64,000 nucleotides of DNA from a candidate division WOR-1 bacterium RIFOXYB2_FULL_46_45 (GTDB taxonomy: Bacteria; Margulisbacteria; WOR-1; XYC2-FULL-46-14), in contig MEUE01000001.1 of assembly GCA_001771585.1 (NCBI GenBank), forward strand, positions 191,789 through 255,788. Reading direction: 5' to 3'. The notes under the pieces were generated by a model that was not told the DNA's origin, searched no databases, and was given only the letters and a program-made list of their open reading frames with translations. Below are positions 1-64,000 of this stretch, one piece after another (the stretch's first letter is position 1; the number at the start of each line of letters is the position of its first letter). The position numbers and the translations under genes were made by a program.

Positions 1-192
1 GGCTTTTTTGAGCGCCTCCGCCGTCCCGCCCGAAGAGACCAAATCGTAACCAAACTTAATCAGCCCTTTCGCCAGGCGCAGCAATCCCCTTTTATCGTAA
101 ACCGATATCAGCGCCAGCTTTCTTTTCGAAAGCTTTGCTTTTTTCGCTTTGGCTTTGACTTTTACCTTTTTAGCTTTAAACTTTTTTTTCAT
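1..192 (-). CDS. purH: Bifunctional AICAR transformylase/IMP cyclohydrolase, 5' part only (runs off the left edge), with a Lys-rich N-terminal extension
   Basis: Not in the ORF track. Manual translation from ATG at 192 gives MKKKFKAKKVKVKAKAKKAKLSKRKLALISVYDKRGLLRLAKGLIKFGYDLVSSGGTAEALKKA, matching the PurH MGS-like start (ALISVxDK...SxGGTA). GAAGGGAG SD upstream; follows purN. Confidence 0.88.
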   Translation of the reverse strand, partial: MKKKFKAKKVKVKAKAKKAKLSKRKLALISVYDKRGLLRLAKGLIKFGYDLVSSGGTAEALKKA

Positions 193-748
193 TTTTGATT
201 CTCCCTTCGCAAACTAGCTTAATCGCCTGAGGGTATATTATATGTTCCTGCTCGAGTATGCGGGCGGATAAGGTCTCTTCCGTATCATTCTCCACAACCG
301 GGACCGCCGCCTGCATAATGATCGGTCCGGTATCGCACCCCTCGTCGACAAAATGGACGGTACAGCCGGAAATTTTTACCCCATGCGCCAGCGCCTGCTT
401 CTGAGAGTGCAGACCGGGAAAAGAGGGCAAAAGAGCCGGATGGATATTTAAAATTTTATTCGGATAGTTTTGGAGCAATACTTCTCCCACTATCCTCATG
501 TAACCGGCCAGGCAGACCAAGTCTACTTTATGTTTTTGTAAAACTTTAACGATTTCAAGCTCGTAAGTGTTTTTGTCTTTATAATCTTTGTGGTTGATAA
601 TCACCGCGGGGATATTATGTTTTTTAGCCCGCTCCAGTCCAAAAGCGGAGGGATCGTTTGAGATGACCACCGCGACCGGCAAACCCGCGTCAATTATTGC
701 CTGCAGATTTGAACCGCGGCCGGATATTAGGACCCCGATTTGTTTCAT
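176..748 (-). CDS. purN: Phosphoribosylglycinamide formyltransferase
   Basis: Motifs VLISGRGSNLQAI, LAGYMRI, NIHPALLPSFPG, GCTVHFVDEGCDTGPII; pur cluster context. Confidence 0.97.
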   Translation of the reverse strand: MKQIGVLISGRGSNLQAIIDAGLPVAVVISNDPSAFGLERAKKHNIPAVIINHKDYKDKNTYELEIVKVLQKHKVDLVCLAGYMRIVGEVLLQNYPNKILNIHPALLPSFPGLHSQKQALAHGVKISGCTVHFVDEGCDTGPIIMQAAVPVVENDTEETLSARILEQEHIIYPQAIKLVCEGRIKNEKKV

Positions 749-1698
749 ATGATTTGTACGTCTTTCCCGCGTATCACTTCGCCTATGACGACCGCGTCTT
801 CCAAAACCGCCAGCGCGGCTTTAACCCGGGATTTGGGAACAACAACCGCCATCCCGATCCCCATGTTAAAAGTGCGGAACATTTCGTCCTCGGCAACGTT
901 TCCCAGCTTTTGGATTGCCGCAAAGATCGGCTGCGGTCTCCAGGCGGATTTATAAATTACGGCTCCTATCCCCTTCCTGAAAAGGCGGGGAATATTTCCG
1001 GGAAGCCCGCCGCCGGTGATATGGGCAATGCCGTTGACTTGAACATTATCGATCAGCTTTAAGATCGACTTGGCGTAAATCTTAGTCGGAGTCAAAAGTT
1101 CTTTATAGTATTTTTCCGGCAAAACTTTTCTGGCCAAACTATAACCGTTGCTGTGCAAACCGGAAGATTTCAGCCCGATTATCACATCACCCGGCTTTAT
1201 CTTCTTCCCGTCAATAACCTTTTTGCGGTCAACCTCTCCGACCGCGAAACCGGCCAAATCGTATTCTCCTTTTTTATAAAGGTCGCCCAGCTCCGCGATC
1301 TCGCCGCCGATCAAGGCACAGCCGGCCTGTTTACACCCCGCGACAATCCCTTTGATTATCTTTTCGATAATGGGCGGAGAAACATTGTAACAGCCGATAT
1401 AATCCAAAAAGAAGAGCGGTTTGGCTCCCTGGCAGACAATGTCGTCGACATTCATGGCTACCAGATCAATTCCAACCGTATCGTGTTTGTTGAGCAGGAA
1501 AGCCAGTTTTAATTTGGTACCGACCCCGTCGGTGGCGGAGACCAGAACTTTGCCGGAATCCTGCACAAAACAGCCGCCAAAAAGGCCGATATCCCCCATC
1601 ACCCCTTTGGTCCGGGTGGTTTTGGCAAGCTTCTTTATCCGCTCTACCGCTTCATCCCCGGCGTCGATATCGACACCCGATTGTTTGTATGTTGTCAT
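745..1698 (-). CDS. purM: Phosphoribosylformylglycinamidine cyclo-ligase (AIR synthetase)
   Basis: YKQSGVDIDAG, TDGVGTK, DLVAMNVDD, GLHSNGYSL, HITGGG, TFNMGIG. Start moved from 1746 to the MTTYKQ ATG at 1698. Confidence 0.97.
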   Translation of the reverse strand: MTTYKQSGVDIDAGDEAVERIKKLAKTTRTKGVMGDIGLFGGCFVQDSGKVLVSATDGVGTKLKLAFLLNKHDTVGIDLVAMNVDDIVCQGAKPLFFLDYIGCYNVSPPIIEKIIKGIVAGCKQAGCALIGGEIAELGDLYKKGEYDLAGFAVGEVDRKKVIDGKKIKPGDVIIGLKSSGLHSNGYSLARKVLPEKYYKELLTPTKIYAKSILKLIDNVQVNGIAHITGGGLPGNIPRLFRKGIGAVIYKSAWRPQPIFAAIQKLGNVAEDEMFRTFNMGIGMAVVVPKSRVKAALAVLEDAVVIGEVIRGKDVQII

Positions 1699-1705
1699 AA
1701 TATTA

Positions 1706-1903
1706 TTATCGAGCCGATTCGGCACTGGCCGTGCCGTAATAAACATCCCCGCCGCGCAAAACGATAAAGAAACGGCAATCCTGATTGGTGCAGGCCCACG
1801 CCTTGTATCTTATCGCCACCGAATTATTTGAAAAATCCGACATCGGGACCAACTGCCCGCCGCATTTTTTACATTTCGGAAAACATTCGCATGACATTTT
1901 CAT
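1706..1903 (-). CDS. Small Cys-rich putative Zn-ribbon protein, function unknown
   Basis: GGAGG SD precedes ATG at 1903 (or 1897); FPKCKKCGG...LVPMSDF...YKAWACTNQDC pattern; fills the purF-purM gap on the same strand. Confidence 0.7.
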   Translation of the reverse strand: MKMSCECFPKCKKCGGQLVPMSDFSNNSVAIRYKAWACTNQDCRFFIVLRGGDVYYGTASAESAR

Positions 1904-1933
1904 TTCACCTCCCATTTTTTATTTTAATATTTT

Positions 1934-1962
1934 GTACGGACAGATCATTGATCTGTCCCTAC
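1934..1962. repeat. REP-like palindrome (GTAC/GTAG-flanked, 10-bp stem)
   Basis: GTAC-GGACAGATCA-T-TGATCTGTCC-CTAC: perfect 10-bp stem, 1-nt loop, 5 bp beyond the purF stop. Confidence 0.75.
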
Positions 1963-1967
1963 ATTAT

Positions 1968-3344
1968 TTAAAAAATTAAATTTAATTTTCCCAATTTCTC
2001 CGGAATCTCCACCGGATAATGGTTGTTCAAACAGGCCATGCACATCGACTGCTGGGGGAGATTGACCGCTTTGACCAATCCCTCCAGGCTCAAATATCCG
2101 AGCGAATCGGCATCCAAATATTTCCGGATCCCTTCAATTGAAAGGTTCGCCGCGATTAATTCGGACTTGGTCGGAGTATCTATTCCGTAATAACAGGGGC
2201 TGATGATCGGCGGAGAAGAGACCCGAAAATGAACCTCTCTCGCCCCGCATTCTTTTATTATTTTTACGATCTGCCTGGAAGTTGTCCCCCTGACAATTGA
2301 ATCGTCAATAATCACCAGCTTGCTGTCTTGAATATACTGCTTTAAGGGATTGAGCTTGACCTTTACCCCCATGTCTCTGATATCCTGGCTTGGCTGGATA
2401 AAGGTCCGGCCAACGTAGCGGTTTTTGATCAGCGAATCGCCAAAATCAATTTTGGACTCGGAAGAAAAGCCGACCGCGGCCGGGATCCCGGAATCGGGTA
2501 CCCCCGAAATAAAATCGGCCGTCGGCGCCGGCTGTTGTTTTGCCAGCAGTTTTCCCATCGCGACCCTCGCCCCATAAACGCTCCGTCCGTTTAAGACCGA
2601 ATCGGGACGGGCAAAATAAATAAATTCAAAAATACAGAATGAACATTTTTTGGAGCGGGCAATCGTTTTTGACTGCAAGCCGTTCCGGTCAACCACCGCC
2701 ATCTCTCCGCCTTCAAGCTCCCTGACAAAAGAAGCACCAACAATATCCAATCCGCATGACTCGGACGAAAAAATGTAGCCCCCTTCAAGTTTTCCGATAC
2801 AAAGCGGGCGGATCCCCTGCGGATCCTTGACCGCAATCAATTTGTCTTTGCTCATGACCAAAAGGGCATAAGCCCCCTGGACTTTTTCGAGCGATTCGAT
2901 TAGGGCCTCTTCTAAAGTATCTTTGTTTGAAAATGAAATCAACGCGGCAATAACTTCGGAATCGGTCGTCCCGTTAAACTTGAAACCCTGGAGCCCGATC
3001 CTTAATTCTTCGGTGTTAATTAAATTACCGTTATGAGCCAGGGCGATCGGGCCGAATTTGGTGTCGACTACAATCGGCTGGGCATTGGACAAGGTGCTGG
3101 AACCGGTCGTTGAATAGCGGACATGGCCGATGCCAATACTTCCATCCAACTTTCTGATCTTCTCTTCCGAATTAAAAACGACATTGACCAGCCCCATCTC
3201 TTTGTGGCATTTGATTTCGGAACCGTTTGATACCGCTATTCCGGCCGACTCCTGGCCGCGGTGCTGGAGGGCAAACAGCCCGTAGTAGACCGTCTTGGCA
3301 ATATGGTCTTTGTCAAAAGAATATTTACCGAATATTCCGCACAT
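1968..3344 (-). CDS. purF: Amidophosphoribosyltransferase ([4Fe-4S] type, no propeptide)
   Basis: MCGIFG N-terminal catalytic Cys, [33 protein letters not shown], Fe-S Cys motifs CIFE/PCYYGID/CMAC. Confidence 0.97.
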
Positions 3345-4482
3345 GGTTTACCGCCTCGTTTATCGGAACCATCGACAGCTCTCCGCTCTTCCTCAACTTT
3401 ACCTCAACCTTTCCCTCTTTCAACCCCTTCGGCCCCACGATCACTTTGACCGGAATACCGATCAGATCGATATCTTTCAATTTAACGCCGATTCGAAGAT
3501 CCCGGTCATCCAGCAGCGCTTCGGAGCCAAGCTCCCGGTAAATTTTTTCGGCGGTCTCCAACTGCTCTTTGTCTTTGGAATCAACGGGAACGACCGCGAC
3601 TTTAAAAGGGGCAAGCGCCGTCGGCCAGATGATCCCGTCTTTATCGTGCCCCTGCTCGATCGCCGCGGCGACGATTCTGCTGATGCCGATACCGTAACAG
3701 CCCATAATCATCGGCTGTTCTTTGTTCTCTTCGTCGATATAGACGCAATTCATTTTGGCGGAATATTTGGTCCCGAGTTTAAAAATATGGCCGACTTCAA
3801 TCCCCCGTTTTCCGTTAGCCAATTCTTCTTCTCCGCTGTCGGCGATAACGTGGAATTCTTCGGAAAACTTCCCGCCCATCAAACCGGAATCGGCATCCTG
3901 GATGCAATAGTTCAAGCCCATCCGGTCAAAAATGCGGCTGTAGGCGGCGCGCATATTTTTATATTCTTCGTCAAGCGACGCTTCCGAAGTATGAAACGAA
4001 TAGGCGTCTTTCATAATAAATTCCCGGCTCCGCATGACGCCGAAGCGCGGGCGGATCTCGTCGCGGAATTTGGTTTGGATCTGGAAAAGGGTGACCGGGA
4101 GCTTTTGGTACGACTTGACCGCGTCGCGGGCAAGGGAGGTAATGATTTCTTCGTGGGTCGGGCCGAGGCAGAATTCGTGTTCGTGGCGGTCGGAAATCCT
4201 GAAAAGTTCCTTGCCGTATTCTCCCCAGCGCCCCGATTCTTCCCAGATCTCTTTTGGAAGGAGGGTCGGCATGAGGACTTCCTGCGCGCCGGAATTGAGC
4301 ATCTCTTCACGGACGATTTGGGTTACTTTTGTGATTGCACGGAATCCCAGGGGTAAGAGGTTATAGACACCGGCCGCGACCTTCCTTATCATCCCCGCCC
4401 GGAGCATCAGTTTGTGAGAGGCCACTTCCGCCTCCGCCGGATCTTCTCGAAGCGTCGGCGCCACCAACCGCGACATTCTCAT
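3325..4482 (-). CDS. proS: Proline--tRNA ligase, bacterial type lacking the INS editing domain
   Basis: [55 protein letters not shown], anticodon domain [18 protein letters not shown]; only 385 aa. Confidence 0.96.
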
Positions 4483-4490
4483 ACTAATTC

Positions 4491-4519
4491 ATTATAGCAA
4501 AATTTGAAGCGGGTTTCAA
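4491..4519 (-). promoter_or_regulatory. Sigma70-type promoter for proS-purF, probably leaderless
   Basis: Minus strand TTGAAA-N17-TATAAT with TGn extension; ATG 8 nt after the -10; no SD. Confidence 0.7.
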
Positions 4520-4520
4520 A

Positions 4521-5390
4521 TCAGTCCTTAATTGTAAATTTAAATTTCTTAAGTAATTTTCCGGAAGAAACAACGGTACCGACATAAATACCGTTCCCCA
4601 GAAGCTCCCCCGAATCGGCCTTACCGTCCCAGGGCACCTGGTTCAATCCGGCATTCCCGCCTTCCGAATTGGCGGGACAGTTTATCTTCTTTACGATATT
4701 GCCGCTAACCGCGGTGATATAAATGATGTTGCTCTGCGCTTCGGCCAGAGTATATTGGATATAGGCGGTCCCGTTTTTGGTGATTGAGAAAGGGCTCGGA
4801 TAAAAGACCACTTCGCCGACTATCCCCGATCCTTCCGCCACCGTTAGCGCGAGGACTTCAGAGGTTGTTCCTCCGCTGTTTTGCGCTTTTATCACGACGG
4901 TATTGTCTCCCGTTCCCAGTCCGGATACGGAATAGATGATGTCGCATTTGGTGACCGTTCCCTTGGCTTCCGTTTTTGAAGAAATATCTTTATCGGTTAC
5001 CTGAAAGGTTTGAGCCGGAGTCGGTCCGGTACTTTCATTGAGGGTTAGGTAAATTTGATCGGTATAAATCCCGTCGGCCGATTGAATGGTCGCTTTGATT
5101 TTTACCTCTTTGCCGACATAAATCTTTTCACCTTTGTCGATCATGCTTTTATGATAGCGATTGTTTCCGGCATAGATATCGGTAATGGTTGGAACAACAA
5201 CTGTTCCTCCAGGTCCGGATCCGGGTTGGCCTGCCGTTCCTTGGCTTTTAATTAGATACGCTTGCCCCAATTGAACCGTCGTATTTCCGGAAAGCTCCCC
5301 GATCGCCGGCTCTCCCACAAAGGTGTTATCGGCAAAAGAGGGAACGGCAATCAGAATCGACAATAATAGGAACCAAAAAATCTTTTTCAT
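4521..5390 (-). CDS. Secreted protein with C-terminal FlgD-Ig / T9SS-CTD-like domain
   Basis: Signal peptide MKKIFWFLLLSILIAVPSFA after a GGAGGAG SD; C-terminus FYPSPF...IQYTL...GNIVKKI...GLNQVPWDGK...LGNGIY typical of FlgD-Ig tails. Confidence 0.75.
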   Translation of the reverse strand: MKKIFWFLLLSILIAVPSFADNTFVGEPAIGELSGNTTVQLGQAYLIKSQGTAGQPGSGPGGTVVVPTITDIYAGNNRYHKSMIDKGEKIYVGKEVKIKATIQSADGIYTDQIYLTLNESTGPTPAQTFQVTDKDISSKTEAKGTVTKCDIIYSVSGLGTGDNTVVIKAQNSGGTTSEVLALTVAEGSGIVGEVVFYPSPFSITKNGTAYIQYTLAEAQSNIIYITAVSGNIVKKINCPANSEGGNAGLNQVPWDGKADSGELLGNGIYVGTVVSSGKLLKKFKFTIKD

Positions 5391-5391
5391 T

Positions 5392-6756
5392 TTATTCTCC
5401 TCCACTGGAAAAATATCCGCCGGTTTTACTGCTGCCTTGAAATTCTATTTTGTTTTCTTTTTTTAAATCACTTAACCAGCGCTCTATTGTTCTTTTGGGC
5501 TTAGCTAAGCTTCTAGATATCTGGGCTGACCTTTGGCCTGGATGACTTTTAATGTGTTTGAATAGAAGATTTACACCCTCACTTGCACCGCCATTTACAC
5601 CCTCACTTGCACCGCCATTTACACCCTCACTTGCACCGCCATTTACACCCTCACTTGCACCGCCATTTACACCCTCACCTTTAATTCTTTTTAAAAATAT
5701 AACTACAAATGCCCCTGTTTTTTCTTGAAAAAGAGGAACCCTGTTCCCGTTTTTTTTGCACCCCTCAACAATCCTCTGGAACCCCGTCCCCCACCCCTCC
5801 ATCATTTCGGCATCATGGAACACCTGCGCGATAATCCTGTTTTTGGGAATTGACCGGCTTTCCTGTAATAAATTTGTCACGTTTAGTTCTTTCGGTAAAA
5901 GGCCGGGGCTCCAAATCTCAAGCCGATTATCAAATATCCTGATCTGAACATTGCCCGAATCGGCATAATCGCGATGGACTACGGCATTGGTAATAGCTTC
6001 CCTCAACGAGGTTATGGAGTAATCCCAGATTTCTTCCCTGCGGGATTTCCCTCTTATGACCACCTCCATGTCGATATGTCTTTTGATAAAATCAATGGCG
6101 TCATCCACTCCCCGCAATATATTTACGTCAAAATCCTTCATGTCAATAAACTTGACCATATTGTTGCCCTTGAACCTTGCCGCTTTTATTACCGCGTTTG
6201 GCATCAAACGATTTTGCTTTACAAAACACAGGTAGCCGGCGTTGGTAATCTTATTCTTTTTCGTTAATCCGATTCTCTTTATATATCCCGCGGGCATTCG
6301 CGCAATAATTTTATCGTCCAGCTCCAACTGCTTAAGTGGATATTTAAAGCTGTGCTGATCAAAGTCCGGAATAGAATATTTTTTTATCATGTCCCGGATT
6401 TCCGCTTGCGACAATTTTTGGTTGGTTTTTCCGATACGAATATAGCCCCTGCCAAGAACAAAAACCGGCTTATTGTCGGACTCTTTAATTTCTATTTCGA
6501 CAATCTCGCCGGGACCAAAGGTTTTTAAGTTTACCGAAGGATACAAGACCGGATCGGAATGGTTTTTTATTTTATTGATTATATCTTCCAGCGTCCCTTT
6601 GCCGATTACTAATCCGGACAAGTCGCCATTGTCGTTTAAGCCGATTATAATTTTGCCGCCGTTTTTATTGGCAAAAGCCCCCAATGTTTCTATTATCTCT
6701 TTCCATTCAGCAAAAGAAGATTTTAACTCCAGTTTTTCCGATTCACGTATATTCAT
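5392..6756 (-). CDS. AlbA_2 (Schlafen-like) domain + RecG-C/HATPase_c_4-like ATP-binding domain + C-terminal winged HTH
   Basis: ESEKLELKSS...AFANKNGGKIIIG (AlbA_2); LREAITNAVVHRDY...IFDNRLEIWSPG...RNxxIAxVF...GWGTGF; C-terminal HTH RTIERWLSDLKKENKIEFQGSSKTGGY. Confidence 0.85.
   Translation of the reverse strand: MNIRESEKLELKSSFAEWKEIIETLGAFANKNGGKIIIGLNDNGDLSGLVIGKGTLEDIINKIKNHSDPVLYPSVNLKTFGPGEIVEIEIKESDNKPVFVLGRGYIRIGKTNQKLSQAEIRDMIKKYSIPDFDQHSFKYPLKQLELDDKIIARMPAGYIKRIGLTKKNKITNAGYLCFVKQNRLMPNAVIKAARFKGNNMVKFIDMKDFDVNILRGVDDAIDFIKRHIDMEVVIRGKSRREEIWDYSITSLREAITNAVVHRDYADSGNVQIRIFDNRLEIWSPGLLPKELNVTNLLQESRSIPKNRIIAQVFHDAEMMEGWGTGFQRIVEGCKKNGNRVPLFQEKTGAFVVIFLKRIKGEGVNGGASEGVNGGASEGVNGGASEGVNGGASEGVNLLFKHIKSHPGQRSAQISRSLAKPKRTIERWLSDLKKENKIEFQGSSKTGGYFSSGGE
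5569..5678. repeat. In-frame 24-bp tandem repeat, 4 full copies plus a 14-bp partial
   Basis: Unit ATTTACACCCTCACTTGCACCGCC, identical copies, no spacers; encodes (EGVNGGAS)n in the linker before the HTH. Confidence 0.95.
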
Positions 6757-6859
6757 ATATAGCTTCGCTTTAAATTGTTACTCGTTAAACACTTATTCGG
6801 CCAAACGACAAAAAACGAATACCAAAAATATAAAATGTTTTATGAACTAACAATACCTA

Positions 6860-8110
6860 TTACCATGAAGACAAAGCAACTCTTTTCCATTGATTTGCAA
6901 CAATACAAATATATAAATATTGAGAATCATAAACTATTTGTCCTTGTTCTCCAGCATGATTCACCGTTAGAGGAGCACTTCCAGGATTAACTAGATAAAG
7001 AGGGCCTGTATCAATCTTTAAGCCCTTTCCTCCACTAAAATATCCTGAAAATCCATCAACACCTTTTGCCACAGCATAAATACCAACACCATTCGTCCCC
7101 GTCGCCTCAAAAGAGCCGCCGTAAACAGCTCCTTTACCCAAGACCCCAGTACCATTAGGACTATATCCAACAACACCTAATCCATTTTCACTTCTCCCAT
7201 ATACACCTTTTCCTTCAACATGGTCGTTTTTACCATAAACACCGTTCTTTCTTGCTACCCCAACAATACTTTCTCCTGCCCAACCCAATACTCCATCTCC
7301 GGTTTTGCTATATCCATAAACCCCAATCCCACCCGTCCCCGTCGCCTCAAAAGAGCCGCCTTTTGCAGCTCCTTTCCCATAAACCCCAACACCAGTTGAT
7401 CCATTTGATTCAAAAAATCCAGCACTATCTTGTGCACTATATCCATAAACACCGCTAGCAACATCTCCCATTCCTATTACTCCGTACCCACCAGAACTCT
7501 GAAAAAACCCCCCTTGACCATTTGTACTTATTCCCTCAACGCCTTTGCCGTTTACACTTTGCCCTTTTACCCCTGTACTATAATCCATGCCTTGACCATA
7601 AATTCCAACCCCACCTTTATAAGTTGATTTAACATTTATTCCATATTGATTTGCGGTTTTTTGTTCACTCGTCGGCCCCAACTCAACAACATTCCCGGTA
7701 GTTCCACTGCTTGTTACCACACTATCCGCCACTGTGGCACGGAAGGCGTAGGGAACGGTAATCAATGCAATACGAGGAGATTTTTCTGTCGATTCATCCG
7801 CCAGTTTAATGCCCAGATATCTGGTTTTACCGTCAAATACCGTAGTAGTATCAAGGGCTGTATTTACTGAACCAATTTGAACATTGTAAATTCCATCTTT
7901 CACCGGAACACTCTGCGTTTCGGTCCACAATGGGGAACCGCCGCTTGAAGCGCTATAAATTGAAAAGACTATACTGTAAGTCTTGTTCGCCAAAAGATTC
8001 CCCGAACTATCCTTCAAAATCCCCTGGACATTGATCTGGGTCGGAACCGCGGCATGGGAGACGGAAACAAAAACCAGAAGCGCGAAAAGGGACAACAAAA
8101 ACTTTCTCAT
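6860..8110 (-). CDS. Secreted fibre/adhesin-like protein with Gly-rich GVYG repeats
   Basis: AAGGAGG SD then MRKFLLSLFALLVFVSVSHA signal peptide; N-domain VPTQINVQGILKD...PLWTETQ; many GVxG repeats; C-terminal GQIVYDSQYLYICIVANQWKRVALSSW resembling phage-fibre termini. Confidence 0.75.
   Translation of the reverse strand: MRKFLLSLFALLVFVSVSHAAVPTQINVQGILKDSSGNLLANKTYSIVFSIYSASSGGSPLWTETQSVPVKDGIYNVQIGSVNTALDTTTVFDGKTRYLGIKLADESTEKSPRIALITVPYAFRATVADSVVTSSGTTGNVVELGPTSEQKTANQYGINVKSTYKGGVGIYGQGMDYSTGVKGQSVNGKGVEGISTNGQGGFFQSSGGYGVIGMGDVASGVYGYSAQDSAGFFESNGSTGVGVYGKGAAKGGSFEATGTGGIGVYGYSKTGDGVLGWAGESIVGVARKNGVYGKNDHVEGKGVYGRSENGLGVVGYSPNGTGVLGKGAVYGGSFEATGTNGVGIYAVAKGVDGFSGYFSGGKGLKIDTGPLYLVNPGSAPLTVNHAGEQGQIVYDSQYLYICIVANQWKRVALSSW
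7094..7360. repeat. 27-bp identical direct repeat, 240 bp apart, inside the fibre-like gene
   Basis: CGTCCCCGTCGCCTCAAAAGAGCCGCC at 7094-7120 and 7334-7360; encodes GGSFEATGT twice, 80 aa apart. Confidence 0.9.
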
Positions 8111-8141
8111 GATGATTTTCCTCCTTGATTTGGTTGTGATA

Positions 8142-8170
8142 ATCATAGAACGGAAGGGGGAGATTGTCAA
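8142..8170 (-). promoter_or_regulatory. Near-consensus sigma70 promoter for the fibre-like gene
   Basis: Minus strand TTGACA (8170-8165), 17-bp spacer, TATGAT (8147-8142); SD and ATG follow at a normal distance. Confidence 0.8.
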
Positions 8171-8191
8171 TCTGTGAAAGAATAAGAAAAA

Positions 8192-8258
8192 AGTGTGAGC
8201 AATAGTGTGAGTTTGAGTATTGAGATCAAGACTAATTACTCACACTGGCACTCACACT
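8192..8258. repeat. Inverted repeat built from AGTGTGAG units
   Basis: Arms AGTGTGAGCAATAGTGTGAGT (8192-8212) and ACTCACACTGGCACTCACACT (8238-8258), 17/21 complementary, each with two AGTGTGAG units 12 nt apart. Confidence 0.8.
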
Positions 8259-8322
8259 AAAAGAAACGGCCCCCTCTTTGAAGAGAACTACCCGATGAAA
8301 GGTGTTGCGAAAGAGAGGGCCT
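8259..8322 (-). terminator. Long-loop hairpin with U-rich tail; likely intrinsic terminator of the barrel-SLH gene
   Basis: Minus strand GGCCCUCUCUUU...AAAGAGGGGGCC 12-bp stem containing a G-U pair (a C-A mismatch on the plus strand), followed by GUUUCUUUU; 31-nt loop. Confidence 0.55.
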
Positions 8323-8336
8323 TTATAATTTATATG

Positions 8337-8361
8337 TACGGGCGGGTTTCAAACCCGCCCC
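8337..8361. repeat. REP-like palindrome (GTAC + 10-bp stem)
   Basis: GTAC-GGGCGGGTTT-C-AAACCCGCCC; same architecture as 1934-1962; 14 bp beyond the SLH gene stop. Confidence 0.75.
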
Positions 8362-8375
8362 TTTAATTTAAATTA

Positions 8376-9983
8376 CTACTTCTTAACAGCTACCGCTGTT
8401 TTTTGTCCTTTTAATATTCCCTTTGCCAGCACATCCTGGACCGTCTGAGTGCGGTAGAGAATCTCAACCGCCTCCGCGCGCGTGATCCAGCTGTTCGGCG
8501 ATAATTTGTCCGAAGTTACGTATTGGAGCATTCCGGCCGTTTTCGCTCCGGCAACATAGCCCGCCGCCCAGTGGCTCGGCTTAATATCTTTGTATTCTTT
8601 GTTGTACTTCACCGGCACGACGTTCGCGAACTTGGAGACGGTCGTCACCGCCTCGGCGCGGGTAATCCCCTTTTGAGGTTTGAACCTCGCGTCGGGATAA
8701 CCGTTCACATAGCCGACACTCGCCGCCGTAAAGATCTGGTCATAGGCCCAGCTCTTGGGAGAGACATCCGAAAAAAGATGCTTCCCTTTCTGGACTTTGA
8801 CATCCGCGGTGCGAACCAAAACCGTCGCGATCTCCGAACGGTTGATCTTCCCTTCCGGCCTGAAATTGCCGTCCGGGTACCCTTTGATGATCCCCTGAGT
8901 CGCCAGGAGCGAGATCTGGTTATAGGCCCAGTGATTTTCGGGAACGTCCTTAAATCTGATTAATTCCAACGGCTTGGCCGGTTCAACCAACTCTTTCCTG
9001 GCCTCCGCAACCGGCAGTCCATATGAAATCGAGAAATAGTTGTTGCTCATCCCCGGAGCCGCTTCGAATTGATGATAGGCATAGTCGAATCTAAATCCCT
9101 TCACATTTAAACCGATACCGCCGGTCAGGTTGTTTTGGTCCAAACCGACTCTAAGCGCGATTAACGGGATCGGAGAGTATTCAATACCAAGATGTAAAGT
9201 TGACGGATTTTTTTGTGAAACACTCGAGTTGATATCACAGGCGACAATCAGCTCCTGCCCCTTAAATTCGCGCAGGCCGCGATCCCCCAGCACTTTGAAC
9301 GAAGCACCGTAAACGAGGCTGGCAGGAAAACTCTCGTCGTGTCCGCCGGGATAAGCAAGCTTTCCCCCCAAAGAGGCGGGGAGTATATTGCGGCCAACGA
9401 TACCTAATTTTAAGAAATCTCTCGGCCGGGCTTGTACGCCAAGGTCAAGATCCATACCGGACCCGTTGCCGTCGCTGATTCCGCCTCCGATCAGGTTGGT
9501 TGAGAATAATTTTAAATTCGCTCCGACCGAAACATCGCTGCGGTTAAGGTCCGAACCATAGGATAAAAGAAGGACATTGTTGGTATTCCCCATTGTCCCG
9601 GCCGCGCTATCAACTTCATAAACCGGGTCGCTTTCGGTTCCGGGCTTAATCCTGGTCACCGGAGCCCCTTCGATGCCCGAACCGGCATAACCCAAACCAA
9701 ACACGCCGTACTTGGTCGGATAAACGCCGTTAATAGATGTATATGAATAATCTTCCATAAAACGGCCGAACATAGATGATACTTGGAGCTTTTCAATATT
9801 GGCTATTCCGGCCGGGTTCGAATAGGCCGCGGCGGCATCGTCCCCAAGGCCGACATAGGCCTTACCGAGCGCTATTACGCGGGCGTTTTGGATTTGAGAG
9901 GTTGGATCGTTGGCAATAAAAGCGGAAACGCTTGAAACAAGAATTAGAACCATCAGTCCGGTTATTAATATAACTCTTTTCAT
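8376..9983 (-). CDS. Outer-membrane PorV/FadL-like beta-barrel fused to three C-terminal SLH domains
   Basis: Signal peptide after AGGAGG SD; ARVIALGKAYVGLGDDAAAAYSNPAGIA (PorV/FadL-type start); alternating beta-strands ending FRFDYAY...FSISYG; SLH motifs FKDVPENHWAY...GIIKGYPDGNFRPEGKINRSE, FSDVSPKSWA...GYPDARFKP..ITRAE, YKDIKPSHWA...ITRAE. Confidence 0.85.
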   Translation of the reverse strand: MKRVILITGLMVLILVSSVSAFIANDPTSQIQNARVIALGKAYVGLGDDAAAAYSNPAGIANIEKLQVSSMFGRFMEDYSYTSINGVYPTKYGVFGLGYAGSGIEGAPVTRIKPGTESDPVYEVDSAAGTMGNTNNVLLLSYGSDLNRSDVSVGANLKLFSTNLIGGGISDGNGSGMDLDLGVQARPRDFLKLGIVGRNILPASLGGKLAYPGGHDESFPASLVYGASFKVLGDRGLREFKGQELIVACDINSSVSQKNPSTLHLGIEYSPIPLIALRVGLDQNNLTGGIGLNVKGFRFDYAYHQFEAAPGMSNNYFSISYGLPVAEARKELVEPAKPLELIRFKDVPENHWAYNQISLLATQGIIKGYPDGNFRPEGKINRSEIATVLVRTADVKVQKGKHLFSDVSPKSWAYDQIFTAASVGYVNGYPDARFKPQKGITRAEAVTTVSKFANVVPVKYNKEYKDIKPSHWAAGYVAGAKTAGMLQYVTSDKLSPNSWITRAEAVEILYRTQTVQDVLAKGILKGQKTAVAVKK

Positions 9984-10066
9984 CGGGTTTTTCCTCCTGT
10001 CCCGTCTAGCGGGATCACCTTTCATATGTCTATCGGAGGAAGCCCTAGAAAACTTGCATGAAACTA

Positions 10067-10159
10067 ACTCACCCTAAATCCCTCTCTTTTCAAGAGAGGG
10101 ACTTTCCCCTTTGCTACTTTTCCCCCTCTCTAGAATAGAGAGGGGGTTAGGGGGTGAGT
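10067..10159. repeat. Nested CCCTCTC/GAGAGGG palindromic element overlapping the glyS 3' end
   Basis: Outer arms ACTCACCCT...GGGGTGAGT; inner hairpins TCCCTCTCTT-TTC-AAGAGAGGGA (10079-10101) and CCCCCTCTCTA-GAA-TAGAGAGGGGG (10122-10146); the glyS stop codon lies within it. Confidence 0.8.
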
Positions 10160-12054
10160 CTCCCAAAATCAGCAATTCTTAGATATAAACTCGAGATTGA
10201 TTTCAGCAAAGCCAGGCGATTCACCTTGAGGCGCTCGTCCTTATGCATCACCAGGACCTTGTCGAAAAAGAGTGTAACCGGCTCGGTTAAATCGGCCAGT
10301 TTTTTTATCGCGTCAATATAACGGTTGTTGTTGATTGCCTCTTCAACTTCCCAGTTAATTTTCATATACGCTTCGTAGAGGGCTTTTTCCTCGACATCGG
10401 TAAGATCGTGTTCCTTAACCTGTTCCCGTGAGGCCTCTTTGCTGATCCGCTTGACCCGGTCTCCCGACATCCGCACCCCCTCAAACCAGGAAGCATTCCT
10501 GGTTTTCTGAAGCGCTTCCGCGCGGAGTGAAGCATCCAGTATATCGTTGAAGCCGGACAAGGCGGCATCGACTATGTCGTGTTTGTATCCCTTCTCCAAA
10601 AGTAGATTCTTTAGCCGCACCGCGATAAAATTGAGTACCGCCGCCGGGGCGATCTCTTCAAGTCCTAATGGAATCTTATGGTCTAAAATCGTGGAAATGA
10701 CCCCCTGTGCCGCCCGCCGCAAGCCGTACGGATCGGTTGAACCGGACGGCTCGTAGCCGATTGAAAAACAGCCGACCAAAGTATCAAGCTTGTCTGCCAG
10801 GCCGACCACCGCACCTTCAATTGATTTCGGGTGGACGGAATAATGCTCCAGGATTCCTTCCGCAACGACCGGCGATTCACCGCCTAAAAGAGCGTATTCG
10901 CGCCCCATCACTCCCTGCAGTTCGGGAAATTCAAAGACCATCTTGGTCGTTAAATCGGCCTTGCAAAGGGCGGCGATCCGATTAATCGCGGGGATTTTCC
11001 CATGATCTATTTTTGTTGATTTTACGATAAATTCGGCAAGTTTTTTAATCCTTTCGGTCTTCTCTTCCATGTTCCCCAGTTTTTCAAAAAAAGAGATCTT
11101 TTTCAGGTCGGCAATCCGGTCTTTTAACGGTATCTTGAGATCTTCCTCAAAAAAGAAACGGGCATCTTCCAGGCGTGCCGAGAGGACTTTTTCATTCCCC
11201 GCCCGGATATTCTTGTGATATTTTTTAGCGGCCCCGTCGGTTACAACGACAAAGCGCGGTTCCAACGACAGGTCGCGACCTATCGTTACCGGAAAGTACC
11301 TTTGGTTTTTTTTCATTGAAGTGATCAGCACTTCACGGGGCAATTTGAGATATTCCGCCTTAAACTTTCCGACCAGAACCGAAGGATACTCAACCAGGTA
11401 ATTTACTTCATTTAAAAGTTCTTCGTCTATTAAGACGTGCTTTTCGGCTTTTTGTATTAATTTTCTAATCAATTCTTTTCGATTGTTTTGATCTACAATT
11501 ATTTTTGCACTTTGCACTTTACGCTTTGCGCTCTCCGATTTGACCCCTGCCAGCTCAAACCTAACCGCCTTTTTTCCATAAAAAGCCGTAATCCGGTGGA
11601 TCGGACGGATGAAACGGAAATCCAAATCCCCCCAGCGCATTGAGATCGGAAGATAAAGGGAAGAGATGATATGAGGGAGAAGCTGCTTTAAAACCCCCTC
11701 CGTTGCCTCCCCCTTCCTGCTGATCTTTGCGACCAGATATTTTTTGCCGTTAAAATCTTTGGTGACCAGCTTGTTTACATCAACCCCGGCCGATCTGGCA
11801 AAACCGGCCGCCGCGCGCTCGGCAAGCTCAAAGGGAGGACCTTTCATTTCGGAGACCAGATCTTCCTGTTTTGGGGCTAAAGCCTCAACGGATAAGACCA
11901 GCCGGCGGCAGGTGCCGAAAGTTTCTATTTTGGAATACGCTATCCGCGCGGCTGAAAGCTCCTGCGCGCTTTTATTCTTCAAATCCTCAATCAACGCCGG
12001 CATAAACCTGGCCGGAATTTCTTCACATACTATTTCGAGAAGTAGGTTGTTCAT
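10147..12054 (-). CDS. glyS: Glycine--tRNA ligase beta subunit
   Basis: LLLEIVCEEIPARF, MRWG...FIRPIH, EVNYLVEYP, GNEKVLSARLEDARFFF, CKADLTTKMVFEFPELQGVMG, DPYGLRRAA, FFDKVLVM...NRLALL; start at MNNLL (12054). Confidence 0.96.
   Translation of the reverse strand: MNNLLLEIVCEEIPARFMPALIEDLKNKSAQELSAARIAYSKIETFGTCRRLVLSVEALAPKQEDLVSEMKGPPFELAERAAAGFARSAGVDVNKLVTKDFNGKKYLVAKISRKGEATEGVLKQLLPHIISSLYLPISMRWGDLDFRFIRPIHRITAFYGKKAVRFELAGVKSESAKRKVQSAKIIVDQNNRKELIRKLIQKAEKHVLIDEELLNEVNYLVEYPSVLVGKFKAEYLKLPREVLITSMKKNQRYFPVTIGRDLSLEPRFVVVTDGAAKKYHKNIRAGNEKVLSARLEDARFFFEEDLKIPLKDRIADLKKISFFEKLGNMEEKTERIKKLAEFIVKSTKIDHGKIPAINRIAALCKADLTTKMVFEFPELQGVMGREYALLGGESPVVAEGILEHYSVHPKSIEGAVVGLADKLDTLVGCFSIGYEPSGSTDPYGLRRAAQGVISTILDHKIPLGLEEIAPAAVLNFIAVRLKNLLLEKGYKHDIVDAALSGFNDILDASLRAEALQKTRNASWFEGVRMSGDRVKRISKEASREQVKEHDLTDVEEKALYEAYMKINWEVEEAINNNRYIDAIKKLADLTEPVTLFFDKVLVMHKDERLKVNRLALLKSISSLYLRIADFGRLTP
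11264..11289. repeat. REP-like palindrome embedded in frame in glyS
   Basis: Minus strand GT-AACGATAGGTCGCGACCTGTCGTT; 11 of 12 positions complementary plus one G-T pair; encodes TIGRDLSL. Confidence 0.65.
11505..11532. repeat. Four 7-nt tandem units inside glyS
   Basis: TTGCACT TTGCACT TTACGCT TTGCGCT; encodes SAKRKVQSAK. The same AGTGCAA unit recurs at about 14405-14425 on the opposite strand. Confidence 0.75.
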
Positions 12055-12065
12055 TTTTTTGTTGC

Positions 12066-12345
12066 GAACCTGCGAATAAATTCGCGGTTCCATTAACGGG
12101 CTCCCGCCCCGATTGAAATCGGGGCACCCTGGGAATACCTTTTGTCTTCTCCTTCCCTATTTGACGGATACTCCTGAAAAAAGCGCCTCGCGGATATCCC
12201 CTTAATGAATTTCTTCATTTCACCATCCAGTGAGTTTTTTCTTTTATACGTATTAAAAACATAATGATATAACATATTTACCTCGGGTGCGAAAATTTAT
12301 TTTCGCGGGCCCCCGACAGGAACCGAGACTTCAGTCTCAGGTTCC
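12066..12345 (-). mobile_element. Degenerate IS200/IS605-type or REP-associated Y1 transposase element with terminal hairpins
   Basis: Four hairpins (12066-12090, 12106-12125, 12289-12306, 12319-12345) bracket a tnpA fragment between glyQ and glyS. Confidence 0.7.
12093..12275 (-). pseudogene. tnpA: Internally deleted Y1 (HUH) transposase remnant
   Basis: N-terminal YHYVFNTYKRK joined directly to KFIKGISARRFFQEYP; both resemble IS200 TnpA motifs, but the HUH motif and the C-terminal catalytic Tyr region are absent. Confidence 0.72.
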
Positions 12346-12364
12346 GATTCCATTTCTTCCTTTC

Positions 12365-13252
12365 CTATGCCTTACCTGTGCCTATGCCTGCGCCTACGCC
12401 TTGGATCCCCTCTCCCAAGTAAACTTTGGCGGCCCATTTGGCCATCTTCCTAATCTTCAAAAGATGCTGCATCCGCTCCGCCACCGAAAGAGCCCCGCGA
12501 GCATCCAGGATGTTAAAATAGTGGGAGCATTTTAGAATATAATCATAGGCGGGAAGAACCAGATTCTTCTTCAAAAGCCGAATCGCCTCCGTTTCAAAAA
12601 TAGCAAACAGATTCTGCAAAGCGGCGATATCCGCCTCTTCAAAATTATATTTCGAATGTTCCTGCTCCTGCCGCAAATAAATATCGCCGTATTTGACCCC
12701 CTTCGTCCACTCAATATCATAAACCGAATTGACCTTTTGGATAAACATCGCCAGCCGCTCCAGCCCGTAGGTCAATTCGACGGAAACCGGCTTGCAGGGG
12801 AAGCCGCCGCACTCCTGAAAATAGGTAAACTGGGTAACTTCCATCCCCTCCGCCCAGACCTCCCATCCGGTCCCCCATGCTCCCAAGGCGGGCGATTCCC
12901 AGTTATCTTCGACAAAACGGACATCGTGATGGGAGGGCTCAATCCCAATCGCGCGAAGTGAATTCAAATATAACTCCTGAACATTAAGCGGCGACGGTTT
13001 TAGAAGGACCTGGTACTGAAAATAATGGAAGAGGCGGTTCGGATTCTCTCCATATCTCCCGTCGGTCGGCCGGCGGACCGGGTCGATATAGGCAACCTTG
13101 GTCGGCTTGGGACCGAGCGCCCCGAAAAAAGTGGCGGGAGACATCGTCGCCGCCCCTTTTTCCACATCGTACGGCTGGCGGATGACACAACCCTCGCCGG
13201 ACCAATAGCGATTTAAGGTTGCTATAATATCCTGAAAAGATATCTTTTTCAT
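12365..13252 (-). CDS. glyQ: Glycine--tRNA ligase alpha subunit
   Basis: [75 protein letters not shown]. Confidence 0.98.
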
Positions 13253-14379
13253 TTTCTCTGCAAAGCCTTCATCAATACTTGCGGGCGCTTCAAAACTCCC
13301 ATAATCAGTGTCCCGATTGTCGAATAGGTTTTAAAATTGGACATCAAGCTCCAGGCGATTGACGAGTGGTTCTCAAAATCTCCGATCTTCTCAACCAGGT
13401 GCACATTGTCTTTGAGATAATTAAAAAGCTTGAGCAGAACATCCTCCCCCAGTCCCTCGGTTAGGCTCCTCAGCATAAGGCAGAATTTTACCTCCTGCCC
13501 GTACGCTTCCTGCCAGTCGGTCTCATATTGCTTCAGGTTCCCGTCCTTGATCGCCCGCGCAAGATGCTCCGCCCCGCGCATGCCGTAATAGATCCCGCCG
13601 GAGGTGATCGGCTTGAGCTGACAGCCGGCGTCGCCGACCAAGGCGGCGTTGTTTTCAAAAACCAGGTCCGAGGTCCCGATCGGGATCGGTCCGGCATTCC
13701 TTTCAATTATCTCTCCATCGATCCGGCGTTCTTTGATAAAATTCTCCAGTTCTTGATATGGGTTCTCCGCCATCGTCCCAACCCTGATTACCCCGTTCCC
13801 TTCCGGGATAACCCAAGTGAAGAGGGAAAAGGGCTTGCTGTAAATTACTTCAACTCGATCGCGATCCGGGATCTCTTTTTTTATCCTGTATTGCAGTCCG
13901 CGGTAAATTTTGAGGGCGGAAGAGAACCCGAGCTGATTCCTGACTTTGGAGTGCGGTCCGTCCGCTCCGATTAAAAGATCGGTATAATATTCTCCGTTAT
14001 TGGTTTTGACATTGTAGCCGGGGCCGTTTTTTTCCGCACCCTCGAAGCGGGTGTTAAATTCGATGTTTAACCCGTGACTCAATTCCTGGTCAAAGATATC
14101 CCGCTTGACGATATAGGCGACCCCGTCGCGTTTCAAAAGAAAGGCGGAGTTTTTAAACTGCACTTTGGCGCCGTCGATGACATTGATGATCGATTTTTTT
14201 GAGAGCGGAATTTGGGAATGCTTGAAGACATCTTTCCCCAAAATCCCGGCGCAAGCGACCGGACGGCCGACTTCGGCGTGTTCTTCAAGCAATAGAGGAG
14301 AAAATCCGTAGGATTTTAAGAGTTGTCCGAGGTAGCATCCGATCGGCCCGGCGCCGACGATGATAATTTTTCTGTGCAT
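13249..14379 (-). CDS. Geranylgeranyl-reductase-family FAD-dependent oxidoreductase
   Basis: IIVGAGPIG Rossmann motif, [43 protein letters not shown]. Confidence 0.85.
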
Positions 14380-14388
14380 TATTTGTTA

Positions 14389-14397
14389 ATTATAGCA
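14389..14397 (-). promoter_or_regulatory. Extended -10 promoter (TGcTATAAT), likely leaderless, for the reductase-glyQ transcript
   Basis: TGCTATAAT 9 nt upstream of ATG at 14379; no SD. Confidence 0.6.
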
Positions 14398-14427
14398 TGG
14401 AAAAAGTGCAAAACTCAAAGTGCAAAG

Positions 14428-15456
14428 CTACGTATAGACCTTGACCCGCAGTAGAAAAACGCAAGCGAAGACGGCCAATGTTATTACAATAATAATCAAA
14501 GAAAAAAACTGGACCAGGCTGGCGGTAACCATCGACAAGGCGATCGCGCCCAGAACAATCTGGACGGCGTAAAGGGTTAGAACGGTCATCTTTTGGGATA
14601 GTCCCATCAGATGGATCCGGTGATGAGAATGGTCCTTTCCCGGAGTGCTCATTTTTAAATTATGCAAAAGGCGATTGGAAAAGACAAAAAAAGTATCAAA
14701 AATTGGAATCCCCAGAATTATCAGGGGAACAATAAAAGAGACAAATTGGAGGCGGGGAATATTCAAGACCAGCGCAATATTCCATAGGCTGAAGATTTTT
14801 AATTTCATGGCAATGGTCGCCAGGATAAAGCCGATAAAGGTGGAGCCCTCTTCCCCCAGAAATATGGAGGCGGGGTTGAAATTATATTTTAAAAATCCCA
14901 GACAAGCTCCGGCAAGGGCAATTGAAAGAATCGCGACATCGGACAAGTTGTTGCTTAGACCCAGAACAAAAAAAGATAAGCCGGCAAAAAAGGCGACCCC
15001 GGATACAAGACCGTCCATGCCGTCAAGCATATTAAAAGAATTGGTCATAAAGGTGATAAAGCAGGCGGAAAGGATTAAATTAAACCACCACCAGGGAAAC
15101 AAAAAGACCCCGATTCCGGTCAAGTGAACAAACAAGAGCGCAAACACCAAATGCGACCAGATCTTGATCCTGGCTCTAATTTTTATTCCGGCATCGTCCA
15201 AAAAACCAAAGAGGATAAAGATCAGGCCAAAAAACAAGATCCAAAGCAACTCCGGTGTTTTGGGGGCAAAAAACAACAAGGACAAGGACGAGGACAAGAA
15301 GATGGCCATACCACCCATTAGCGGGATCGGTTTATCATGGATCTTGCGGTGGTTGGGGTGGTCGAGGACATTTATCCTTCTGGCCAGCAATTTAGCCAAT
15401 GGGGTTAAGGAGAGAGACAAGATTAGGGCTATAAAAAAGCAAATTAATTGTTCCAT
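14428..15456 (-). CDS. MraY/WecA/TagO-family undecaprenyl-phosphate HexNAc-1-phosphate transferase
   Basis: DHPNHRKIHDKPIPLMGG, FGFLDD, NSFNMLDGMDGL, FLKYNFNPASIFLG, PIFDT, KDHSHHR; multi-TM. Confidence 0.92.
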   Translation of the reverse strand: MEQLICFFIALILSLSLTPLAKLLARRINVLDHPNHRKIHDKPIPLMGGMAIFLSSSLSLLFFAPKTPELLWILFFGLIFILFGFLDDAGIKIRARIKIWSHLVFALLFVHLTGIGVFLFPWWWFNLILSACFITFMTNSFNMLDGMDGLVSGVAFFAGLSFFVLGLSNNLSDVAILSIALAGACLGFLKYNFNPASIFLGEEGSTFIGFILATIAMKLKIFSLWNIALVLNIPRLQFVSFIVPLIILGIPIFDTFFVFSNRLLHNLKMSTPGKDHSHHRIHLMGLSQKMTVLTLYAVQIVLGAIALSMVTASLVQFFSLIIIVITLAVFACVFLLRVKVYT

Positions 15457-16409
15457 TATTTTAATTTTTTAAACACGCGAATATTATAAAATTCGTCTTT
15501 TTCATAATCACCGTAAGAATCCCGATGGTTATAAAGATCAAGAACAATATCTTTGATGGAATAGCGCGGATCAAAGCCCAGCTCTATTTTGGCTTTTTCA
15601 ATTGAAACTTTGTAGTTGCGAAAATCATCGATATTTTTTATCTCAATTTGAATTTTTTTGCCGGACAACGCTTCTACCTCCTCCTTGACCAGATCGGCCA
15701 CCGCGCCAACGGTAAAATTTCCGGAACAAACATTAAAGATGCCGCTTATGCCGTCATCCGCCTGGATCGCCCGCAAATAGGCCTCAACGCAATCCCTGAC
15801 ATCATAGACCGGCCGCCAGATCGCAGCGTTGTTTACCGTGATTTTACCCGAGGTCATGGCCGATTTGAACATGGTATTGACGATTAAATCCATCCGCATG
15901 CGGGGGCTATGTCCGGAGACCGTCCCCTGGCGCAAGGCGATTACCGAAAAACCGTCCCTGATCATTTGAAGCGCCCCCCGCTCTCCCTGAAGTTTTGAAA
16001 TGCCGTAAGGATAATCGCAGGTGACCGGATCGGTTTCGAGGTACAGGTGATCCTGAGCATACCCATAGACCGAACAGGAAGAGGCGTAAATAAATCTTTT
16101 TACTCCCGCGTTTTTGGCCCGGTAGGCAAGATAAGAAGGGAGTGCCCCGTTGTCAATAAAATTTCTAACCGGATTAAATTCGGCCATAGGGTCGTTTGAA
16201 AGACCGGCCAGAAAAATAACCCGGTCATAATCTTTCAAATCCGCTTCATGGCAATCGAAAAGATTCTTTTTGATTATTTTGACCTGTTTTGGGAGATGGT
16301 TCCCAAACCAAAAAAGATCAATGACATCGACTTCATAATTGTGTTCCAAAAGAGCTGGGACAAGGACGGAACCGATGTAGCCCGCGCCGCCGGCGATTAG
16401 AAGTTTCAT
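15456..16409 (-). CDS. NAD-dependent epimerase/dehydratase (extended SDR, LSNDP subtype)
   Basis: GGAGYIGS, FLAGLSNDP, YASSCSVYG, YGISK; start at MKLLI after GGAGG. Confidence 0.9.
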   Translation of the reverse strand: MKLLIAGGAGYIGSVLVPALLEHNYEVDVIDLFWFGNHLPKQVKIIKKNLFDCHEADLKDYDRVIFLAGLSNDPMAEFNPVRNFIDNGALPSYLAYRAKNAGVKRFIYASSCSVYGYAQDHLYLETDPVTCDYPYGISKLQGERGALQMIRDGFSVIALRQGTVSGHSPRMRMDLIVNTMFKSAMTSGKITVNNAAIWRPVYDVRDCVEAYLRAIQADDGISGIFNVCSGNFTVGAVADLVKEEVEALSGKKIQIEIKNIDDFRNYKVSIEKAKIELGFDPRYSIKDIVLDLYNHRDSYGDYEKDEFYNIRVFKKLK

Positions 16410-16411
16410 TC

Positions 16412-17320
16412 CTACCTCCGCTTGCATGTTATCTTAATGCTATTTAATATTATTTTCAAGCTTGTTAAGACAATAAATCCAAAAAAAGTAACGGTGGTCA
16501 TTGGATTCAGCCAAGATTTCAAATAATGTTTTCTGAAATAATTATAGGCCGATTTATGCATCTGATAAATCATCAAATTTGATAAAAACAAGCCCCTTTT
16601 TCCGCCGCCTTTACCGGTAAAATGTATAATTTCGGCCTCGGGGATAAAACAGATTTTCCAACCCGCGTCATGGATCCTTTTACACCAGTCGGTGTCTTCC
16701 CAATAGATAAAAAAGTTTTTATCGTCCAACATCCCTACTTGATCAATTACGGATTTTCTAACCATCAATGCCGCACCGGAAGCCCAGTCGATTTCACGGA
16801 TAGAATCATAATTCCAATTTGAAAGCAGGTTTTTGGAAGACCAAGGGTTATTTGGGAATAATTTAGTTAAAAGAGAAGCCCTGCCAAACATGGTCCCCCA
16901 GGGAGTTGGGAAAGTACGGCAATTACGTTGAATTGTTTTTCCATCGGCATCATAAAGTTTACAAGTAAGCGCGCCAACTTTGGGATTAGCCTCCATAAAG
17001 GCAACCATTTTATCCAAAGCATCGTTTTTTAAGATGGTATCGTTATTTAGTAAAATTACGTATTTACCCACAGCCATTCTTATTGCCTGATTATTGGCAT
17101 AAGCAAAGCCTTTGTTTTGTTTATTCGCAATGATTTTTACTTGGGAAAATGCCTTTTTAATCGACTCACGACTACCGTCGGTAGAATTGTTGTCGACTAG
17201 GATTATCTCAAATGATAACAACTTTGTTTTGTCGTAGATGGAGCGGAGGCAGTTGGTGGTTAATTCTTGAGAGTTGTGGTTGATAAGACAAATGGATAAA
17301 TGTTTCGCATTAGTATACAT
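16412..17320 (-). CDS. GT2 glycosyltransferase (WbbL/rhamnosyltransferase-like)
   Basis: [49 protein letters not shown]. Confidence 0.9.
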
Positions 17321-18338
17321 CTTTTTTGTTTTCTATTAATTTTAAGTCTTCTCGAACCATTATCCTTACCAATTCGTCAAATTTTACCTTGGGCTTCCAA
17401 CCTAGCTTACTATTTGCTTTACTTGAATCACCCAATAAAAAATCAACTTCAGATGGTCGAAAATATTGCGGATCAATTTCAACTAAAACCTTTCCATTTG
17501 CGCAATTAACCCCTTTTTCATCTACCCCCTTACCCTTCCAGACTAATTCTATTCCAATCTCGGCAAAAGCCCTCTCACAAAACTCTTTAACTGTATGAGT
17601 TTCCCCTGTTGCAATCACATAATCATCAGGCCGATCTGCTTGCAACATCAACCACATAGCCTCCACATAATCAGGCGCGTATCCCCAATCGCGTTTGGCA
17701 TTGAGATTTCCTAAAAGAAGCTTTTCCTGAAGGCCATTTTTTATTTTTGAAACAGCTTCTGTAATCTTGCGTGTAACAAAAGTCCGGCCTCTTCTGGGAG
17801 ATTCATGGTTAAATAGAATGCCGCTACACGCAAAAAGCTTATAAGCTTCGCGATAATTAACGGTAATCCAATGCGCGTAAAGCTTGGCCACACCATAAGG
17901 GCTGCGAGGGTGAAAGGGAGTTTTTTCGTTTTGCGGAACAGTTTCGGAAAATCCTCCAAACATTTCACTGGTGGATGCCTGATAAAATTTTGTTTTAACC
18001 CCAGATTCTTTGATCGCGTCAAGCAAACGAAGTGTTCCAATCGCATCAGTTTCCGCGGTATATTCCGGCACATCAAATGAAACCTTAACATGTGATTGGG
18101 CGCCTAAATTATAAATCTCATCCGGCCGTATTTTTTCTATCAAACGGCTAAGACAAGAAGAATCTGTTAAGTCTGCATGATAAACCTTAATTTGATGCAG
18201 AATATGATCAATCCTTTCTGTGTTAAAAACCGAAGCCCGCCGCATAGCACCGTAAACCTCGTACCCCTTGACTAATAAAAACTCAGCCAGATAAGAACCA
18301 TCCTGACCAGTGATCCCAGTAATAAATGCTTTTTTCAT
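17310..18338 (-). CDS. gmd: GDP-mannose 4,6-dehydratase
   Basis: [61 protein letters not shown]. Confidence 0.96.
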
Positions 18339-18706
18339 TTTGCCGATTGCTGCTCCTTTTTATTCTGATTTTCAGACGCCACCGCTTTAAATATTGCGAA
18401 TTCTTGTGCAATATCTTTGATTTGTATGGATAAAACAGATATTTTCATCGAAAAATATATCAACATTACCAGGATAAAGCACGAGCTAAACAAAAGCAAT
18501 ACCGAGAATGGCAAAGCTACTCCAAAAACATCTTTGATCCTACTTAAAAAGTCCTGATTGAGTGTAAGAAAGATCATCAATATTATAATAAATAACCACC
18601 ATAAAGTAATAGCTTCGCTGATCTTTTTGCGCCTTAGAAGATCAAATATAAATCCTAAAAGCAATAGCGCAAGTACCACAATTGCCAATTGAACTCGGAT
18701 TGACAT
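18335..18706 (-). CDS. DUF2304-family small membrane protein (GacJ-like)
   Basis: Three TM segments, RRKKI near the N-terminus, YFSMKISVL...IKDIAQEFA tail; adjacent to a DPM1-like GT2. Confidence 0.8.
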
Positions 18707-18710
18707 TTTT

Positions 18711-19436
18711 CTATTTTCTCCTTTCTAAAAAAGATTTCAACAAAACAGCTAAAATAGCAATAGTAAGCTTAAACGGATAATAAACAGATCTTAATCCGGA
18801 ATACATTGAGCGACCACCTATTCGCTCTCGCATATTTACTGGCACCTCGATTATCTTAAAGCCGGCAAAAATCAATGACAAAAGCATATCCGCATCGGGA
18901 AAATCGGCCGGCATTTCATGTGCCAAAAATTTAATCGCTCTCTTATTAAAAGCTCTAAATCCTGAAGTGGTATCGGTTATTTTAGAGCGAACAATCAGCG
19001 ACAAAAGAACAGAAAATATTTTTATTCCTATTTGCCGCGCCCAATGGATTTTCTGCTTACCACTTTGTCCATTTGTTAAAAACCTTGATCCAACCGCCAC
19101 ATCAGCAAGGTTTTCTTTCAGTGCAACAACCATTTTCGGTATTTCTTTCGGATCATGCTGGCCATCCCCGTCAACAACAACCATTAAATCATAATTGTTT
19201 ATTTGTGCGTATTTCAAGCCAGTCTGGATAGCTGCGCCAGCACCTAAGTTAACCGGATGCGATACGATATTAATCTCCAGATTTCTTATTAACTCTTCGG
19301 TCTTGTCAGTTGAACAATCGTTAATAACTACAAGGTCATTGGACAAACCAACATTTTTTACTTCCTCAATTACCCTGATAATGCTTTCTTCCTCGTTAAA
19401 AGCGGGGACAATAATTAACAGTTTATCCATTGGCAA
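18711..19436 (-). CDS. DPM1-like GT2 polyprenol-phosphate glycosyltransferase (GacI-like)
   Basis: IVPAFNEEESI, INDCSTD, NLGAGAAIQTG, VDGDGQHDP, GSRF, DTTSGFRA, EVPVNMRER. Confidence 0.9.
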   Translation of the reverse strand: MPMDKLLIIVPAFNEEESIIRVIEEVKNVGLSNDLVVINDCSTDKTEELIRNLEINIVSHPVNLGAGAAIQTGLKYAQINNYDLMVVVDGDGQHDPKEIPKMVVALKENLADVAVGSRFLTNGQSGKQKIHWARQIGIKIFSVLLSLIVRSKITDTTSGFRAFNKRAIKFLAHEMPADFPDADMLLSLIFAGFKIIEVPVNMRERIGGRSMYSGLRSVYYPFKLTIAILAVLLKSFLERRK

Positions 19437-19512
19437 ATTCCTCTCAATTTGTTACAACAATACCATAAAATTACTTAACTCTCCACCACAAGCGGGCAGC
19501 AACATCCTTCCA

Positions 19513-20316
19513 TTATTTGGCTTGTTTAACAGGATTTCTTTTGATGACATATATAACTTGAAACAGCAAATTTCTTTTTTTTAATATATTAAAATTCTTT
19601 CCAAGATGGTTTTCCAGTTTCTTATGATTGAATCCTTCATGTTCCCCCTTCCATTGTCTCTCCAAATCCGATGTGTTATTAAAAAAGGAAGCTTTAACTA
19701 TATTGCTTATTGACATTGGCGATCGATATAAGCCAAACAACGCCAATGCAATACGCTGCATCAAGAAAGCAATCCCAACCATTTTAGGCACAGAAATCAC
19801 TATAATACCCTCTTCATCAATCAAAGCAAAAAGTTGTTCAATGAATTCAACTTTTGATGCATACAAATCCTCTTTTCTGCCTACATGTTCTATGATTTCC
19901 AAAAGAAATAATAAATTATATTTCTCATCGGCTAATTGCCTTTTTATTTCGACGATATTATGCTTTTCATTGCAAATTAATTTGACATTGCTAAGGGCCG
20001 ACATATCAACTAGTTTTTGCGCGATTTTAATAAAGTTTGGATTTTTATCAACCCCACAAACGAGATTAAAATACTTTGACAGCGAAGGCAAAAAGACCCC
20101 ATCAGCACAACCAAAATCAATCACATTACAGCGATAAAAGAATTGTCGCACAAGTTTAAGGGCCACATCAAAATGGATTGATTTAACATAAGAAGCAATC
20201 CCTGGTCGAAGATAATTGTACTCGGCGTAGGTTTTGCTTGTTATTTTTGGTTCCTGGTAGCAATTTCCACTCTCGCCTACGTATATTTCTAGGGGGGGAG
20301 CAATATAATACTTTAT
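19513..20316 (-). CDS. Class I SAM-dependent methyltransferase, apparent ATA start
   Basis: VIDFGCADG motif I, LEIIEHV. The track ORF (to 20511) overlaps the opposite-strand radical SAM gene; AGGAG lies 7 nt before an in-frame ATA at 20316. Confidence 0.75.
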   Translation of the reverse strand: MKYYIAPPLEIYVGESGNCYQEPKITSKTYAEYNYLRPGIASYVKSIHFDVALKLVRQFFYRCNVIDFGCADGVFLPSLSKYFNLVCGVDKNPNFIKIAQKLVDMSALSNVKLICNEKHNIVEIKRQLADEKYNLLFLLEIIEHVGRKEDLYASKVEFIEQLFALIDEEGIIVISVPKMVGIAFLMQRIALALFGLYRSPMSISNIVKASFFNNTSDLERQWKGEHEGFNHKKLENHLGKNFNILKKRNLLFQVIYVIKRNPVKQAK

Positions 20317-20339
20317 TTTAAATCTCCTATAAGCTAGTA

Positions 20340-20349
20340 TATAATTATA
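20340..20349. promoter_or_regulatory. Palindromic bidirectional -10 core TATAATTATA
   Basis: TATAAT on the plus strand (20340-20345) and on the minus strand (20349-20344) in the 37-bp gap between divergent genes. Confidence 0.55.
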
Positions 20350-20353
20350 ACAT

Positions 20354-21766
20354 ATGAAAGTATTGTTAGTTCGGGTATTTGTTGTCCCTGCGGAAGGCAT
20401 ATCTCCACCTATGTCTCTTATGTATCTTTCTTCATATCTAAAGTCAAAATATATAGATGTTAAAATACTCGACAAATGCATTAATAAAATACTAATTAAA
20501 AACATATGCAAAGAAAACCCGTATATTCAAGAGTTGTTACAAGATATAAAAAACCATGCTCCCGATATTATCGGAATGACACTTTTCAGTTGCGAGATAA
20601 AAGAAACAGCTATATTATGCAAATTATTCAAAATGGCCTTTAATTCGGCACTTATCGTTTTAGGGGGACCTCATCCCACAGCAATGCCCCAAGAAACTCT
20701 GGAACAAATCCCTGATTGCGACATTATTACCCGCGGTGAAAGTGAATTGATTTTTTATGAACTTATTCAAGGTTTATTGAAAAATAAAGACTTACATAAA
20801 GTTAAAGGTATTTCTTTTAGATCGGGAGGAAAAATTTACCACTGTGAAAATGGAGATATTGTTACTAATTTAGACTCCCTTCCTTTTCCAGACAGAGAAA
20901 ATGTTATACAAAACTATCGCAATGGCACATACGGCGATCTGTTTTATGGCTCCCCCCTCGATATTGTAATGACCAGCAGAGGATGTCCCTTTCAATGCAA
21001 TTTTTGTTTTAAGGTATGCAATAAATATAGAGCAAGGTCGCCCGAAAACGTTTTAAAAGAAATTGATTGGGTCATCAAAAACATTGCCCCTGTAAATATT
21101 CAGATAATGGATGATTCTTTTACAATTGAAAGAAGCCGATGTGTTGAAGTTTTGGATGCATTGATTAAAAAGAATTATCGCTGTAATTTTAGGGTGCGTA
21201 GCCGGGTCAATGTTGTTGACGATGAATTGCTGAAGAAGATGAAACAAGCCGGAGTCACCACTATCGTCTATGGGCTGGAATCGGGCTCACAAAAAATGCT
21301 TAATGCCTTTAACAAGCAAACTACGGTGGAGCAAAACCTGGCCGCCTGCGAAATGGCGAAAAGAGCCGGCTTGAACTGTTTTGCCGACATTGTTCTCTTC
21401 TATCCCGGTGAAACGAAAACGACACTAAAGGAAACTGAAAAATTTGTGCAAAAAGCAAAGCCGACCGCGATTCGCTTCCACTTATTCACGCCGCTACCGA
21501 ACACCAAAGCATACAACGAAGCGAAAAAATCCGGCCAGCTGGTTGGCAATTGGGATGGCAGCGGGCCAACGCCCTGGGTCAAGATTGATAGTTTTACCGG
21601 CCTTGACGAAATGGAACGGTATGTCAAACGATTATTTATAAGGAATATGGTGGACCCGATGAGGATCGTCTGGTTGATCCGTTCTTTTGGGTTAGCCTTT
21701 ATCAGGAATCCAAACCGTTTCATTAAGACTGTCTTTTTAAATCTGTTCCTTAAAGCAAAATACTGA
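20354..21766 (+). CDS. B12-binding radical SAM protein (only plus-strand gene)
   Basis: PPMSLMYLSSYL, IVLGGPHPT (B12 domain), SRGCPFQCNFC (CxxxCxxC), GLESGSQKML. Confidence 0.92.
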   Translation: MKVLLVRVFVVPAEGISPPMSLMYLSSYLKSKYIDVKILDKCINKILIKNICKENPYIQELLQDIKNHAPDIIGMTLFSCEIKETAILCKLFKMAFNSALIVLGGPHPTAMPQETLEQIPDCDIITRGESELIFYELIQGLLKNKDLHKVKGISFRSGGKIYHCENGDIVTNLDSLPFPDRENVIQNYRNGTYGDLFYGSPLDIVMTSRGCPFQCNFCFKVCNKYRARSPENVLKEIDWVIKNIAPVNIQIMDDSFTIERSRCVEVLDALIKKNYRCNFRVRSRVNVVDDELLKKMKQAGVTTIVYGLESGSQKMLNAFNKQTTVEQNLAACEMAKRAGLNCFADIVLFYPGETKTTLKETEKFVQKAKPTAIRFHLFTPLPNTKAYNEAKKSGQLVGNWDGSGPTPWVKIDSFTGLDEMERYVKRLFIRNMVDPMRIVWLIRSFGLAFIRNPNRFIKTVFLNLFLKAKY

Positions 21767-21803
21767 CTATTTGTAAGTTTTTTCCTTATTTCTGCCAAAG
21801 AAT

Positions 21804-21995
21804 TTATTTTCTAATGAAGCAATTCGTCGCTTTAAGGCAATGGGAGTTGAGTCCAGTCTGAATCTCCGCTCCGATGCCAAAATTGATCAGATGGGAAATA
21901 ATTCCCCTCCCAATAGTCCTTACGATCTCCGCGGTCGTATTCATCGAGCCATCGTTTACCACATAGGCAGGCACGATCACCAGTGTTCTAGGCAT
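21804..21995 (-). pseudogene. Deleted remnant of a DPM1-like GT2
   Basis: LVIVPAY|VVNDGSMNTTAEI...ISHLINFGIGAEIQTGL aligns with the first ~75 aa of 18711-19436, lacks the NEEESI segment and stops after QTGL. Confidence 0.8.
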
Positions 21996-23442
21996 GACTC
22001 TCCATTTTCCCTGACCGGCCTCTGGACCAATTAAATATTTGGCCGAATAAACTTATTCCACCTTTGAGATAGTTGCCAAATTCGTAGAATGTCCTGATCT
22101 TGAGTAATATTCTTAAAACTCTTAAGGGATCGATATAATATTGAAAATATGCCTTGCCAATAAGTTTTTTAATGTCATATGAAGGGGATGAGGATTGTTC
22201 AATCACGCAATTATCCCCGATGGCGACAAAATCATCCCATTTGATTCTCGCAAGATCGGCAGACGGGAAATAACGCTCAAAATCCTTAGTGCCAGGATAA
22301 GGAACTAGCATATTATAAAAGGCCAAGGTTGACGACACCTTTTTTGAGAATTCGATTGTACTTTCAGCCTGCGCTTCGGTCTCATTCAACGCGCCAAGGA
22401 CATAGAACGCCTGGGTCTTGAACCCAAGCTTATTGGCCAGTTTAATGGTCTTGGCCGCTTCTTCCGGATTAATCGGTTTGCCCATAGAGGCCAGGGTTTC
22501 CTTGTTGGCTGATTCAACCCCGAAACCAATATTATAACAGCCCGCTTTTTTCATTAAAACAAGCGTTTCTTTATCAACAGTATTGACCTGTGAAAAACAG
22601 AACCATTTCAGGCCGAGCCTCTTATCGATCATCCCCCGACAGATTTTTTCGAGCCGCACCCGGTTCATGGTAAAGGTATCGTCAGTGATTAGCAATTGTT
22701 TCGCTCCGTAATCTTTTTTTAGCATTTCTATTTCAGACAGGACATATTCCGCGGAGTGCGTCCGATATTTCCGGCCTGAGATGATCCGCGAAGCGCAAAA
22801 ACTACAGTTGAACGGGCAGCCACGACTAGTCAAGACAGAAAAAGATTCCTTATACCTGGCGTTGTGCATATTGGGCCAAAAAAGAGACGGGTCTATCAGC
22901 TCTCGCGCCGGAAAAGGAAGGATATCTAGGTCTTCGATAAAAGGGCGCTCTTCATTGCAAACGGCAGTTTCACCCGGTTTAAAAATAACTCCGGGTATGC
23001 CTTTGATCGGCTTATTGTTCTGGCAAGCGTCAACCAGCTCGAGCATGGTTATCTCGCCCTCCCCTTTGACTAGGCAGTCAAAACAGTCCGAATATTTTTC
23101 GATAATATATTGCGGCAGAGCCGAAGCGTGAACTCCGCCCAGGACTATCTTGGCGTTTGACACCGCTTTTATCCGCCGGGCGAGCTCGACCGCTCTGACA
23201 AAATTAGGCGTTGAACAGGTCAGTCCAATGATGTCGGGTTTGGCGGTTTGAATATTCCTTACCATCCCGTCGCAACTTAATTGTTGGGCGTCCATCTCAA
23301 ATAAACTGACATCGTGGCCGCCGTATTTTTGTAAATAAGAGGCAATATAACCAAGACCCAAAGGGAAATAACGTCCGGCTGCCCCGTTTAATCCCCCATA
23401 GAGGTCAATATATGGTGGAGAGATAAGCATTACCTTTGCCAT
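21988..23442 (-). CDS. B12-binding radical SAM protein
   Basis: PLGLGYIASYL, VLGGVHAS, SRGCPFNCSFC, GFGVESAN. Confidence 0.93.
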   Translation of the reverse strand: MAKVMLISPPYIDLYGGLNGAAGRYFPLGLGYIASYLQKYGGHDVSLFEMDAQQLSCDGMVRNIQTAKPDIIGLTCSTPNFVRAVELARRIKAVSNAKIVLGGVHASALPQYIIEKYSDCFDCLVKGEGEITMLELVDACQNNKPIKGIPGVIFKPGETAVCNEERPFIEDLDILPFPARELIDPSLFWPNMHNARYKESFSVLTSRGCPFNCSFCASRIISGRKYRTHSAEYVLSEIEMLKKDYGAKQLLITDDTFTMNRVRLEKICRGMIDKRLGLKWFCFSQVNTVDKETLVLMKKAGCYNIGFGVESANKETLASMGKPINPEEAAKTIKLANKLGFKTQAFYVLGALNETEAQAESTIEFSKKVSSTLAFYNMLVPYPGTKDFERYFPSADLARIKWDDFVAIGDNCVIEQSSSPSYDIKKLIGKAYFQYYIDPLRVLRILLKIRTFYEFGNYLKGGISLFGQIFNWSRGRSGKMESHA

Positions 23443-23444
23443 AA

Positions 23445-24248
23445 TTAACTCTTATCCTTAGGACCAGCGGCCAGGAAATAATGCAGATTTGCCAACAAAA
23501 CCGCCAGCGGCCGCGGCCAGAGGCCTGCCAGTAGTTCCTGCTCTTCATGGTGCCGCGTTCTGTCCCTAGTCAGCATAGACGATTGCGACCTTTCATATAT
23601 CCGATGCCATAATAGTTTTTTATTGACATAGCTAAAACCGCCCTCAATCCTGCTTAGCCTGATCCAGGATTCCCAATCCAAACTACATAGATATTTATCA
23701 TTAAACCTGAACTTACCGATCTTGCCTTTATTATACATCACAGTTGGGCAAGCGATCGGATTGCCGAAGGCCAAAATCGATCTTTTAAGAAAGCCGGCGG
23801 TGATTGTCTGCCCGACCAAAAAAGGAAGGAGACCTATTCTTTTTAGGATAAAGACCGGTCCCCAGCTTCGGATCTTTCCGTTAGTCGGTAATTCAGCATA
23901 ATCGGTAAAGGTGATCAGATTGACTCCTTCCCTCCCTTTGACCGCCCGTAAACATGATTCAGTGTACCGGTTCAGATAGATATCGTCCTGGTGCGCCAAA
24001 GTGATAAAATCGGTCGCGCATTGATCATAGGCGAAAGACCAGTCGGCAGCGATCCCCCCTCCAAAACTATTGACCAATAAAGGGAGGCCGTATTTTGCCG
24101 TGATCAGTTTTAAATAATCGGAAGAAACTGCCGCACAGACATAAATCTCGCTTTTAACCGTTTGTTTGAGCAGAGACTGTATGCAATCTTCCAAGAAAGG
24201 GGAATCATTGTAAGCGACGATCGCGAAGGTATGCGCTTTGGTAATCAT
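23445..24248 (-). CDS. GT2-family glycosyltransferase
   Basis: IVAYNDSPFLEDCIQSL, TLAHQDDIY, PIACPTVMY, DWESWIRL. Confidence 0.8.
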   Translation of the reverse strand: MITKAHTFAIVAYNDSPFLEDCIQSLLKQTVKSEIYVCAAVSSDYLKLITAKYGLPLLVNSFGGGIAADWSFAYDQCATDFITLAHQDDIYLNRYTESCLRAVKGREGVNLITFTDYAELPTNGKIRSWGPVFILKRIGLLPFLVGQTITAGFLKRSILAFGNPIACPTVMYNKGKIGKFRFNDKYLCSLDWESWIRLSRIEGGFSYVNKKLLWHRIYERSQSSMLTRDRTRHHEEQELLAGLWPRPLAVLLANLHYFLAAGPKDKS

Positions 24249-24249
24249 C

Positions 24250-25644
24250 TCATTTGCTGTCCTTGTTCAGGATATTACGAAACAATTTTAATCCATTCCT
24301 AACCAAGCCAAGATCTTCCAAGGACCGGATACGCATTAAACGCTTCAACAAATAACTGGGCCGGAAATAAAAGCGACGATATGCTTCGCGGTACTTGGCA
24401 TTGATCTGGTTATTGGTGAGATTTTTGTGCCGGAAGATCGGTTTAGAGTTTAGGAAGGGGTCGTAATTATCCCAGGATCCGGCGATGATCCGCCCCTCTT
24501 TTTTCAATTGTTCGTACATTTTTGTCCCAGGGTAAGGGATCGCTTTGGCAAACTGCACATAGTCTGTGTCGAGTTCAATGGCCAATTTTATCGTCTGTTC
24601 GACAGCCGCTTCGGTCTCTTCGAGGTTGCCGATCATATAATTAGCGACCGACTCCAGTCCGGCTTCTTTAAATAATTTAACGGCTTTGCGGACTTGTTCA
24701 AGAGTGATTCCCTTATTAATCGAATTAAGGATCTGTTGGTTTCCCGATTCCACACCAAGGGCAACACGATAACAGCCGGCGGCCTTTAGTTTTTTTAGCA
24801 GTTCGAGCGAAACATTGGGAACCCTGATGCCGGCCGGCAAGGACCAGGGTATCTTTATCTTCTTCGCCATGATCAGGTCACAGATCGCTATCGCTCTTTT
24901 GGGCTCCGCAGTAAAATTGTCGTCGATGATCGCAAACTCCTCGATCCGGAACCTATCGATCAGGTAGTTGATCTCCGCGACGACATTTTGCGGACTGCGG
25001 GCCCGGAAACGGCTGCCAAAAATCCCTTTATAGCAAAAAGCGCAGCAGGCCGGGCAACCCCGGGAAGAAACAATCGGCAAAATAAAAACGTTTTTCCGGA
25101 AATCGTTCTTGAAACGCTCAAGATGAAATAGTTCCCAGACGGGGAATGGGAGGGAATCGAGGTTTGCAATCAGCTCTTGGTCAGAGCGATGGACAGTCCG
25201 CCCCTCATTTTTATAGGATATCCCATTGATCGCGGCCAGGCTGCCGCCGCCCTCAAAAGCCGTATAGAGCACTGCAAATGTTTTTTCCCCTTCGCCCCGG
25301 ACGACAACATCGGCTCCGTGATCGAGGAACTCATCGGGAAACAAGGTTGGGTGTGGCCCGCCAACAATGATCTTAATGCCGTTGTTTTTGCTAATTATAT
25401 CTTTAATGATCTTAAGCGAATTATTAACAGCCGGCGTTGAGATCGAAAAACCCAAGATATCCGGCCGCGCAGAAAGCACTTTTGCGGCTGTGGCCTTTGC
25501 GTCCAGGCCTTCCGCTGCGGACGAGATGATCTCAACTTCCGCACCAAGTTGCAACAAAACCGCAGCCAAATAAGCCAATCCGACAGACGGTGAATTACTG
25601 GTCGTTATGGTCGGAATCGGCGGGGCAACCAGCACTACTTTCAT
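24250..25644 (-). CDS. B12-binding radical SAM protein
   Basis: SVGLAYLAAVL, IVGGPHPT, SRGCPACCAFC, LGVESGNQQIL; start at MKVVL via ATGA overlap. Confidence 0.93.
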   Translation of the reverse strand: MKVVLVAPPIPTITTSNSPSVGLAYLAAVLLQLGAEVEIISSAAEGLDAKATAAKVLSARPDILGFSISTPAVNNSLKIIKDIISKNNGIKIIVGGPHPTLFPDEFLDHGADVVVRGEGEKTFAVLYTAFEGGGSLAAINGISYKNEGRTVHRSDQELIANLDSLPFPVWELFHLERFKNDFRKNVFILPIVSSRGCPACCAFCYKGIFGSRFRARSPQNVVAEINYLIDRFRIEEFAIIDDNFTAEPKRAIAICDLIMAKKIKIPWSLPAGIRVPNVSLELLKKLKAAGCYRVALGVESGNQQILNSINKGITLEQVRKAVKLFKEAGLESVANYMIGNLEETEAAVEQTIKLAIELDTDYVQFAKAIPYPGTKMYEQLKKEGRIIAGSWDNYDPFLNSKPIFRHKNLTNNQINAKYREAYRRFYFRPSYLLKRLMRIRSLEDLGLVRNGLKLFRNILNKDSK

Positions 25645-26699
25645 TGGCTGTACCTGACCACGCCGCAATCATGACAAACTGTTTTTAGTCCCGAAGCTCT
25701 CTTGTCACCGGTAAAAAGTTGCCGGGCCGCTTGGTAGTGAGGATTGTTCCAAACCCTTTTAAAATCTTGGTCAAACAGCGCGAAATCGGTGGTTTTATCC
25801 GCGATCGTACAGCACGGGGAGATCGCCCCATCCCAGTTGACCACCACCCCCCGCCAGAGCCACCAACAGCCGCCGATCAATTCGTTGGGTTTATCAAACA
25901 CTTTCTGGTTGCCCAAATGCTTGTCAACCGGCAACCACTTTTCTTTGGTTGCGTTGTCGATCGGGTCACGCAGGAAGACGCTGGCAAAAACGATAGAGTC
26001 GGTACCCAGTTCTTTGGACAGCTCCTTGGCCGCCTCGACTTGATGGGAGTTCTGCCTGGTAACGATAAAATGCCACTTGATGTACGGCGTCTTGCTTCCT
26101 AACTCTTTTTTAAGCCGGGCGAATAATTTTATATTGACAATTACCTGATCAAAATTGCCCCCTACCCGATAGCGATTGTAGACTTCGGCCGTAACTCCGT
26201 CGAGCCCGACGACCAGGACATCCAGTCCCGATCTAATAATATCTTTGGCTCGCCGCTCTTCCAGCTGGAAAGAGAGATTACTGCTGACAGTCGTGCTTAA
26301 ATTGGCATTATGCGAGTATTGGATAAAACGGTTAAGGTCCCGGTGCAGGAACGATTCGCCCCAGAGGTGCAGGTAGACGTGAAAAGCGTAAGGGCCAAGG
26401 GTGTCGATCATCTTTTGAAAGGCCGCCAGCCCCATAAAGCCTTTTTCCCGGCCGGCGCTACCGGTCCCAGTAAAACAGAGTGGGCACTTAAGCTGGCAGA
26501 TGTTCGTCGGCTCTATAACAATCTCATACGGATAGCCGTTGACGATCGTTTTTTTCTTAAAAAAAGCGTACTCAATTTTAGCCAGATTGACCAATCTCTT
26601 TAACGTCAGCCGTTTCAGCCTGATATACGCGGCATAATAATAGTGCTTAAATAAGGAAAGATATTTTATCAGCAGTACGCGAAAGACAATCGTGCTCAT
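25641..26699 (-). CDS. Radical SAM protein with SPASM/Twitch C-terminal domain
   Basis: IEPTNICQLKCPLC, LWGESFL, GCWWLWRGVVVNWDGAISPCC, VCHDC. Confidence 0.9.
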   Translation of the reverse strand: MSTIVFRVLLIKYLSLFKHYYYAAYIRLKRLTLKRLVNLAKIEYAFFKKKTIVNGYPYEIVIEPTNICQLKCPLCFTGTGSAGREKGFMGLAAFQKMIDTLGPYAFHVYLHLWGESFLHRDLNRFIQYSHNANLSTTVSSNLSFQLEERRAKDIIRSGLDVLVVGLDGVTAEVYNRYRVGGNFDQVIVNIKLFARLKKELGSKTPYIKWHFIVTRQNSHQVEAAKELSKELGTDSIVFASVFLRDPIDNATKEKWLPVDKHLGNQKVFDKPNELIGGCWWLWRGVVVNWDGAISPCCTIADKTTDFALFDQDFKRVWNNPHYQAARQLFTGDKRASGLKTVCHDCGVVRYSQ

Positions 26700-28036
26700 T
26701 CTAACCGTTCCCTAAACTTATTAAAAATCAAATAATACCCATAAGCCGCAAAAATACAAAGAAAAGGTTGAATAGGATAACGATAAACCAAGCCATCATC
26801 AACAACGGTAAAACCATGAAAAATAATATAATATACAATAAAAGCAATCAACAAACCTGAGGCTTGCCATTGTTTCTTTAAAGCTAAAAACATTCCACAA
26901 AAAGATGCCGGAAAAATAAATAGCCAAGTTAATGTTTTATATATTTTTGCTTGTGGTTGCATTTGCGATGTAAAAGGAGATAAATACTTAATAAACCGGA
27001 TTGAACTCTTAATGATAAATTCTTTAGGGTTACGAGCAACAAAACCGACAAATGTCGTTAGATAAGGCAAAGAGGATGAATTAGACATTATGATTGGATA
27101 AATATGAGAATTAGGGTAGTCAACAAATATTGCACCTGCCTCATCGGTTAAAACGGTAAAATCATTAAATACAACAGCATTACGTATAGCCCAAGCCGAT
27201 AAAATTATTGCAAAAGAAAACAACAATACCAACAACCATAGAACGATGCTTCTTTTTTCTTGTTCCCAACAAAATAATTTCCAAACAATAATAAGTGGCA
27301 CAAAAAAAAGCAAGGTCAACCGAGTTAAACATGCCATTCCTAAAAATACTCCAATTAGCAGGGCAAAGGTTTTCTTTTGATTAGAATCTTTTTTTAATAA
27401 AAACCAAAAACTCAAAGTTAATAAAAAAATAAAAAGGGTTTCTACTCGCATTTTATTGGTCCAAAGTATTAATTCTGGGTATAAAGCAACCATAAAAGCA
27501 GATGCAACTGCAACCTTATCATTAAATATCCCCTTTGCGATAGAATATATCAAACAACAAGTTAGACTGCTTAACAATATTTGCGGCAAAAACCAAGCTA
27601 ATGTGTTTAGCCCAAAAGCATAAATGCATAATGCTAAAAATATTGGGTATAAGGGGGGGACTAATTTATGCTTAAAAAAATCGCCCTTATAAAGCTCTTT
27701 TTTGTGTGCCCTTCCGGTAAAAACATGTTTTGAGTTAATTTGCCCAAGCTCCGGAGAACTATTGTCATATTTTTCGAATTCTTGAATATTAACTGCGTAT
27801 CCATGCCCCTCAATTAATGATTTTGCGGTAAGAACATATGTTAACTCATCGCTATCAGCATTTTTAAAGAAATCATCTCCATAACGAATAAAAACCCTTG
27901 ATTCGTTGCTATCCGTTATATATGGCTGATCAAAACATGTTGTTCTAATAATAGGTAAAACAACCCGAATTAACATTGAAAACACAAAAATTATCAATAA
28001 AATTTTTATTTGGTTACTATTTGTTTTACTTATCAT
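26696..28036 (-). CDS. GT-C (ArnT/PMT-like) membrane glycosyltransferase
   Basis: Multi-TM; DSDELTY acidic loop, PPLYPIFLA, ALYPELI, ETLFIFL, LTR, YRYPIQPFL. Confidence 0.75.
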   Translation of the reverse strand: MISKTNSNQIKILLIIFVFSMLIRVVLPIIRTTCFDQPYITDSNESRVFIRYGDDFFKNADSDELTYVLTAKSLIEGHGYAVNIQEFEKYDNSSPELGQINSKHVFTGRAHKKELYKGDFFKHKLVPPLYPIFLALCIYAFGLNTLAWFLPQILLSSLTCCLIYSIAKGIFNDKVAVASAFMVALYPELILWTNKMRVETLFIFLLTLSFWFLLKKDSNQKKTFALLIGVFLGMACLTRLTLLFFVPLIIVWKLFCWEQEKRSIVLWLLVLLFSFAIILSAWAIRNAVVFNDFTVLTDEAGAIFVDYPNSHIYPIIMSNSSSLPYLTTFVGFVARNPKEFIIKSSIRFIKYLSPFTSQMQPQAKIYKTLTWLFIFPASFCGMFLALKKQWQASGLLIAFIVYYIIFHGFTVVDDGLVYRYPIQPFLCIFAAYGYYLIFNKFRERLE

Positions 28037-28043
28037 TTCAAAC

Positions 28044-29093
28044 TTAATGTCGCTTTAATAAAAATTTTTTATGGGCGTCTAAAGTTGCTAAGACGCGGCT
28101 CTTGATAATCTTGCGCTTCATTGTTACAGCCATAGAAACAAGAGGTTTAAATCTCCCCAAAACATAACAGATATTCAAGATTCTTTGACCATATCCGAAT
28201 TTAAGCGCTTTATCCTTAAATGTGGCCCATTGTTTATCATTATCAATAAAAGAAGTGGCATTAATAATCGTGTACCAGGGATGTTCACGCATCATAACCC
28301 CAAAAAAAGAATCTTTCATCTTAAGATCGTCAGATAAATATTTATTTGCCAAATGCCAATAACCATCAAAGTCAAGCAGGAATTTTCCTACTAGTCCGTT
28401 GGCATTTTGAAAACTTACATTATCACTACGCCATAACGCCAGAGAATCTCTAATATATTTCAGTCTGCATTTTCGTTTAATAAAAGAGAGCAACACCGAA
28501 GCGCTTGCATACGCCGATCCATCAAATTCTTCAAGGAATCCAGTCTTGTTCCATTCTTCGCGGCGAAATACAATTGAGCTCCAAAAACTAAAAAGCGCAC
28601 CGATAGAATTCGCCTTATTACAATATTCTACAAAGTCACTTTTATTGTGAAGATTAAAAATTCTATCGCGAATTTTCCTCGAAAGCCAAAAACGTTGCCT
28701 AATAGGACGCATCTGCAAATCACAAGCAGTTATATTGCAAAGATATATCTCGCAACCGGTTTTAATCTCTTTGAGCATCCTCTCGATCGCTCCCGTCTTA
28801 AGCATGTCGTCATCTGAAAACAACCAACAATACTCGCCTCGTGCCAGTTCAACCGCCGTTGCCATATCCCTATCCACGCCGCCGTTTTTCTCAAGCCGAC
28901 GATAAACTATATTGTTGAATTTTTTTTGATATTGCCCTACCACCTCCGTCGTATTATCAGTTGACGCTCCATCCACAACAACTATTTCAACATTATCACC
29001 CGCCTGAGAAATTATGCTATCGAGAGCTTCACCAATAAAATCAGCACGATTGCGAGTAGTGATACAAAATGACAATTGTATTTTATTCTGCAT
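28044..29093 (-). CDS. GT2, RfbV/abequosyltransferase-like
   Basis: CITTRNRADFIGEALDSI, VDGASTDNT, NGGVDRD, GEYCWLFSDDD, SIGALFSFWSSIVF. Confidence 0.8.
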   Translation of the reverse strand: MQNKIQLSFCITTRNRADFIGEALDSIISQAGDNVEIVVVDGASTDNTTEVVGQYQKKFNNIVYRRLEKNGGVDRDMATAVELARGEYCWLFSDDDMLKTGAIERMLKEIKTGCEIYLCNITACDLQMRPIRQRFWLSRKIRDRIFNLHNKSDFVEYCNKANSIGALFSFWSSIVFRREEWNKTGFLEEFDGSAYASASVLLSFIKRKCRLKYIRDSLALWRSDNVSFQNANGLVGKFLLDFDGYWHLANKYLSDDLKMKDSFFGVMMREHPWYTIINATSFIDNDKQWATFKDKALKFGYGQRILNICYVLGRFKPLVSMAVTMKRKIIKSRVLATLDAHKKFLLKRH

Positions 29094-30063
29094 TTTTTTC
29101 TAGGTCGGCCTCAACCATAAGCTTAACCAATTTATCGATTTTGAATTTTGGATCAAATCCAAATGTCTTTCTAGCCTTAGTTATATCGCCAACTAGCGAT
29201 GATGTTTTTGTCGGCCGCAAAAGTTTTTGATCCGTTACAACATAATTATCCGGTTTAAGATTTACAACCGCAAAGGCCTTCTCAACCCATTCCCCAACAG
29301 AATGTGCCTCACCAGTAGCAATTACAAAATCATCGGGCTTATCCAACTGCAATATCCGCCAGGCCGTTTCCATATATTCCCGCGCGTATCCCCAATCAAT
29401 ACAAGCCGACATGTCCCCCAAAATAAGTTTGTCTTGTTTCCCACAGGCTATTTTTGCAACAGCTCGGGTAACCTTGCGGGTTAAATACTCCGGGGTACGC
29501 CGGGGAGACTCGTGGTTATATAAAATAGCAGTTGAAGCAAATATTCCAAAGGCCTGACGGTAATAACGAGTCAGGTAAAAAGCCATGGCTTTTGCACAAG
29601 CATAAGGGCTTTGAGGATTAAACGGAGTATTCTCATTTTGTTTGATACTATCTGTTAAGCCAAACATATTTGACGTGCAGGGCTGAAAATACCGGATTGT
29701 ACGATCAATCTGACGGATAATCTCTAAAATTCGACCAACCGCCGCTCCGGTAATATCCGCCGAATAACCGACCATGTCATAACTCCAGCTCACATGATCC
29801 TGATCTGCCTCATTGTATATTTCCTGCGGCCTGACAGCATTAATAATCCGATAAAGAGAGGTAGGATCAGCCAAATCTCCCCGTTGAAGAAAAAAATTCT
29901 TGCCAAAAATTTTGGGGTCTTCAATAAGATGATCGATATTACGAGTGTTTCCAGTTGCTGATCGGCGTATCATCCCGTGTACTTCATACCCCTTTTCAAG
30001 CAATATCTCTGCCAAATAACTGCCATCCTGCCCCGTAACACCTAAAACCAATGCTCTCTTCAT
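29083..30063 (-). CDS. GMD-like SDR paralogue with a divergent active site
   Basis: [38 protein letters not shown] are retained, but QPCTSNMFG replaces QASTSEMFG. Confidence 0.85.
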   Translation of the reverse strand: MKRALVLGVTGQDGSYLAEILLEKGYEVHGMIRRSATGNTRNIDHLIEDPKIFGKNFFLQRGDLADPTSLYRIINAVRPQEIYNEADQDHVSWSYDMVGYSADITGAAVGRILEIIRQIDRTIRYFQPCTSNMFGLTDSIKQNENTPFNPQSPYACAKAMAFYLTRYYRQAFGIFASTAILYNHESPRRTPEYLTRKVTRAVAKIACGKQDKLILGDMSACIDWGYAREYMETAWRILQLDKPDDFVIATGEAHSVGEWVEKAFAVVNLKPDNYVVTDQKLLRPTKTSSLVGDITKARKTFGFDPKFKIDKLVKLMVEADLEKNAE

Positions 30064-30494
30064 TATCTGCCCCCAAAAGACTTGATATTAAATCCGGAAG
30101 GGAGCTCTTTTGCAAATTGGAACGCCCCACTCTGATTATCCAATTTAATCGGCTGTTTGTCATTAATAACTGCTTCAAAAACAACGCTGACGGAATGATA
30201 GCCAAAAGGCAAACCAAAAGGATTTACCCCTTCTACCAACTCAAAACAACCGATGGGCCGCACGTTGTTGATCTGTAGCCCTGTTTCTTGCTTAACCTTG
30301 CGGACTGCCGCTTCTTCCAACGTTTCTCCTTTGAGTACCCTGCCGCCAATAACCCACCATTCATCTTTTTTCGGCTCATTATTGCGTTTAACCAACAAGT
30401 ATTCTCCCTGGAGATTTTTAATAACTATGTCCGCGCAAAGAATCGGCAAATTTCTTAAAATATCGATATACTTATCGGTCGGAATTAAACTCAC
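30063..30494 (-). CDS. GDP-mannose mannosyl hydrolase-like NUDIX protein
   Basis: LPILCADIVI, LLVKRNNEPKKDEWWVIGGRVLKGETLEEAAVRKVKQETG; GTG start overlapping the upstream stop (GTGA). Confidence 0.85.
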   Translation of the reverse strand: MSLIPTDKYIDILRNLPILCADIVIKNLQGEYLLVKRNNEPKKDEWWVIGGRVLKGETLEEAAVRKVKQETGLQINNVRPIGCFELVEGVNPFGLPFGYHSVSVVFEAVINDKQPIKLDNQSGAFQFAKELPSGFNIKSFGGR

Positions 30495-31699
30495 GACACC
30501 ACCCGAAATTCCGGAAGAGGAACAATAAATTTTCCTCCACGAGAACGCCACTCCGCTTCACGCTTATAGAATTCATCAAAAAAAGCCCAAGGCAACACCA
30601 GGAAGTAATCCGGATTGGCTTTTCGTGCCTCTTCTTCGGAGACGATCGGGATCCACGACCCAATGGTATATTTCCCCCATTTCTCCGGGCTGCGCTCGGC
30701 AGCTGCTGCAATCAACTTATTGTCTAATCCATAATATTGAAGAATTACGTTTCCTTTTGTAGAAGCGCCGTAAACATATATTTTTTTGCCTTTTGCGGCT
30801 TCCTCTTTAATAAAGTCAACGCATTTCTTGCGGTTATCCTCAAGACGCTTGGCAAAAGCCAGCAAATCATCACGCGTAAATTTTTCTTTATATTTTATAC
30901 CGGTTCCTTTATAATGACGGCAAAAAATCCTGTAACTCCCCCCATTAACGTTGTTTTCTTCAATCTTGAACATCTCAAGGCCATTGGTTTCAAACAGATA
31001 TTTTAGTGAATCAAGCGAATAATATTCCAGATGTTCATGGCAGATATTTCCCAAGTCGTTCTTTTCGATCATCGGTGCCAGACACATCAGCTGGGCGACA
31101 AAAACGCCGTCATCCGTCAATGCGCGGGCCGCATCCTTAATGAATTTATTGGGATCTTCCAAATCGTAAAACATGCCGATAGCGGTAATAACTTTAGCTT
31201 TTCCAAAACCCCACCCCTTCGCCAATTCCATATAGCGCTCATAATTCCAAAAATCGTGCATCACATATTTGGTTTTTTGCTTTAACGCGTCTACCAGATT
31301 ATTGGCCGGTTCACATCCTACACGATGAATTCCGGTCGCGGTATATGTTTCTAACATTGTTCCGTCATTCGCGCCGATATCCAATACAACATCCCCGGAT
31401 TTAAGGGACACAATAGATTCAATTTCTTTAGTAATATCCCTCAACGCGAGACGCATTGTGTCTGTCACCCCGGATCTATACCAATAATACCGCGAATACA
31501 ATAATTCTTGCGGAGCGGTGTGACGAAGCTGTAAGAGGGAGCATTTGCCGCACATTACCAGATCAAGCGGTGCCTTTAATCCTTTCCCCACTCTTTCTAA
31601 AGGTACAAAATCATTAATATATTGGTCGCCAACCGAAAAAACATCCTGCAAATCGTTCGATCCGCACAAGCGGCAGGTTTTGCGAGTAATTGTTTCCAC
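30491..31699 (-). CDS. NDP-hexose C-methyltransferase (Zn-binding, TylC3/NovU-like)
   Basis: CRLCG...CGKCSLLQL Zn site, DIGANDG, CHEHLEYYS, YGASTKG, LVLPWAF, GGKFIVPLP. Confidence 0.88.
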   Translation of the reverse strand: METITRKTCRLCGSNDLQDVFSVGDQYINDFVPLERVGKGLKAPLDLVMCGKCSLLQLRHTAPQELLYSRYYWYRSGVTDTMRLALRDITKEIESIVSLKSGDVVLDIGANDGTMLETYTATGIHRVGCEPANNLVDALKQKTKYVMHDFWNYERYMELAKGWGFGKAKVITAIGMFYDLEDPNKFIKDAARALTDDGVFVAQLMCLAPMIEKNDLGNICHEHLEYYSLDSLKYLFETNGLEMFKIEENNVNGGSYRIFCRHYKGTGIKYKEKFTRDDLLAFAKRLEDNRKKCVDFIKEEAAKGKKIYVYGASTKGNVILQYYGLDNKLIAAAAERSPEKWGKYTIGSWIPIVSEEEARKANPDYFLVLPWAFFDEFYKREAEWRSRGGKFIVPLPEFRVVS

Positions 31700-31719
31700 G
31701 TCAGATCTCCTTACCTGTT

Positions 31720-32826
31720 TTATCCTATAATTTTATTCACCGCGGCCACAACTTCGTCAATTTGTCGTTCGGTTAAAGTCATACCCGAAGGCAAATACAA
31801 TCCCTGTCTTGCTATCCGTTCGGTAACAGGATAACTCTCTCCCTTAAATAAATCCAAATCATGTAAAGCCGGCTGTTCGTGCAATCCCAGAAAAAATGGG
31901 CGTGTTCCTATTCCCTCTTTACCCAGTTCTCGCATCATTGTTTCGGCATCTATTCCTAGCGCATTATCCAACTCGATACAATACATCCAATATACCATTT
32001 TTGCCCACGGTTTTTCAATTTGATATTTGATCCCTTTAATCTTACTTAGCCCCTCACGATAATATTCACCCAGTCGTCGCTTAATCCGTACAAACTCTTC
32101 AATCCGCTCCATCTGCGCAACTCCGATAGCGGCCTGCAGATTGGTCATTCGAAAATTATATCCCAACTCGGTGTGGTAAAACCTTTTTTCCGGACGAAAA
32201 CAGAGATTACGATAAGATGCCGCCCGTTCAGCCATTTTGGGATCGGAGGTAAGCACCATCCCTCCTTCACCGGTTGTAATTATTTTGTTGGCATAAAACG
32301 ACCAGGCACTGACATGGCCGATACTTCCGCATTTCTGCCCCTTATACTCTGCCCCGTGAACTTCAGCCGCATCTTCAACAATAACAAGGTTATGTTTCTT
32401 GGCAATCGCCAAGACGGGATCCATGTTTACTGGATGTCCATAGATGTGAACCGGCATAATGGCTTTGGTCTTTGAAGTCAAACGAGATTCAATCTGATTC
32501 ACATCCATATTCCAAGTTTCAGGCTCACAATCAACCAAAACCGGCACTGCACCAAGCCGAATAGCCGCCAAAGCACAGGAGATAATTGTAAAAGACGGCA
32601 TTATCACTTCATCGCCCTTTCCTACCCCAGCAGCAAACAAGGCTGTTTCTAAAGCCGCCGTCCCATTACATACCGCAATGCCATATTTAACTCCAATATA
32701 ATCAGCAAATTTCCGCTCAAATTCGATGACAAACGGCCCATCTGAAGAGATCCAGCCGGTTTCAATGCATTGCGCTAATAATTCCTTTTCGTGGCCATTT
32801 AATAATGGTTGATTAACAGGAATCAT
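31720..32826 (-). CDS. DegT/DnrJ/EryC1/StrS aminotransferase, perosamine-synthase-like
   Basis: GWISSDGPFV, NGTAAL, EDAAEVHG, SFYANKIITTGEGG, GYNFRMTNLQAA; start at MIPVNQP. Confidence 0.9.
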   Translation of the reverse strand: MIPVNQPLLNGHEKELLAQCIETGWISSDGPFVIEFERKFADYIGVKYGIAVCNGTAALETALFAAGVGKGDEVIMPSFTIISCALAAIRLGAVPVLVDCEPETWNMDVNQIESRLTSKTKAIMPVHIYGHPVNMDPVLAIAKKHNLVIVEDAAEVHGAEYKGQKCGSIGHVSAWSFYANKIITTGEGGMVLTSDPKMAERAASYRNLCFRPEKRFYHTELGYNFRMTNLQAAIGVAQMERIEEFVRIKRRLGEYYREGLSKIKGIKYQIEKPWAKMVYWMYCIELDNALGIDAETMMRELGKEGIGTRPFFLGLHEQPALHDLDLFKGESYPVTERIARQGLYLPSGMTLTERQIDEVVAAVNKIIG

Positions 32827-33238
32827 CGGTGCTCCTTTTGCCCTCAAATCTGCCTTTATCTGCTCCTTCAATATACGGACCATTTTTTACTTCGATGATT
32901 TCGGCTTCTTGAAGAACCTCAATTCCATGACCTGCACCGGCAAGCAGAATAGTATCACCCGCAGACAACTTACGGCTCTCTAAAAATTCTTGCTCAAAAG
33001 AGTAAAAATCAATGCGAATTTCTCCGCTTTTTATAAATAAAACTTCTTGTGTGCCTATAGTATTTCTATGGACAGGGTTATGAATATGAGGTGAAATTCG
33101 ATAACCATTAGGACGTGTCATATAACCAAGTTGCAAGGGATATTTATTGGGTGACAAGAACTGAATTCCTTCCTGTTTATGGTCCTTATAAACAATAATA
33201 GCGATAACTGTATCGTTATGAATTATGTTTTCAAGCAT
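32813..33238 (-). CDS. Cupin-fold protein
   Basis: PHIHN...QEVLFIKSG...GAGHG...EVKNGPY metal-binding cupin pattern. Confidence 0.7.
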   Translation of the reverse strand: MLENIIHNDTVIAIIVYKDHKQEGIQFLSPNKYPLQLGYMTRPNGYRISPHIHNPVHRNTIGTQEVLFIKSGEIRIDFYSFEQEFLESRKLSAGDTILLAGAGHGIEVLQEAEIIEVKNGPYIEGADKGRFEGKRSTDDSC

Positions 33239-33246
33239 AAATATAT

Positions 33247-34158
33247 TTAGGCTCGGACAAATCCATGCTCATTTTTTTTATAATCTCTCATCCCATCAAA
33301 TGTCCCTTTTATCACTAAATCATAATGATATTTTTTATTCATCTCGATATAGCGCCCCTTAAATAATATTTTTTGCACTACCCTTATGAGAGCTCTTGTC
33401 ATTATTTGTAAAACAAGGTAGCTGTAGGTAATAAAATTAGCTTTATCATTATTACAACTTTTTGCAAGTACCGCCCCCACCGCATATGCGTATTTATATA
33501 CATAATCAGAAGGAGTAGTGGGAATAGGATGAAAAAACACTAAATCAGGCAAATATAATACTTGTTCCTTTGCCATTATCAATCTAAAAAAAATATCGCT
33601 TTCTTCAGAACCAAAATATTTCGCACCCACCCCAAAATCCTCATCATAATATCCTATTTTTTCAATCACTTTTCTGCTTAATACATGCGCGCTTCCCATA
33701 AAATTCTGAAAATCAATTCGAGTTAAGCTTTTAACGTTGGTGTTGCAAAAAAGGCGCGAGAACGGAACGTTTCGAATAGGATCAATAAGCCGGCCGCAAA
33801 AAGCTCCAACCTTATTATGCGTCATGGTATTCTTTAATAATACGGCAATAAAGTCCTCTTTAACAAAAGCGTCATCATCAATAAAAACAAGATAGTCCCC
33901 CGTGCTTTTTGCAATCGCAAAATTCCTTGCCGCCGATAATCCCACCTTATCAATATAATAAAACCTGGTTATTGCCGGATAGTTAAGTCCTATGTTTTTC
34001 TTTTGCTTTGTTTTTTGGATTACCACTAAAATTTCAATGGGAATATCTTGCTGATGCTCATGCGCTTTCTCGATAGAAGATATGCATTTTTGCAATTCTT
34101 GGTCTCTATCAATTGATGCGATAATAAATGATATTCTCCAAACCGCTTCTTTTATCAT
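33247..34158 (-). CDS. GT2 glycosyltransferase
   Basis: GLSAARNFAI, FIDDDA, GYYDEDFGVG, GSEESD. Confidence 0.85.
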   Translation of the reverse strand: MIKEAVWRISFIIASIDRDQELQKCISSIEKAHEHQQDIPIEILVVIQKTKQKKNIGLNYPAITRFYYIDKVGLSAARNFAIAKSTGDYLVFIDDDAFVKEDFIAVLLKNTMTHNKVGAFCGRLIDPIRNVPFSRLFCNTNVKSLTRIDFQNFMGSAHVLSRKVIEKIGYYDEDFGVGAKYFGSEESDIFFRLIMAKEQVLYLPDLVFFHPIPTTPSDYVYKYAYAVGAVLAKSCNNDKANFITYSYLVLQIMTRALIRVVQKILFKGRYIEMNKKYHYDLVIKGTFDGMRDYKKNEHGFVRA

Positions 34159-35657
34159 TAAGAGCTAACCCTTCTATCCCGTAATCGCTTTTGCCGGTCC
34201 GCTCGTTCCTGAACGTAATAAACCAAAAAAGCAAAAACCAGATCATTAAACACAAAAGTCTTAAAATACTTTTTTATCCCGAGAAATATTCCTTTTGGGT
34301 ATTGCATAAAAAGCGATGAAAGTTTGATTAGATTATGCGGGGAACATATCGGAATAAAAAAATTACGAAGAATATATTTTCGCAAGAATCGCGAGCGTAT
34401 TTTATATAATTCATTTTCAGAAAAATGGATTTGCAGCATCGGCCGCTTTTTTAGGCCCATTTCATCCCTATCGAGATTTTTTATCCAATTGTTTTCTTGA
34501 GACATTTTCATAAGTTCGGTCCCGGGATAGGGAGTAAGAAAATAAGCGCTGACAAAGCTTGGCCTTATTTCTTTCGTTAGTTTTATAGTTGCCTCCACAT
34601 CTTCTTCGGTTTCCGATGGTGATCCGAACATAAAGGTTCCCAGAGTCCTTAATCCTGCTGATTTTGCGCAAGAAAACGCCTTTTTTATTGATACCGCATC
34701 CGAATTTTTCTTTAACGCTTTTAAGACTTTGTCTGAGCCGCTTTCAACGCCAAAGTCCACCTGTACAAACCCTGCTTTTTTCATTAATTTAAACATTGCC
34801 TCGTCGGCGGTCTTAACATGGGCCTGGCATCCAAAAATCAGTTTTATATTATTGCTAATCACTTTTTCACAAAACTCAATGACTCTTTCCTTGTTAAGGG
34901 TAAATGTGTCGTCAATAAACCACACTGCATCTACATGAAAATCTCTAATTAATTGGATAATTTCTTGGATTACATTATCAATGCTTCGATATCTTACTTT
35001 TCGGCCAAAGGTGCATTGGCTTCCGCACCAAATGCATTGAAATGGGCATCCCCGTCCAGTCATAACCGTTGTTGATCTTTCGGTCCATCTTCCGCGAATG
35101 ATCCCGGGAGGCATCAAATAATCGTCAAAATTTAATAGATGCCTTGCGGGAAAAGGTATTTCGTCTAAATTTGATATATAAGGCCTCCCCGGTGTAGCTA
35201 TAAAATTCCGATCTTCATCCCTATAAATTATTCCTTTTGTCCCCTTCCAATCCGTGCCATTGTTAAGATGGACGCATAATTCAAGGAAAGTATATTCCCC
35301 TTCACCAATAACCGCCGCATCTGCGTTTAATTCTAAAATACTTTCTTCGGGAAGCGCGGTAACATGCACTCCTCCAACAACAAAAAAGCTATTTGGTAGT
35401 TTTTCTTTGATTGTTTTTGAAATATACTTGGCTCTTGGCCAATAGTCGGTCAAAACGGTCATGCCAATTATTTCCGGTTGATAATCCAGCATCGCGGGGA
35501 TGCTACGGTCATCATAGGGATAAATATCGAATATTTTTACCTCATATCCGTTCTTCTCGAGTATGGCAGCAATATAAAGGATCCCCAGAGGGGGCATGTT
35601 GCCGGAAAAAGACTCGACACGAGGATTTATCAATGCTATTCTTTTACCGTTTTTCAT
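34158..35657 (-). CDS. B12-binding radical SAM protein
   Basis: PPLGILYIAAIL, VVGGVHVT, GRGCPFQCIWC, DFGVESGSDKVL. Confidence 0.93.
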   Translation of the reverse strand: MKNGKRIALINPRVESFSGNMPPLGILYIAAILEKNGYEVKIFDIYPYDDRSIPAMLDYQPEIIGMTVLTDYWPRAKYISKTIKEKLPNSFFVVGGVHVTALPEESILELNADAAVIGEGEYTFLELCVHLNNGTDWKGTKGIIYRDEDRNFIATPGRPYISNLDEIPFPARHLLNFDDYLMPPGIIRGRWTERSTTVMTGRGCPFQCIWCGSQCTFGRKVRYRSIDNVIQEIIQLIRDFHVDAVWFIDDTFTLNKERVIEFCEKVISNNIKLIFGCQAHVKTADEAMFKLMKKAGFVQVDFGVESGSDKVLKALKKNSDAVSIKKAFSCAKSAGLRTLGTFMFGSPSETEEDVEATIKLTKEIRPSFVSAYFLTPYPGTELMKMSQENNWIKNLDRDEMGLKKRPMLQIHFSENELYKIRSRFLRKYILRNFFIPICSPHNLIKLSSLFMQYPKGIFLGIKKYFKTFVFNDLVFAFLVYYVQERADRQKRLRDRRVSS

Positions 35658-35660
35658 GGT

Positions 35661-36800
35661 TTATCTTTTTAGTAACTCCAGATATTTTGCGACCCATTCT
35701 TCGGGAGAAGGAAATTTTGCAAATTGTTGCCCACTCTTTTCTGAATATATCTCCCAATTATGCTCATTACAAATATAGCATATTTTTCTAAAAGCATCTT
35801 CATAATTATCTAAATTATAATATAAGGCCGAATCATCACACATGCTATAAGCATATGGCAAATTCGGCAAAATTATCGGCAATTCAAAAAACATCGCCTC
35901 CACCAATGGAATACCAAAGGTTTCTGAGCTTGAAGGAAAGAACAAACACAATGATTTTTGATAATATGGGGCTAGCTTTTCGTGAGATAATTCCCCCAGG
36001 TTTTTAATAATATGGCCGAGTTTTTTTGTTTTAATGTCATCTATCAGTTTGTTCGCTTCCCTATTTAAATTAATGTCTATGGTGATGCAAAACTCCAATT
36101 GCATTTTTTCAATGTCTTTTCGGTATTTATCGGCCAAATCCAGCAAAAAACCATAGTTTTTATGCAACGAAAATCGGCTGACATATAAAATCGATTTCCT
36201 TTCCTTAAAAGGAATGCTTGCCTCCCCACCTGATTTCATTGCTAACAACGATTCGCTTATTGAGTTTCTTATTACACGGATAGATTCTTCGGAAACGTTA
36301 TATTTTTTAATGAGCGCGTTTTTCATGAAAAGACTTTCCACCACCACATTGCCGCAACTTAGCGTGGTTAAAAAAAACAATAACCGTTTTATTCTTTCCA
36401 ACATCCTGGATTTAAAACCATATTTTGACAAAAGGACATCGTCCACCAAATGCGGGTGATGACAAAGCACAACTTTTTTGAATAATAACGGGACAACGGA
36501 AAAATTCCCAAAAACCAGAACACCACGAGGCCGCAAGAAAAGCGTTATCATTGGGAATATAATAATATCGTAGAAAAACCTGAATACAATCTTCTTTACG
36601 CCGCGGAAAAATGGAACATAAAAGATTTTTATCCCGTCTTTTTGCTGCGGCTTTAAATCGCCATAAAAAGGTGCCCGGGGCAATATGATTGTAAATTCGT
36701 CATTGACATCTTTCACTTTATGCAAATAAGCAATAAAGGTTTTTGCCAGCATACCGGTACCGGCAGAAGATTGGTTGTAAAAGTTTAATATGTATTTCAT
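35661..36800 (-). CDS. GT4 glycosyltransferase
   Basis: LYVSRFSLHKN, FPSSSETFGIPLVEAM. Confidence 0.88.
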   Translation of the reverse strand: MKYILNFYNQSSAGTGMLAKTFIAYLHKVKDVNDEFTIILPRAPFYGDLKPQQKDGIKIFYVPFFRGVKKIVFRFFYDIIIFPMITLFLRPRGVLVFGNFSVVPLLFKKVVLCHHPHLVDDVLLSKYGFKSRMLERIKRLLFFLTTLSCGNVVVESLFMKNALIKKYNVSEESIRVIRNSISESLLAMKSGGEASIPFKERKSILYVSRFSLHKNYGFLLDLADKYRKDIEKMQLEFCITIDINLNREANKLIDDIKTKKLGHIIKNLGELSHEKLAPYYQKSLCLFFPSSSETFGIPLVEAMFFELPIILPNLPYAYSMCDDSALYYNLDNYEDAFRKICYICNEHNWEIYSEKSGQQFAKFPSPEEWVAKYLELLKR

Positions 36801-36804
36801 ATTT

Positions 36805-38061
36805 TTATCGCATTATTGGCACTCTATCCACAGATTTAGACATTGCGCTTATCAACGCAAATATAAAAAAGATATATACAGAATTAATTCCTCCAACATT
36901 GATCCAGCTAAACACTATCGAAAGAAAAGCGAGCCCCAAGCCCAAATATAATATCCTTTCTTCCGTATTTTCTTTAAAACAACTTATTTGATAAGATAAT
37001 TTATTCCAAAAACTTTTTAAAAAAAATAGCCAGAGAGCCAAACCGATAATTCCAGTTTCCGCAGCTAGGCCCAAATAAAAATTGTAGGGGTAGCCCGCAC
37101 CGCCACCCTCTAATCGCATCCCTTCAAAACCATACTCCATTGATCTATTTCTATATCCCCCAATCCCGACCCCAAACAAAGGATTGGAGACAAACATCCT
37201 GGAAGCAATAATCATTCCGGTTGCTCTTTCTATCCTGGACCAATCCCTGCCTCCCAGCAATAAGATATCTGCAAATAATCCATAAAAAATGCTAGAACTA
37301 ATAACAAACACCACAAACAGAACATACCATCTTCTTTTATTACCTTTTAAAATGAAACAAGGAAACGAAATAGCGGCCAAAAAAACAGAATAAAAACCTG
37401 TGCGTCCAAACGTAAATAAAAAACCGAGTAATATTCCAAAAAAACAATAAAAGTCCCTGCGTTCAAATTTATAATATAAACGAGGCAAAAGCAGGCACAA
37501 CGGAACCGCCAAAAAACCGGCCCACATTGATGGTTCAGCTGCCAGTCCGGTTACCCTATACAGGCCAAACCAGCCGACACGATGGCCTTCGTTTGTTGGA
37601 TCCCATAATGCGAAAGAGCTATTTGCATTTCTAAACAATTTAAACACTATTGAACCGGTAGGCAGAAAAGCCTGCAAAACAGAGTAAAGCGAAAAAACAA
37701 CACAAATTAAAATAAATAAGTTAACATATCTAATTAGCTGCTTTTTACTTTGTAAAACAAAGACATTGACAAGCAAAACATAAAAAAAGAAATATATAGT
37801 ATATGTTGCCAGTTGGCTAATATGCTTTTCATTAATCATTCCCGAAAAAGAAAAATATCCTACTGTCATAAGCAAATAAACAAAAAAAACGAGAAAAAAC
37901 ACCGCTTGCACAGGAAAGTAAATTTTTGCGTTTTTTTTGCGTAGGAAAAAATATAAAATCAGCAAAGAAGTGGTGGCATACGAAATCAAAATATCCTTGC
38001 CCCCTATTTGGGCTATCGACAACACTAAAAGCGGAAGAGATAATATGAATATTACAAACAT
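36805..38061 (-). CDS. O-antigen ligase / Wzy polymerase-like membrane protein
   Basis: About 11 TM; RVTGLAAEPS, TFGRTG, ER...NPLFGVGIG, YNFYLGLAAETGIIG. Confidence 0.82.
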   Translation of the reverse strand: MFVIFILSLPLLVLSIAQIGGKDILISYATTSLLILYFFLRKKNAKIYFPVQAVFFLVFFVYLLMTVGYFSFSGMINEKHISQLATYTIYFFFYVLLVNVFVLQSKKQLIRYVNLFILICVVFSLYSVLQAFLPTGSIVFKLFRNANSSFALWDPTNEGHRVGWFGLYRVTGLAAEPSMWAGFLAVPLCLLLPRLYYKFERRDFYCFFGILLGFLFTFGRTGFYSVFLAAISFPCFILKGNKRRWYVLFVVFVISSSIFYGLFADILLLGGRDWSRIERATGMIIASRMFVSNPLFGVGIGGYRNRSMEYGFEGMRLEGGGAGYPYNFYLGLAAETGIIGLALWLFFLKSFWNKLSYQISCFKENTEERILYLGLGLAFLSIVFSWINVGGINSVYIFFIFALISAMSKSVDRVPIMR

Positions 38062-38063
38062 AT

Positions 38064-39512
38064 TTACACCTTGTTAAATCCAGGCGCAGGGATACGCCTA
38101 ACCATTTTATATAATTTAAACAAATACGAATTAGACCTTATTATTAACCCAACCGATTTTCTTAATAAAGATATCCGTGGCCGATGTCGCTTATAAACAT
38201 TGTACTCAAACCAGACACAACCGCGTTGTATCTGCCTCCTGCTAAAGCCGGGTAAGTTTAAAATGGCTTTTTCTCTTTCGTTCTCGGTATCAATTTGGCC
38301 TTTTATTAGTCCTTTTTTTTCGCAAAGGGCAAACAAATCGGTTCCCGGATAAGGATAGAAAATAGAAACAGACGTCCAATCCGGCTGGCAAAGCCGATTC
38401 ATTCTAACTGTTTCTTTGAAATCATTAATGGTTTCTCCCGGCAATCCCATCATATTTAGAAAACATACCTGTAGGCCATATTTTCTTGCCCGCTTTACAG
38501 TTCTGATAATATCATCGTTAGAATAATTGCGTTTTAAGATTTCACGGCGCACTCTTTCGCTACCGGATTCCAGCCCAATATTAACAAACCTGAAATTTGC
38601 CCTTTTAAATGCGCTAAAAATCGGTTCCACATCCAAATTGGGAGTAACCCTCAAATTAGTCCCAAAAGACCATGGACAACTAAGTCCTTTGTTAAAGTTT
38701 TCCAGTTTAGAACATAAATCGATCACCCAGTCCGCATTTGTCCCAATTGTTTCTACTTCCAAATAAATTTCCCTCTTGCTTTTCTTTTTTACATGTTTTT
38801 TTGTAAGCTCTTCTATTTCACTTAAAATATTGTCAGGAGATCGATATCTGGTATAAGTTCCACTCGCCAGCTTTCTCAATGCATGATTGCAACAATAAGT
38901 ACAATTAAATGGGCAGCCGCGCCCCAATAAAACCGCATATACGGAGTTTGGTTCTTCCTCTATCCATTCCTGCCACATTTCTCTGTCGGGAAAGGGCAAT
39001 TCATCAAGATTCTGCAAAAAAGGACGCGGCTTATTCTTTTCAATCTTATCCTCATGTTTGATCCATAGATTTGGGATTGACAAAGGAATTCTCCCTTTTT
39101 CTAATTGTGAAACTAATTCCAAAACAGGATACTCTCCCTCTCCAACACATAACGCATCAAAATCATCTAAAACCCCTTCCGGATTAAGTGAAACATGCGC
39201 TCCCCCAACCAATAAATATATGTGGGGGTATTTTTTCTTAACATATCTTGCCAAGCTGGCAACAAAAGAATATTCACTGCTTACAGCGGTAAAACATATC
39301 AAATGTGGATGATTATTGTTTATATATTCATCAAGGATTTCCTCGTTTTTATTTCCTGAAATTCGACTTAAAACCACCAGCCTTGTAGAATGTCCGTGTT
39401 TTTTCAATAAGGAAGATATGTATGATATGCCAAATTGTATTGACTCCAAAGCCCTCAATGGCTTGCGCGGTGTTACTATATTATATAATGAATAGATAAA
39501 AAGAATTTTCAT
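38064..39512 (-). CDS. B12-binding radical SAM protein
   Basis: QFGISYISSLL, VGGAHVS, GRGCPFNCTYC, IGLESGSERVR. Confidence 0.92.
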   Translation of the reverse strand: MKILFIYSLYNIVTPRKPLRALESIQFGISYISSLLKKHGHSTRLVVLSRISGNKNEEILDEYINNNHPHLICFTAVSSEYSFVASLARYVKKKYPHIYLLVGGAHVSLNPEGVLDDFDALCVGEGEYPVLELVSQLEKGRIPLSIPNLWIKHEDKIEKNKPRPFLQNLDELPFPDREMWQEWIEEEPNSVYAVLLGRGCPFNCTYCCNHALRKLASGTYTRYRSPDNILSEIEELTKKHVKKKSKREIYLEVETIGTNADWVIDLCSKLENFNKGLSCPWSFGTNLRVTPNLDVEPIFSAFKRANFRFVNIGLESGSERVRREILKRNYSNDDIIRTVKRARKYGLQVCFLNMMGLPGETINDFKETVRMNRLCQPDWTSVSIFYPYPGTDLFALCEKKGLIKGQIDTENEREKAILNLPGFSRRQIQRGCVWFEYNVYKRHRPRISLLRKSVGLIIRSNSYLFKLYKMVRRIPAPGFNKV

Positions 39513-39516
39513 AAAA

Positions 39517-40551
39517 CTATAAAGTGATAACTCTCTTAAATCGATTACGCAGGCAATGGGTGAGGCCGCTTGTTAAAAACTGTAGCTCTTTGTGCCCAAT
39601 CCCTTCTGCCATATCAAATCTTGGCAAACACTCCAAATGATTGCGATGCTCCAAAAATACATTGGCAGATCTTGTTGTGGTCGCCGTTATAAATCCGGAT
39701 TCTTTGGCGATTTCGAATTCCCTTTTCTCTACTTCTCCCCTCCCTCCATTTGGATAAGCGAAATGCTTAATCTCGTAGTTGAGTTGCGATTCAAGCATTG
39801 TCTTTGAACCAAGTATCTCTTTTTTTACATCAGCCCCTGACAAGTTTTTAAGAACCAAATGATTTATTGTGTGAGCCCCAATCGTTACTAACGGATCTTT
39901 ATTTAGCTTCTTGATCTGATCCCAAGAAAGCACTAGCTCGTCTGTTTTTTTATACGCATCGATTTTAAATAAATTAAAAATCTTTCCGGCTTTATCCGCA
40001 AGCTCACTTTCGTTGCAGCCCCTTAGCAAAAACCCAATGTTTAAATAGGCCCTTTCTTTTCCTTCTATTGTAGAACAATCAAAGTCATATTTTTTATTGT
40101 CTAGCTCAAAAGAAATTTTTTTGTTATCAAACAACAAATCACTTAGCGAATGCCACCACATGATTGCTTGTCTGTCTATGAAACCGCTTGTTATATATAT
40201 AGTGAAAGGTATATTGTATTTTTTAAAGATCGGATAAGCAAAAGTAAAGTTGTCAACGTATCCATCATCAAAAGTAAAAACAACATATTTCTTATCAACC
40301 TTTTTGCTGTTCAAAACCATGACTAATTGATCCAATGATACAACTTCATATTTTTGATCAAGGAAATATTTAATGACCATTTCCAGATAAGCGGGAGTTA
40401 CTTCAATCCCCTTACACCAAATCGACTTCTCAATCCCATTATCCGGGCACACCCTGTGGAATATCAAAATATGTCCTATACCAGAATAAAATGGTTTGGC
40501 CAAAGTATAAAATCTGCTCTTATCCAATAACTTCAACAATAATTTTCTCAA
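39517..40551 (-). CDS. Polysaccharide deacetylase (CE4/NodB-like)
   Basis: ILIFHRV, FTFDDGYVDN, IGAHTINH, HFAYPNG; TTG start overlapping the upstream stop. Confidence 0.87.
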   Translation of the reverse strand: MRKLLLKLLDKSRFYTLAKPFYSGIGHILIFHRVCPDNGIEKSIWCKGIEVTPAYLEMVIKYFLDQKYEVVSLDQLVMVLNSKKVDKKYVVFTFDDGYVDNFTFAYPIFKKYNIPFTIYITSGFIDRQAIMWWHSLSDLLFDNKKISFELDNKKYDFDCSTIEGKERAYLNIGFLLRGCNESELADKAGKIFNLFKIDAYKKTDELVLSWDQIKKLNKDPLVTIGAHTINHLVLKNLSGADVKKEILGSKTMLESQLNYEIKHFAYPNGGRGEVEKREFEIAKESGFITATTTRSANVFLEHRNHLECLPRFDMAEGIGHKELQFLTSGLTHCLRNRFKRVITL

Positions 40552-41309
40552 GATAAACTTGCACCGCCATCTACAACAAAACACTGGCCCGTAATCCACC
40601 GAGCATTATTTGAAAGCAAAAAACAAGTAATATTGGCAATATCTTCAGGTTTCCCTAACCCCAAAATATGTTTATTTAATATTTCATTTAAGCGTTCTGG
40701 CGGGATATTATCACCCACCTCCCCCTTCATCTCCGTATCAACAAGTCCGGGTAATATGGAATTAACCCTTATTCCATTCCTAGCCACTTCAACCGCCATA
40801 GCTTTTACCGCCGAATCTATCGCCCCTTTTGAGGCACTATAATTAATTACCCCGGACCGCCCCCTTATTGAACTTATTGAGGAAATAAAAACTATCCCCC
40901 CACCCTCATTCACCACCACCTTTTTATTGCAAAAACCCTTACACAACGCAATATCTGAAAAATAATTAATATCAAACAATTGTTTTGCTCTCTCAACATC
41001 AAAGGCCCGAAGGGATACCATCTGCATAATTCCTGCTGACAATATCAGTCCCCTCATCTTTCCATATTTTTGAGCTAATCCTAATACCCAATTTGGCAAA
41101 TTTTCAATATCTTCAGTTAAATCCTTGACCTCAAAAAACATTTTTTGGGGAGTGTTTGATAAATCTTTTATTTTCTCCAGTTTTTCTTTGTTTCTGGCAA
41201 CAGCTATAACTGTACCCCCCAATTCATTTATCTTCAGCGCAATAGCTTTCCCCAAACCGGAACTACCACCAGTTACAAGAAATATCTCATTCTCGCTAAA
41301 TTTAATCAT
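40548..41309 (-). CDS. FabG-like 3-oxoacyl-ACP reductase (classical SDR)
   Basis: VTGGSSGLG, ISSIS, YSASKGA, RVNSILPG, WITGQCFVVDGG. Confidence 0.85.
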   Translation of the reverse strand: MIKFSENEIFLVTGGSSGLGKAIALKINELGGTVIAVARNKEKLEKIKDLSNTPQKMFFEVKDLTEDIENLPNWVLGLAQKYGKMRGLILSAGIMQMVSLRAFDVERAKQLFDINYFSDIALCKGFCNKKVVVNEGGGIVFISSISSIRGRSGVINYSASKGAIDSAVKAMAVEVARNGIRVNSILPGLVDTEMKGEVGDNIPPERLNEILNKHILGLGKPEDIANITCFLLSNNARWITGQCFVVDGGASLS

Positions 41310-41312
41310 TGT

Positions 41313-41540
41313 TTACTCCAATTTGCCATTTGCAAGCTTTATTAAATCACCAATATTATATAATTTACTAATATCATTATACTTATACTTAATAGAAAAA
41401 TACTTATCGAAGATCGCGATTATTGACAAAGCAGCCAAAGAGTCCCATTCTTCCAATTCTGCTAAAACCATGTCTTCTGTTAATTCGCCGTCTCGCTGAA
41501 GTGCTTCTTTAATTGTATTTATAAACTCATCTTTTTTCAT
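41313..41540 (-). CDS. Acyl carrier protein
   Basis: 75 aa, acidic, EWDSLAALSI phosphopantetheine motif. Confidence 0.88.
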   Translation of the reverse strand: MKKDEFINTIKEALQRDGELTEDMVLAELEEWDSLAALSIIAIFDKYFSIKYKYNDISKLYNIGDLIKLANGKLE

Positions 41541-42621
41541 TATTTTGCTCACCCCCCTTATAAAACTCAATTGTTGAATATATTTGATCTAAAGATAAAA
41601 CAGCCGTTCCCCAAGATAAACCAACCCCAAATCCGGCCAATATAACCATTTTGTTTTCAGCAATTTTACCGCAAACAGAATCACAAATTGTTACAGGAAT
41701 TGAGGCGCAACTTTGATTGCCATACTTTGTTATAATATCCGAAGGTATTTTCTCCATAGGAAAATCTATTTTCCTGGCGATATTTTCGATAATATATTTA
41801 TTCGCCTGATGAAAAATAACATGGTCAATATCTTCTGGTTTCTTATCGGAAAAGCTCAATATTTCGCTTATCGCGGAAGGGATCTCATTTATTGCAAAAG
41901 AAAATATGTCTGAACCATTTATATACAAATCTTCTTGGCTTCTAACATTATTCTCATCATCCCTAATTTCTTTTGCGGTGGTAGCACTCTTTGGCATTCT
42001 AAAACCACCAGCCGGCAGTATAATTGAATCATATCCTCTTCCATCCGAATGCAAGATAAAATGCGCCGGTTTATTCTCTTCGGACCTTTGGATTAAAGTA
42101 GCACTTCCAGCATCACCAAACAAAGGAGCAGCAGATCGATCTTTTGGGTTAACACATTTACTTATGGTGTCTCCTGCCAGCAATAACACATTTCTACAAC
42201 TGCCGGCCTCTATCATCAAATGGGATAACCAAAGCCCGTAAACATATCCGGAACATCCTAAATTCACATCAAAAGCCGCGCAATCTTTAGACAATTTTAA
42301 CTTGCCATGCAAATAACAAGAGGTCGAAGGAATAAAATAATCTGGGGTTTGTGAAACAAATATCAGAGCATCTATATCTTCAGGGTTAAAAGACAAAGAC
42401 TTAAACATTATATTGGCCGCATATTCACACAAATCCGAAGAAGTTGTTCTTTCGTCAACCACAAATCTGACATCAAGCCCTATCCGCCTTCTTATTCTTT
42501 CAATCTGTTTTATGTCGCCACCATAAAGATCTATTTCATCTACAATTGACTTTCTGATGGGAGGAATAATAGAAGCAATTCCCGAGATTTTTACATTGGA
42601 AAACTTAGATTTTGCCGACAT
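41527..42621 (-). CDS. FabH-like ketoacyl-ACP synthase III (long)
   Basis: Catalytic triad motifs NLGCSGYVYG, FHQAN, YGNQSCASIP; GFGVGLSWG. Confidence 0.9.
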   Translation of the reverse strand: MSAKSKFSNVKISGIASIIPPIRKSIVDEIDLYGGDIKQIERIRRRIGLDVRFVVDERTTSSDLCEYAANIMFKSLSFNPEDIDALIFVSQTPDYFIPSTSCYLHGKLKLSKDCAAFDVNLGCSGYVYGLWLSHLMIEAGSCRNVLLLAGDTISKCVNPKDRSAAPLFGDAGSATLIQRSEENKPAHFILHSDGRGYDSIILPAGGFRMPKSATTAKEIRDDENNVRSQEDLYINGSDIFSFAINEIPSAISEILSFSDKKPEDIDHVIFHQANKYIIENIARKIDFPMEKIPSDIITKYGNQSCASIPVTICDSVCGKIAENKMVILAGFGVGLSWGTAVLSLDQIYSTIEFYKGGEQNNEKR

Positions 42622-42626
42622 ATTTT

Positions 42627-43550
42627 TTATACCCTTCCTAATATATTCCCAGACCAAGATAGCCCAACACCAAAACCAGAAATCAATATCGTTTTATTGT
42701 TTTCTTTCTGAATCTCCTTTGATAATATAATCGGTATCGATGAAGAAATCGTATTGCCATATTCCTCCGCATCAAATACAACTTTTTCATTAGGAAGTCC
42801 CAGTATGCGTGCTATACTATCGACAATATATTTGCTCCCCTGATGAAACACGAACTTATCGACTTCGTGAATTTTAATATTATTTTTTTTCAACAGCAAT
42901 TCAATATCCCGAGGGACATATTCCAAGGCAAAATCAAAAACAGCATGGCCATCCATAAACAGCTCACCGTTTTCGCATTTTAGTTCTTGGCAACGCTTGC
43001 CAACAGTACCAAAGGTGCACTTGCCGGATTGATATATTGGTTTGTTTGAAATGATTGTAACTGTTGCGGCATCGCCAAAAAGCAATGAAGTAACCTTATC
43101 TTTCCTGTTTATTATTTTTGAATATGGATCCGCAGTAAACAACAGCCCTTTCGTAAAATTATTTTCCTTCATAAAAGACTCAATTATTGATAGGCCATAA
43201 ACATAACCAGAACATCCAAGTGAAATATCAAAACAAGCGCAATTCTCGGATAAATCCAGCTTCCCATGAACAATTGCGGAAGTGTGCGGTATATTCATAT
43301 CGGGATTTTGAGTTATTACGACAAGAACCTCTACGTCTCCGATATTAACATCGCCCTTTTTATTAATAACATTCTTGTATGCTTTAATGCATAGATCAGA
43401 GGTCTCATCGGCAGCATTTTTAATGAGTGTTTTTTTTATCCCCAGTTTTTTTTCAATAAAATGGTCATTGATCCCAAACATTTCTTTTTGATCATAATTT
43501 GAAATGCTGTTTTCAGGCAAATAAAATGATATGTCTTCTATTCCAATCAT
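42627..43550 (-). CDS. FabH-like ketoacyl-ACP synthase III (short)
   Basis: SLGCSGYVYG, FHQGS, YGNTISSSIP, GFGVGLSWS. Confidence 0.9.
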   Translation of the reverse strand: MIGIEDISFYLPENSISNYDQKEMFGINDHFIEKKLGIKKTLIKNAADETSDLCIKAYKNVINKKGDVNIGDVEVLVVITQNPDMNIPHTSAIVHGKLDLSENCACFDISLGCSGYVYGLSIIESFMKENNFTKGLLFTADPYSKIINRKDKVTSLLFGDAATVTIISNKPIYQSGKCTFGTVGKRCQELKCENGELFMDGHAVFDFALEYVPRDIELLLKKNNIKIHEVDKFVFHQGSKYIVDSIARILGLPNEKVVFDAEEYGNTISSSIPIILSKEIQKENNKTILISGFGVGLSWSGNILGRV

Positions 43551-43564
43551 AAGCTCTCTCCGTT

Positions 43565-44428
43565 TTAAAAAACAGGCAAAATCAACAACTCCGTATAAAG
43601 ATTATCTGTGATATCATTTCGACCTAAAGTATTAGACAGAAATATTCTTCGGACACTACAATTTATAGAATATTTGATATTATGACCCATTAAAAATCTT
43701 TCGTCCATCAATAAGCCCAATATCCCCAAGCGCAGGCAAACTAAAAACCTTATTTGGGGCATAAACTCAAAAAACACATCAAAATTGCTAATATAATGTA
43801 TTTCTGCCAATGGCATGTTTTTTCTTTTTGTTTTCTTAGCAATAAAATAACAATAGTTGTCTTTTGTTTTAATCACAAAATGTAAGCACCTAAATTTTAG
43901 GTGGTCATGGTAAAATTTTAAATCCTTATCATTCAAACACCTTCTTACAATATCTGGATTTAGCTCAATAGAACATTTATTAAATAATAAGCTTAATGTT
44001 GGTACTGGCAATAGAATTTTAGAGATCGTATCAAGTTCTTTATATCCAAAAGACTTGTATGCGGACAAAACCGCTTTATTCCCAGGATTCAGTCCTGTTA
44101 TTGTATAATTATTTGCTAAGCTGACAACCTCGGAAAGGATTGAAAGCCCCACCCCTTCTTTTCTATATTCCTTTTTCACAATCCAGGTTGACATATTGCA
44201 AATCTTCTCTGGTTTTCCCCTTATTAATCTTTCACTAAAAATCAAGCCCATAAATCCTACCGCTCTGTTTTGATCAAATGCTGCATATCCAAAATAATCT
44301 TCACTCCCACCATAATGAGTTACAAACAATTGTTGCCAATCGGATTTAGCCAAAGAACTATCCATTTCTTGCAATAATGGATAAATTGCCTCAAAATCTT
44401 CTGCCTTAGCCTTTCTTACTGTCAACAA
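43565..44428 (-). CDS. GNAT-family acyltransferase
   Basis: VRKAKAEDFEAI, AVGFMG, NMSTWIVKKEYRKEGVG motif A. Confidence 0.8.
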   Translation of the reverse strand: MLTVRKAKAEDFEAIYPLLQEMDSSLAKSDWQQLFVTHYGGSEDYFGYAAFDQNRAVGFMGLIFSERLIRGKPEKICNMSTWIVKKEYRKEGVGLSILSEVVSLANNYTITGLNPGNKAVLSAYKSFGYKELDTISKILLPVPTLSLLFNKCSIELNPDIVRRCLNDKDLKFYHDHLKFRCLHFVIKTKDNYCYFIAKKTKRKNMPLAEIHYISNFDVFFEFMPQIRFLVCLRLGILGLLMDERFLMGHNIKYSINCSVRRIFLSNTLGRNDITDNLYTELLILPVF

Positions 44429-44445
44429 CTTAAACTCCTTCGTTT

Positions 44446-45372
44446 TTATTTCTGAACACAGTTCCCTATAATTCCGCTTCTTTTTTCAATTCTTCTAGCG
44501 TAAATCATTTTAAAAAAATGAACAGGAGATAACAAAAAAGATTTAGCAAGACTAACTAAAAATTGAATGTATTTTTTTTGCGAATGGTGTTTCGCTGCAG
44601 TAATAAAATGCACTCCACTTAAGGATTTATTGCGAAGAATGATCCTATCAATAGGATTCCGAACATTAAATTTTTTATAATATTTGTTCAGAACATTGAT
44701 CCAATTTTTACAAACCAATCCAAAATCATTGCTCAAATTAGATTCATGCATCCTCCATTTACCAAGTGTTTCATTAATGAAATAAAAATTGTATCCATGA
44801 TAGGCAATCCTTAACCATGCCTCATAGTCTTCCGCATGGACAAAATCTTTACTTTCATCAAATCCTCCTATTTTAGCAAACACCCTTTTTGCTACTACAG
44901 TTGCACTTCCGTTTAAGCAATTGCCAACTGTTAGAAGCTGTCTAAACATATTTTCACTCAACGGTCCAACCCTGTCTACAATATTAAGATCTGACTTGCC
45001 CTTTTCAAATATCGACACATCATGAGAAAGAATATCAATTTCAGGTTTTTCCATAAAAACCCGCATAACCTTCTCCAGTTTATCCTCATGCCATATATCA
45101 TCTGAATCTAAAAAAGCCACATAGTCGCCCTCTGCCAGTTTGATTCCCGTATTTCTCGGTCCGGCAACAGATCCTGTATCACTTTGGTAGTGATATCTTA
45201 ATTTGTCCCAGGCAAGGTTCCTTACAACCTCTTCCGTATTATCAATTGAACCATTATTAACCACGATCACCTCATAATTCTGATAGGTTTGAGCCTTAAC
45301 TGAAGCTAAACACTCCGGCAAAAAGTGCGCGTGGTTATGGGTAGCAATTACTACGGATACTTTGGGTATCAT
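44446..45372 (-). CDS. GT2 glycosyltransferase
   Basis: VSVVIATHN, PRNTGI, AFLDSDDIW, AEDYEAWLR. Confidence 0.9.
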   Translation of the reverse strand: MIPKVSVVIATHNHAHFLPECLASVKAQTYQNYEVIVVNNGSIDNTEEVVRNLAWDKLRYHYQSDTGSVAGPRNTGIKLAEGDYVAFLDSDDIWHEDKLEKVMRVFMEKPEIDILSHDVSIFEKGKSDLNIVDRVGPLSENMFRQLLTVGNCLNGSATVVAKRVFAKIGGFDESKDFVHAEDYEAWLRIAYHGYNFYFINETLGKWRMHESNLSNDFGLVCKNWINVLNKYYKKFNVRNPIDRIILRNKSLSGVHFITAAKHHSQKKYIQFLVSLAKSFLLSPVHFFKMIYARRIEKRSGIIGNCVQK

Positions 45373-46242
45373 TTATTCACTTTTTAACTCCTCAAGCATT
45401 GTTTTGCAATATCTTTCTATTGCGTCTTCCCAATTCGGCATGGGAGACAACCCAATAAACTTCAGATTCCAATTATGAAGCATTTCACAGTCAGGGACAT
45501 TCGCTTTACGGGGAAAAAGTCCGGAATCCACCGGCACAACCTTAGTTTTTAATCCGCAATTCTCAACAATTTTTTTAACATAGTCGGCTCGGCTTCCTCC
45601 TCCATTACCTGTAACATGATATAATCCCGGACGATCAGCCATAAGAATTTCATCAATCTTCATAACAAGATCACCAATATAGGTAGGAGAACCAAATTTA
45701 TCCCCTGCAGTTTTGATCTCACCCCCCTTTGAAGCCTCTAAATAACGCTGATAAACAAAGTTTTTAGGCTGTTTAACGCTTCCTCCAAACAACCATCCCG
45801 GACGTATAGCAAAAGTTCTCTCGCACTCTTTTATTGCAAGGACTTCGCCCTGGTGCTTAGCCCGCGCATACACTGTTTTTAAAACAACCGGATCATATTC
45901 TGAATAATATTTTACCTCATCGCCAAAATAGCCGCAGGAACTAATATAGACAAATCCTGAGTTATTTTTTTGGCAAATCCTGGCCAAATTACTGGTTGCC
46001 CAGGAATTGAGCTTAAAAGCCATTTCCGGATGTTCTTCACAATCATTCACGTGTAATGCGGCCGTATGCAAAACGTAATCTGGCTTGAAATGCAAAATGG
46101 CATCTTCAACCTTACCTATTTCAAGTATATTTAGCTGGCCAATAGTCGGAGCAAAAACATCGTCCCCTCTTTTGGAATAAAAAAACTCCATTTCTGATGC
46201 AAGCATCCCTCCTCCGCCAGTTATAAATATTTTCCTTTTCAT
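45373..46242 (-). CDS. RmlD-like NDP-4-keto-6-deoxyhexose reductase
   Basis: ITGGGGMLA, HTAA, YISS, YARAK, GSPTY, R....LHN. Confidence 0.85.
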   Translation of the reverse strand: MKRKIFITGGGGMLASEMEFFYSKRGDDVFAPTIGQLNILEIGKVEDAILHFKPDYVLHTAALHVNDCEEHPEMAFKLNSWATSNLARICQKNNSGFVYISSCGYFGDEVKYYSEYDPVVLKTVYARAKHQGEVLAIKECERTFAIRPGWLFGGSVKQPKNFVYQRYLEASKGGEIKTAGDKFGSPTYIGDLVMKIDEILMADRPGLYHVTGNGGGSRADYVKKIVENCGLKTKVVPVDSGLFPRKANVPDCEMLHNWNLKFIGLSPMPNWEDAIERYCKTMLEELKSE

Positions 46243-46688
46243 TTGTGTTTTAAGCCCCAATCATATTTAATATGATTTTTAAGCGGATCATAGCGCAGCA
46301 TTTCATCGGGTTCATGCGGCAGGTCAGCACAATTTGCAACTATAGCCGGTTTGACCCCAATTGTTTTGTAACCATTAACTACCCCAACCGGAATTCGGAT
46401 CAATTGATAATTATCTTCTCCGGTAAATATCTCCATCAATTCGCCCTTTGTCTTTGAGTCTTTTCTCTCATCAAACAAAACCAGCTTGATCATTCCGGAA
46501 ATTACGGCATAAAATTGGGTTTGTTTTGTATGCAGGTGCCAACCTTTGATCACTCCCGGGTAAGCCACGGAAAAATATACTTCCCCAAATTTCTCAAAAT
46601 GCGGATCCGTAGACTTCAGCATATGCATAATCATTCCGCGTTCATCCGGGATTTTCCTTAATTGAATAATTTTTACTCCGTCTATCAT
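46239..46688 (-). CDS. RmlC-like 3,5-epimerase (cupin)
   Basis: DERG, GEVYFSVAYPGVIKGWHLH, IPVGVVNGY. Confidence 0.87.
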   Translation of the reverse strand: MIDGVKIIQLRKIPDERGMIMHMLKSTDPHFEKFGEVYFSVAYPGVIKGWHLHTKQTQFYAVISGMIKLVLFDERKDSKTKGELMEIFTGEDNYQLIRIPVGVVNGYKTIGVKPAIVANCADLPHEPDEMLRYDPLKNHIKYDWGLKHK

Positions 46689-46700
46689 AATAACTCCTTT

Positions 46701-47732
46701 TTACTTTACCCAATAAAATTTTTCGTTTAGTCGGCCTTCGCCTTGCAAAAAATTCAATTGCTTCAATCTGATATATTTTCTTCCTTGAAAAGCAGCAAAA
46801 TCAAGCCTATATTTTTTAAAATCATCCAGCAACTCTTCCACTCCCTTTTTAACGTTCCAACTAGGTTTAAAATAATCCTTCAAAATAGTATTTACTTTTG
46901 TAAAATCAACTCGATATGTTCTTGTGTCTGCGCCATGCTCACCAGTAAACTCTAAAATGCAATTAGGAATAACCTCTTTTACCGCTTCGGCTAATTCGCG
47001 GACCTGGTAATTTTCACTGTTCCGTCCAATATTGAAAACCTGATTATGAATCAACTCTTTTGGTGCCTTCAAAACTGCAATAAAAGCCAGACTAAAATCT
47101 CTTACATGGATAAGCGGCCGCCAAGGACTTCCATCGCTCATCAATTTTAATTTTCCAGTTGTATGTCCCCAGGCAGAAAGATTATTTACCACCAGATCAA
47201 GCCGAAGAAGAGGAGAACTGCCGTAAACCGTAGAATTCCTCATAATAACAGGCGAAAAATTATCGTCCGCCAGAGGATGCAATGTTTTTTCTGTGCCTAT
47301 TTTTGATTTTGCATACGCAGTAACCGGATTCAATTCCCCGTTTTCATCAACTGCCAACCCATCTTTTGCAACCCCATAAACACTGCAGGAAGAGGCAAAG
47401 ACAAAGCGCTTTACTCCAGCCTGCTTTGCAAGTTTAGCACAGTTTTCTGAAGCAGCAAGATTGATCTCTTCTGTTATGCCTGGATTTAATGCCCCAATTG
47501 GATCATTTGATAATCCAGCCAAATGAATTACTGCATCAATTCCATCGAAATCATTAATATCAACTTGTCTTATATCTTTAATAATTTGTTTTCCGCTATA
47601 TTTTTTATCTTGAAAGAGGCAGCCATCAAAATAGTTTGTATCCAGCCCAACAACTTCAAATCCGGCTTCTATCAACATCGGACACATAACATTCCCTATA
47701 TATCCATTGTTTCCCGTTACTAACACCTTCAT
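46701..47732 (-). CDS. NAD-dependent epimerase/dehydratase (LSNDP subtype)
   Basis: VTGNNGYIG, HLAGLSNDP, FASSCSVYG, YAKSK, RLDLVVN, SDGSPWRPLIHV. Confidence 0.9.
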   Translation of the reverse strand: MKVLVTGNNGYIGNVMCPMLIEAGFEVVGLDTNYFDGCLFQDKKYSGKQIIKDIRQVDINDFDGIDAVIHLAGLSNDPIGALNPGITEEINLAASENCAKLAKQAGVKRFVFASSCSVYGVAKDGLAVDENGELNPVTAYAKSKIGTEKTLHPLADDNFSPVIMRNSTVYGSSPLLRLDLVVNNLSAWGHTTGKLKLMSDGSPWRPLIHVRDFSLAFIAVLKAPKELIHNQVFNIGRNSENYQVRELAEAVKEVIPNCILEFTGEHGADTRTYRVDFTKVNTILKDYFKPSWNVKKGVEELLDDFKKYRLDFAAFQGRKYIRLKQLNFLQGEGRLNEKFYWVK

Positions 47733-48529
47733 TTCCACACCTTCCAAAATGCCTTGTTTTGATTCCATAATTCATCCAAATGTTTGGTTTCGCGAAAAGT
47801 ATCCATACATTCCCAGGAACCCTTATGAGGATAAACCATCAACTCTCCGGCTTCTGCCAATCTCTCTAGTGCGCCCAATTCAAAATCGCATTCCTTATCC
47901 GCACTTAAATACTCAAACAACTTCCTATTTAGCACAAAAAAACCACCATTGATCATTCCGGCAGAGGCTTGCGGCTTTTCAGTAAAATTGGTCACCCTGC
48001 CATTGTCAATAATCAAATCCCCAAAACGCGAAGGGGGTCTGACTCCGGTTAATGTTCCAACCTTGCCGTGTTTGTTGTGAAAATCTATCAGTTCGGCAAT
48101 ATTAACATTTGCTACACCATCACCATAAGTCAACAAAAAATTGTCCCCATCAATATATTTTTCTATTTTCTTAATCCTGGCACCTTTGAGTGAATCAAGC
48201 CCTGTATCCACAAGAGTTATTTTCCAATTGATTTCATCGCTAAAATTATGAAGTATCATATCTCTTTTGCCATCCAAATTAATTGTAAAATCATTCATTA
48301 AAATATGATAATTGTAGAAATATTCCTTTATCATCTGCCCTTTGTATCCTAAACAAAGAATAAAATCATTGTAACCAAAATGGGCGTAAATTTTCATAAT
48401 ATGCCAAAGAATAGGACGCCCGCCGATTTCTACAAGCGGCTTGGGCTTAATTTCTGTTTCCTCCCGCAATCTCGTACCTTTTCCGCCACATAAAATTACT
48501 ACTTTGGGCCTACTCATGGTTGTCTCCAT
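47729..48529 (-). CDS. rfbF: Glucose-1-phosphate cytidylyltransferase
   Basis: ILCGGKGTRLREET..KPKPLVEIGG, CLGYKG, VDTG, TYGDGV, INGGFFV, WECMDT. Confidence 0.9.
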   Translation of the reverse strand: METTMSRPKVVILCGGKGTRLREETEIKPKPLVEIGGRPILWHIMKIYAHFGYNDFILCLGYKGQMIKEYFYNYHILMNDFTINLDGKRDMILHNFSDEINWKITLVDTGLDSLKGARIKKIEKYIDGDNFLLTYGDGVANVNIAELIDFHNKHGKVGTLTGVRPPSRFGDLIIDNGRVTNFTEKPQASAGMINGGFFVLNRKLFEYLSADKECDFELGALERLAEAGELMVYPHKGSWECMDTFRETKHLDELWNQNKAFWKVWK

Positions 48530-48560
48530 TTATTTTGGTCAATCATATAGTTACATCAAT

Positions 48561-50396
48561 CTATAAAAAAGTCGCCATAGTTTGCTCATTTACAGGCGAG
48601 AAACACGCTTGAATTATTTGCCCGCCCTTATCTTTTAAATGACTATATTTGACATCACTTAAATTAAGTATTTTATCAATTTCTTCATCAAGCTCATTTA
48701 GTGTCCTCGCCACAAAATGCATGTCATCTTTAGGAAACCAGTCCATTGGATCAAAATTTAAATCGAGATCGCTTCTCACTCTAATTACTGGAATACCATA
48801 AGCTATAGCATCAAATATTGTAGCAGATGCCATTGCTATCAACATTGATACTTTTGGTAAAACATCAGCCATTGTCTCATCAACGATATCGTATGAATCC
48901 TTACTCATTTCAACCTTATTGATTATAGCATCCAGCTCTAACGATGACATCATTGGATGTGGTTTAAGCCAAATTCTCAATCTTTTTTGGGCCTGGAGCA
49001 CATTCCATGCTTTCGACAATAATTCCAAAGCACTTGATCTTGCCAGAGGCAAAGTTATAAGCACAATATCGTTTTGGCTTCGGTTTTGTCTATTACTATC
49101 TAGTTTTAACAAATACTGAAATCTCAAGGCCGGTCCAACAACCATTTTAGCAAGAGGGAACCCCTCATCAATCAAAGTCTGCTTAAAAAAATTCCCGGAA
49201 CAAATTATTTTATCTGGCATGGGAAGAATATCAATTTCATCCTTAGATGTATACAAACACAATGATAAAGGAAACAAAGAAGCATGCTGAAAACCATATA
49301 ATTTTGTGTCTGGTGAAAACCTAGCCTTTCCAAGTATTAAGGATTTTTCCGGAAGCATGTTTTCAAAAGTATATATTATTTGTTTAATCTTAATTCCCTG
49401 ATCCCGAAGCCTTTTAATAAGAAAATAATGCATTATTACCTGGCCTGATTCCCAAAGGAGCATATACCTCATATTCTCATTCTTAAATAAAAGTGATATG
49501 TCCATTCCAGCAAACACAAATTTTCTAAACATCAAAACTACAGAGCGGAAGGCAAGTATAATTGTCTGCAAATAATCATTGGGCCTATAATAATCCTCTG
49601 GAATTATAAAAACCTGATCAGATTTTCTGATCCGACACATAGCATTAACATACGTTAATTTGCTATTAGTATTTATTATCGGCAGAATAGCAGCACTAAC
49701 TCCTTTCTCCAATAAATAATTGTAGAGATTTGGGAAATATAAATCCCTAAATTCCCCCTCACTGCTAAAGTTTTTTTCGCCCACCCAAGTTCTTATAATC
49801 GTCAACTCTCCATTTGTGTGTTCTATTGATTTTTTTTTGTTCTGACGTGTTATGAAGGCATAAATCTTTCTGTAAATACTCTTTAAAACAAACCTTGAAG
49901 TTCTATATAATATTCGAAGGATATCCTTGGCCACATAGAGCTGATAATCATATTTTCTCACAATTCTATAATCAGTAGTAAAATCAGATCTTTTTATTAT
50001 CTCTAACAATACTGCACTTTCGGAGACAATACAGACATTCTTATTTTTAAACTTCGCACTTAAGAGCTCTTTCATGATCTTAAGATAACAAATATAAAGA
50101 AAAGCCGGGCTTCCCATTACATTTTTTTCTGCAACATCGGATATCCACCAAGGCAAAGAATTAAACTTTGTACTTAATGATGCAATATAATCAATGTAAG
50201 GCCGACGCAACTTATACGATATGTCATTTAAAAGATCTCCCAGATCAATATAAAGAGACCCCGCCGGCGCACTTACTTTAAGCTTTAAAAGCCGCTCATA
50301 ATCTCTGCCAAGGAAAAGCCAATAAAAGTCCTTCCCATCTCGAAGATTTTTTGGAAAATCATTTTCAGCTAAGATTAAAACTGGCTGTTTAAGCAT
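48561..50396 (-). CDS. 611-aa surface-carbohydrate biosynthesis protein of unknown function (possible GT-B ulosonate transferase)
   Basis: C-terminal half GFQHA...PDKIICSG...GPALRF...KPHP...AIAYGIPVI resembles GT-B/capsule-synthesis proteins; translationally coupled to the KdsB-like gene. Confidence 0.6.
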   Translation of the reverse strand: MLKQPVLILAENDFPKNLRDGKDFYWLFLGRDYERLLKLKVSAPAGSLYIDLGDLLNDISYKLRRPYIDYIASLSTKFNSLPWWISDVAEKNVMGSPAFLYICYLKIMKELLSAKFKNKNVCIVSESAVLLEIIKRSDFTTDYRIVRKYDYQLYVAKDILRILYRTSRFVLKSIYRKIYAFITRQNKKKSIEHTNGELTIIRTWVGEKNFSSEGEFRDLYFPNLYNYLLEKGVSAAILPIINTNSKLTYVNAMCRIRKSDQVFIIPEDYYRPNDYLQTIILAFRSVVLMFRKFVFAGMDISLLFKNENMRYMLLWESGQVIMHYFLIKRLRDQGIKIKQIIYTFENMLPEKSLILGKARFSPDTKLYGFQHASLFPLSLCLYTSKDEIDILPMPDKIICSGNFFKQTLIDEGFPLAKMVVGPALRFQYLLKLDSNRQNRSQNDIVLITLPLARSSALELLSKAWNVLQAQKRLRIWLKPHPMMSSLELDAIINKVEMSKDSYDIVDETMADVLPKVSMLIAMASATIFDAIAYGIPVIRVRSDLDLNFDPMDWFPKDDMHFVARTLNELDEEIDKILNLSDVKYSHLKDKGGQIIQACFSPVNEQTMATFL

Positions 50397-51147
50397 ATTG
50401 TTTCCTGATTTTATCTTTTTTCATTAATTCTTTCACAATCTTTAAATCATCTGGGGTATCAACACTAATTTTTGCATCATCAATCAATACCGCCCGCATT
50501 TTTATTCCATGTTCTATTACCCTTAAATACTCGTTAAATTCGATACTCTCCAAAGGAGTCGGGCTCCAAGATGCATATTGCAATAAAAAACCCTTGCGAA
50601 AAGGAACAATAAAACACATCTTTAATTGTTCTTTTACTAGAACCCTAGCATCACTGGGTAAATCAGACCGAGAACAATAAAGGACATTTGATTTAAGATC
50701 TAAAACAGCCTTAATGTCTGACGTCCTGGCTTTTTCATTATATCTCGTCACACCCACCGCTATCTGTAGTTTTGGATCCTTTATTAATGGGGCAACAATT
50801 TCATCTATATGCCTGGGATTAACTAATGGCTCATCCCCCTGAACATTAACAACTATATCGCATTCTACCCCCTGACAAGCCTCTGCCAATCTATCAGATC
50901 CGGTTTTATGGTGTTTGCCAGTCATAATAACAGCAATATTATGTTTCTCGCCGGCTTTTCTAATCTCCTCGCTATCAGTGACCAAATAAACATCATCAAG
51001 GCTCTTGGATAGCTTAGCCCGCCTACAGGTATGGATGGCCATAGGAAGACCTTCAATTTCAATTAGTGCCTTACCTGGCAGACGGCTGGATTCCAGCCTG
51101 GCGGGTACCATGCCGACAACCTTAGTTTTTTTGGTTTTGCTTACCAT
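50389..51147 (-). CDS. KdsB-like CMP-ulosonate synthetase (cytidylyltransferase)
   Basis: PARLESSRLPGKAL, TGSDR, VNVQGDEP, LESIEFNEYLR, SVDTPDDL. Confidence 0.9.
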   Translation of the reverse strand: MVSKTKKTKVVGMVPARLESSRLPGKALIEIEGLPMAIHTCRRAKLSKSLDDVYLVTDSEEIRKAGEKHNIAVIMTGKHHKTGSDRLAEACQGVECDIVVNVQGDEPLVNPRHIDEIVAPLIKDPKLQIAVGVTRYNEKARTSDIKAVLDLKSNVLYCSRSDLPSDARVLVKEQLKMCFIVPFRKGFLLQYASWSPTPLESIEFNEYLRVIEHGIKMRAVLIDDAKISVDTPDDLKIVKELMKKDKIRKQYA

Positions 51148-51911
51148 GAGCTAAATTCTGACTTGATCTTTTTGAACGTTCGACAAAGTTCAGTTGAATC
51201 AAGTGAATAAGTGATAAATTGGATTCCTATTTCTTTGAACCAGCGGAGCATCTTCATATCAGCAGTAAAGGCGCCGACCGTAACTTTCTTCTTCTGCGCC
51301 CTAGCAACACAATCCTTAACAAAATTTTTTAGTTTTGGATTATCCAATTGCCCCGGCATGTCTAAAGCTTGAGATAAATCACACAGCCCAAAATAAACAA
51401 CATCAACATTAGAATCATCCATGATTTTCTCAAGATTTTTAACCCCTTCCTGCCCCTCAACGATCAGCACGCTCATCGTTTTAGTGTTAGCTTTTTCAGC
51501 ATGCTTTGAAGTATCCTCTGGATCGTATCCTCCCGCCCGGGTAAAAGGAGATAGCCCTCGCTCTCCAATCGGGTGATATTTAATAGCCCTGATTGCATTT
51601 TCTCGATCAGCCACTGTTTCAATATGAGGGACAACAACACCATGCGCACCAACATCTAATGCTCGCAAAATATCGGCCTCGTCATTTCGAGGAACTCTGA
51701 TCAAAGGAGTACAATTTTCAACTTCGGCGGCTCTGACCATATTTTCAGCAGTTTCAAAACTAATCGGACCATGCTCCATATCAATGATAATAAAATCCAT
51801 GCCGGAAGCTGCCAGGACATTAACGGTTGAAGCTGATGGCAGGATACACCAGGTGCCCAAAACCTTCTCTCCTTTATGTAATTTTTCCTTCAAAACATTG
51901 TTTTTAATCAT
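51141..51911 (-). CDS. HpcH/HpaI-family class II pyruvate aldolase
   Basis: IIDMEHG, LIRVP, ALDVGAHGVVVPHI, RGLSP, VE, FGLCDLS. Confidence 0.88.
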   Translation of the reverse strand: MIKNNVLKEKLHKGEKVLGTWCILPSASTVNVLAASGMDFIIIDMEHGPISFETAENMVRAAEVENCTPLIRVPRNDEADILRALDVGAHGVVVPHIETVADRENAIRAIKYHPIGERGLSPFTRAGGYDPEDTSKHAEKANTKTMSVLIVEGQEGVKNLEKIMDDSNVDVVYFGLCDLSQALDMPGQLDNPKLKNFVKDCVARAQKKKVTVGAFTADMKMLRWFKEIGIQFITYSLDSTELCRTFKKIKSEFSSW

Positions 51912-51920
51912 GTTATCCTC

Positions 51921-52676
51921 CTAACTCACCAATATTTTAGAAATATCTTCAACCACTAATTCGGTCAATTCAGCCAGGCGCGACCGCGACGAGATCCCGG
52001 TACAAACGGCAATACAGGCCTTAAGTCCAGCATTGTTTCCCATTTGGATATCTGTTTCAGCATCACCAACCATGACTGCAGCCAATTTATCAGCTTTCAA
52101 TTCCTTTAATATCAAATTAATCATGTCAGGAGCTGGCTTTGATTTTTTAACTGAATCAGCACCAACAATATAATCCAACTTATCAGTTAATGCTAAGAAA
52201 TCCATTGATATCTTAGCTCTCTCTTCTCTATCTGTGGTAGCAATAGCAATCTTGCAATCTCTACTTAGTAAAACATCTATCAACTCTTTTGCTCCAGGCA
52301 ACGGTTTGATCAGTTCTCCCAGCATATCGGTTGACCATTGATCAACCTCTTTGAATATTTCAAAACAGACCAGCCCGGCATCGATTATTCCCCAAACAGC
52401 TAACTGATCAACCGCCGCTTGCATCACAATCTCCCGTTTTTTGATCCCAACCGGCCCCTCGGAACGCAACTGCCCGGCTTTAACATCAACCCCCATCGCG
52501 AACATCAAAGCAGTTTTATCCTCCTCATTCAGTTTGAATCGATTGCAGATAAGCTCTGCCCGCTTGGCGATCATCTGTGACCAGTAATGATAGAGGTCAA
52601 TGAGTGTGCCATCTCTATCGAAAATGACCAAATTAATATTTTCAATAATATTGTCGTTAATTTTTAAATCAACCAC
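51921..52676 (-). CDS. HAD-superfamily phosphatase
   Basis: IFDRDGTLID (DxD), IATT, SKPAPDM, MVGDAETD; GTG start overlapping the upstream gene end. Confidence 0.88.
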   Translation of the reverse strand: MVDLKINDNIIENINLVIFDRDGTLIDLYHYWSQMIAKRAELICNRFKLNEEDKTALMFAMGVDVKAGQLRSEGPVGIKKREIVMQAAVDQLAVWGIIDAGLVCFEIFKEVDQWSTDMLGELIKPLPGAKELIDVLLSRDCKIAIATTDREERAKISMDFLALTDKLDYIVGADSVKKSKPAPDMINLILKELKADKLAAVMVGDAETDIQMGNNAGLKACIAVCTGISSRSRLAELTELVVEDISKILVS

Positions 52677-53673
52677 GTAAAGGCTCCATATTTGCATCAA
52701 CCAGTTTTTTAGCGACATTTACCGCCTGTTTCAACAAAGCTAAATCATTATCAAAGTCTTTTTGATTAATAATTGTCACCACGATCTTTCTAGCAAAAGT
52801 CCCAATTGATATGCCATGAACTTTAACGCCACAAAGTTTAAGCAACTCCCCTGTTTTGCTGTTTGTCCCTCCAGAAGCTAATATTTTTACTGGTAATTTA
52901 TGCTTAATAATTATATCTGAAATAGCAACTGTTTGCAGTGTGGTATTAAAATCATCGCTTCCCCCGCTCATAGGCACTCCATCTGCCTGAACAATCAGGC
53001 GATCAGGAGTTACGGCCAAAGCCGATTTAATCCTTTTTATCAGATGGTGATCGCTAAGCTGCGAGCGGTCCATACACATGCTGATAAAATTATCTTTCAA
53101 AAAACCGGCCATAAGCTGCCAATCTTTTTCAACAGACTCATCATCAGGGATAATTGCGTGTAATTCAAAGGTTTCAACTCCGTTTTTCAAACACTCCGGC
53201 AGAATAGTTTTAAGCTCACTCCTTTTATCAAAAAAAGTTACCGCATTAACGGGACAAACCCTGGCACAATCACCACAACCAATACACTTTTTTTCAATAA
53301 CCTGATGCTGATCTGCGATAGCTTTTTGGATACAATCTTTTCGGCAAGCGTCACAATGGGTACAAAGTGAAGCGTCAATTTTTGCTTTGCGGATATGCGG
53401 ATCGCCGCGCATGCCAATACTCACGTTTATAAAGGGCCTCGTTTTAAGTTTGATCCCAAGTTTTGGAGCCAGCTCAAAAGCTTGATCAACACCAAGGGAT
53501 GAGCTTTTGACCACTTCTACATTAGCTGAAATATCAATTCCTAAAGCTCCGGCTAAAGTATAAATTAACGAAAGCTTCCGCACCTCTTCCGCATCTTCGT
53601 TGCCTGCGCCGCAAACTATTTTAAAATACTCGCGCCGCTCAAATATCTCTTTTAATTCTTCATACCTGCTCAT
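52669..53673 (-). CDS. LdpA-like iron-sulfur protein with two ferredoxin-type [4Fe-4S] motifs
   Basis: FKIVCGAG...IYTLAGA..ID N-terminus recalls cyanobacterial LdpA; CTHCDACRKDC and CIGCGDCARVCP; ELH, QADGVPMSGG, SGGTNSKT. Confidence 0.8.
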   Translation of the reverse strand: MSRYEELKEIFERREYFKIVCGAGNEDAEEVRKLSLIYTLAGALGIDISANVEVVKSSSLGVDQAFELAPKLGIKLKTRPFINVSIGMRGDPHIRKAKIDASLCTHCDACRKDCIQKAIADQHQVIEKKCIGCGDCARVCPVNAVTFFDKRSELKTILPECLKNGVETFELHAIIPDDESVEKDWQLMAGFLKDNFISMCMDRSQLSDHHLIKRIKSALAVTPDRLIVQADGVPMSGGSDDFNTTLQTVAISDIIIKHKLPVKILASGGTNSKTGELLKLCGVKVHGISIGTFARKIVVTIINQKDFDNDLALLKQAVNVAKKLVDANMEPLRG

Positions 53674-55391
53674 AAATAGTTTTTTAACCCCTTATAAAAT
53701 TCCTTGTAATTAGTTGGCGTTATTATATGCAAACCCTCGCCACCTTGTTCCACCATGTAGGAATCGATTTGCTTAAGGTAGTTCAGGTTCCAGTTATGTT
53801 TTTCTTTTAGGTCATCAATCTGTTCCGCCTCGTTCTTTTCATTGTAAAAGTGATATATCCCTTTGGGAGAGGTCGCCATATAGCCGTCCATCCCAACAAT
53901 AAATATCCGTTTCGCCCCCATGACCAAAGCAACACCGGCCAGGAGAACCGCCACAGTACGACAATTGGCTGAAATAACTCCGTCTTGGATAGCAAAGGCA
54001 TTCTCCATTGAGTCTTCATAATAAATAAGCTCATAATCACGATTCACGTAATCGGCGATCATCTCTTTGGGCAAATGCTGGCTAATCATCAGTTTAGATT
54101 TTTTTGCTACACTCCCCACATAATCAACAAAGCGGCGTTTGTTGGTAAAGACGTGATAATCGGGCATAAACATCCCTCCCAAATAATTTCCGCCCATCAC
54201 AACCGGCTTATATTTGTCGATAAAAGCCTGGATATCCGATTGGAATTGTTTCAGCGTTGGCCCATTGGCCAAGATCAGGAAATCTTTTTCTTTATGGCGG
54301 TTTATATAGCTGACCCGAGGCCGATCTCCATTGAACAAACGGCTGTTAGCATTGGCGCCCGCATTGACCTTTTTGCCAAAAATCCCTTTTCTCAAGACAT
54401 TATCAACCAGCTCTTTTTTAAAGCCAATCGGATTCTGGACCGTGATCGCTTCCATAATATTCCAGATATCTTCGATATCGTATTCTTTACGCTCGACCAG
54501 GTTGCTGGCATAGTTGGGATGACAGCCGTAGGTACCGGAGAGCATATACGGCAAATTATAACCCCAACCGCATTGCTTATGCAGATCGTTATAATAATGA
54601 TCGATCAGATTCAGGACGGGAATGACATTATATTTATCCGGCTGCTGCCGGTGCAGATAAGCCAGCATAACCTCGGTCGGCAGGTTCCCCGCCCCTCTAC
54701 CCATGCCAAAGACCGAACTATCAATTATTTGCGCACCGGCTTTGATTGCAGCCAAAGAATTGGCAAAAGCCATCTGTAAATTATTATGAGGATGAAATCC
54801 CCACCTAACGTGCTTAATCTCAAGTAATGGCTCAAAAATAACCGCCAGCTGATCGGGAAACATAGATCCATAGGTATCAGCAACATAGGCGTAATCTATC
54901 GGCAGATCTTTTAATGTGGACAATAATTCCTTTATTTCTTTTTTGCTGTAAGAAACAAAACCCATAAAATTAGCCGATACTTCAAATCCCATTTTCTTTA
55001 TTTTAATTAAATTTTCCAAAGCCTCTTTAAAATTATTCTTATGAAAAGCAGATCGAATAAGTTTTACAGGAGACCCAACATATCCGAATAAATCCCCTAG
55101 TTCATATTTACCATGATCTACCATTAGGGCAACCCTTGCACCATTGATGCCAGAACAAATATCAGAAATAAGCCTAGTTTGGCAGAAGCGAAATGCTCCA
55201 TATTTATTCTTGTCGAAATATTTTTCTGTTCCGTGATAGCCAAGTTCAACATAATCCACGCCCGATTTCGACAGCGCACGGTATGTCTCTCTGGCAAGCA
55301 TAAAATCAAAGTCCCAGCAATTTACATAGCCGCCATCGCGAATTGTGCAATCTAATATTTCGATTTTTGTTTTTTTCTCACTATTTTTCAT
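53670..55391 (-). CDS. DRE-TIM (HOA/DmpG-like) aldolase domain fused to a C-terminal Maf/MptE/GT42-like domain
   Basis: ILDCTIRDGGY, ADTYG, GFHPHNNLQMA, SVFGMGRGAGNLPTE; C-domain ILANGPTL...GGN...PDYHVF...RIFIVGMDGY. Confidence 0.85.
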   Translation of the reverse strand: MKNSEKKTKIEILDCTIRDGGYVNCWDFDFMLARETYRALSKSGVDYVELGYHGTEKYFDKNKYGAFRFCQTRLISDICSGINGARVALMVDHGKYELGDLFGYVGSPVKLIRSAFHKNNFKEALENLIKIKKMGFEVSANFMGFVSYSKKEIKELLSTLKDLPIDYAYVADTYGSMFPDQLAVIFEPLLEIKHVRWGFHPHNNLQMAFANSLAAIKAGAQIIDSSVFGMGRGAGNLPTEVMLAYLHRQQPDKYNVIPVLNLIDHYYNDLHKQCGWGYNLPYMLSGTYGCHPNYASNLVERKEYDIEDIWNIMEAITVQNPIGFKKELVDNVLRKGIFGKKVNAGANANSRLFNGDRPRVSYINRHKEKDFLILANGPTLKQFQSDIQAFIDKYKPVVMGGNYLGGMFMPDYHVFTNKRRFVDYVGSVAKKSKLMISQHLPKEMIADYVNRDYELIYYEDSMENAFAIQDGVISANCRTVAVLLAGVALVMGAKRIFIVGMDGYMATSPKGIYHFYNEKNEAEQIDDLKEKHNWNLNYLKQIDSYMVEQGGEGLHIITPTNYKEFYKGLKNYL

Positions 55392-55392
55392 T

Positions 55393-57036
55393 TTATTGAC
55401 TCTCCGTAATTTCAACATTAACAAGACTCTTCAGAAATCCCTCCAACTTATCTTTTTTGATCCATTTAAAATAATAATATTTAGAAACATCAATAGTTTT
55501 AATGCGTTGCGTTATTAGCTTATTTTTATTTGGATAAAATATCTTCATATCCGCAATTGGACCTGAAGGATCATAATCCGCTAAATTATAACGATGTATA
55601 AAACATTTCCTATCTTTAAGAAACCTATTCTCTTCTACACTGTCCCGATCATATCCAATCCATTTTTCTCCCTTCCACACCTTATTAAATATGCCGCTCC
55701 ATTCGTAATAACTGTAGTTATATATTGCTGTTTCGATGGATGAACTGGCTTTATTAGTATCATTTTCAATGAAAAATGTGGAATACTTCTTAGAATAAGG
55801 CATCTCTTTCAGCTGAAGCATTATAGATTCATCTTTTATAAACCGATATTGCCAATTAATATAATTTTCTATTCCCACATAAGAAAACAACAATATCAAG
55901 GAAATAAACATAATATTTACTGCCTTTATCCCCAATTGCAACTCCTTTTCAATAAACCTAATAAAGCAAAACAAGATTAATGCGAGAGGCAAGCCGACCA
56001 GAAGCAAATGCCGTGACGCATAGGAAGAATCAGGGAATTTACCGACGGCTGCATAAGGAAATATTGCCAAAATCAGAAGCATCCAACTAAAAACATATGT
56101 AATAAGTTTATTTGATATCTCCTTGGAATCAATCGCTTCTTTAATTAGCCGATAAAAAAGGTAGCACGCAAAAAATACAAAAGCAGGAATACTGATAAAT
56201 AATGGGATATTAATAATTGACAGAGAAGCCCTAATCGCAACATAAATTCCCTTCCAAAATGCAGCAAACACTCTCAGCAGCTTTCCGGTAGAGGCGAATT
56301 GAAGTTCGTTCTGATTTGCGTAAAATCCGTAAGCAGGAAAATATGTTTTTTCAACAAAGAAAAATAACATTGGAATTATCCAATAATCGAGATACTTAAA
56401 TAATGAGGATATCATTATCTTAATACTATTCCTACCAATCATATCTTTTGTAATAATAAAAAATAAAACACCACAATAAAACACCAATATTGAACTTGTA
56501 AAAAATGATAAAACAAACAGTAAAATCGAGAGTCCACGCCAAAACAATTGCGACAATCCAAGTGAAAATTCATTGTTTTTAACTTTATAAACAAAAATAT
56601 ATACTCCTAAAATAAAAACAAAATAGCAAAAAATGTAGTGGGCATGAATAGCAATAAAAGCAGCTTTAAAAGCAGGATAAATGGATGCCAAAGAAGCGAT
56701 AAAGAAGCTGTCCAAATCCTTAAATTTTAGTTTTTTAAATATTTTATATACCAAGATTCCACTCAGGACAATCCAAATAAAGGCAAAAAATCTATACCCA
56801 AACACCAGATTGCTTCCGAATAGAAAAGAATATGCTATATGCAAATAGGCAGGGCCACCAAGGATATATCCCGACTCACTATATATAGAAATTACCTCAT
56901 TATAATTTCCCGATAAAAGCTGGGGGATCAAGACATAGTCATCCCAACAAATTCCATTCATAATAAGAAAAAAGCCATGGCACAGAAGTATCACTAAAAA
57001 CAACCAAATTATTTTGTTCTTAAAAAGAGGAATCAT
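55393..57036 (-). CDS. Multi-TM GT-C / GtrII-like membrane glycosyltransferase
   Basis: CWDDY acidic loop after TM1, about 11 TM, SRHLLL, soluble C-terminal tail. Confidence 0.6.
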   Translation of the reverse strand: MIPLFKNKIIWLFLVILLCHGFFLIMNGICWDDYVLIPQLLSGNYNEVISIYSESGYILGGPAYLHIAYSFLFGSNLVFGYRFFAFIWIVLSGILVYKIFKKLKFKDLDSFFIASLASIYPAFKAAFIAIHAHYIFCYFVFILGVYIFVYKVKNNEFSLGLSQLFWRGLSILLFVLSFFTSSILVFYCGVLFFIITKDMIGRNSIKIMISSLFKYLDYWIIPMLFFFVEKTYFPAYGFYANQNELQFASTGKLLRVFAAFWKGIYVAIRASLSIINIPLFISIPAFVFFACYLFYRLIKEAIDSKEISNKLITYVFSWMLLILAIFPYAAVGKFPDSSYASRHLLLVGLPLALILFCFIRFIEKELQLGIKAVNIMFISLILLFSYVGIENYINWQYRFIKDESIMLQLKEMPYSKKYSTFFIENDTNKASSSIETAIYNYSYYEWSGIFNKVWKGEKWIGYDRDSVEENRFLKDRKCFIHRYNLADYDPSGPIADMKIFYPNKNKLITQRIKTIDVSKYYYFKWIKKDKLEGFLKSLVNVEITESQ

Positions 57037-57791
57037 ATCTTTTTAGCCACTACAAACAATGACGAACCGAACGGTTTCCATTTACAAATAAAATTTTCAA
57101 AAGAAACAATTTTGTAGAGCAAATTATTCGTCCAGGCCGATGGCAAATCAATGTCTGATTTTATTTCCATGTTTTTTAATAAGCGCAATTTAATTTTTTG
57201 CAAACTTCTTATAATAAATATTGCGGGAGAAAGAAAAAGCGGCCAGTAGATACAGGTTTGAACCTGAAAAGAACTGCTGTCAAAAAGATGTTTTATGTCC
57301 CTTTTTGTAAAACGGTATTTGCCGCCAACCGCAATATCATGTATTCCACCAAACAAATTAAACGCGGGAAGATTCAAAACCAAGATACCCCCTTTCCTTA
57401 AAACCTCACAAAATCCCCACACAATCTTCCTGTGCTCTGCTGGATCTGCATAAAAATAAAGTGTGTCATTAGAAACCACTACATCATAGTCATGTTTTGA
57501 AACTATGACGGAGGTCTGTTTTATATCTCCAAGGGTAACATTTAATCCCCTGGCTGTGCAAAACGATACCGCAACTTCTGCCAGATCAAAACCCTCTACA
57601 TTTTTATATCCTTTTTTTAGAAGATGTTTCAGTAATCCGCCCGTACCGCAGCCAGCATCCAATACACTAATATTTTTTTCTTTAAAATGATTTTCAATTG
57701 CCGTTATAGTCAATCGCCGTAATATCCTATACCACCAATGGCAAATCTCAACCTCCGCCATTCTTTTATATTCCGATGAATTAATAAACAT
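57033..57791 (-). CDS. Class I SAM-dependent methyltransferase
   Basis: EYKRMAEVE..HWWY, VLDAGCGTGG, LNLPAF..FGGIHD. Confidence 0.87.
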   Translation of the reverse strand: MFINSSEYKRMAEVEICHWWYRILRRLTITAIENHFKEKNISVLDAGCGTGGLLKHLLKKGYKNVEGFDLAEVAVSFCTARGLNVTLGDIKQTSVIVSKHDYDVVVSNDTLYFYADPAEHRKIVWGFCEVLRKGGILVLNLPAFNLFGGIHDIAVGGKYRFTKRDIKHLFDSSSFQVQTCIYWPLFLSPAIFIIRSLQKIKLRLLKNMEIKSDIDLPSAWTNNLLYKIVSFENFICKWKPFGSSLFVVAKKI

Positions 57792-58927
57792 TATAGTTTG
57801 GCAAAAGCCTTTATCTCCTCCACAACACAAACCATATCCCGATCTGATAATTCGGGGTATATTGGTAAGGATAGTATTTTATTCGCATAATCCTCTGCAA
57901 CAGGAAAAGACCCCTTAGTATAACCCAGTCCCTGATAACTTTCTTGCAGATGAACAGGAATTGGATAATGAATAAGCGTTTCCACCCCTTTCTCAGTAAG
58001 AAAGGTTTGCAACTTATCCCTTTGGACATATCTTACAACAAATAGGTGATATACGTGTTTCGCATAAATTGCCTCGGTGGGAGTAATAATTCCATCCATA
58101 TCTTTTATTAGAAAATCATAGAGTCCAGCTTTATTTCTTCTAAGCTCATTCCAAGCATCAAGATATTTCAATTTCACTCTCAAAATTGCTGCTTGTATCT
58201 CATCAAGCCTACTATTATATCCCTTAATTTTATGATGATATCTCTTAATTTGACCATAATTTCTTAAAAGTTTGACCTTCTCAGCAAGCTCGAGATTAGA
58301 AGTAACTACCATGCCCCCATCTCCGAGCGCACCTAGATTTTTACTAGGATAAAAACTAAAACAACCCATTTCTCCTATACTCCCAGCTTTCTTCCCTTTA
58401 TATAAAGCTCCATGTGCCTGACAAGCATCCTCAATCACTATCAGGCCATGCCTTTTGGCAATATCCAAAATAGGATCCATGTCAGTACATTGACCGTATA
58501 AATGAACAGGAATTATCGCCTTGGTCTTTGATGTGATCGCTGATTCAAGCTTTTGCGGATCCATAGTGTAGGTATTGGGATCAATATCAACAAATCTTGG
58601 AACAGCTCCTGCAAATGAAATCGCTGATACCGTCGGAACCGCTGTGTTAGGAACAGTTATCACCTCATCTCCCGGATTGATCCCAGCCGCTACCAAAGAA
58701 AGATGAAGGGCTTCGGTTCCCGAACCCACACCAATAGCATACAAACTCTCACAATACTCTGCAAATTCCTTTTCAAAAACCGCAAGTTCTTCTCCTAAAA
58801 TATACCAACCCCGCTTCAATACCCGCTGAACAGCATCATCAACTTCTTGCTGGATCTGAAGATATTGAGCTCTTAAATCACCAAAAGGGATATTTTTAGT
58901 TCTATTGCCAGTAATGTTCTTTTCCAT
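57791..58927 (-). CDS. DegT/DnrJ-family aminotransferase (FdtB/WbpE-like)
   Basis: [52 protein letters not shown]. Confidence 0.92.
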
Positions 58928-59906
58928 ATTTTTTATAATACTCGATTGTATTGGCCAATCCATCTTTAACCAAAACCTTCGGCTCCCATCCTAATATTTT
59001 CTTAGCTTTTCTGTGATCTGAATAATAATGCCCAATATCAATTTTTTTTAACTTTTCAGGAAAAGGAATAAGCGAATATTTACCTGCTCCATTAACTTCT
59101 ATCATTATTTTGACAATATCCTCCAGAGAGACGACCTGGGAATCCCCTAAATTCATTATTTGACCTTCAGCCTTTTTTTCTGCACCACTCATCAGCAGAG
59201 CTGCAACAGCATCGTCAACATAATTCAGATCTCTCAACTGCTGCCCATCCCCAAATATCTTAATTTCCTTGTTGTCCAGCAACAGGTGAATAAACCAACC
59301 AAGAAAACCCTGTCGGTTATGCTTTATTAACAAACGCGGTCCATAAGTATTCGTTAAACGAAGAACAACTGTTTTGATTCCATAAACCTCATGATAAAGA
59401 ATATGATAATATTCGCCTGCTATCTTGTTTATTCCATTCACATCCGTCGGCTTTAAAGGATGAACCTCATCTACGGGAAGATATTGCGGTTTACCATAGA
59501 TCTGCCTAGTACTGGCATAAATAATTTTTATGTCTGGATTATTTCGGCGACAGGATTCGAGAATTGATAGCTGGCTCTTAGCATTGATCTCCAAATCAGT
59601 ATAAGGATCCTCCATGCTGTCTATATGACTAACCTGGCCTGCCAGATTAAACATTATGTCTTGACCTCTAACAAGATAATTCATGCCATGTCCATCTCTA
59701 ACGTCTGCAATATTTATTTTTACCAAATCCTTAACCGGATCAATATTAAAAAGATTTCCACCATAGTCGGGTATCAGTGAATCAATTAAGGTAACTTTGG
59801 CTCCCAACTCTACTAATCGAATAGCTAAATTGCTGCCGATAAAACCCAAACCACCCGTAATCACTACCGGTCGATCTTTATAGTAAGAGAATAAATCGTT
59901 ATCCAT
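58902..59906 (-). CDS. NAD-dependent epimerase/dehydratase
   Basis: [42 protein letters not shown]. Confidence 0.9.
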
Positions 59907-60861
59907 CTTTTTCGCTGACTCCTCGGGACTCGCGTATTACATATTGGGGTGTTCCATTTTCAGTCAAAAACAATCTGCCAATGTATTCACCCACTAAACC
60001 AATGAACATGAGCTGCGCTCCGGAGAAAACAACAACCGAAGTTATTAGCGAAAACCAACCGGCCGGCCATGGCCCCTGAGAATGAAACACATACATATCA
60101 AGTAGAAAATAAAAAATCATAAACATACCCAAAATAGCCATCAAAAAACCGGTCAAAAAACTTACTCTTAAAGGAACAACCGAAAAATTTATAAACATAT
60201 TCAGCCATAATGCCATCAATTTTCTTAGAGTATAATTTGAGTGGCCATGTTTTCTGCTTTGATGAAGCACTGCAATTGTGCCAAAATTTCCAGTGGCACG
60301 CATAATCAGTCCGTCAATGTATGGATAAGGTCCTCGATACTTTATTATTTCATTTATAATGAACCGGTTAATACATTTAAAACTGGACAAATAAAGACCT
60401 TTGGGTAATTTTAATAAAAAAGCAGCAACCTTATTGTTAAACCAACTGCCAAAGTTCCTAAACCAGTTATGTTTCTTCTCTTCGTAGTAAGTATACAAAA
60501 CATCAAATCTATTATTAATCATGCTTTCAATCATTCGCGGTATTTCTTCCGGAGGATTCTGAAAATCATCGTCCATTATGACAGCATAATCTCCCTCAGC
60601 ACAATTAAGCCCCGCAATCACGGCATTATGTTCACTAAAATTTTTTGAGAGCATGTGGTATTTAACCCGTCCGGCATATTTCTTGCATTTACTCAAGCAT
60701 ATTTCACGGCTTTTATCTTTGCTATAATCATCAATTAAAATAATTTCATAATCGTATTTGATAAGAATTTCAGTCAACTGATCTATTAAGGCACCAATCG
60801 TTTCTTGGCTGTTATAAACAGGGATTACCACACTTAACTTATACTTTATTGCTTTATCCAT
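59899..60861 (-). CDS. GtrB/ArnC-like GT2 undecaprenyl-phosphate glycosyltransferase
   Basis: SVVIPVYN, IDDYSKD, SKNFSEHNA, MDDDFQNPP, two C-terminal TMs, GLVGEYIGR. Confidence 0.9.
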   Translation of the reverse strand: MDKAIKYKLSVVIPVYNSQETIGALIDQLTEILIKYDYEIILIDDYSKDKSREICLSKCKKYAGRVKYHMLSKNFSEHNAVIAGLNCAEGDYAVIMDDDFQNPPEEIPRMIESMINNRFDVLYTYYEEKKHNWFRNFGSWFNNKVAAFLLKLPKGLYLSSFKCINRFIINEIIKYRGPYPYIDGLIMRATGNFGTIAVLHQSRKHGHSNYTLRKLMALWLNMFINFSVVPLRVSFLTGFLMAILGMFMIFYFLLDMYVFHSQGPWPAGWFSLITSVVVFSGAQLMFIGLVGEYIGRLFLTENGTPQYVIRESRGVSEKDG

Positions 60862-62405
60862 AAACTTTCCCCCCCTGTATAGTTCGCTCCAGATAATCGA
60901 ATATTCCTGTTATTTACTATTTCAGTCGCTCTGGCGTAAATCCCTATAGCTAAAAACAGAATAAAACTCACTAAAGCTAGCCACTTTAATGTTTTTATTC
61001 TGTTTTCCTTTACAATTTGCACTATTCCAAAAGAGGTAAATAAGGTCATTATAGATGAAATTGGCAAAAGATAATGATGTGGAGTATGAGTAACGAACAC
61101 CACCAACACCAACATTAAGGCCATTATATAAATCCAGAGTATTCCCCGTTGCATTAAAAATTGCTGATCCTGATGCCAATTTTTCTTTAAAAAAACAAGT
61201 TCATATATCAAGTAGCAAAAAAACAAGCATCCAATCCAAATCCCCAAAAGCTGCTGTTCAAAAACCATTTTCAGCCAAACAAATCTACCCGAGTTAACCA
61301 AGGGTTCATTAATACCGATGTCAGGACCAGTCCCCACTGTTGTTGCTAGAAATTGGGAGAATAAGACTTTGGCGGTCACCAAAGGAAACAACCAATATGT
61401 CGGAGTTAGAACTAAAAACATGGTCGACACCAAACAAACCATATAAAACATAGATAAAAGGCCATCATTAGCAATAAATAAAGGACGGTATCTCTGATTC
61501 ATTCCTTCTTCTTTAATCTGTTTCATCAGGAGATTATTAATTATTAGCCAAGTAATACCAGCCAACAATAATATCCCAACCAAAATCATAATCATCCGCA
61601 CATTTCTAATTTGCAAAAAATCCCCAACGCCATGGATTTTATTTCTATAAAACAGCCCCTGGTACTTAACAAGCACAAAAACACCTAAGGCAAAAAACGA
61701 AATGGCGGCAACAACAATAAATGAAGCAATTAAATTAATAAGTTTATATTTTGATTTTAAATTCTCAACAAGTTGCATGGTTTGAAGTTTGCTAGAGTTA
61801 TATAGACTAGCTACCCATATCGCCGGAATTGCAACAACCCCAAACAACAGATTGGTTGAGACAGCAAAAGCAGAAAACAAAACTGCACCCCAAAAATTCT
61901 TAGGCTTATTTTCTTCCACCATCTTTAGGCAGAAAGAAAGTCCCACCAAAGCGAAAAGAAGTGCCAATATGTGGGGTCGGGAATTAAGTGTCCATGTTAA
62001 ATAGTTCGGGGTAGATATTAATAAAAAACAACATAAAATAGCTATCCAGGTTTTTTTAAAATATTTGAGAGTAAAGAAATAAAAAAAGATTACGGTAAAA
62101 AGAGCTATCAAAACATTAAAACCTCTTAGACCAATAACTATTACCTGATAATTAACCCCCTTTAATAAAGTAAAAGGGACAAGAACGACACCAGCTATGT
62201 AATAAAAAAGTTGTGGATAAGCCGCGCCATCCTCCATTGGTATTAATCCTTGCGAATAAGTTTTACCTGCAAATTTCACTAGAATAGACTCATCATTATC
62301 AAAATATTTAATTGTGTCCAGATTATCTGTTCCAATAGAAATTGCCGGAAACACAAACCATAAGATAGGCAGAATCAGCAATAAAATGATCAGAATATTT
62401 TTCAT
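60846..62405 (-). CDS. GT-C (ArnT/PMT-like) membrane glycosyltransferase
   Basis: FDNDES acidic loop after TM1, YPQLFYY, RPH, many TMs, HHYLLP; start moved to MKNILII. Confidence 0.7.
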   Translation of the reverse strand: MKNILIILLLILPILWFVFPAISIGTDNLDTIKYFDNDESILVKFAGKTYSQGLIPMEDGAAYPQLFYYIAGVVLVPFTLLKGVNYQVIVIGLRGFNVLIALFTVIFFYFFTLKYFKKTWIAILCCFLLISTPNYLTWTLNSRPHILALLFALVGLSFCLKMVEENKPKNFWGAVLFSAFAVSTNLLFGVVAIPAIWVASLYNSSKLQTMQLVENLKSKYKLINLIASFIVVAAISFFALGVFVLVKYQGLFYRNKIHGVGDFLQIRNVRMIMILVGILLLAGITWLIINNLLMKQIKEEGMNQRYRPLFIANDGLLSMFYMVCLVSTMFLVLTPTYWLFPLVTAKVLFSQFLATTVGTGPDIGINEPLVNSGRFVWLKMVFEQQLLGIWIGCLFFCYLIYELVFLKKNWHQDQQFLMQRGILWIYIMALMLVLVVFVTHTPHHYLLPISSIMTLFTSFGIVQIVKENRIKTLKWLALVSFILFLAIGIYARATEIVNNRNIRLSGANYTGGESLWIKQ

Positions 62406-62421
62406 CCAATAATTACAATAA

Positions 62422-63378
62422 TTATTTATTATATTCATTTGAAAAACCAAAAGTTTCAGAGACAACATATAATGGCCGGCCACGCGCCTCATCCAAAGCT
62501 CGCCAAGTATATTCGCCAATCATACCAGTGACAACCAATTGTAAACCTGATAAAAATAAAATCGTAATCATCAGAGTGGCCCATCCTTGAACCTGAATCC
62601 ACCCCAAAGCTACTCCAACAATAATAAAAAGACCGTACAGAAAACTTAGAAAAGATATTAAAATTCCCATAGCTGAGACTATTCTGATAGGCATAAACGA
62701 AAAAGAAGTAAAGGTATCTATAGCCAATTGTATTCGTTTGGCTAAAGTCCAACGAGACTTTCCGCGTTCACGCAAGCCGAATGAACACGGTATTTGGGTC
62801 TGACGAAAACCTAACCAGGCCAGCATTCCCCAAACCATTCTATTCCTTTCTGGCAACTTTAATATTGCATTGATTACTTTACGATCCATAAAAGCAAATG
62901 CCACCTGTTTTGGCAAAGCATCAAGGCTACCAATCCAATCAAACAACTTATGAAAGATTCCAGCAAATATGCTGGTTAATAATGGATCTTTACGACTTGA
63001 ACGAACCCCCCAGATAAGCTCATATCCTTCCCCCCATTTCTTAATAAATTCAGGCAATTGATCAATTGGCTCTTGAAGATCAGCCCCAACCGCAAATGCA
63101 AAATTTCCCTGACTAACTTTTAGCCCGGAGGTCAAACAAGCATGCGGACCAAAATTGCGCGACATGCGAATTACTCGCACTCTCTGATCGGAATTTGCAA
63201 TATTTTTTGTCTTTTCGTAGGTGGAATCCATGCTTCCATCGTCGATGCAAATCAATTCCCAAGAATAGCCCAATTTGTCCATCAGATCACGTATTCTCTC
63301 ATATGCCGGAATAATGTTGTCTTCTTCATTGAGCATTGGCATGATCACCGAAGCTTTTATTTTTTGTCTTTCACTCAT
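62422..63378 (-). CDS. GtrB/ArnC-like GT2 undecaprenyl-phosphate glycosyltransferase
   Basis: IMPMLNEEDNI, IDDGSMD, SRNFGPHA, ADLQEP, LPERNR, GMIGEY. Confidence 0.9.
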   Translation of the reverse strand: MSERQKIKASVIMPMLNEEDNIIPAYERIRDLMDKLGYSWELICIDDGSMDSTYEKTKNIANSDQRVRVIRMSRNFGPHACLTSGLKVSQGNFAFAVGADLQEPIDQLPEFIKKWGEGYELIWGVRSSRKDPLLTSIFAGIFHKLFDWIGSLDALPKQVAFAFMDRKVINAILKLPERNRMVWGMLAWLGFRQTQIPCSFGLRERGKSRWTLAKRIQLAIDTFTSFSFMPIRIVSAMGILISFLSFLYGLFIIVGVALGWIQVQGWATLMITILFLSGLQLVVTGMIGEYTWRALDEARGRPLYVVSETFGFSNEYNK

Positions 63379-63396
63379 ATCTTTGTTTTCCCTTTT

Positions 63397-64000
63397 TTAC
63401 GGGTCAATCATTCTTTTTGCATGTTCATAAATAAATTTTTTATGCTCAATAGCAAAATTACCTGTTACTTTTTGATTTGCCGGGACGGAACGAACAACAA
63501 CTGAACCAATACTAACGACTGCCCCCTCCCCAACTGTAATTTGATCTTTTATAACTGCTCCCGGATTAATCCTTACATTATCATGAATAACCGCACTCCC
63601 ACAGATTTTACAAGCACAAATTAGACAACCATTACCCACATGAACACTATGAGCGATATATGCGGTATTAGCAATTTTTGTACCATTACCAATCACCGTA
63701 TTCTTATATGAAAATCCTTTATCAATCGTACAATTTGCCCCGATCTCGGTCTGATCACCAATAATTAACATTCCATCATGAAAAATATGAAGCAGTCCTC
63801 TGGAAGTTCTTTTTTCTTCAGCATCATCACAACCCAACACAGTTCCCGCTTTAACAACACAATTATTTCCAACGATCACATCTGATAATATGGCTACATG
63901 CGGTCCAATAACTACATTCTCTCCTATTTGAACATTATAATCAGAGATAAAAGCACTAGGATGTATAGTTGCAGACGGATGAATTAAAGAAGGTTTTTTC
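63397..64000 (-). CDS. LpxD-like hexapeptide-repeat acyltransferase, 5' end outside the window
   Basis: Frame open to the right edge (KKPSLIHPSATIHPSAFISDYNVQIGENVVIGPHV...); IIGDQTEIGANCTIDKG, IAHSVHVG hexapeptide repeats. Confidence 0.82.
   Translation of the reverse strand, partial: KKPSLIHPSATIHPSAFISDYNVQIGENVVIGPHVAILSDVIVGNNCVVKAGTVLGCDDAEEKRTSRGLLHIFHDGMLIIGDQTEIGANCTIDKGFSYKNTVIGNGTKIANTAYIAHSVHVGNGCLICACKICGSAVIHDNVRINPGAVIKDQITVGEGAVVSIGSVVVRSVPANQKVTGNFAIEHKKFIYEHAKRMIDP

What the first reader, a model, noticed from the sequence alone, without database searches (positions are those of the whole stretch)
52669..53673. LdpA homologue embedded in a sugar pathway hints at an enzymatic origin of a circadian input protein
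LdpA is known in cyanobacteria as an Fe-S redox-sensing input to the Kai clock, with no established catalytic role. This homologue keeps the FKxxCGA...YTLAGA start, both ferredoxin motifs and the QADGxPMSGG region, but overlaps an aldolase gene upstream and a HAD gene downstream. No kai genes are in the window. That suggests the family includes metabolic Fe-S enzymes (inference).
Basis: partly seen in the sequence, partly recalled or inferred. Interest (0 to 1): 0.72.

Follow-up and report, generated by a model that had tools for sequence, protein, structure and literature searches.

The report
LdpA-like iron-sulfur barrel in sugar-acid cassette
The gene encodes a real but distant relative of the cyanobacterial clock protein LdpA, and it is a fixed part of an uncharacterised gene cassette, found in many bacteria and some archaea, that probably makes a Kdo-like surface sugar acid, so the LdpA family probably includes enzymes.

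Summary
Observation confirmed. ORF 52669-53673 (minus strand, 334 aa) matches LdpA_C (54 bits, above Pfam's cut-off). It scores 164 bits on NCBI's LdpA equivalog model (cut-off 450), so it is a homologue, not the clock orthologue.

- **Fold:** AlphaFold gives a confident (beta/alpha)8 barrel (pLDDT 89.5). A 2x[4Fe-4S] ferredoxin module is inserted in the beta3-alpha3 loop, on the catalytic face.
- **Linkage:** it is not unique to this genome. In 20 of 20 metagenomic loci with enough flank, the gene sits with the DRE-TIM aldolase, HAD phosphatase, HpcH aldolase and KdsB-like cytidylyltransferase. The HAD gene follows directly in 56 of 57 loci. Hosts include Margulisbacteria, Omnitrophota, Syntrophobacterales and Altiarchaeota. 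A natural LdpA-like/HAD fusion also exists.
- **Conserved site:** K18, D47, S85, D91, H93, E170, H172, Q229, D231, a Gly-rich phosphate motif and R295 are conserved across 105 representatives, including true LdpA.

Most likely it is a ferredoxin-linked oxidoreductase acting on a phosphorylated intermediate of a CMP-ulosonic-acid pathway. This is inferred; the reaction is unknown. The "enzymatic origin of LdpA" reading is plausible but unproven, because the tree is unrooted and no activity is known. True LdpA and its Melainabacteria relatives have a different conserved neighbour, an R3H ATPase.

The parts
52669..53673 (-). LdpA-like protein, 334 aa: a (beta/alpha)8 barrel with an inserted 2x[4Fe-4S] ferredoxin module
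   Evidence: ORF. Pfam LdpA_C 54 bits; NF045992 164 bits against a cut-off of 450. AF2 model pLDDT 89.5, pTM 0.86.
53605..53625 (-). F17-K18-I-V-C21-G-A23 at the end of beta1. K18 is kept in 99% of 105 family representatives.
53227..53391 (-). Ferredoxin-type insert (aa 95-149) between beta3 and alpha3, on the catalytic face of the barrel
   Evidence: Secondary structure of the model. Fer4 family matches at residues 97-152. PDB sequence matches only to 2x[4Fe-4S] domains.
53332..53364 (-). First cluster motif, C104-x2-C107-x2-C110-x3-C114
   Evidence: 95-100% conserved
53254..53286 (-). Second cluster motif, C130-x2-C133-x2-C136-x3-C140
   Evidence: 96-100% conserved
52960..52989 (-). Q229-A-D231-G232-V-P-M-S-G-G238: end of beta6 and its loop. 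Q229 and G232 are invariant; D231 is kept in 94%.
52861..52875 (-). S267-G268-G269-T-N271: the beta7 loop. Together with G291/A294/R295 after beta8, it resembles the standard phosphate-binding motif of TIM barrels (inference).
53670..55424 (-). Upstream partner: HMGL-like (DRE-TIM, 4-hydroxy-2-oxovalerate-aldolase-like) domain fused to an MptE/CST-I-like C-terminal domain. Its stop overlaps the LdpA-like start by 4 nt.
   Evidence: Immediately upstream in 41 of 50 related loci.
51921..52718 (-). Downstream partner: HAD-IA phosphatase. It overlaps the LdpA-like stop.
   Evidence: Immediately downstream in 56 of 57 related loci.
51141..51911 (-). HpcH/HpaI class II pyruvate aldolase
   Evidence: Present in 20 of 20 well-flanked loci.
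50389..51147 (-). KdsB-like cytidylyltransferase. It passes the NCBIfam NF003952 subfamily cut-off (222 bits against 193).
   Evidence: Present in 20 of 20 loci.
48561..50396 (-). TIGR04326-family surface carbohydrate biosynthesis protein (611 aa), a putative transferase
   Evidence: 69 bits, below the cut-off. Present in 18 of 20 loci.

Best explanation
The gene encodes a member of the LdpA superfamily that is not the clock protein.

**Architecture.** It is a DUF561/Ycf23-type (beta/alpha)8 barrel. A two-cluster ferredoxin module is inserted in the beta3-alpha3 loop, so the clusters sit over the catalytic face.

**Proposed role (inferred).** It is the redox enzyme of a conserved six-gene cassette:
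1. DRE-TIM aldolase/MptE-like fusion
2. LdpA-like protein
3. HAD phosphatase
4. HpcH pyruvate aldolase
5. KdsB-like CMP-synthetase
6. TIGR04326 putative transferase

The cassette would build, CMP-activate and transfer a Kdo-like 3-deoxy-2-ulosonic acid for the cell surface.

**Proposed mechanism (inferred).**
- A phosphorylated aldol intermediate is held by the beta7/beta8 Gly-rich phosphate motif.
- It is acted on by the conserved K18/D47/D91/H93/E170/H172/Q229/D231 site, which may be a His/carboxylate metal site plus a lysine.
- Electrons from a low-potential donor such as ferredoxin pass through the two [4Fe-4S] clusters. They drive a reduction, for example a reductive deoxygenation or a C=C or C=O reduction.
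- The HAD enzyme then removes the phosphate.

**Shown:** homology, fold, conserved residues, gene linkage and a natural fusion to a HAD domain.

**Inferred:** catalysis, the phosphorylated substrate, the direction of electron flow and the nature of the product.
For: Homology and fold:
- LdpA_C and NF045992 matches.
- AF2 barrel with the insert after beta3.
- Foldseek finds only TIM-barrel enzymes. The top hits are class II aldolases, TrpA and the PEP-mutase family, at E about 1e-6 and TM about 0.5.
- The barrel is homologous to DUF561 over both halves.

Conserved site:
- All columns conserved in at least 85% of 105 representatives lie in the cluster motifs, on beta-strands, in beta-alpha loops or at the first turn of alpha8.

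Linkage:
- The same cassette occurs in an unnamed marine or freshwater organism, an Altiarchaeota MAG and a Syntrophobacterales MAG.
- Of 77 distinct metagenomic loci, 20 of 20 with at least 4 kb upstream and 5 kb downstream carry the HMGL, HAD, HpcH and KdsB-like genes. HAD is directly downstream in 56 of 57.
- Start and stop codons overlap in the window.

Fusion:
- P0126 is an LdpA-like protein fused to a BT0820-family HAD phosphatase (E 2e-22). It is seen on two independent contigs.

Product:
- The KdsB-like enzyme passes a Kdo-cytidylyltransferase subfamily cut-off.
Against: - No member of the superfamily has a demonstrated enzymatic activity. The only studied member, LdpA, is described as a redox sensor (PMC13421787, PMC5520375).
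- Foldseek and profile searches give no specific catalytic relative, so the reaction type is a guess.
- I could not read the model coordinates, so the geometry of the proposed site and its distance to the clusters were not measured.
- Both clusters are fully Cys-ligated, so they cannot themselves be the catalytic centre.
- B12-radical-SAM genes lie near the cassette in 23 of 33 long loci. This leaves room for a pure electron-donor role.
- The fusion protein P0126 sits on short contigs without cassette genes.
Confidence: 0.6

Rival explanations
1. Dedicated electron carrier. The protein only shuttles electrons through its two clusters to another enzyme of the glycan locus, most likely a B12-dependent radical SAM methyltransferase. 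The barrel is a docking scaffold.
For: - A B12-radical-SAM-like gene lies within the sampled flanks in 23 of 33 cassette loci of at least 12 kb. It is sometimes inserted inside the cassette.
- The window's glycan island carries five such genes (note e1-5218643).
- The clusters are classical all-Cys ferredoxin clusters.
Against: - 10 of 33 long loci have no such gene, yet all keep the LdpA-like gene between the aldolase fusion and HAD.
- A scaffold would not keep about ten polar barrel residues invariant at under 30% overall identity.
- The fusion to a HAD phosphatase points to a small-molecule phosphate substrate.
Confidence: 0.15
2. Non-redox barrel enzyme. It is a sugar-phosphate isomerase, epimerase or lysine-dependent aldolase, and the Fe-S module is structural or makes activity respond to redox state, as proposed for LdpA.
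For: - Invariant K18 in beta1, together with a phosphate motif, resembles Schiff-base or acid-base phosphate-binding barrels.
- The best Foldseek hits are aldolases and TrpA.
- LdpA is regarded as a sensor (PMC13421787).
Against: - All eight cluster cysteines are kept in 95-100% of 105 representatives from anaerobes, which suggests an obligatory redox role.
- The cassette already has two aldolases.
- No specific similarity to any isomerase or epimerase family was found.
Confidence: 0.15
3. True LdpA orthologue. It acts as a redox input to a Kai-type timing system in this organism, and its place in the glycan operon is incidental.
For: Full-length alignment to the LdpA model. The likely host lineage, WOR-1/Margulisbacteria by nearest named homologue, is related to Cyanobacteria.
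Against: - 164 bits against the 450-bit equivalog cut-off, while a true LdpA scores 570.
- The two form separate, well-supported clades.
- The same protein in the same cassette occurs in archaea and Syntrophobacterales.
- It lacks the R3H-ATPase neighbour shared by LdpA and its Melainabacteria relatives.
- No kai-like gene was found in the scanned parts of the window.
Confidence: 0.02

Closest known systems
LdpA (light-dependent period A) of Synechococcus elongatus PCC 7942; NCBIfam NF045992; Pfam PF12617 plus PF25160
   Same: - Same architecture over the full length: barrel, two CxxCxxCxxxC motifs inserted after beta3, and the QxDGxPMSG and GGTN motifs.
- The same conserved barrel residues (K18, D47, S85, D91, H93, K96, E170, H172, Q229, D231, R295) are kept in the true LdpA clade.
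   Different: - About 26-35% identity; 164 bits against the 450-bit cut-off; a separate clade.
- Clade-specific residues differ: N25, S49, C200, D202, Q247, D253, K257.
- The genomic context is a sugar-acid cassette rather than an R3H-ATPase neighbour.
- Hosts are anaerobic bacteria and archaea without photosynthesis.
DUF561 / Ycf23 (Pfam PF04481), an uncharacterised cyanobacterial and plastid barrel protein
   Same: The barrel halves on both sides of the Fe-S insert match the DUF561 model: N-terminal part to model positions 4-62, C-terminal part to 133-240. 23 of 28 insert-trimmed family members hit it, best E 1.6e-8.
   Different: DUF561's Pfam model is 243 positions long and matches only the barrel parts on either side of the ferredoxin insert. 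For the window protein itself the match is below Pfam's cut-off (16 bits against 21.6). Its function is also unknown.
TIM-barrel oxidoreductases fed by ferredoxin-type clusters, such as dihydropyrimidine dehydrogenase/PreA, and IspG (GcpE)
   Same: Analogy in how it may work: a (beta/alpha)8 barrel that binds a phosphate-bearing ligand, coupled to [4Fe-4S] clusters that deliver electrons. IspG reductively deoxygenates a phosphorylated substrate (established knowledge).
   Different: - There is no detectable sequence or specific fold relationship. Only the ferredoxin part matches PreA weakly, at 21.7 bits.
- The cluster module is inserted in a beta-alpha loop, not appended.
- No evidence for flavin.
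- IspG's cluster has an open iron site; these clusters are fully Cys-ligated.
CMP-Kdo pathway (KdsD, KdsA, KdsC, KdsB) and the Neu5Ac-9-P/Kdn-9-P routes
   Same: The cassette logic is parallel: carbon-carbon bond formation to a 2-keto-3-deoxy acid, a HAD phosphatase, a KdsB-type CMP-synthetase and a transferase.
   Different: There is no PEP-dependent KdsA/NeuB synthase. Two class II pyruvate aldolases and an Fe-S barrel protein take its place. The product is unknown.
DmpG/DmpF (BphI/BphJ) aldolase-dehydrogenase pair
   Same: A DmpG-like DRE-TIM aldolase is almost always encoded directly beside a redox protein (41 of 50 loci). This suggests a coupled aldolase-oxidoreductase pair.
   Different: The partner is an Fe-S barrel, not an NAD/CoA-dependent acylating dehydrogenase. 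The aldolase carries an MptE/CST-I-like C-terminal domain in its C-terminal half, the region where DmpG has its communication domain.

Membership tests
Circadian clock protein LdpA (NCBIfam NF045992, equivalog) | Whole-protein score at or above the curated cut-off of 450 bits | tested here: not met
   164.3 bits. A true cyanobacterial LdpA (P0250) scores 570.3.
Circadian clock protein LdpA (NCBIfam NF045992, equivalog) | Falls inside the cyanobacterial LdpA clade | tested here: not met
   The cassette clade (SH-aLRT 95) and the LdpA clade (SH-aLRT 100) are far apart in a 105-sequence tree.
Circadian clock protein LdpA (NCBIfam NF045992, equivalog) | Acts on the Kai clock (period phenotype, effect on CikA/KaiA); kai genes in the genome | not testable with these tools
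   No kai-like gene in the scanned parts of the window. Whole-genome search was shut.
Circadian clock protein LdpA (NCBIfam NF045992, equivalog) | Conserved downstream Spore_III_AA/PTPase/R3H ATPase gene. This is my own observation for LdpA and its Melainabacteria relatives, 4 of 4. | tested here: not met
   The downstream gene here is a HAD phosphatase. The pair was seen in L017, L018, L101 and L102.
LdpA superfamily (Pfam LdpA_C PF12617 plus a ferredoxin insert) | LdpA_C domain above the gathering score | tested here: met
   54 bits against 22.2, residues 163-326.
LdpA superfamily (Pfam LdpA_C PF12617 plus a ferredoxin insert) | Two complete CxxCxxCxxxC motifs between the N-terminal and C-terminal barrel parts | tested here: met
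   C104/107/110/114 and C130/133/136/140. Fer4, Fer4_7, Fer4_6 and Fer4_10 score above their cut-offs.
LdpA superfamily (Pfam LdpA_C PF12617 plus a ferredoxin insert) | LdpA_Fe-S-bd (PF25160) above the gathering score | tested here: inconclusive
   27.4 bits against a cut-off of 27.6.
LdpA superfamily (Pfam LdpA_C PF12617 plus a ferredoxin insert) | Superfamily-wide conserved barrel residues (K18, D47, S85, D91, H93, E170, H172, Q229, D231, G268-G269, R295) | tested here: met
   All are present in the window protein.
DUF561/Ycf23 (PF04481) | Match above the gathering score of 21.6 bits | tested here: not met
   16 bits, E 0.007, residues 6-57 only. Relatives reach E 1.6e-8 and cover both barrel halves.
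Catalytic TIM-barrel oxidoreductase fed by Fe-S clusters (functional class) | (beta/alpha)8 fold with conserved polar residues on the C-terminal face | tested here: met
   AF2 model pLDDT 89.5 with eight strand-helix units. Conserved columns map to strands and beta-alpha loops.
Catalytic TIM-barrel oxidoreductase fed by Fe-S clusters (functional class) | Demonstrated substrate turnover dependent on reductant | not testable with these tools
   No biochemical data exist for any family member.

The most novel reading that the evidence does not exclude
The whole LdpA superfamily, including the cyanobacterial clock input protein, is a family of ferredoxin-linked TIM-barrel enzymes that bind a phosphorylated metabolite. 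LdpA would then report redox state to the clock through a catalytic or metabolite-binding site that it still keeps. In parallel, the cassette subfamily would carry out a so far undescribed Fe-S-dependent step in a PEP-independent route to a new CMP-activated ulosonic acid.
Probability: 0.35. Interest if true: 0.8.

Novelty: new variant of a known kind. Interest (0 to 1): 0.62.

Why it matters
**For the clock field.** LdpA has been treated for twenty years as a cyanobacteria-only redox sensor whose mechanism is unknown (PMC5520375, PMC13421787). Three observations turn "how does LdpA work?" into a testable enzymology question:
- It belongs to a large family (955 representatives at E below 1e-3).
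- The family shares an enzyme-like conserved barrel site.
- One subfamily is locked into a biosynthetic operon.

The cassette gives candidate substrates, and the conserved residues give mutants to make in LdpA itself.

**For glycobiology.** The cassette would be an uncharacterised route to a Kdo/sialic-acid-like sugar that uses pyruvate aldolases and an Fe-S enzyme. It is widespread in uncultured anaerobes and some archaea.

Tried and rejected
- **Genome-contig scan** with the single protein. The patterns were too specific, and only ferredoxin-domain hits in unrelated genes came back.
- **Sequence search of the PDB** with the protein and with an insert-trimmed family profile. Only ferredoxin domains or nothing, so no solved relative of the barrel exists.
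- **Foldseek against the PDB**. Only generic TIM barrels at TM about 0.5. This does not identify a reaction class. I considered class II aldolase, fold-type III PLP and FMN-barrel readings. I did not adopt any of them, because no specific match supports them.
- **A third Fe-S cluster** on the four extra cysteines C21, C161, C200 and C281. Rejected, because they are invariant only in the core of the cassette clade and vary elsewhere.
- **Cluster-member look-ups for taxon names**. Almost no names were returned.
- **Literature searches** for the cassette or for LdpA homologues outside cyanobacteria. Nothing relevant. The two original LdpA papers are not held.
- **Plasmid and phage collections**. 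No homologue of the barrel.
- **RNA evidence**. Only groundwater and soil DNA metagenomes hold the sequence.
Full report
**1. The observation**

The ORF at 52669-53673 on the minus strand encodes 334 aa.
- FKIVCGA (17-23) and YTLAGA (38-43)
- two CxxCxxCxxxC motifs (104-114 and 130-140)
- QADGVPMSGG (229-238)

Profile matches:
- Pfam LdpA_C: 54 bits (cut-off 22.2).
- Several Fer4 families above their cut-offs.
- LdpA_Fe-S-bd: 27.4 bits, against a cut-off of 27.6.
- DUF561: a weak N-terminal match.
- NCBI's LdpA equivalog model: aligns over almost the full length (E 4e-48) but scores 164 bits against a cut-off of 450.

The start codon overlaps the stop of the upstream gene (ATGA). The stop is overlapped by the HAD gene, whichever of its three in-frame starts is used.

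**2. The neighbourhood**

All genes lie on the minus strand and abut or overlap:

| Coordinates | Gene |
|---|---|
| 53670-55424 | HMGL-like (DRE-TIM, 4-hydroxy-2-oxovalerate-aldolase-like) domain fused to an MptE/CST-I-like domain |
| 52669-53673 | LdpA-like gene |
| 51921-52718 | HAD-IA phosphatase |
| 51141-51911 | HpcH/HpaI aldolase |
| 50389-51147 | KdsB-like cytidylyltransferase; passes the NF003952 Kdo-cytidylyltransferase subfamily cut-off |
| 48561-50396 | 611-aa TIGR04326-family protein |

Around these lie deoxyhexose, aminotransferase, methyltransferase and glycosyltransferase genes. The island has lower G+C (0.34-0.41) than the housekeeping part of the window (0.47-0.50).

**3. Is the linkage unique?**

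No.
- Close homologues (54-73% identity) are named as coming from WOR-1/Margulisiibacteriota, Saganbacteria, Omnitrophota, Syntrophobacterales, Altiarchaeota and Euryarchaeota MAGs.
- Three look-ups showed the same cassette. Two of them had a B12-radical-SAM gene inserted.
- A metagenome scan returned 80 loci, of which 77 are distinct.
- By tblastn with the window's proteins, all 20 loci with at least 4 kb upstream and 5 kb downstream contain the HMGL, HAD, HpcH and KdsB-like genes. 19 contain the MptE-like part and 18 the TIGR04326 protein.
- The HAD gene is directly downstream in 56 of 57 loci. The aldolase fusion is directly upstream in 41 of 50.
- Gene order varies slightly. HpcH lies before the fusion in one group of loci, and a radical SAM gene sits between HAD and HpcH in another. 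The conservation is therefore not just recent common descent of one island.

**4. Fold**

AlphaFold2 with a 37-sequence alignment gives pLDDT 89.5 and pTM 0.86, with eight strand-helix units. The ferredoxin module (about residues 95-149) is inserted between beta3 and alpha3. That is a beta-alpha loop, on the face where TIM-barrel active sites lie.

Searches for structural relatives:
- Foldseek against the PDB finds only generic TIM-barrel enzymes at E about 1e-6 and TM about 0.5. These are class II FBP-type aldolases, YdjI, TrpA and PEP-mutase/isocitrate-lyase proteins.
- Sequence and profile searches of the PDB find only the ferredoxin part.
- After removing the insert, 23 of 28 family members hit DUF561/Ycf23. 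One member matches DUF561 positions 133-240 with its C-terminal half.

The barrel is therefore a DUF561-type barrel with an Fe-S insert. DUF561 itself is uncharacterised.

**5. The family and its conserved site**

An exhaustive search finds 955 representatives at E up to 1e-3 and 85 at E up to 1e-30. In an alignment of 105 full-length representatives, the columns conserved in at least 85% are:
- K18 (beta1), G22, A41, G42, D47 (beta2), S85 (beta3)
- D91 and H93 (beta3 loop), K96
- the eight cluster cysteines and G132 of the insert
- E170 and H172 (beta4), Q229 and D231 (beta6)
- G232, G237, and G268-G269-x-N271 (beta7 loop)
- G287, G291, A294 and R295 (beta8 and the start of alpha8)

- Except for A41/G42, which follow helix 1, every one of these lies in a cluster motif, on a strand, or at the C-terminal face of the barrel. 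That is the usual pattern of a TIM-barrel enzyme.
- The Gly-rich beta7/beta8 elements look like the standard phosphate-binding motif. This rests on general knowledge of TIM barrels.
- The true LdpA clade keeps all of these residues. It was identified by P0250, which scores 570 bits on NF045992 and lies next to ndhN.
- The extra cysteines C21, C161, C200 and C281 are invariant only in the core of the cassette clade, so they do not indicate a third cluster.

**6. Phylogeny and contexts of other clades**

In a quick maximum-likelihood tree:
- The cassette proteins form a clade of 11 representatives (SH-aLRT 95).
- Their sister is a clade of 41 representatives of about 300-330 aa.
- Two members of that sister clade are stand-alone genes in Clostridia-like contexts, without sugar genes.
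- True LdpA is a separate clade (SH-aLRT 100) in the other half of the tree. It groups (SH-aLRT 92) with clades that include proteins named as Vampirovibrionales and Melainabacteria.

In four of four look-ups, the gene is followed by a Spore_III_AA/PTPase/R3H ATPase. The four are one oxyphotobacterial LdpA, one unnamed relative, one Vampirovibrionales and one Melainabacteria. Two subfamilies therefore have two different conserved partners. The tree is unrooted, so the direction of evolution cannot be read from it.

**7. A Rosetta-stone fusion**

P0126 has 468 aa, is 42% identical to the window protein and falls in the cassette clade. It carries a C-terminal BT0820-family HAD phosphatase domain (E 2e-22). 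It is found on two independent short contigs from different data sources. Those contigs carry no other cassette gene. Together with the 56 of 57 adjacency, this ties the LdpA-like barrel functionally to a phosphatase. It supports the idea that the barrel's substrate or product is a phosphate ester.

**8. Most likely mechanism**

Shown: homology, fold, conserved site, linkage and fusion.

Inferred:
- The protein is the redox enzyme of the cassette.
- It binds a phosphorylated aldol intermediate through the beta7/beta8 motif.
- It uses the K/D/H/E/H/Q/D site, possibly a His/carboxylate metal site.
- It receives electrons from a low-potential donor through the two clusters.
- Its product is dephosphorylated by HAD, then extended or activated by the HpcH aldolase and the KdsB-like enzyme.

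The reaction itself is unknown. It could be a reductive deoxygenation or a C=C or C=O reduction. I give this reading 0.6.

Rivals:
- A pure electron donor for the B12-radical-SAM enzymes that accompany the cassette in 23 of 33 long loci: 0.15.
- A non-redox barrel enzyme with a regulatory Fe-S module: 0.15.
- A true clock LdpA: effectively excluded.

**9. Comparison with what is known**

- A 2017 survey of 11,264 genomes states that LdpA is exclusive to Cyanobacteria (PMC5520375).
- A 2026 review says that how LdpA controls CikA abundance is unknown (PMC13421787).
- I found no paper on LdpA homologues elsewhere, on DUF561 function or on this cassette.
- Databases do label such proteins "LdpA C-terminal domain-containing", so the homology itself is recorded.

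What is new:
- The fixed membership in a biosynthetic cassette.
- The enzyme-like site shared with LdpA.
- The HAD fusion.
- The separate R3H-ATPase pairing of the LdpA lineage.

Earlier notes of this scan reached a similar reading of the cassette in other genomes. I treated them as leads and re-derived the linkage and the fold here.

**10. Verdict**

The family very probably includes metabolic Fe-S enzymes, and LdpA keeps the same site. An enzymatic origin of LdpA is plausible but not demonstrated.
- Novelty: a new variant of a known kind.
- Interest: 0.62.

Noticed in passing
L018:6001-9303, L017:4312-7120, L101:5001-7687, L102:5001-7895: True cyanobacterial LdpA and its Melainabacteria/Vampirovibrionales relatives are each followed by a Spore_III_AA/PTPase/R3H ATPase (Ycf45-like). 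In three of the four loci a thymidylate kinase gene comes next. This is a conserved pair, 4 of 4, and I found no paper that mentions it. LdpA-type proteins therefore exist in non-photosynthetic Cyanobacteriota, although LdpA is said to be limited to Cyanobacteria.
   Followed up: partly
L103:660-2066 and L104:331-1737 (protein P0126): A natural fusion of an LdpA-like barrel with a BT0820-family HAD phosphatase domain, on two independent short contigs. The neighbours are small proteins without family matches, and no cassette gene is present.
   Followed up: partly
window 20354-39512 and cassette loci L014, L015, L036, L039, L043 and others: B12-binding radical SAM genes accompany the cassette in 23 of 33 loci of at least 12 kb. 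They are sometimes inserted between the HAD and HpcH genes. This suggests an optional C-methylation of the sugar acid or of its acceptor.
   Followed up: partly
window 51921-52718: The HAD gene has three in-frame start candidates: ATG 52718, ATG 52697 and GTG 52676. Homologues are 251-255 aa long, which favours one of the later starts. All three overlap the LdpA-like stop codon.
   Followed up: partly
window 50389-51147: The cytidylyltransferase passes the NCBIfam NF003952 cut-off for 3-deoxy-manno-octulosonate cytidylyltransferase (222 bits against 193). It falls just short of NF009905 (242 against 255). This hints at a Kdo-like substrate.
   Followed up: no
window 1-14000 versus 16000-64000: G+C drops from about 0.47-0.50 in the housekeeping genes (purN, purM, purF-like, hisS-like, glyQ/glyS) to 0.34-0.41 across the roughly 48-kb glycan island. 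This is consistent with horizontal acquisition of the island.
   Followed up: no
L019:8001-8966 and L020:8001-8963: The sister clade of the cassette proteins consists of stand-alone genes of about 320 aa in Clostridia-like genomes, with no conserved neighbours. In L019 the gene lies next to four small radical SAM genes and an isochorismatase.
   Followed up: no
L056, L065, L081, L083, L095, L098, L099: Variant cassettes exist. In five loci the TIGR04326-like gene replaces the aldolase fusion upstream of the LdpA-like gene. In L098 and L099 the HpcH aldolase is directly upstream, and the HMGL domain there gives no match to the MptE-like part.
   Followed up: no
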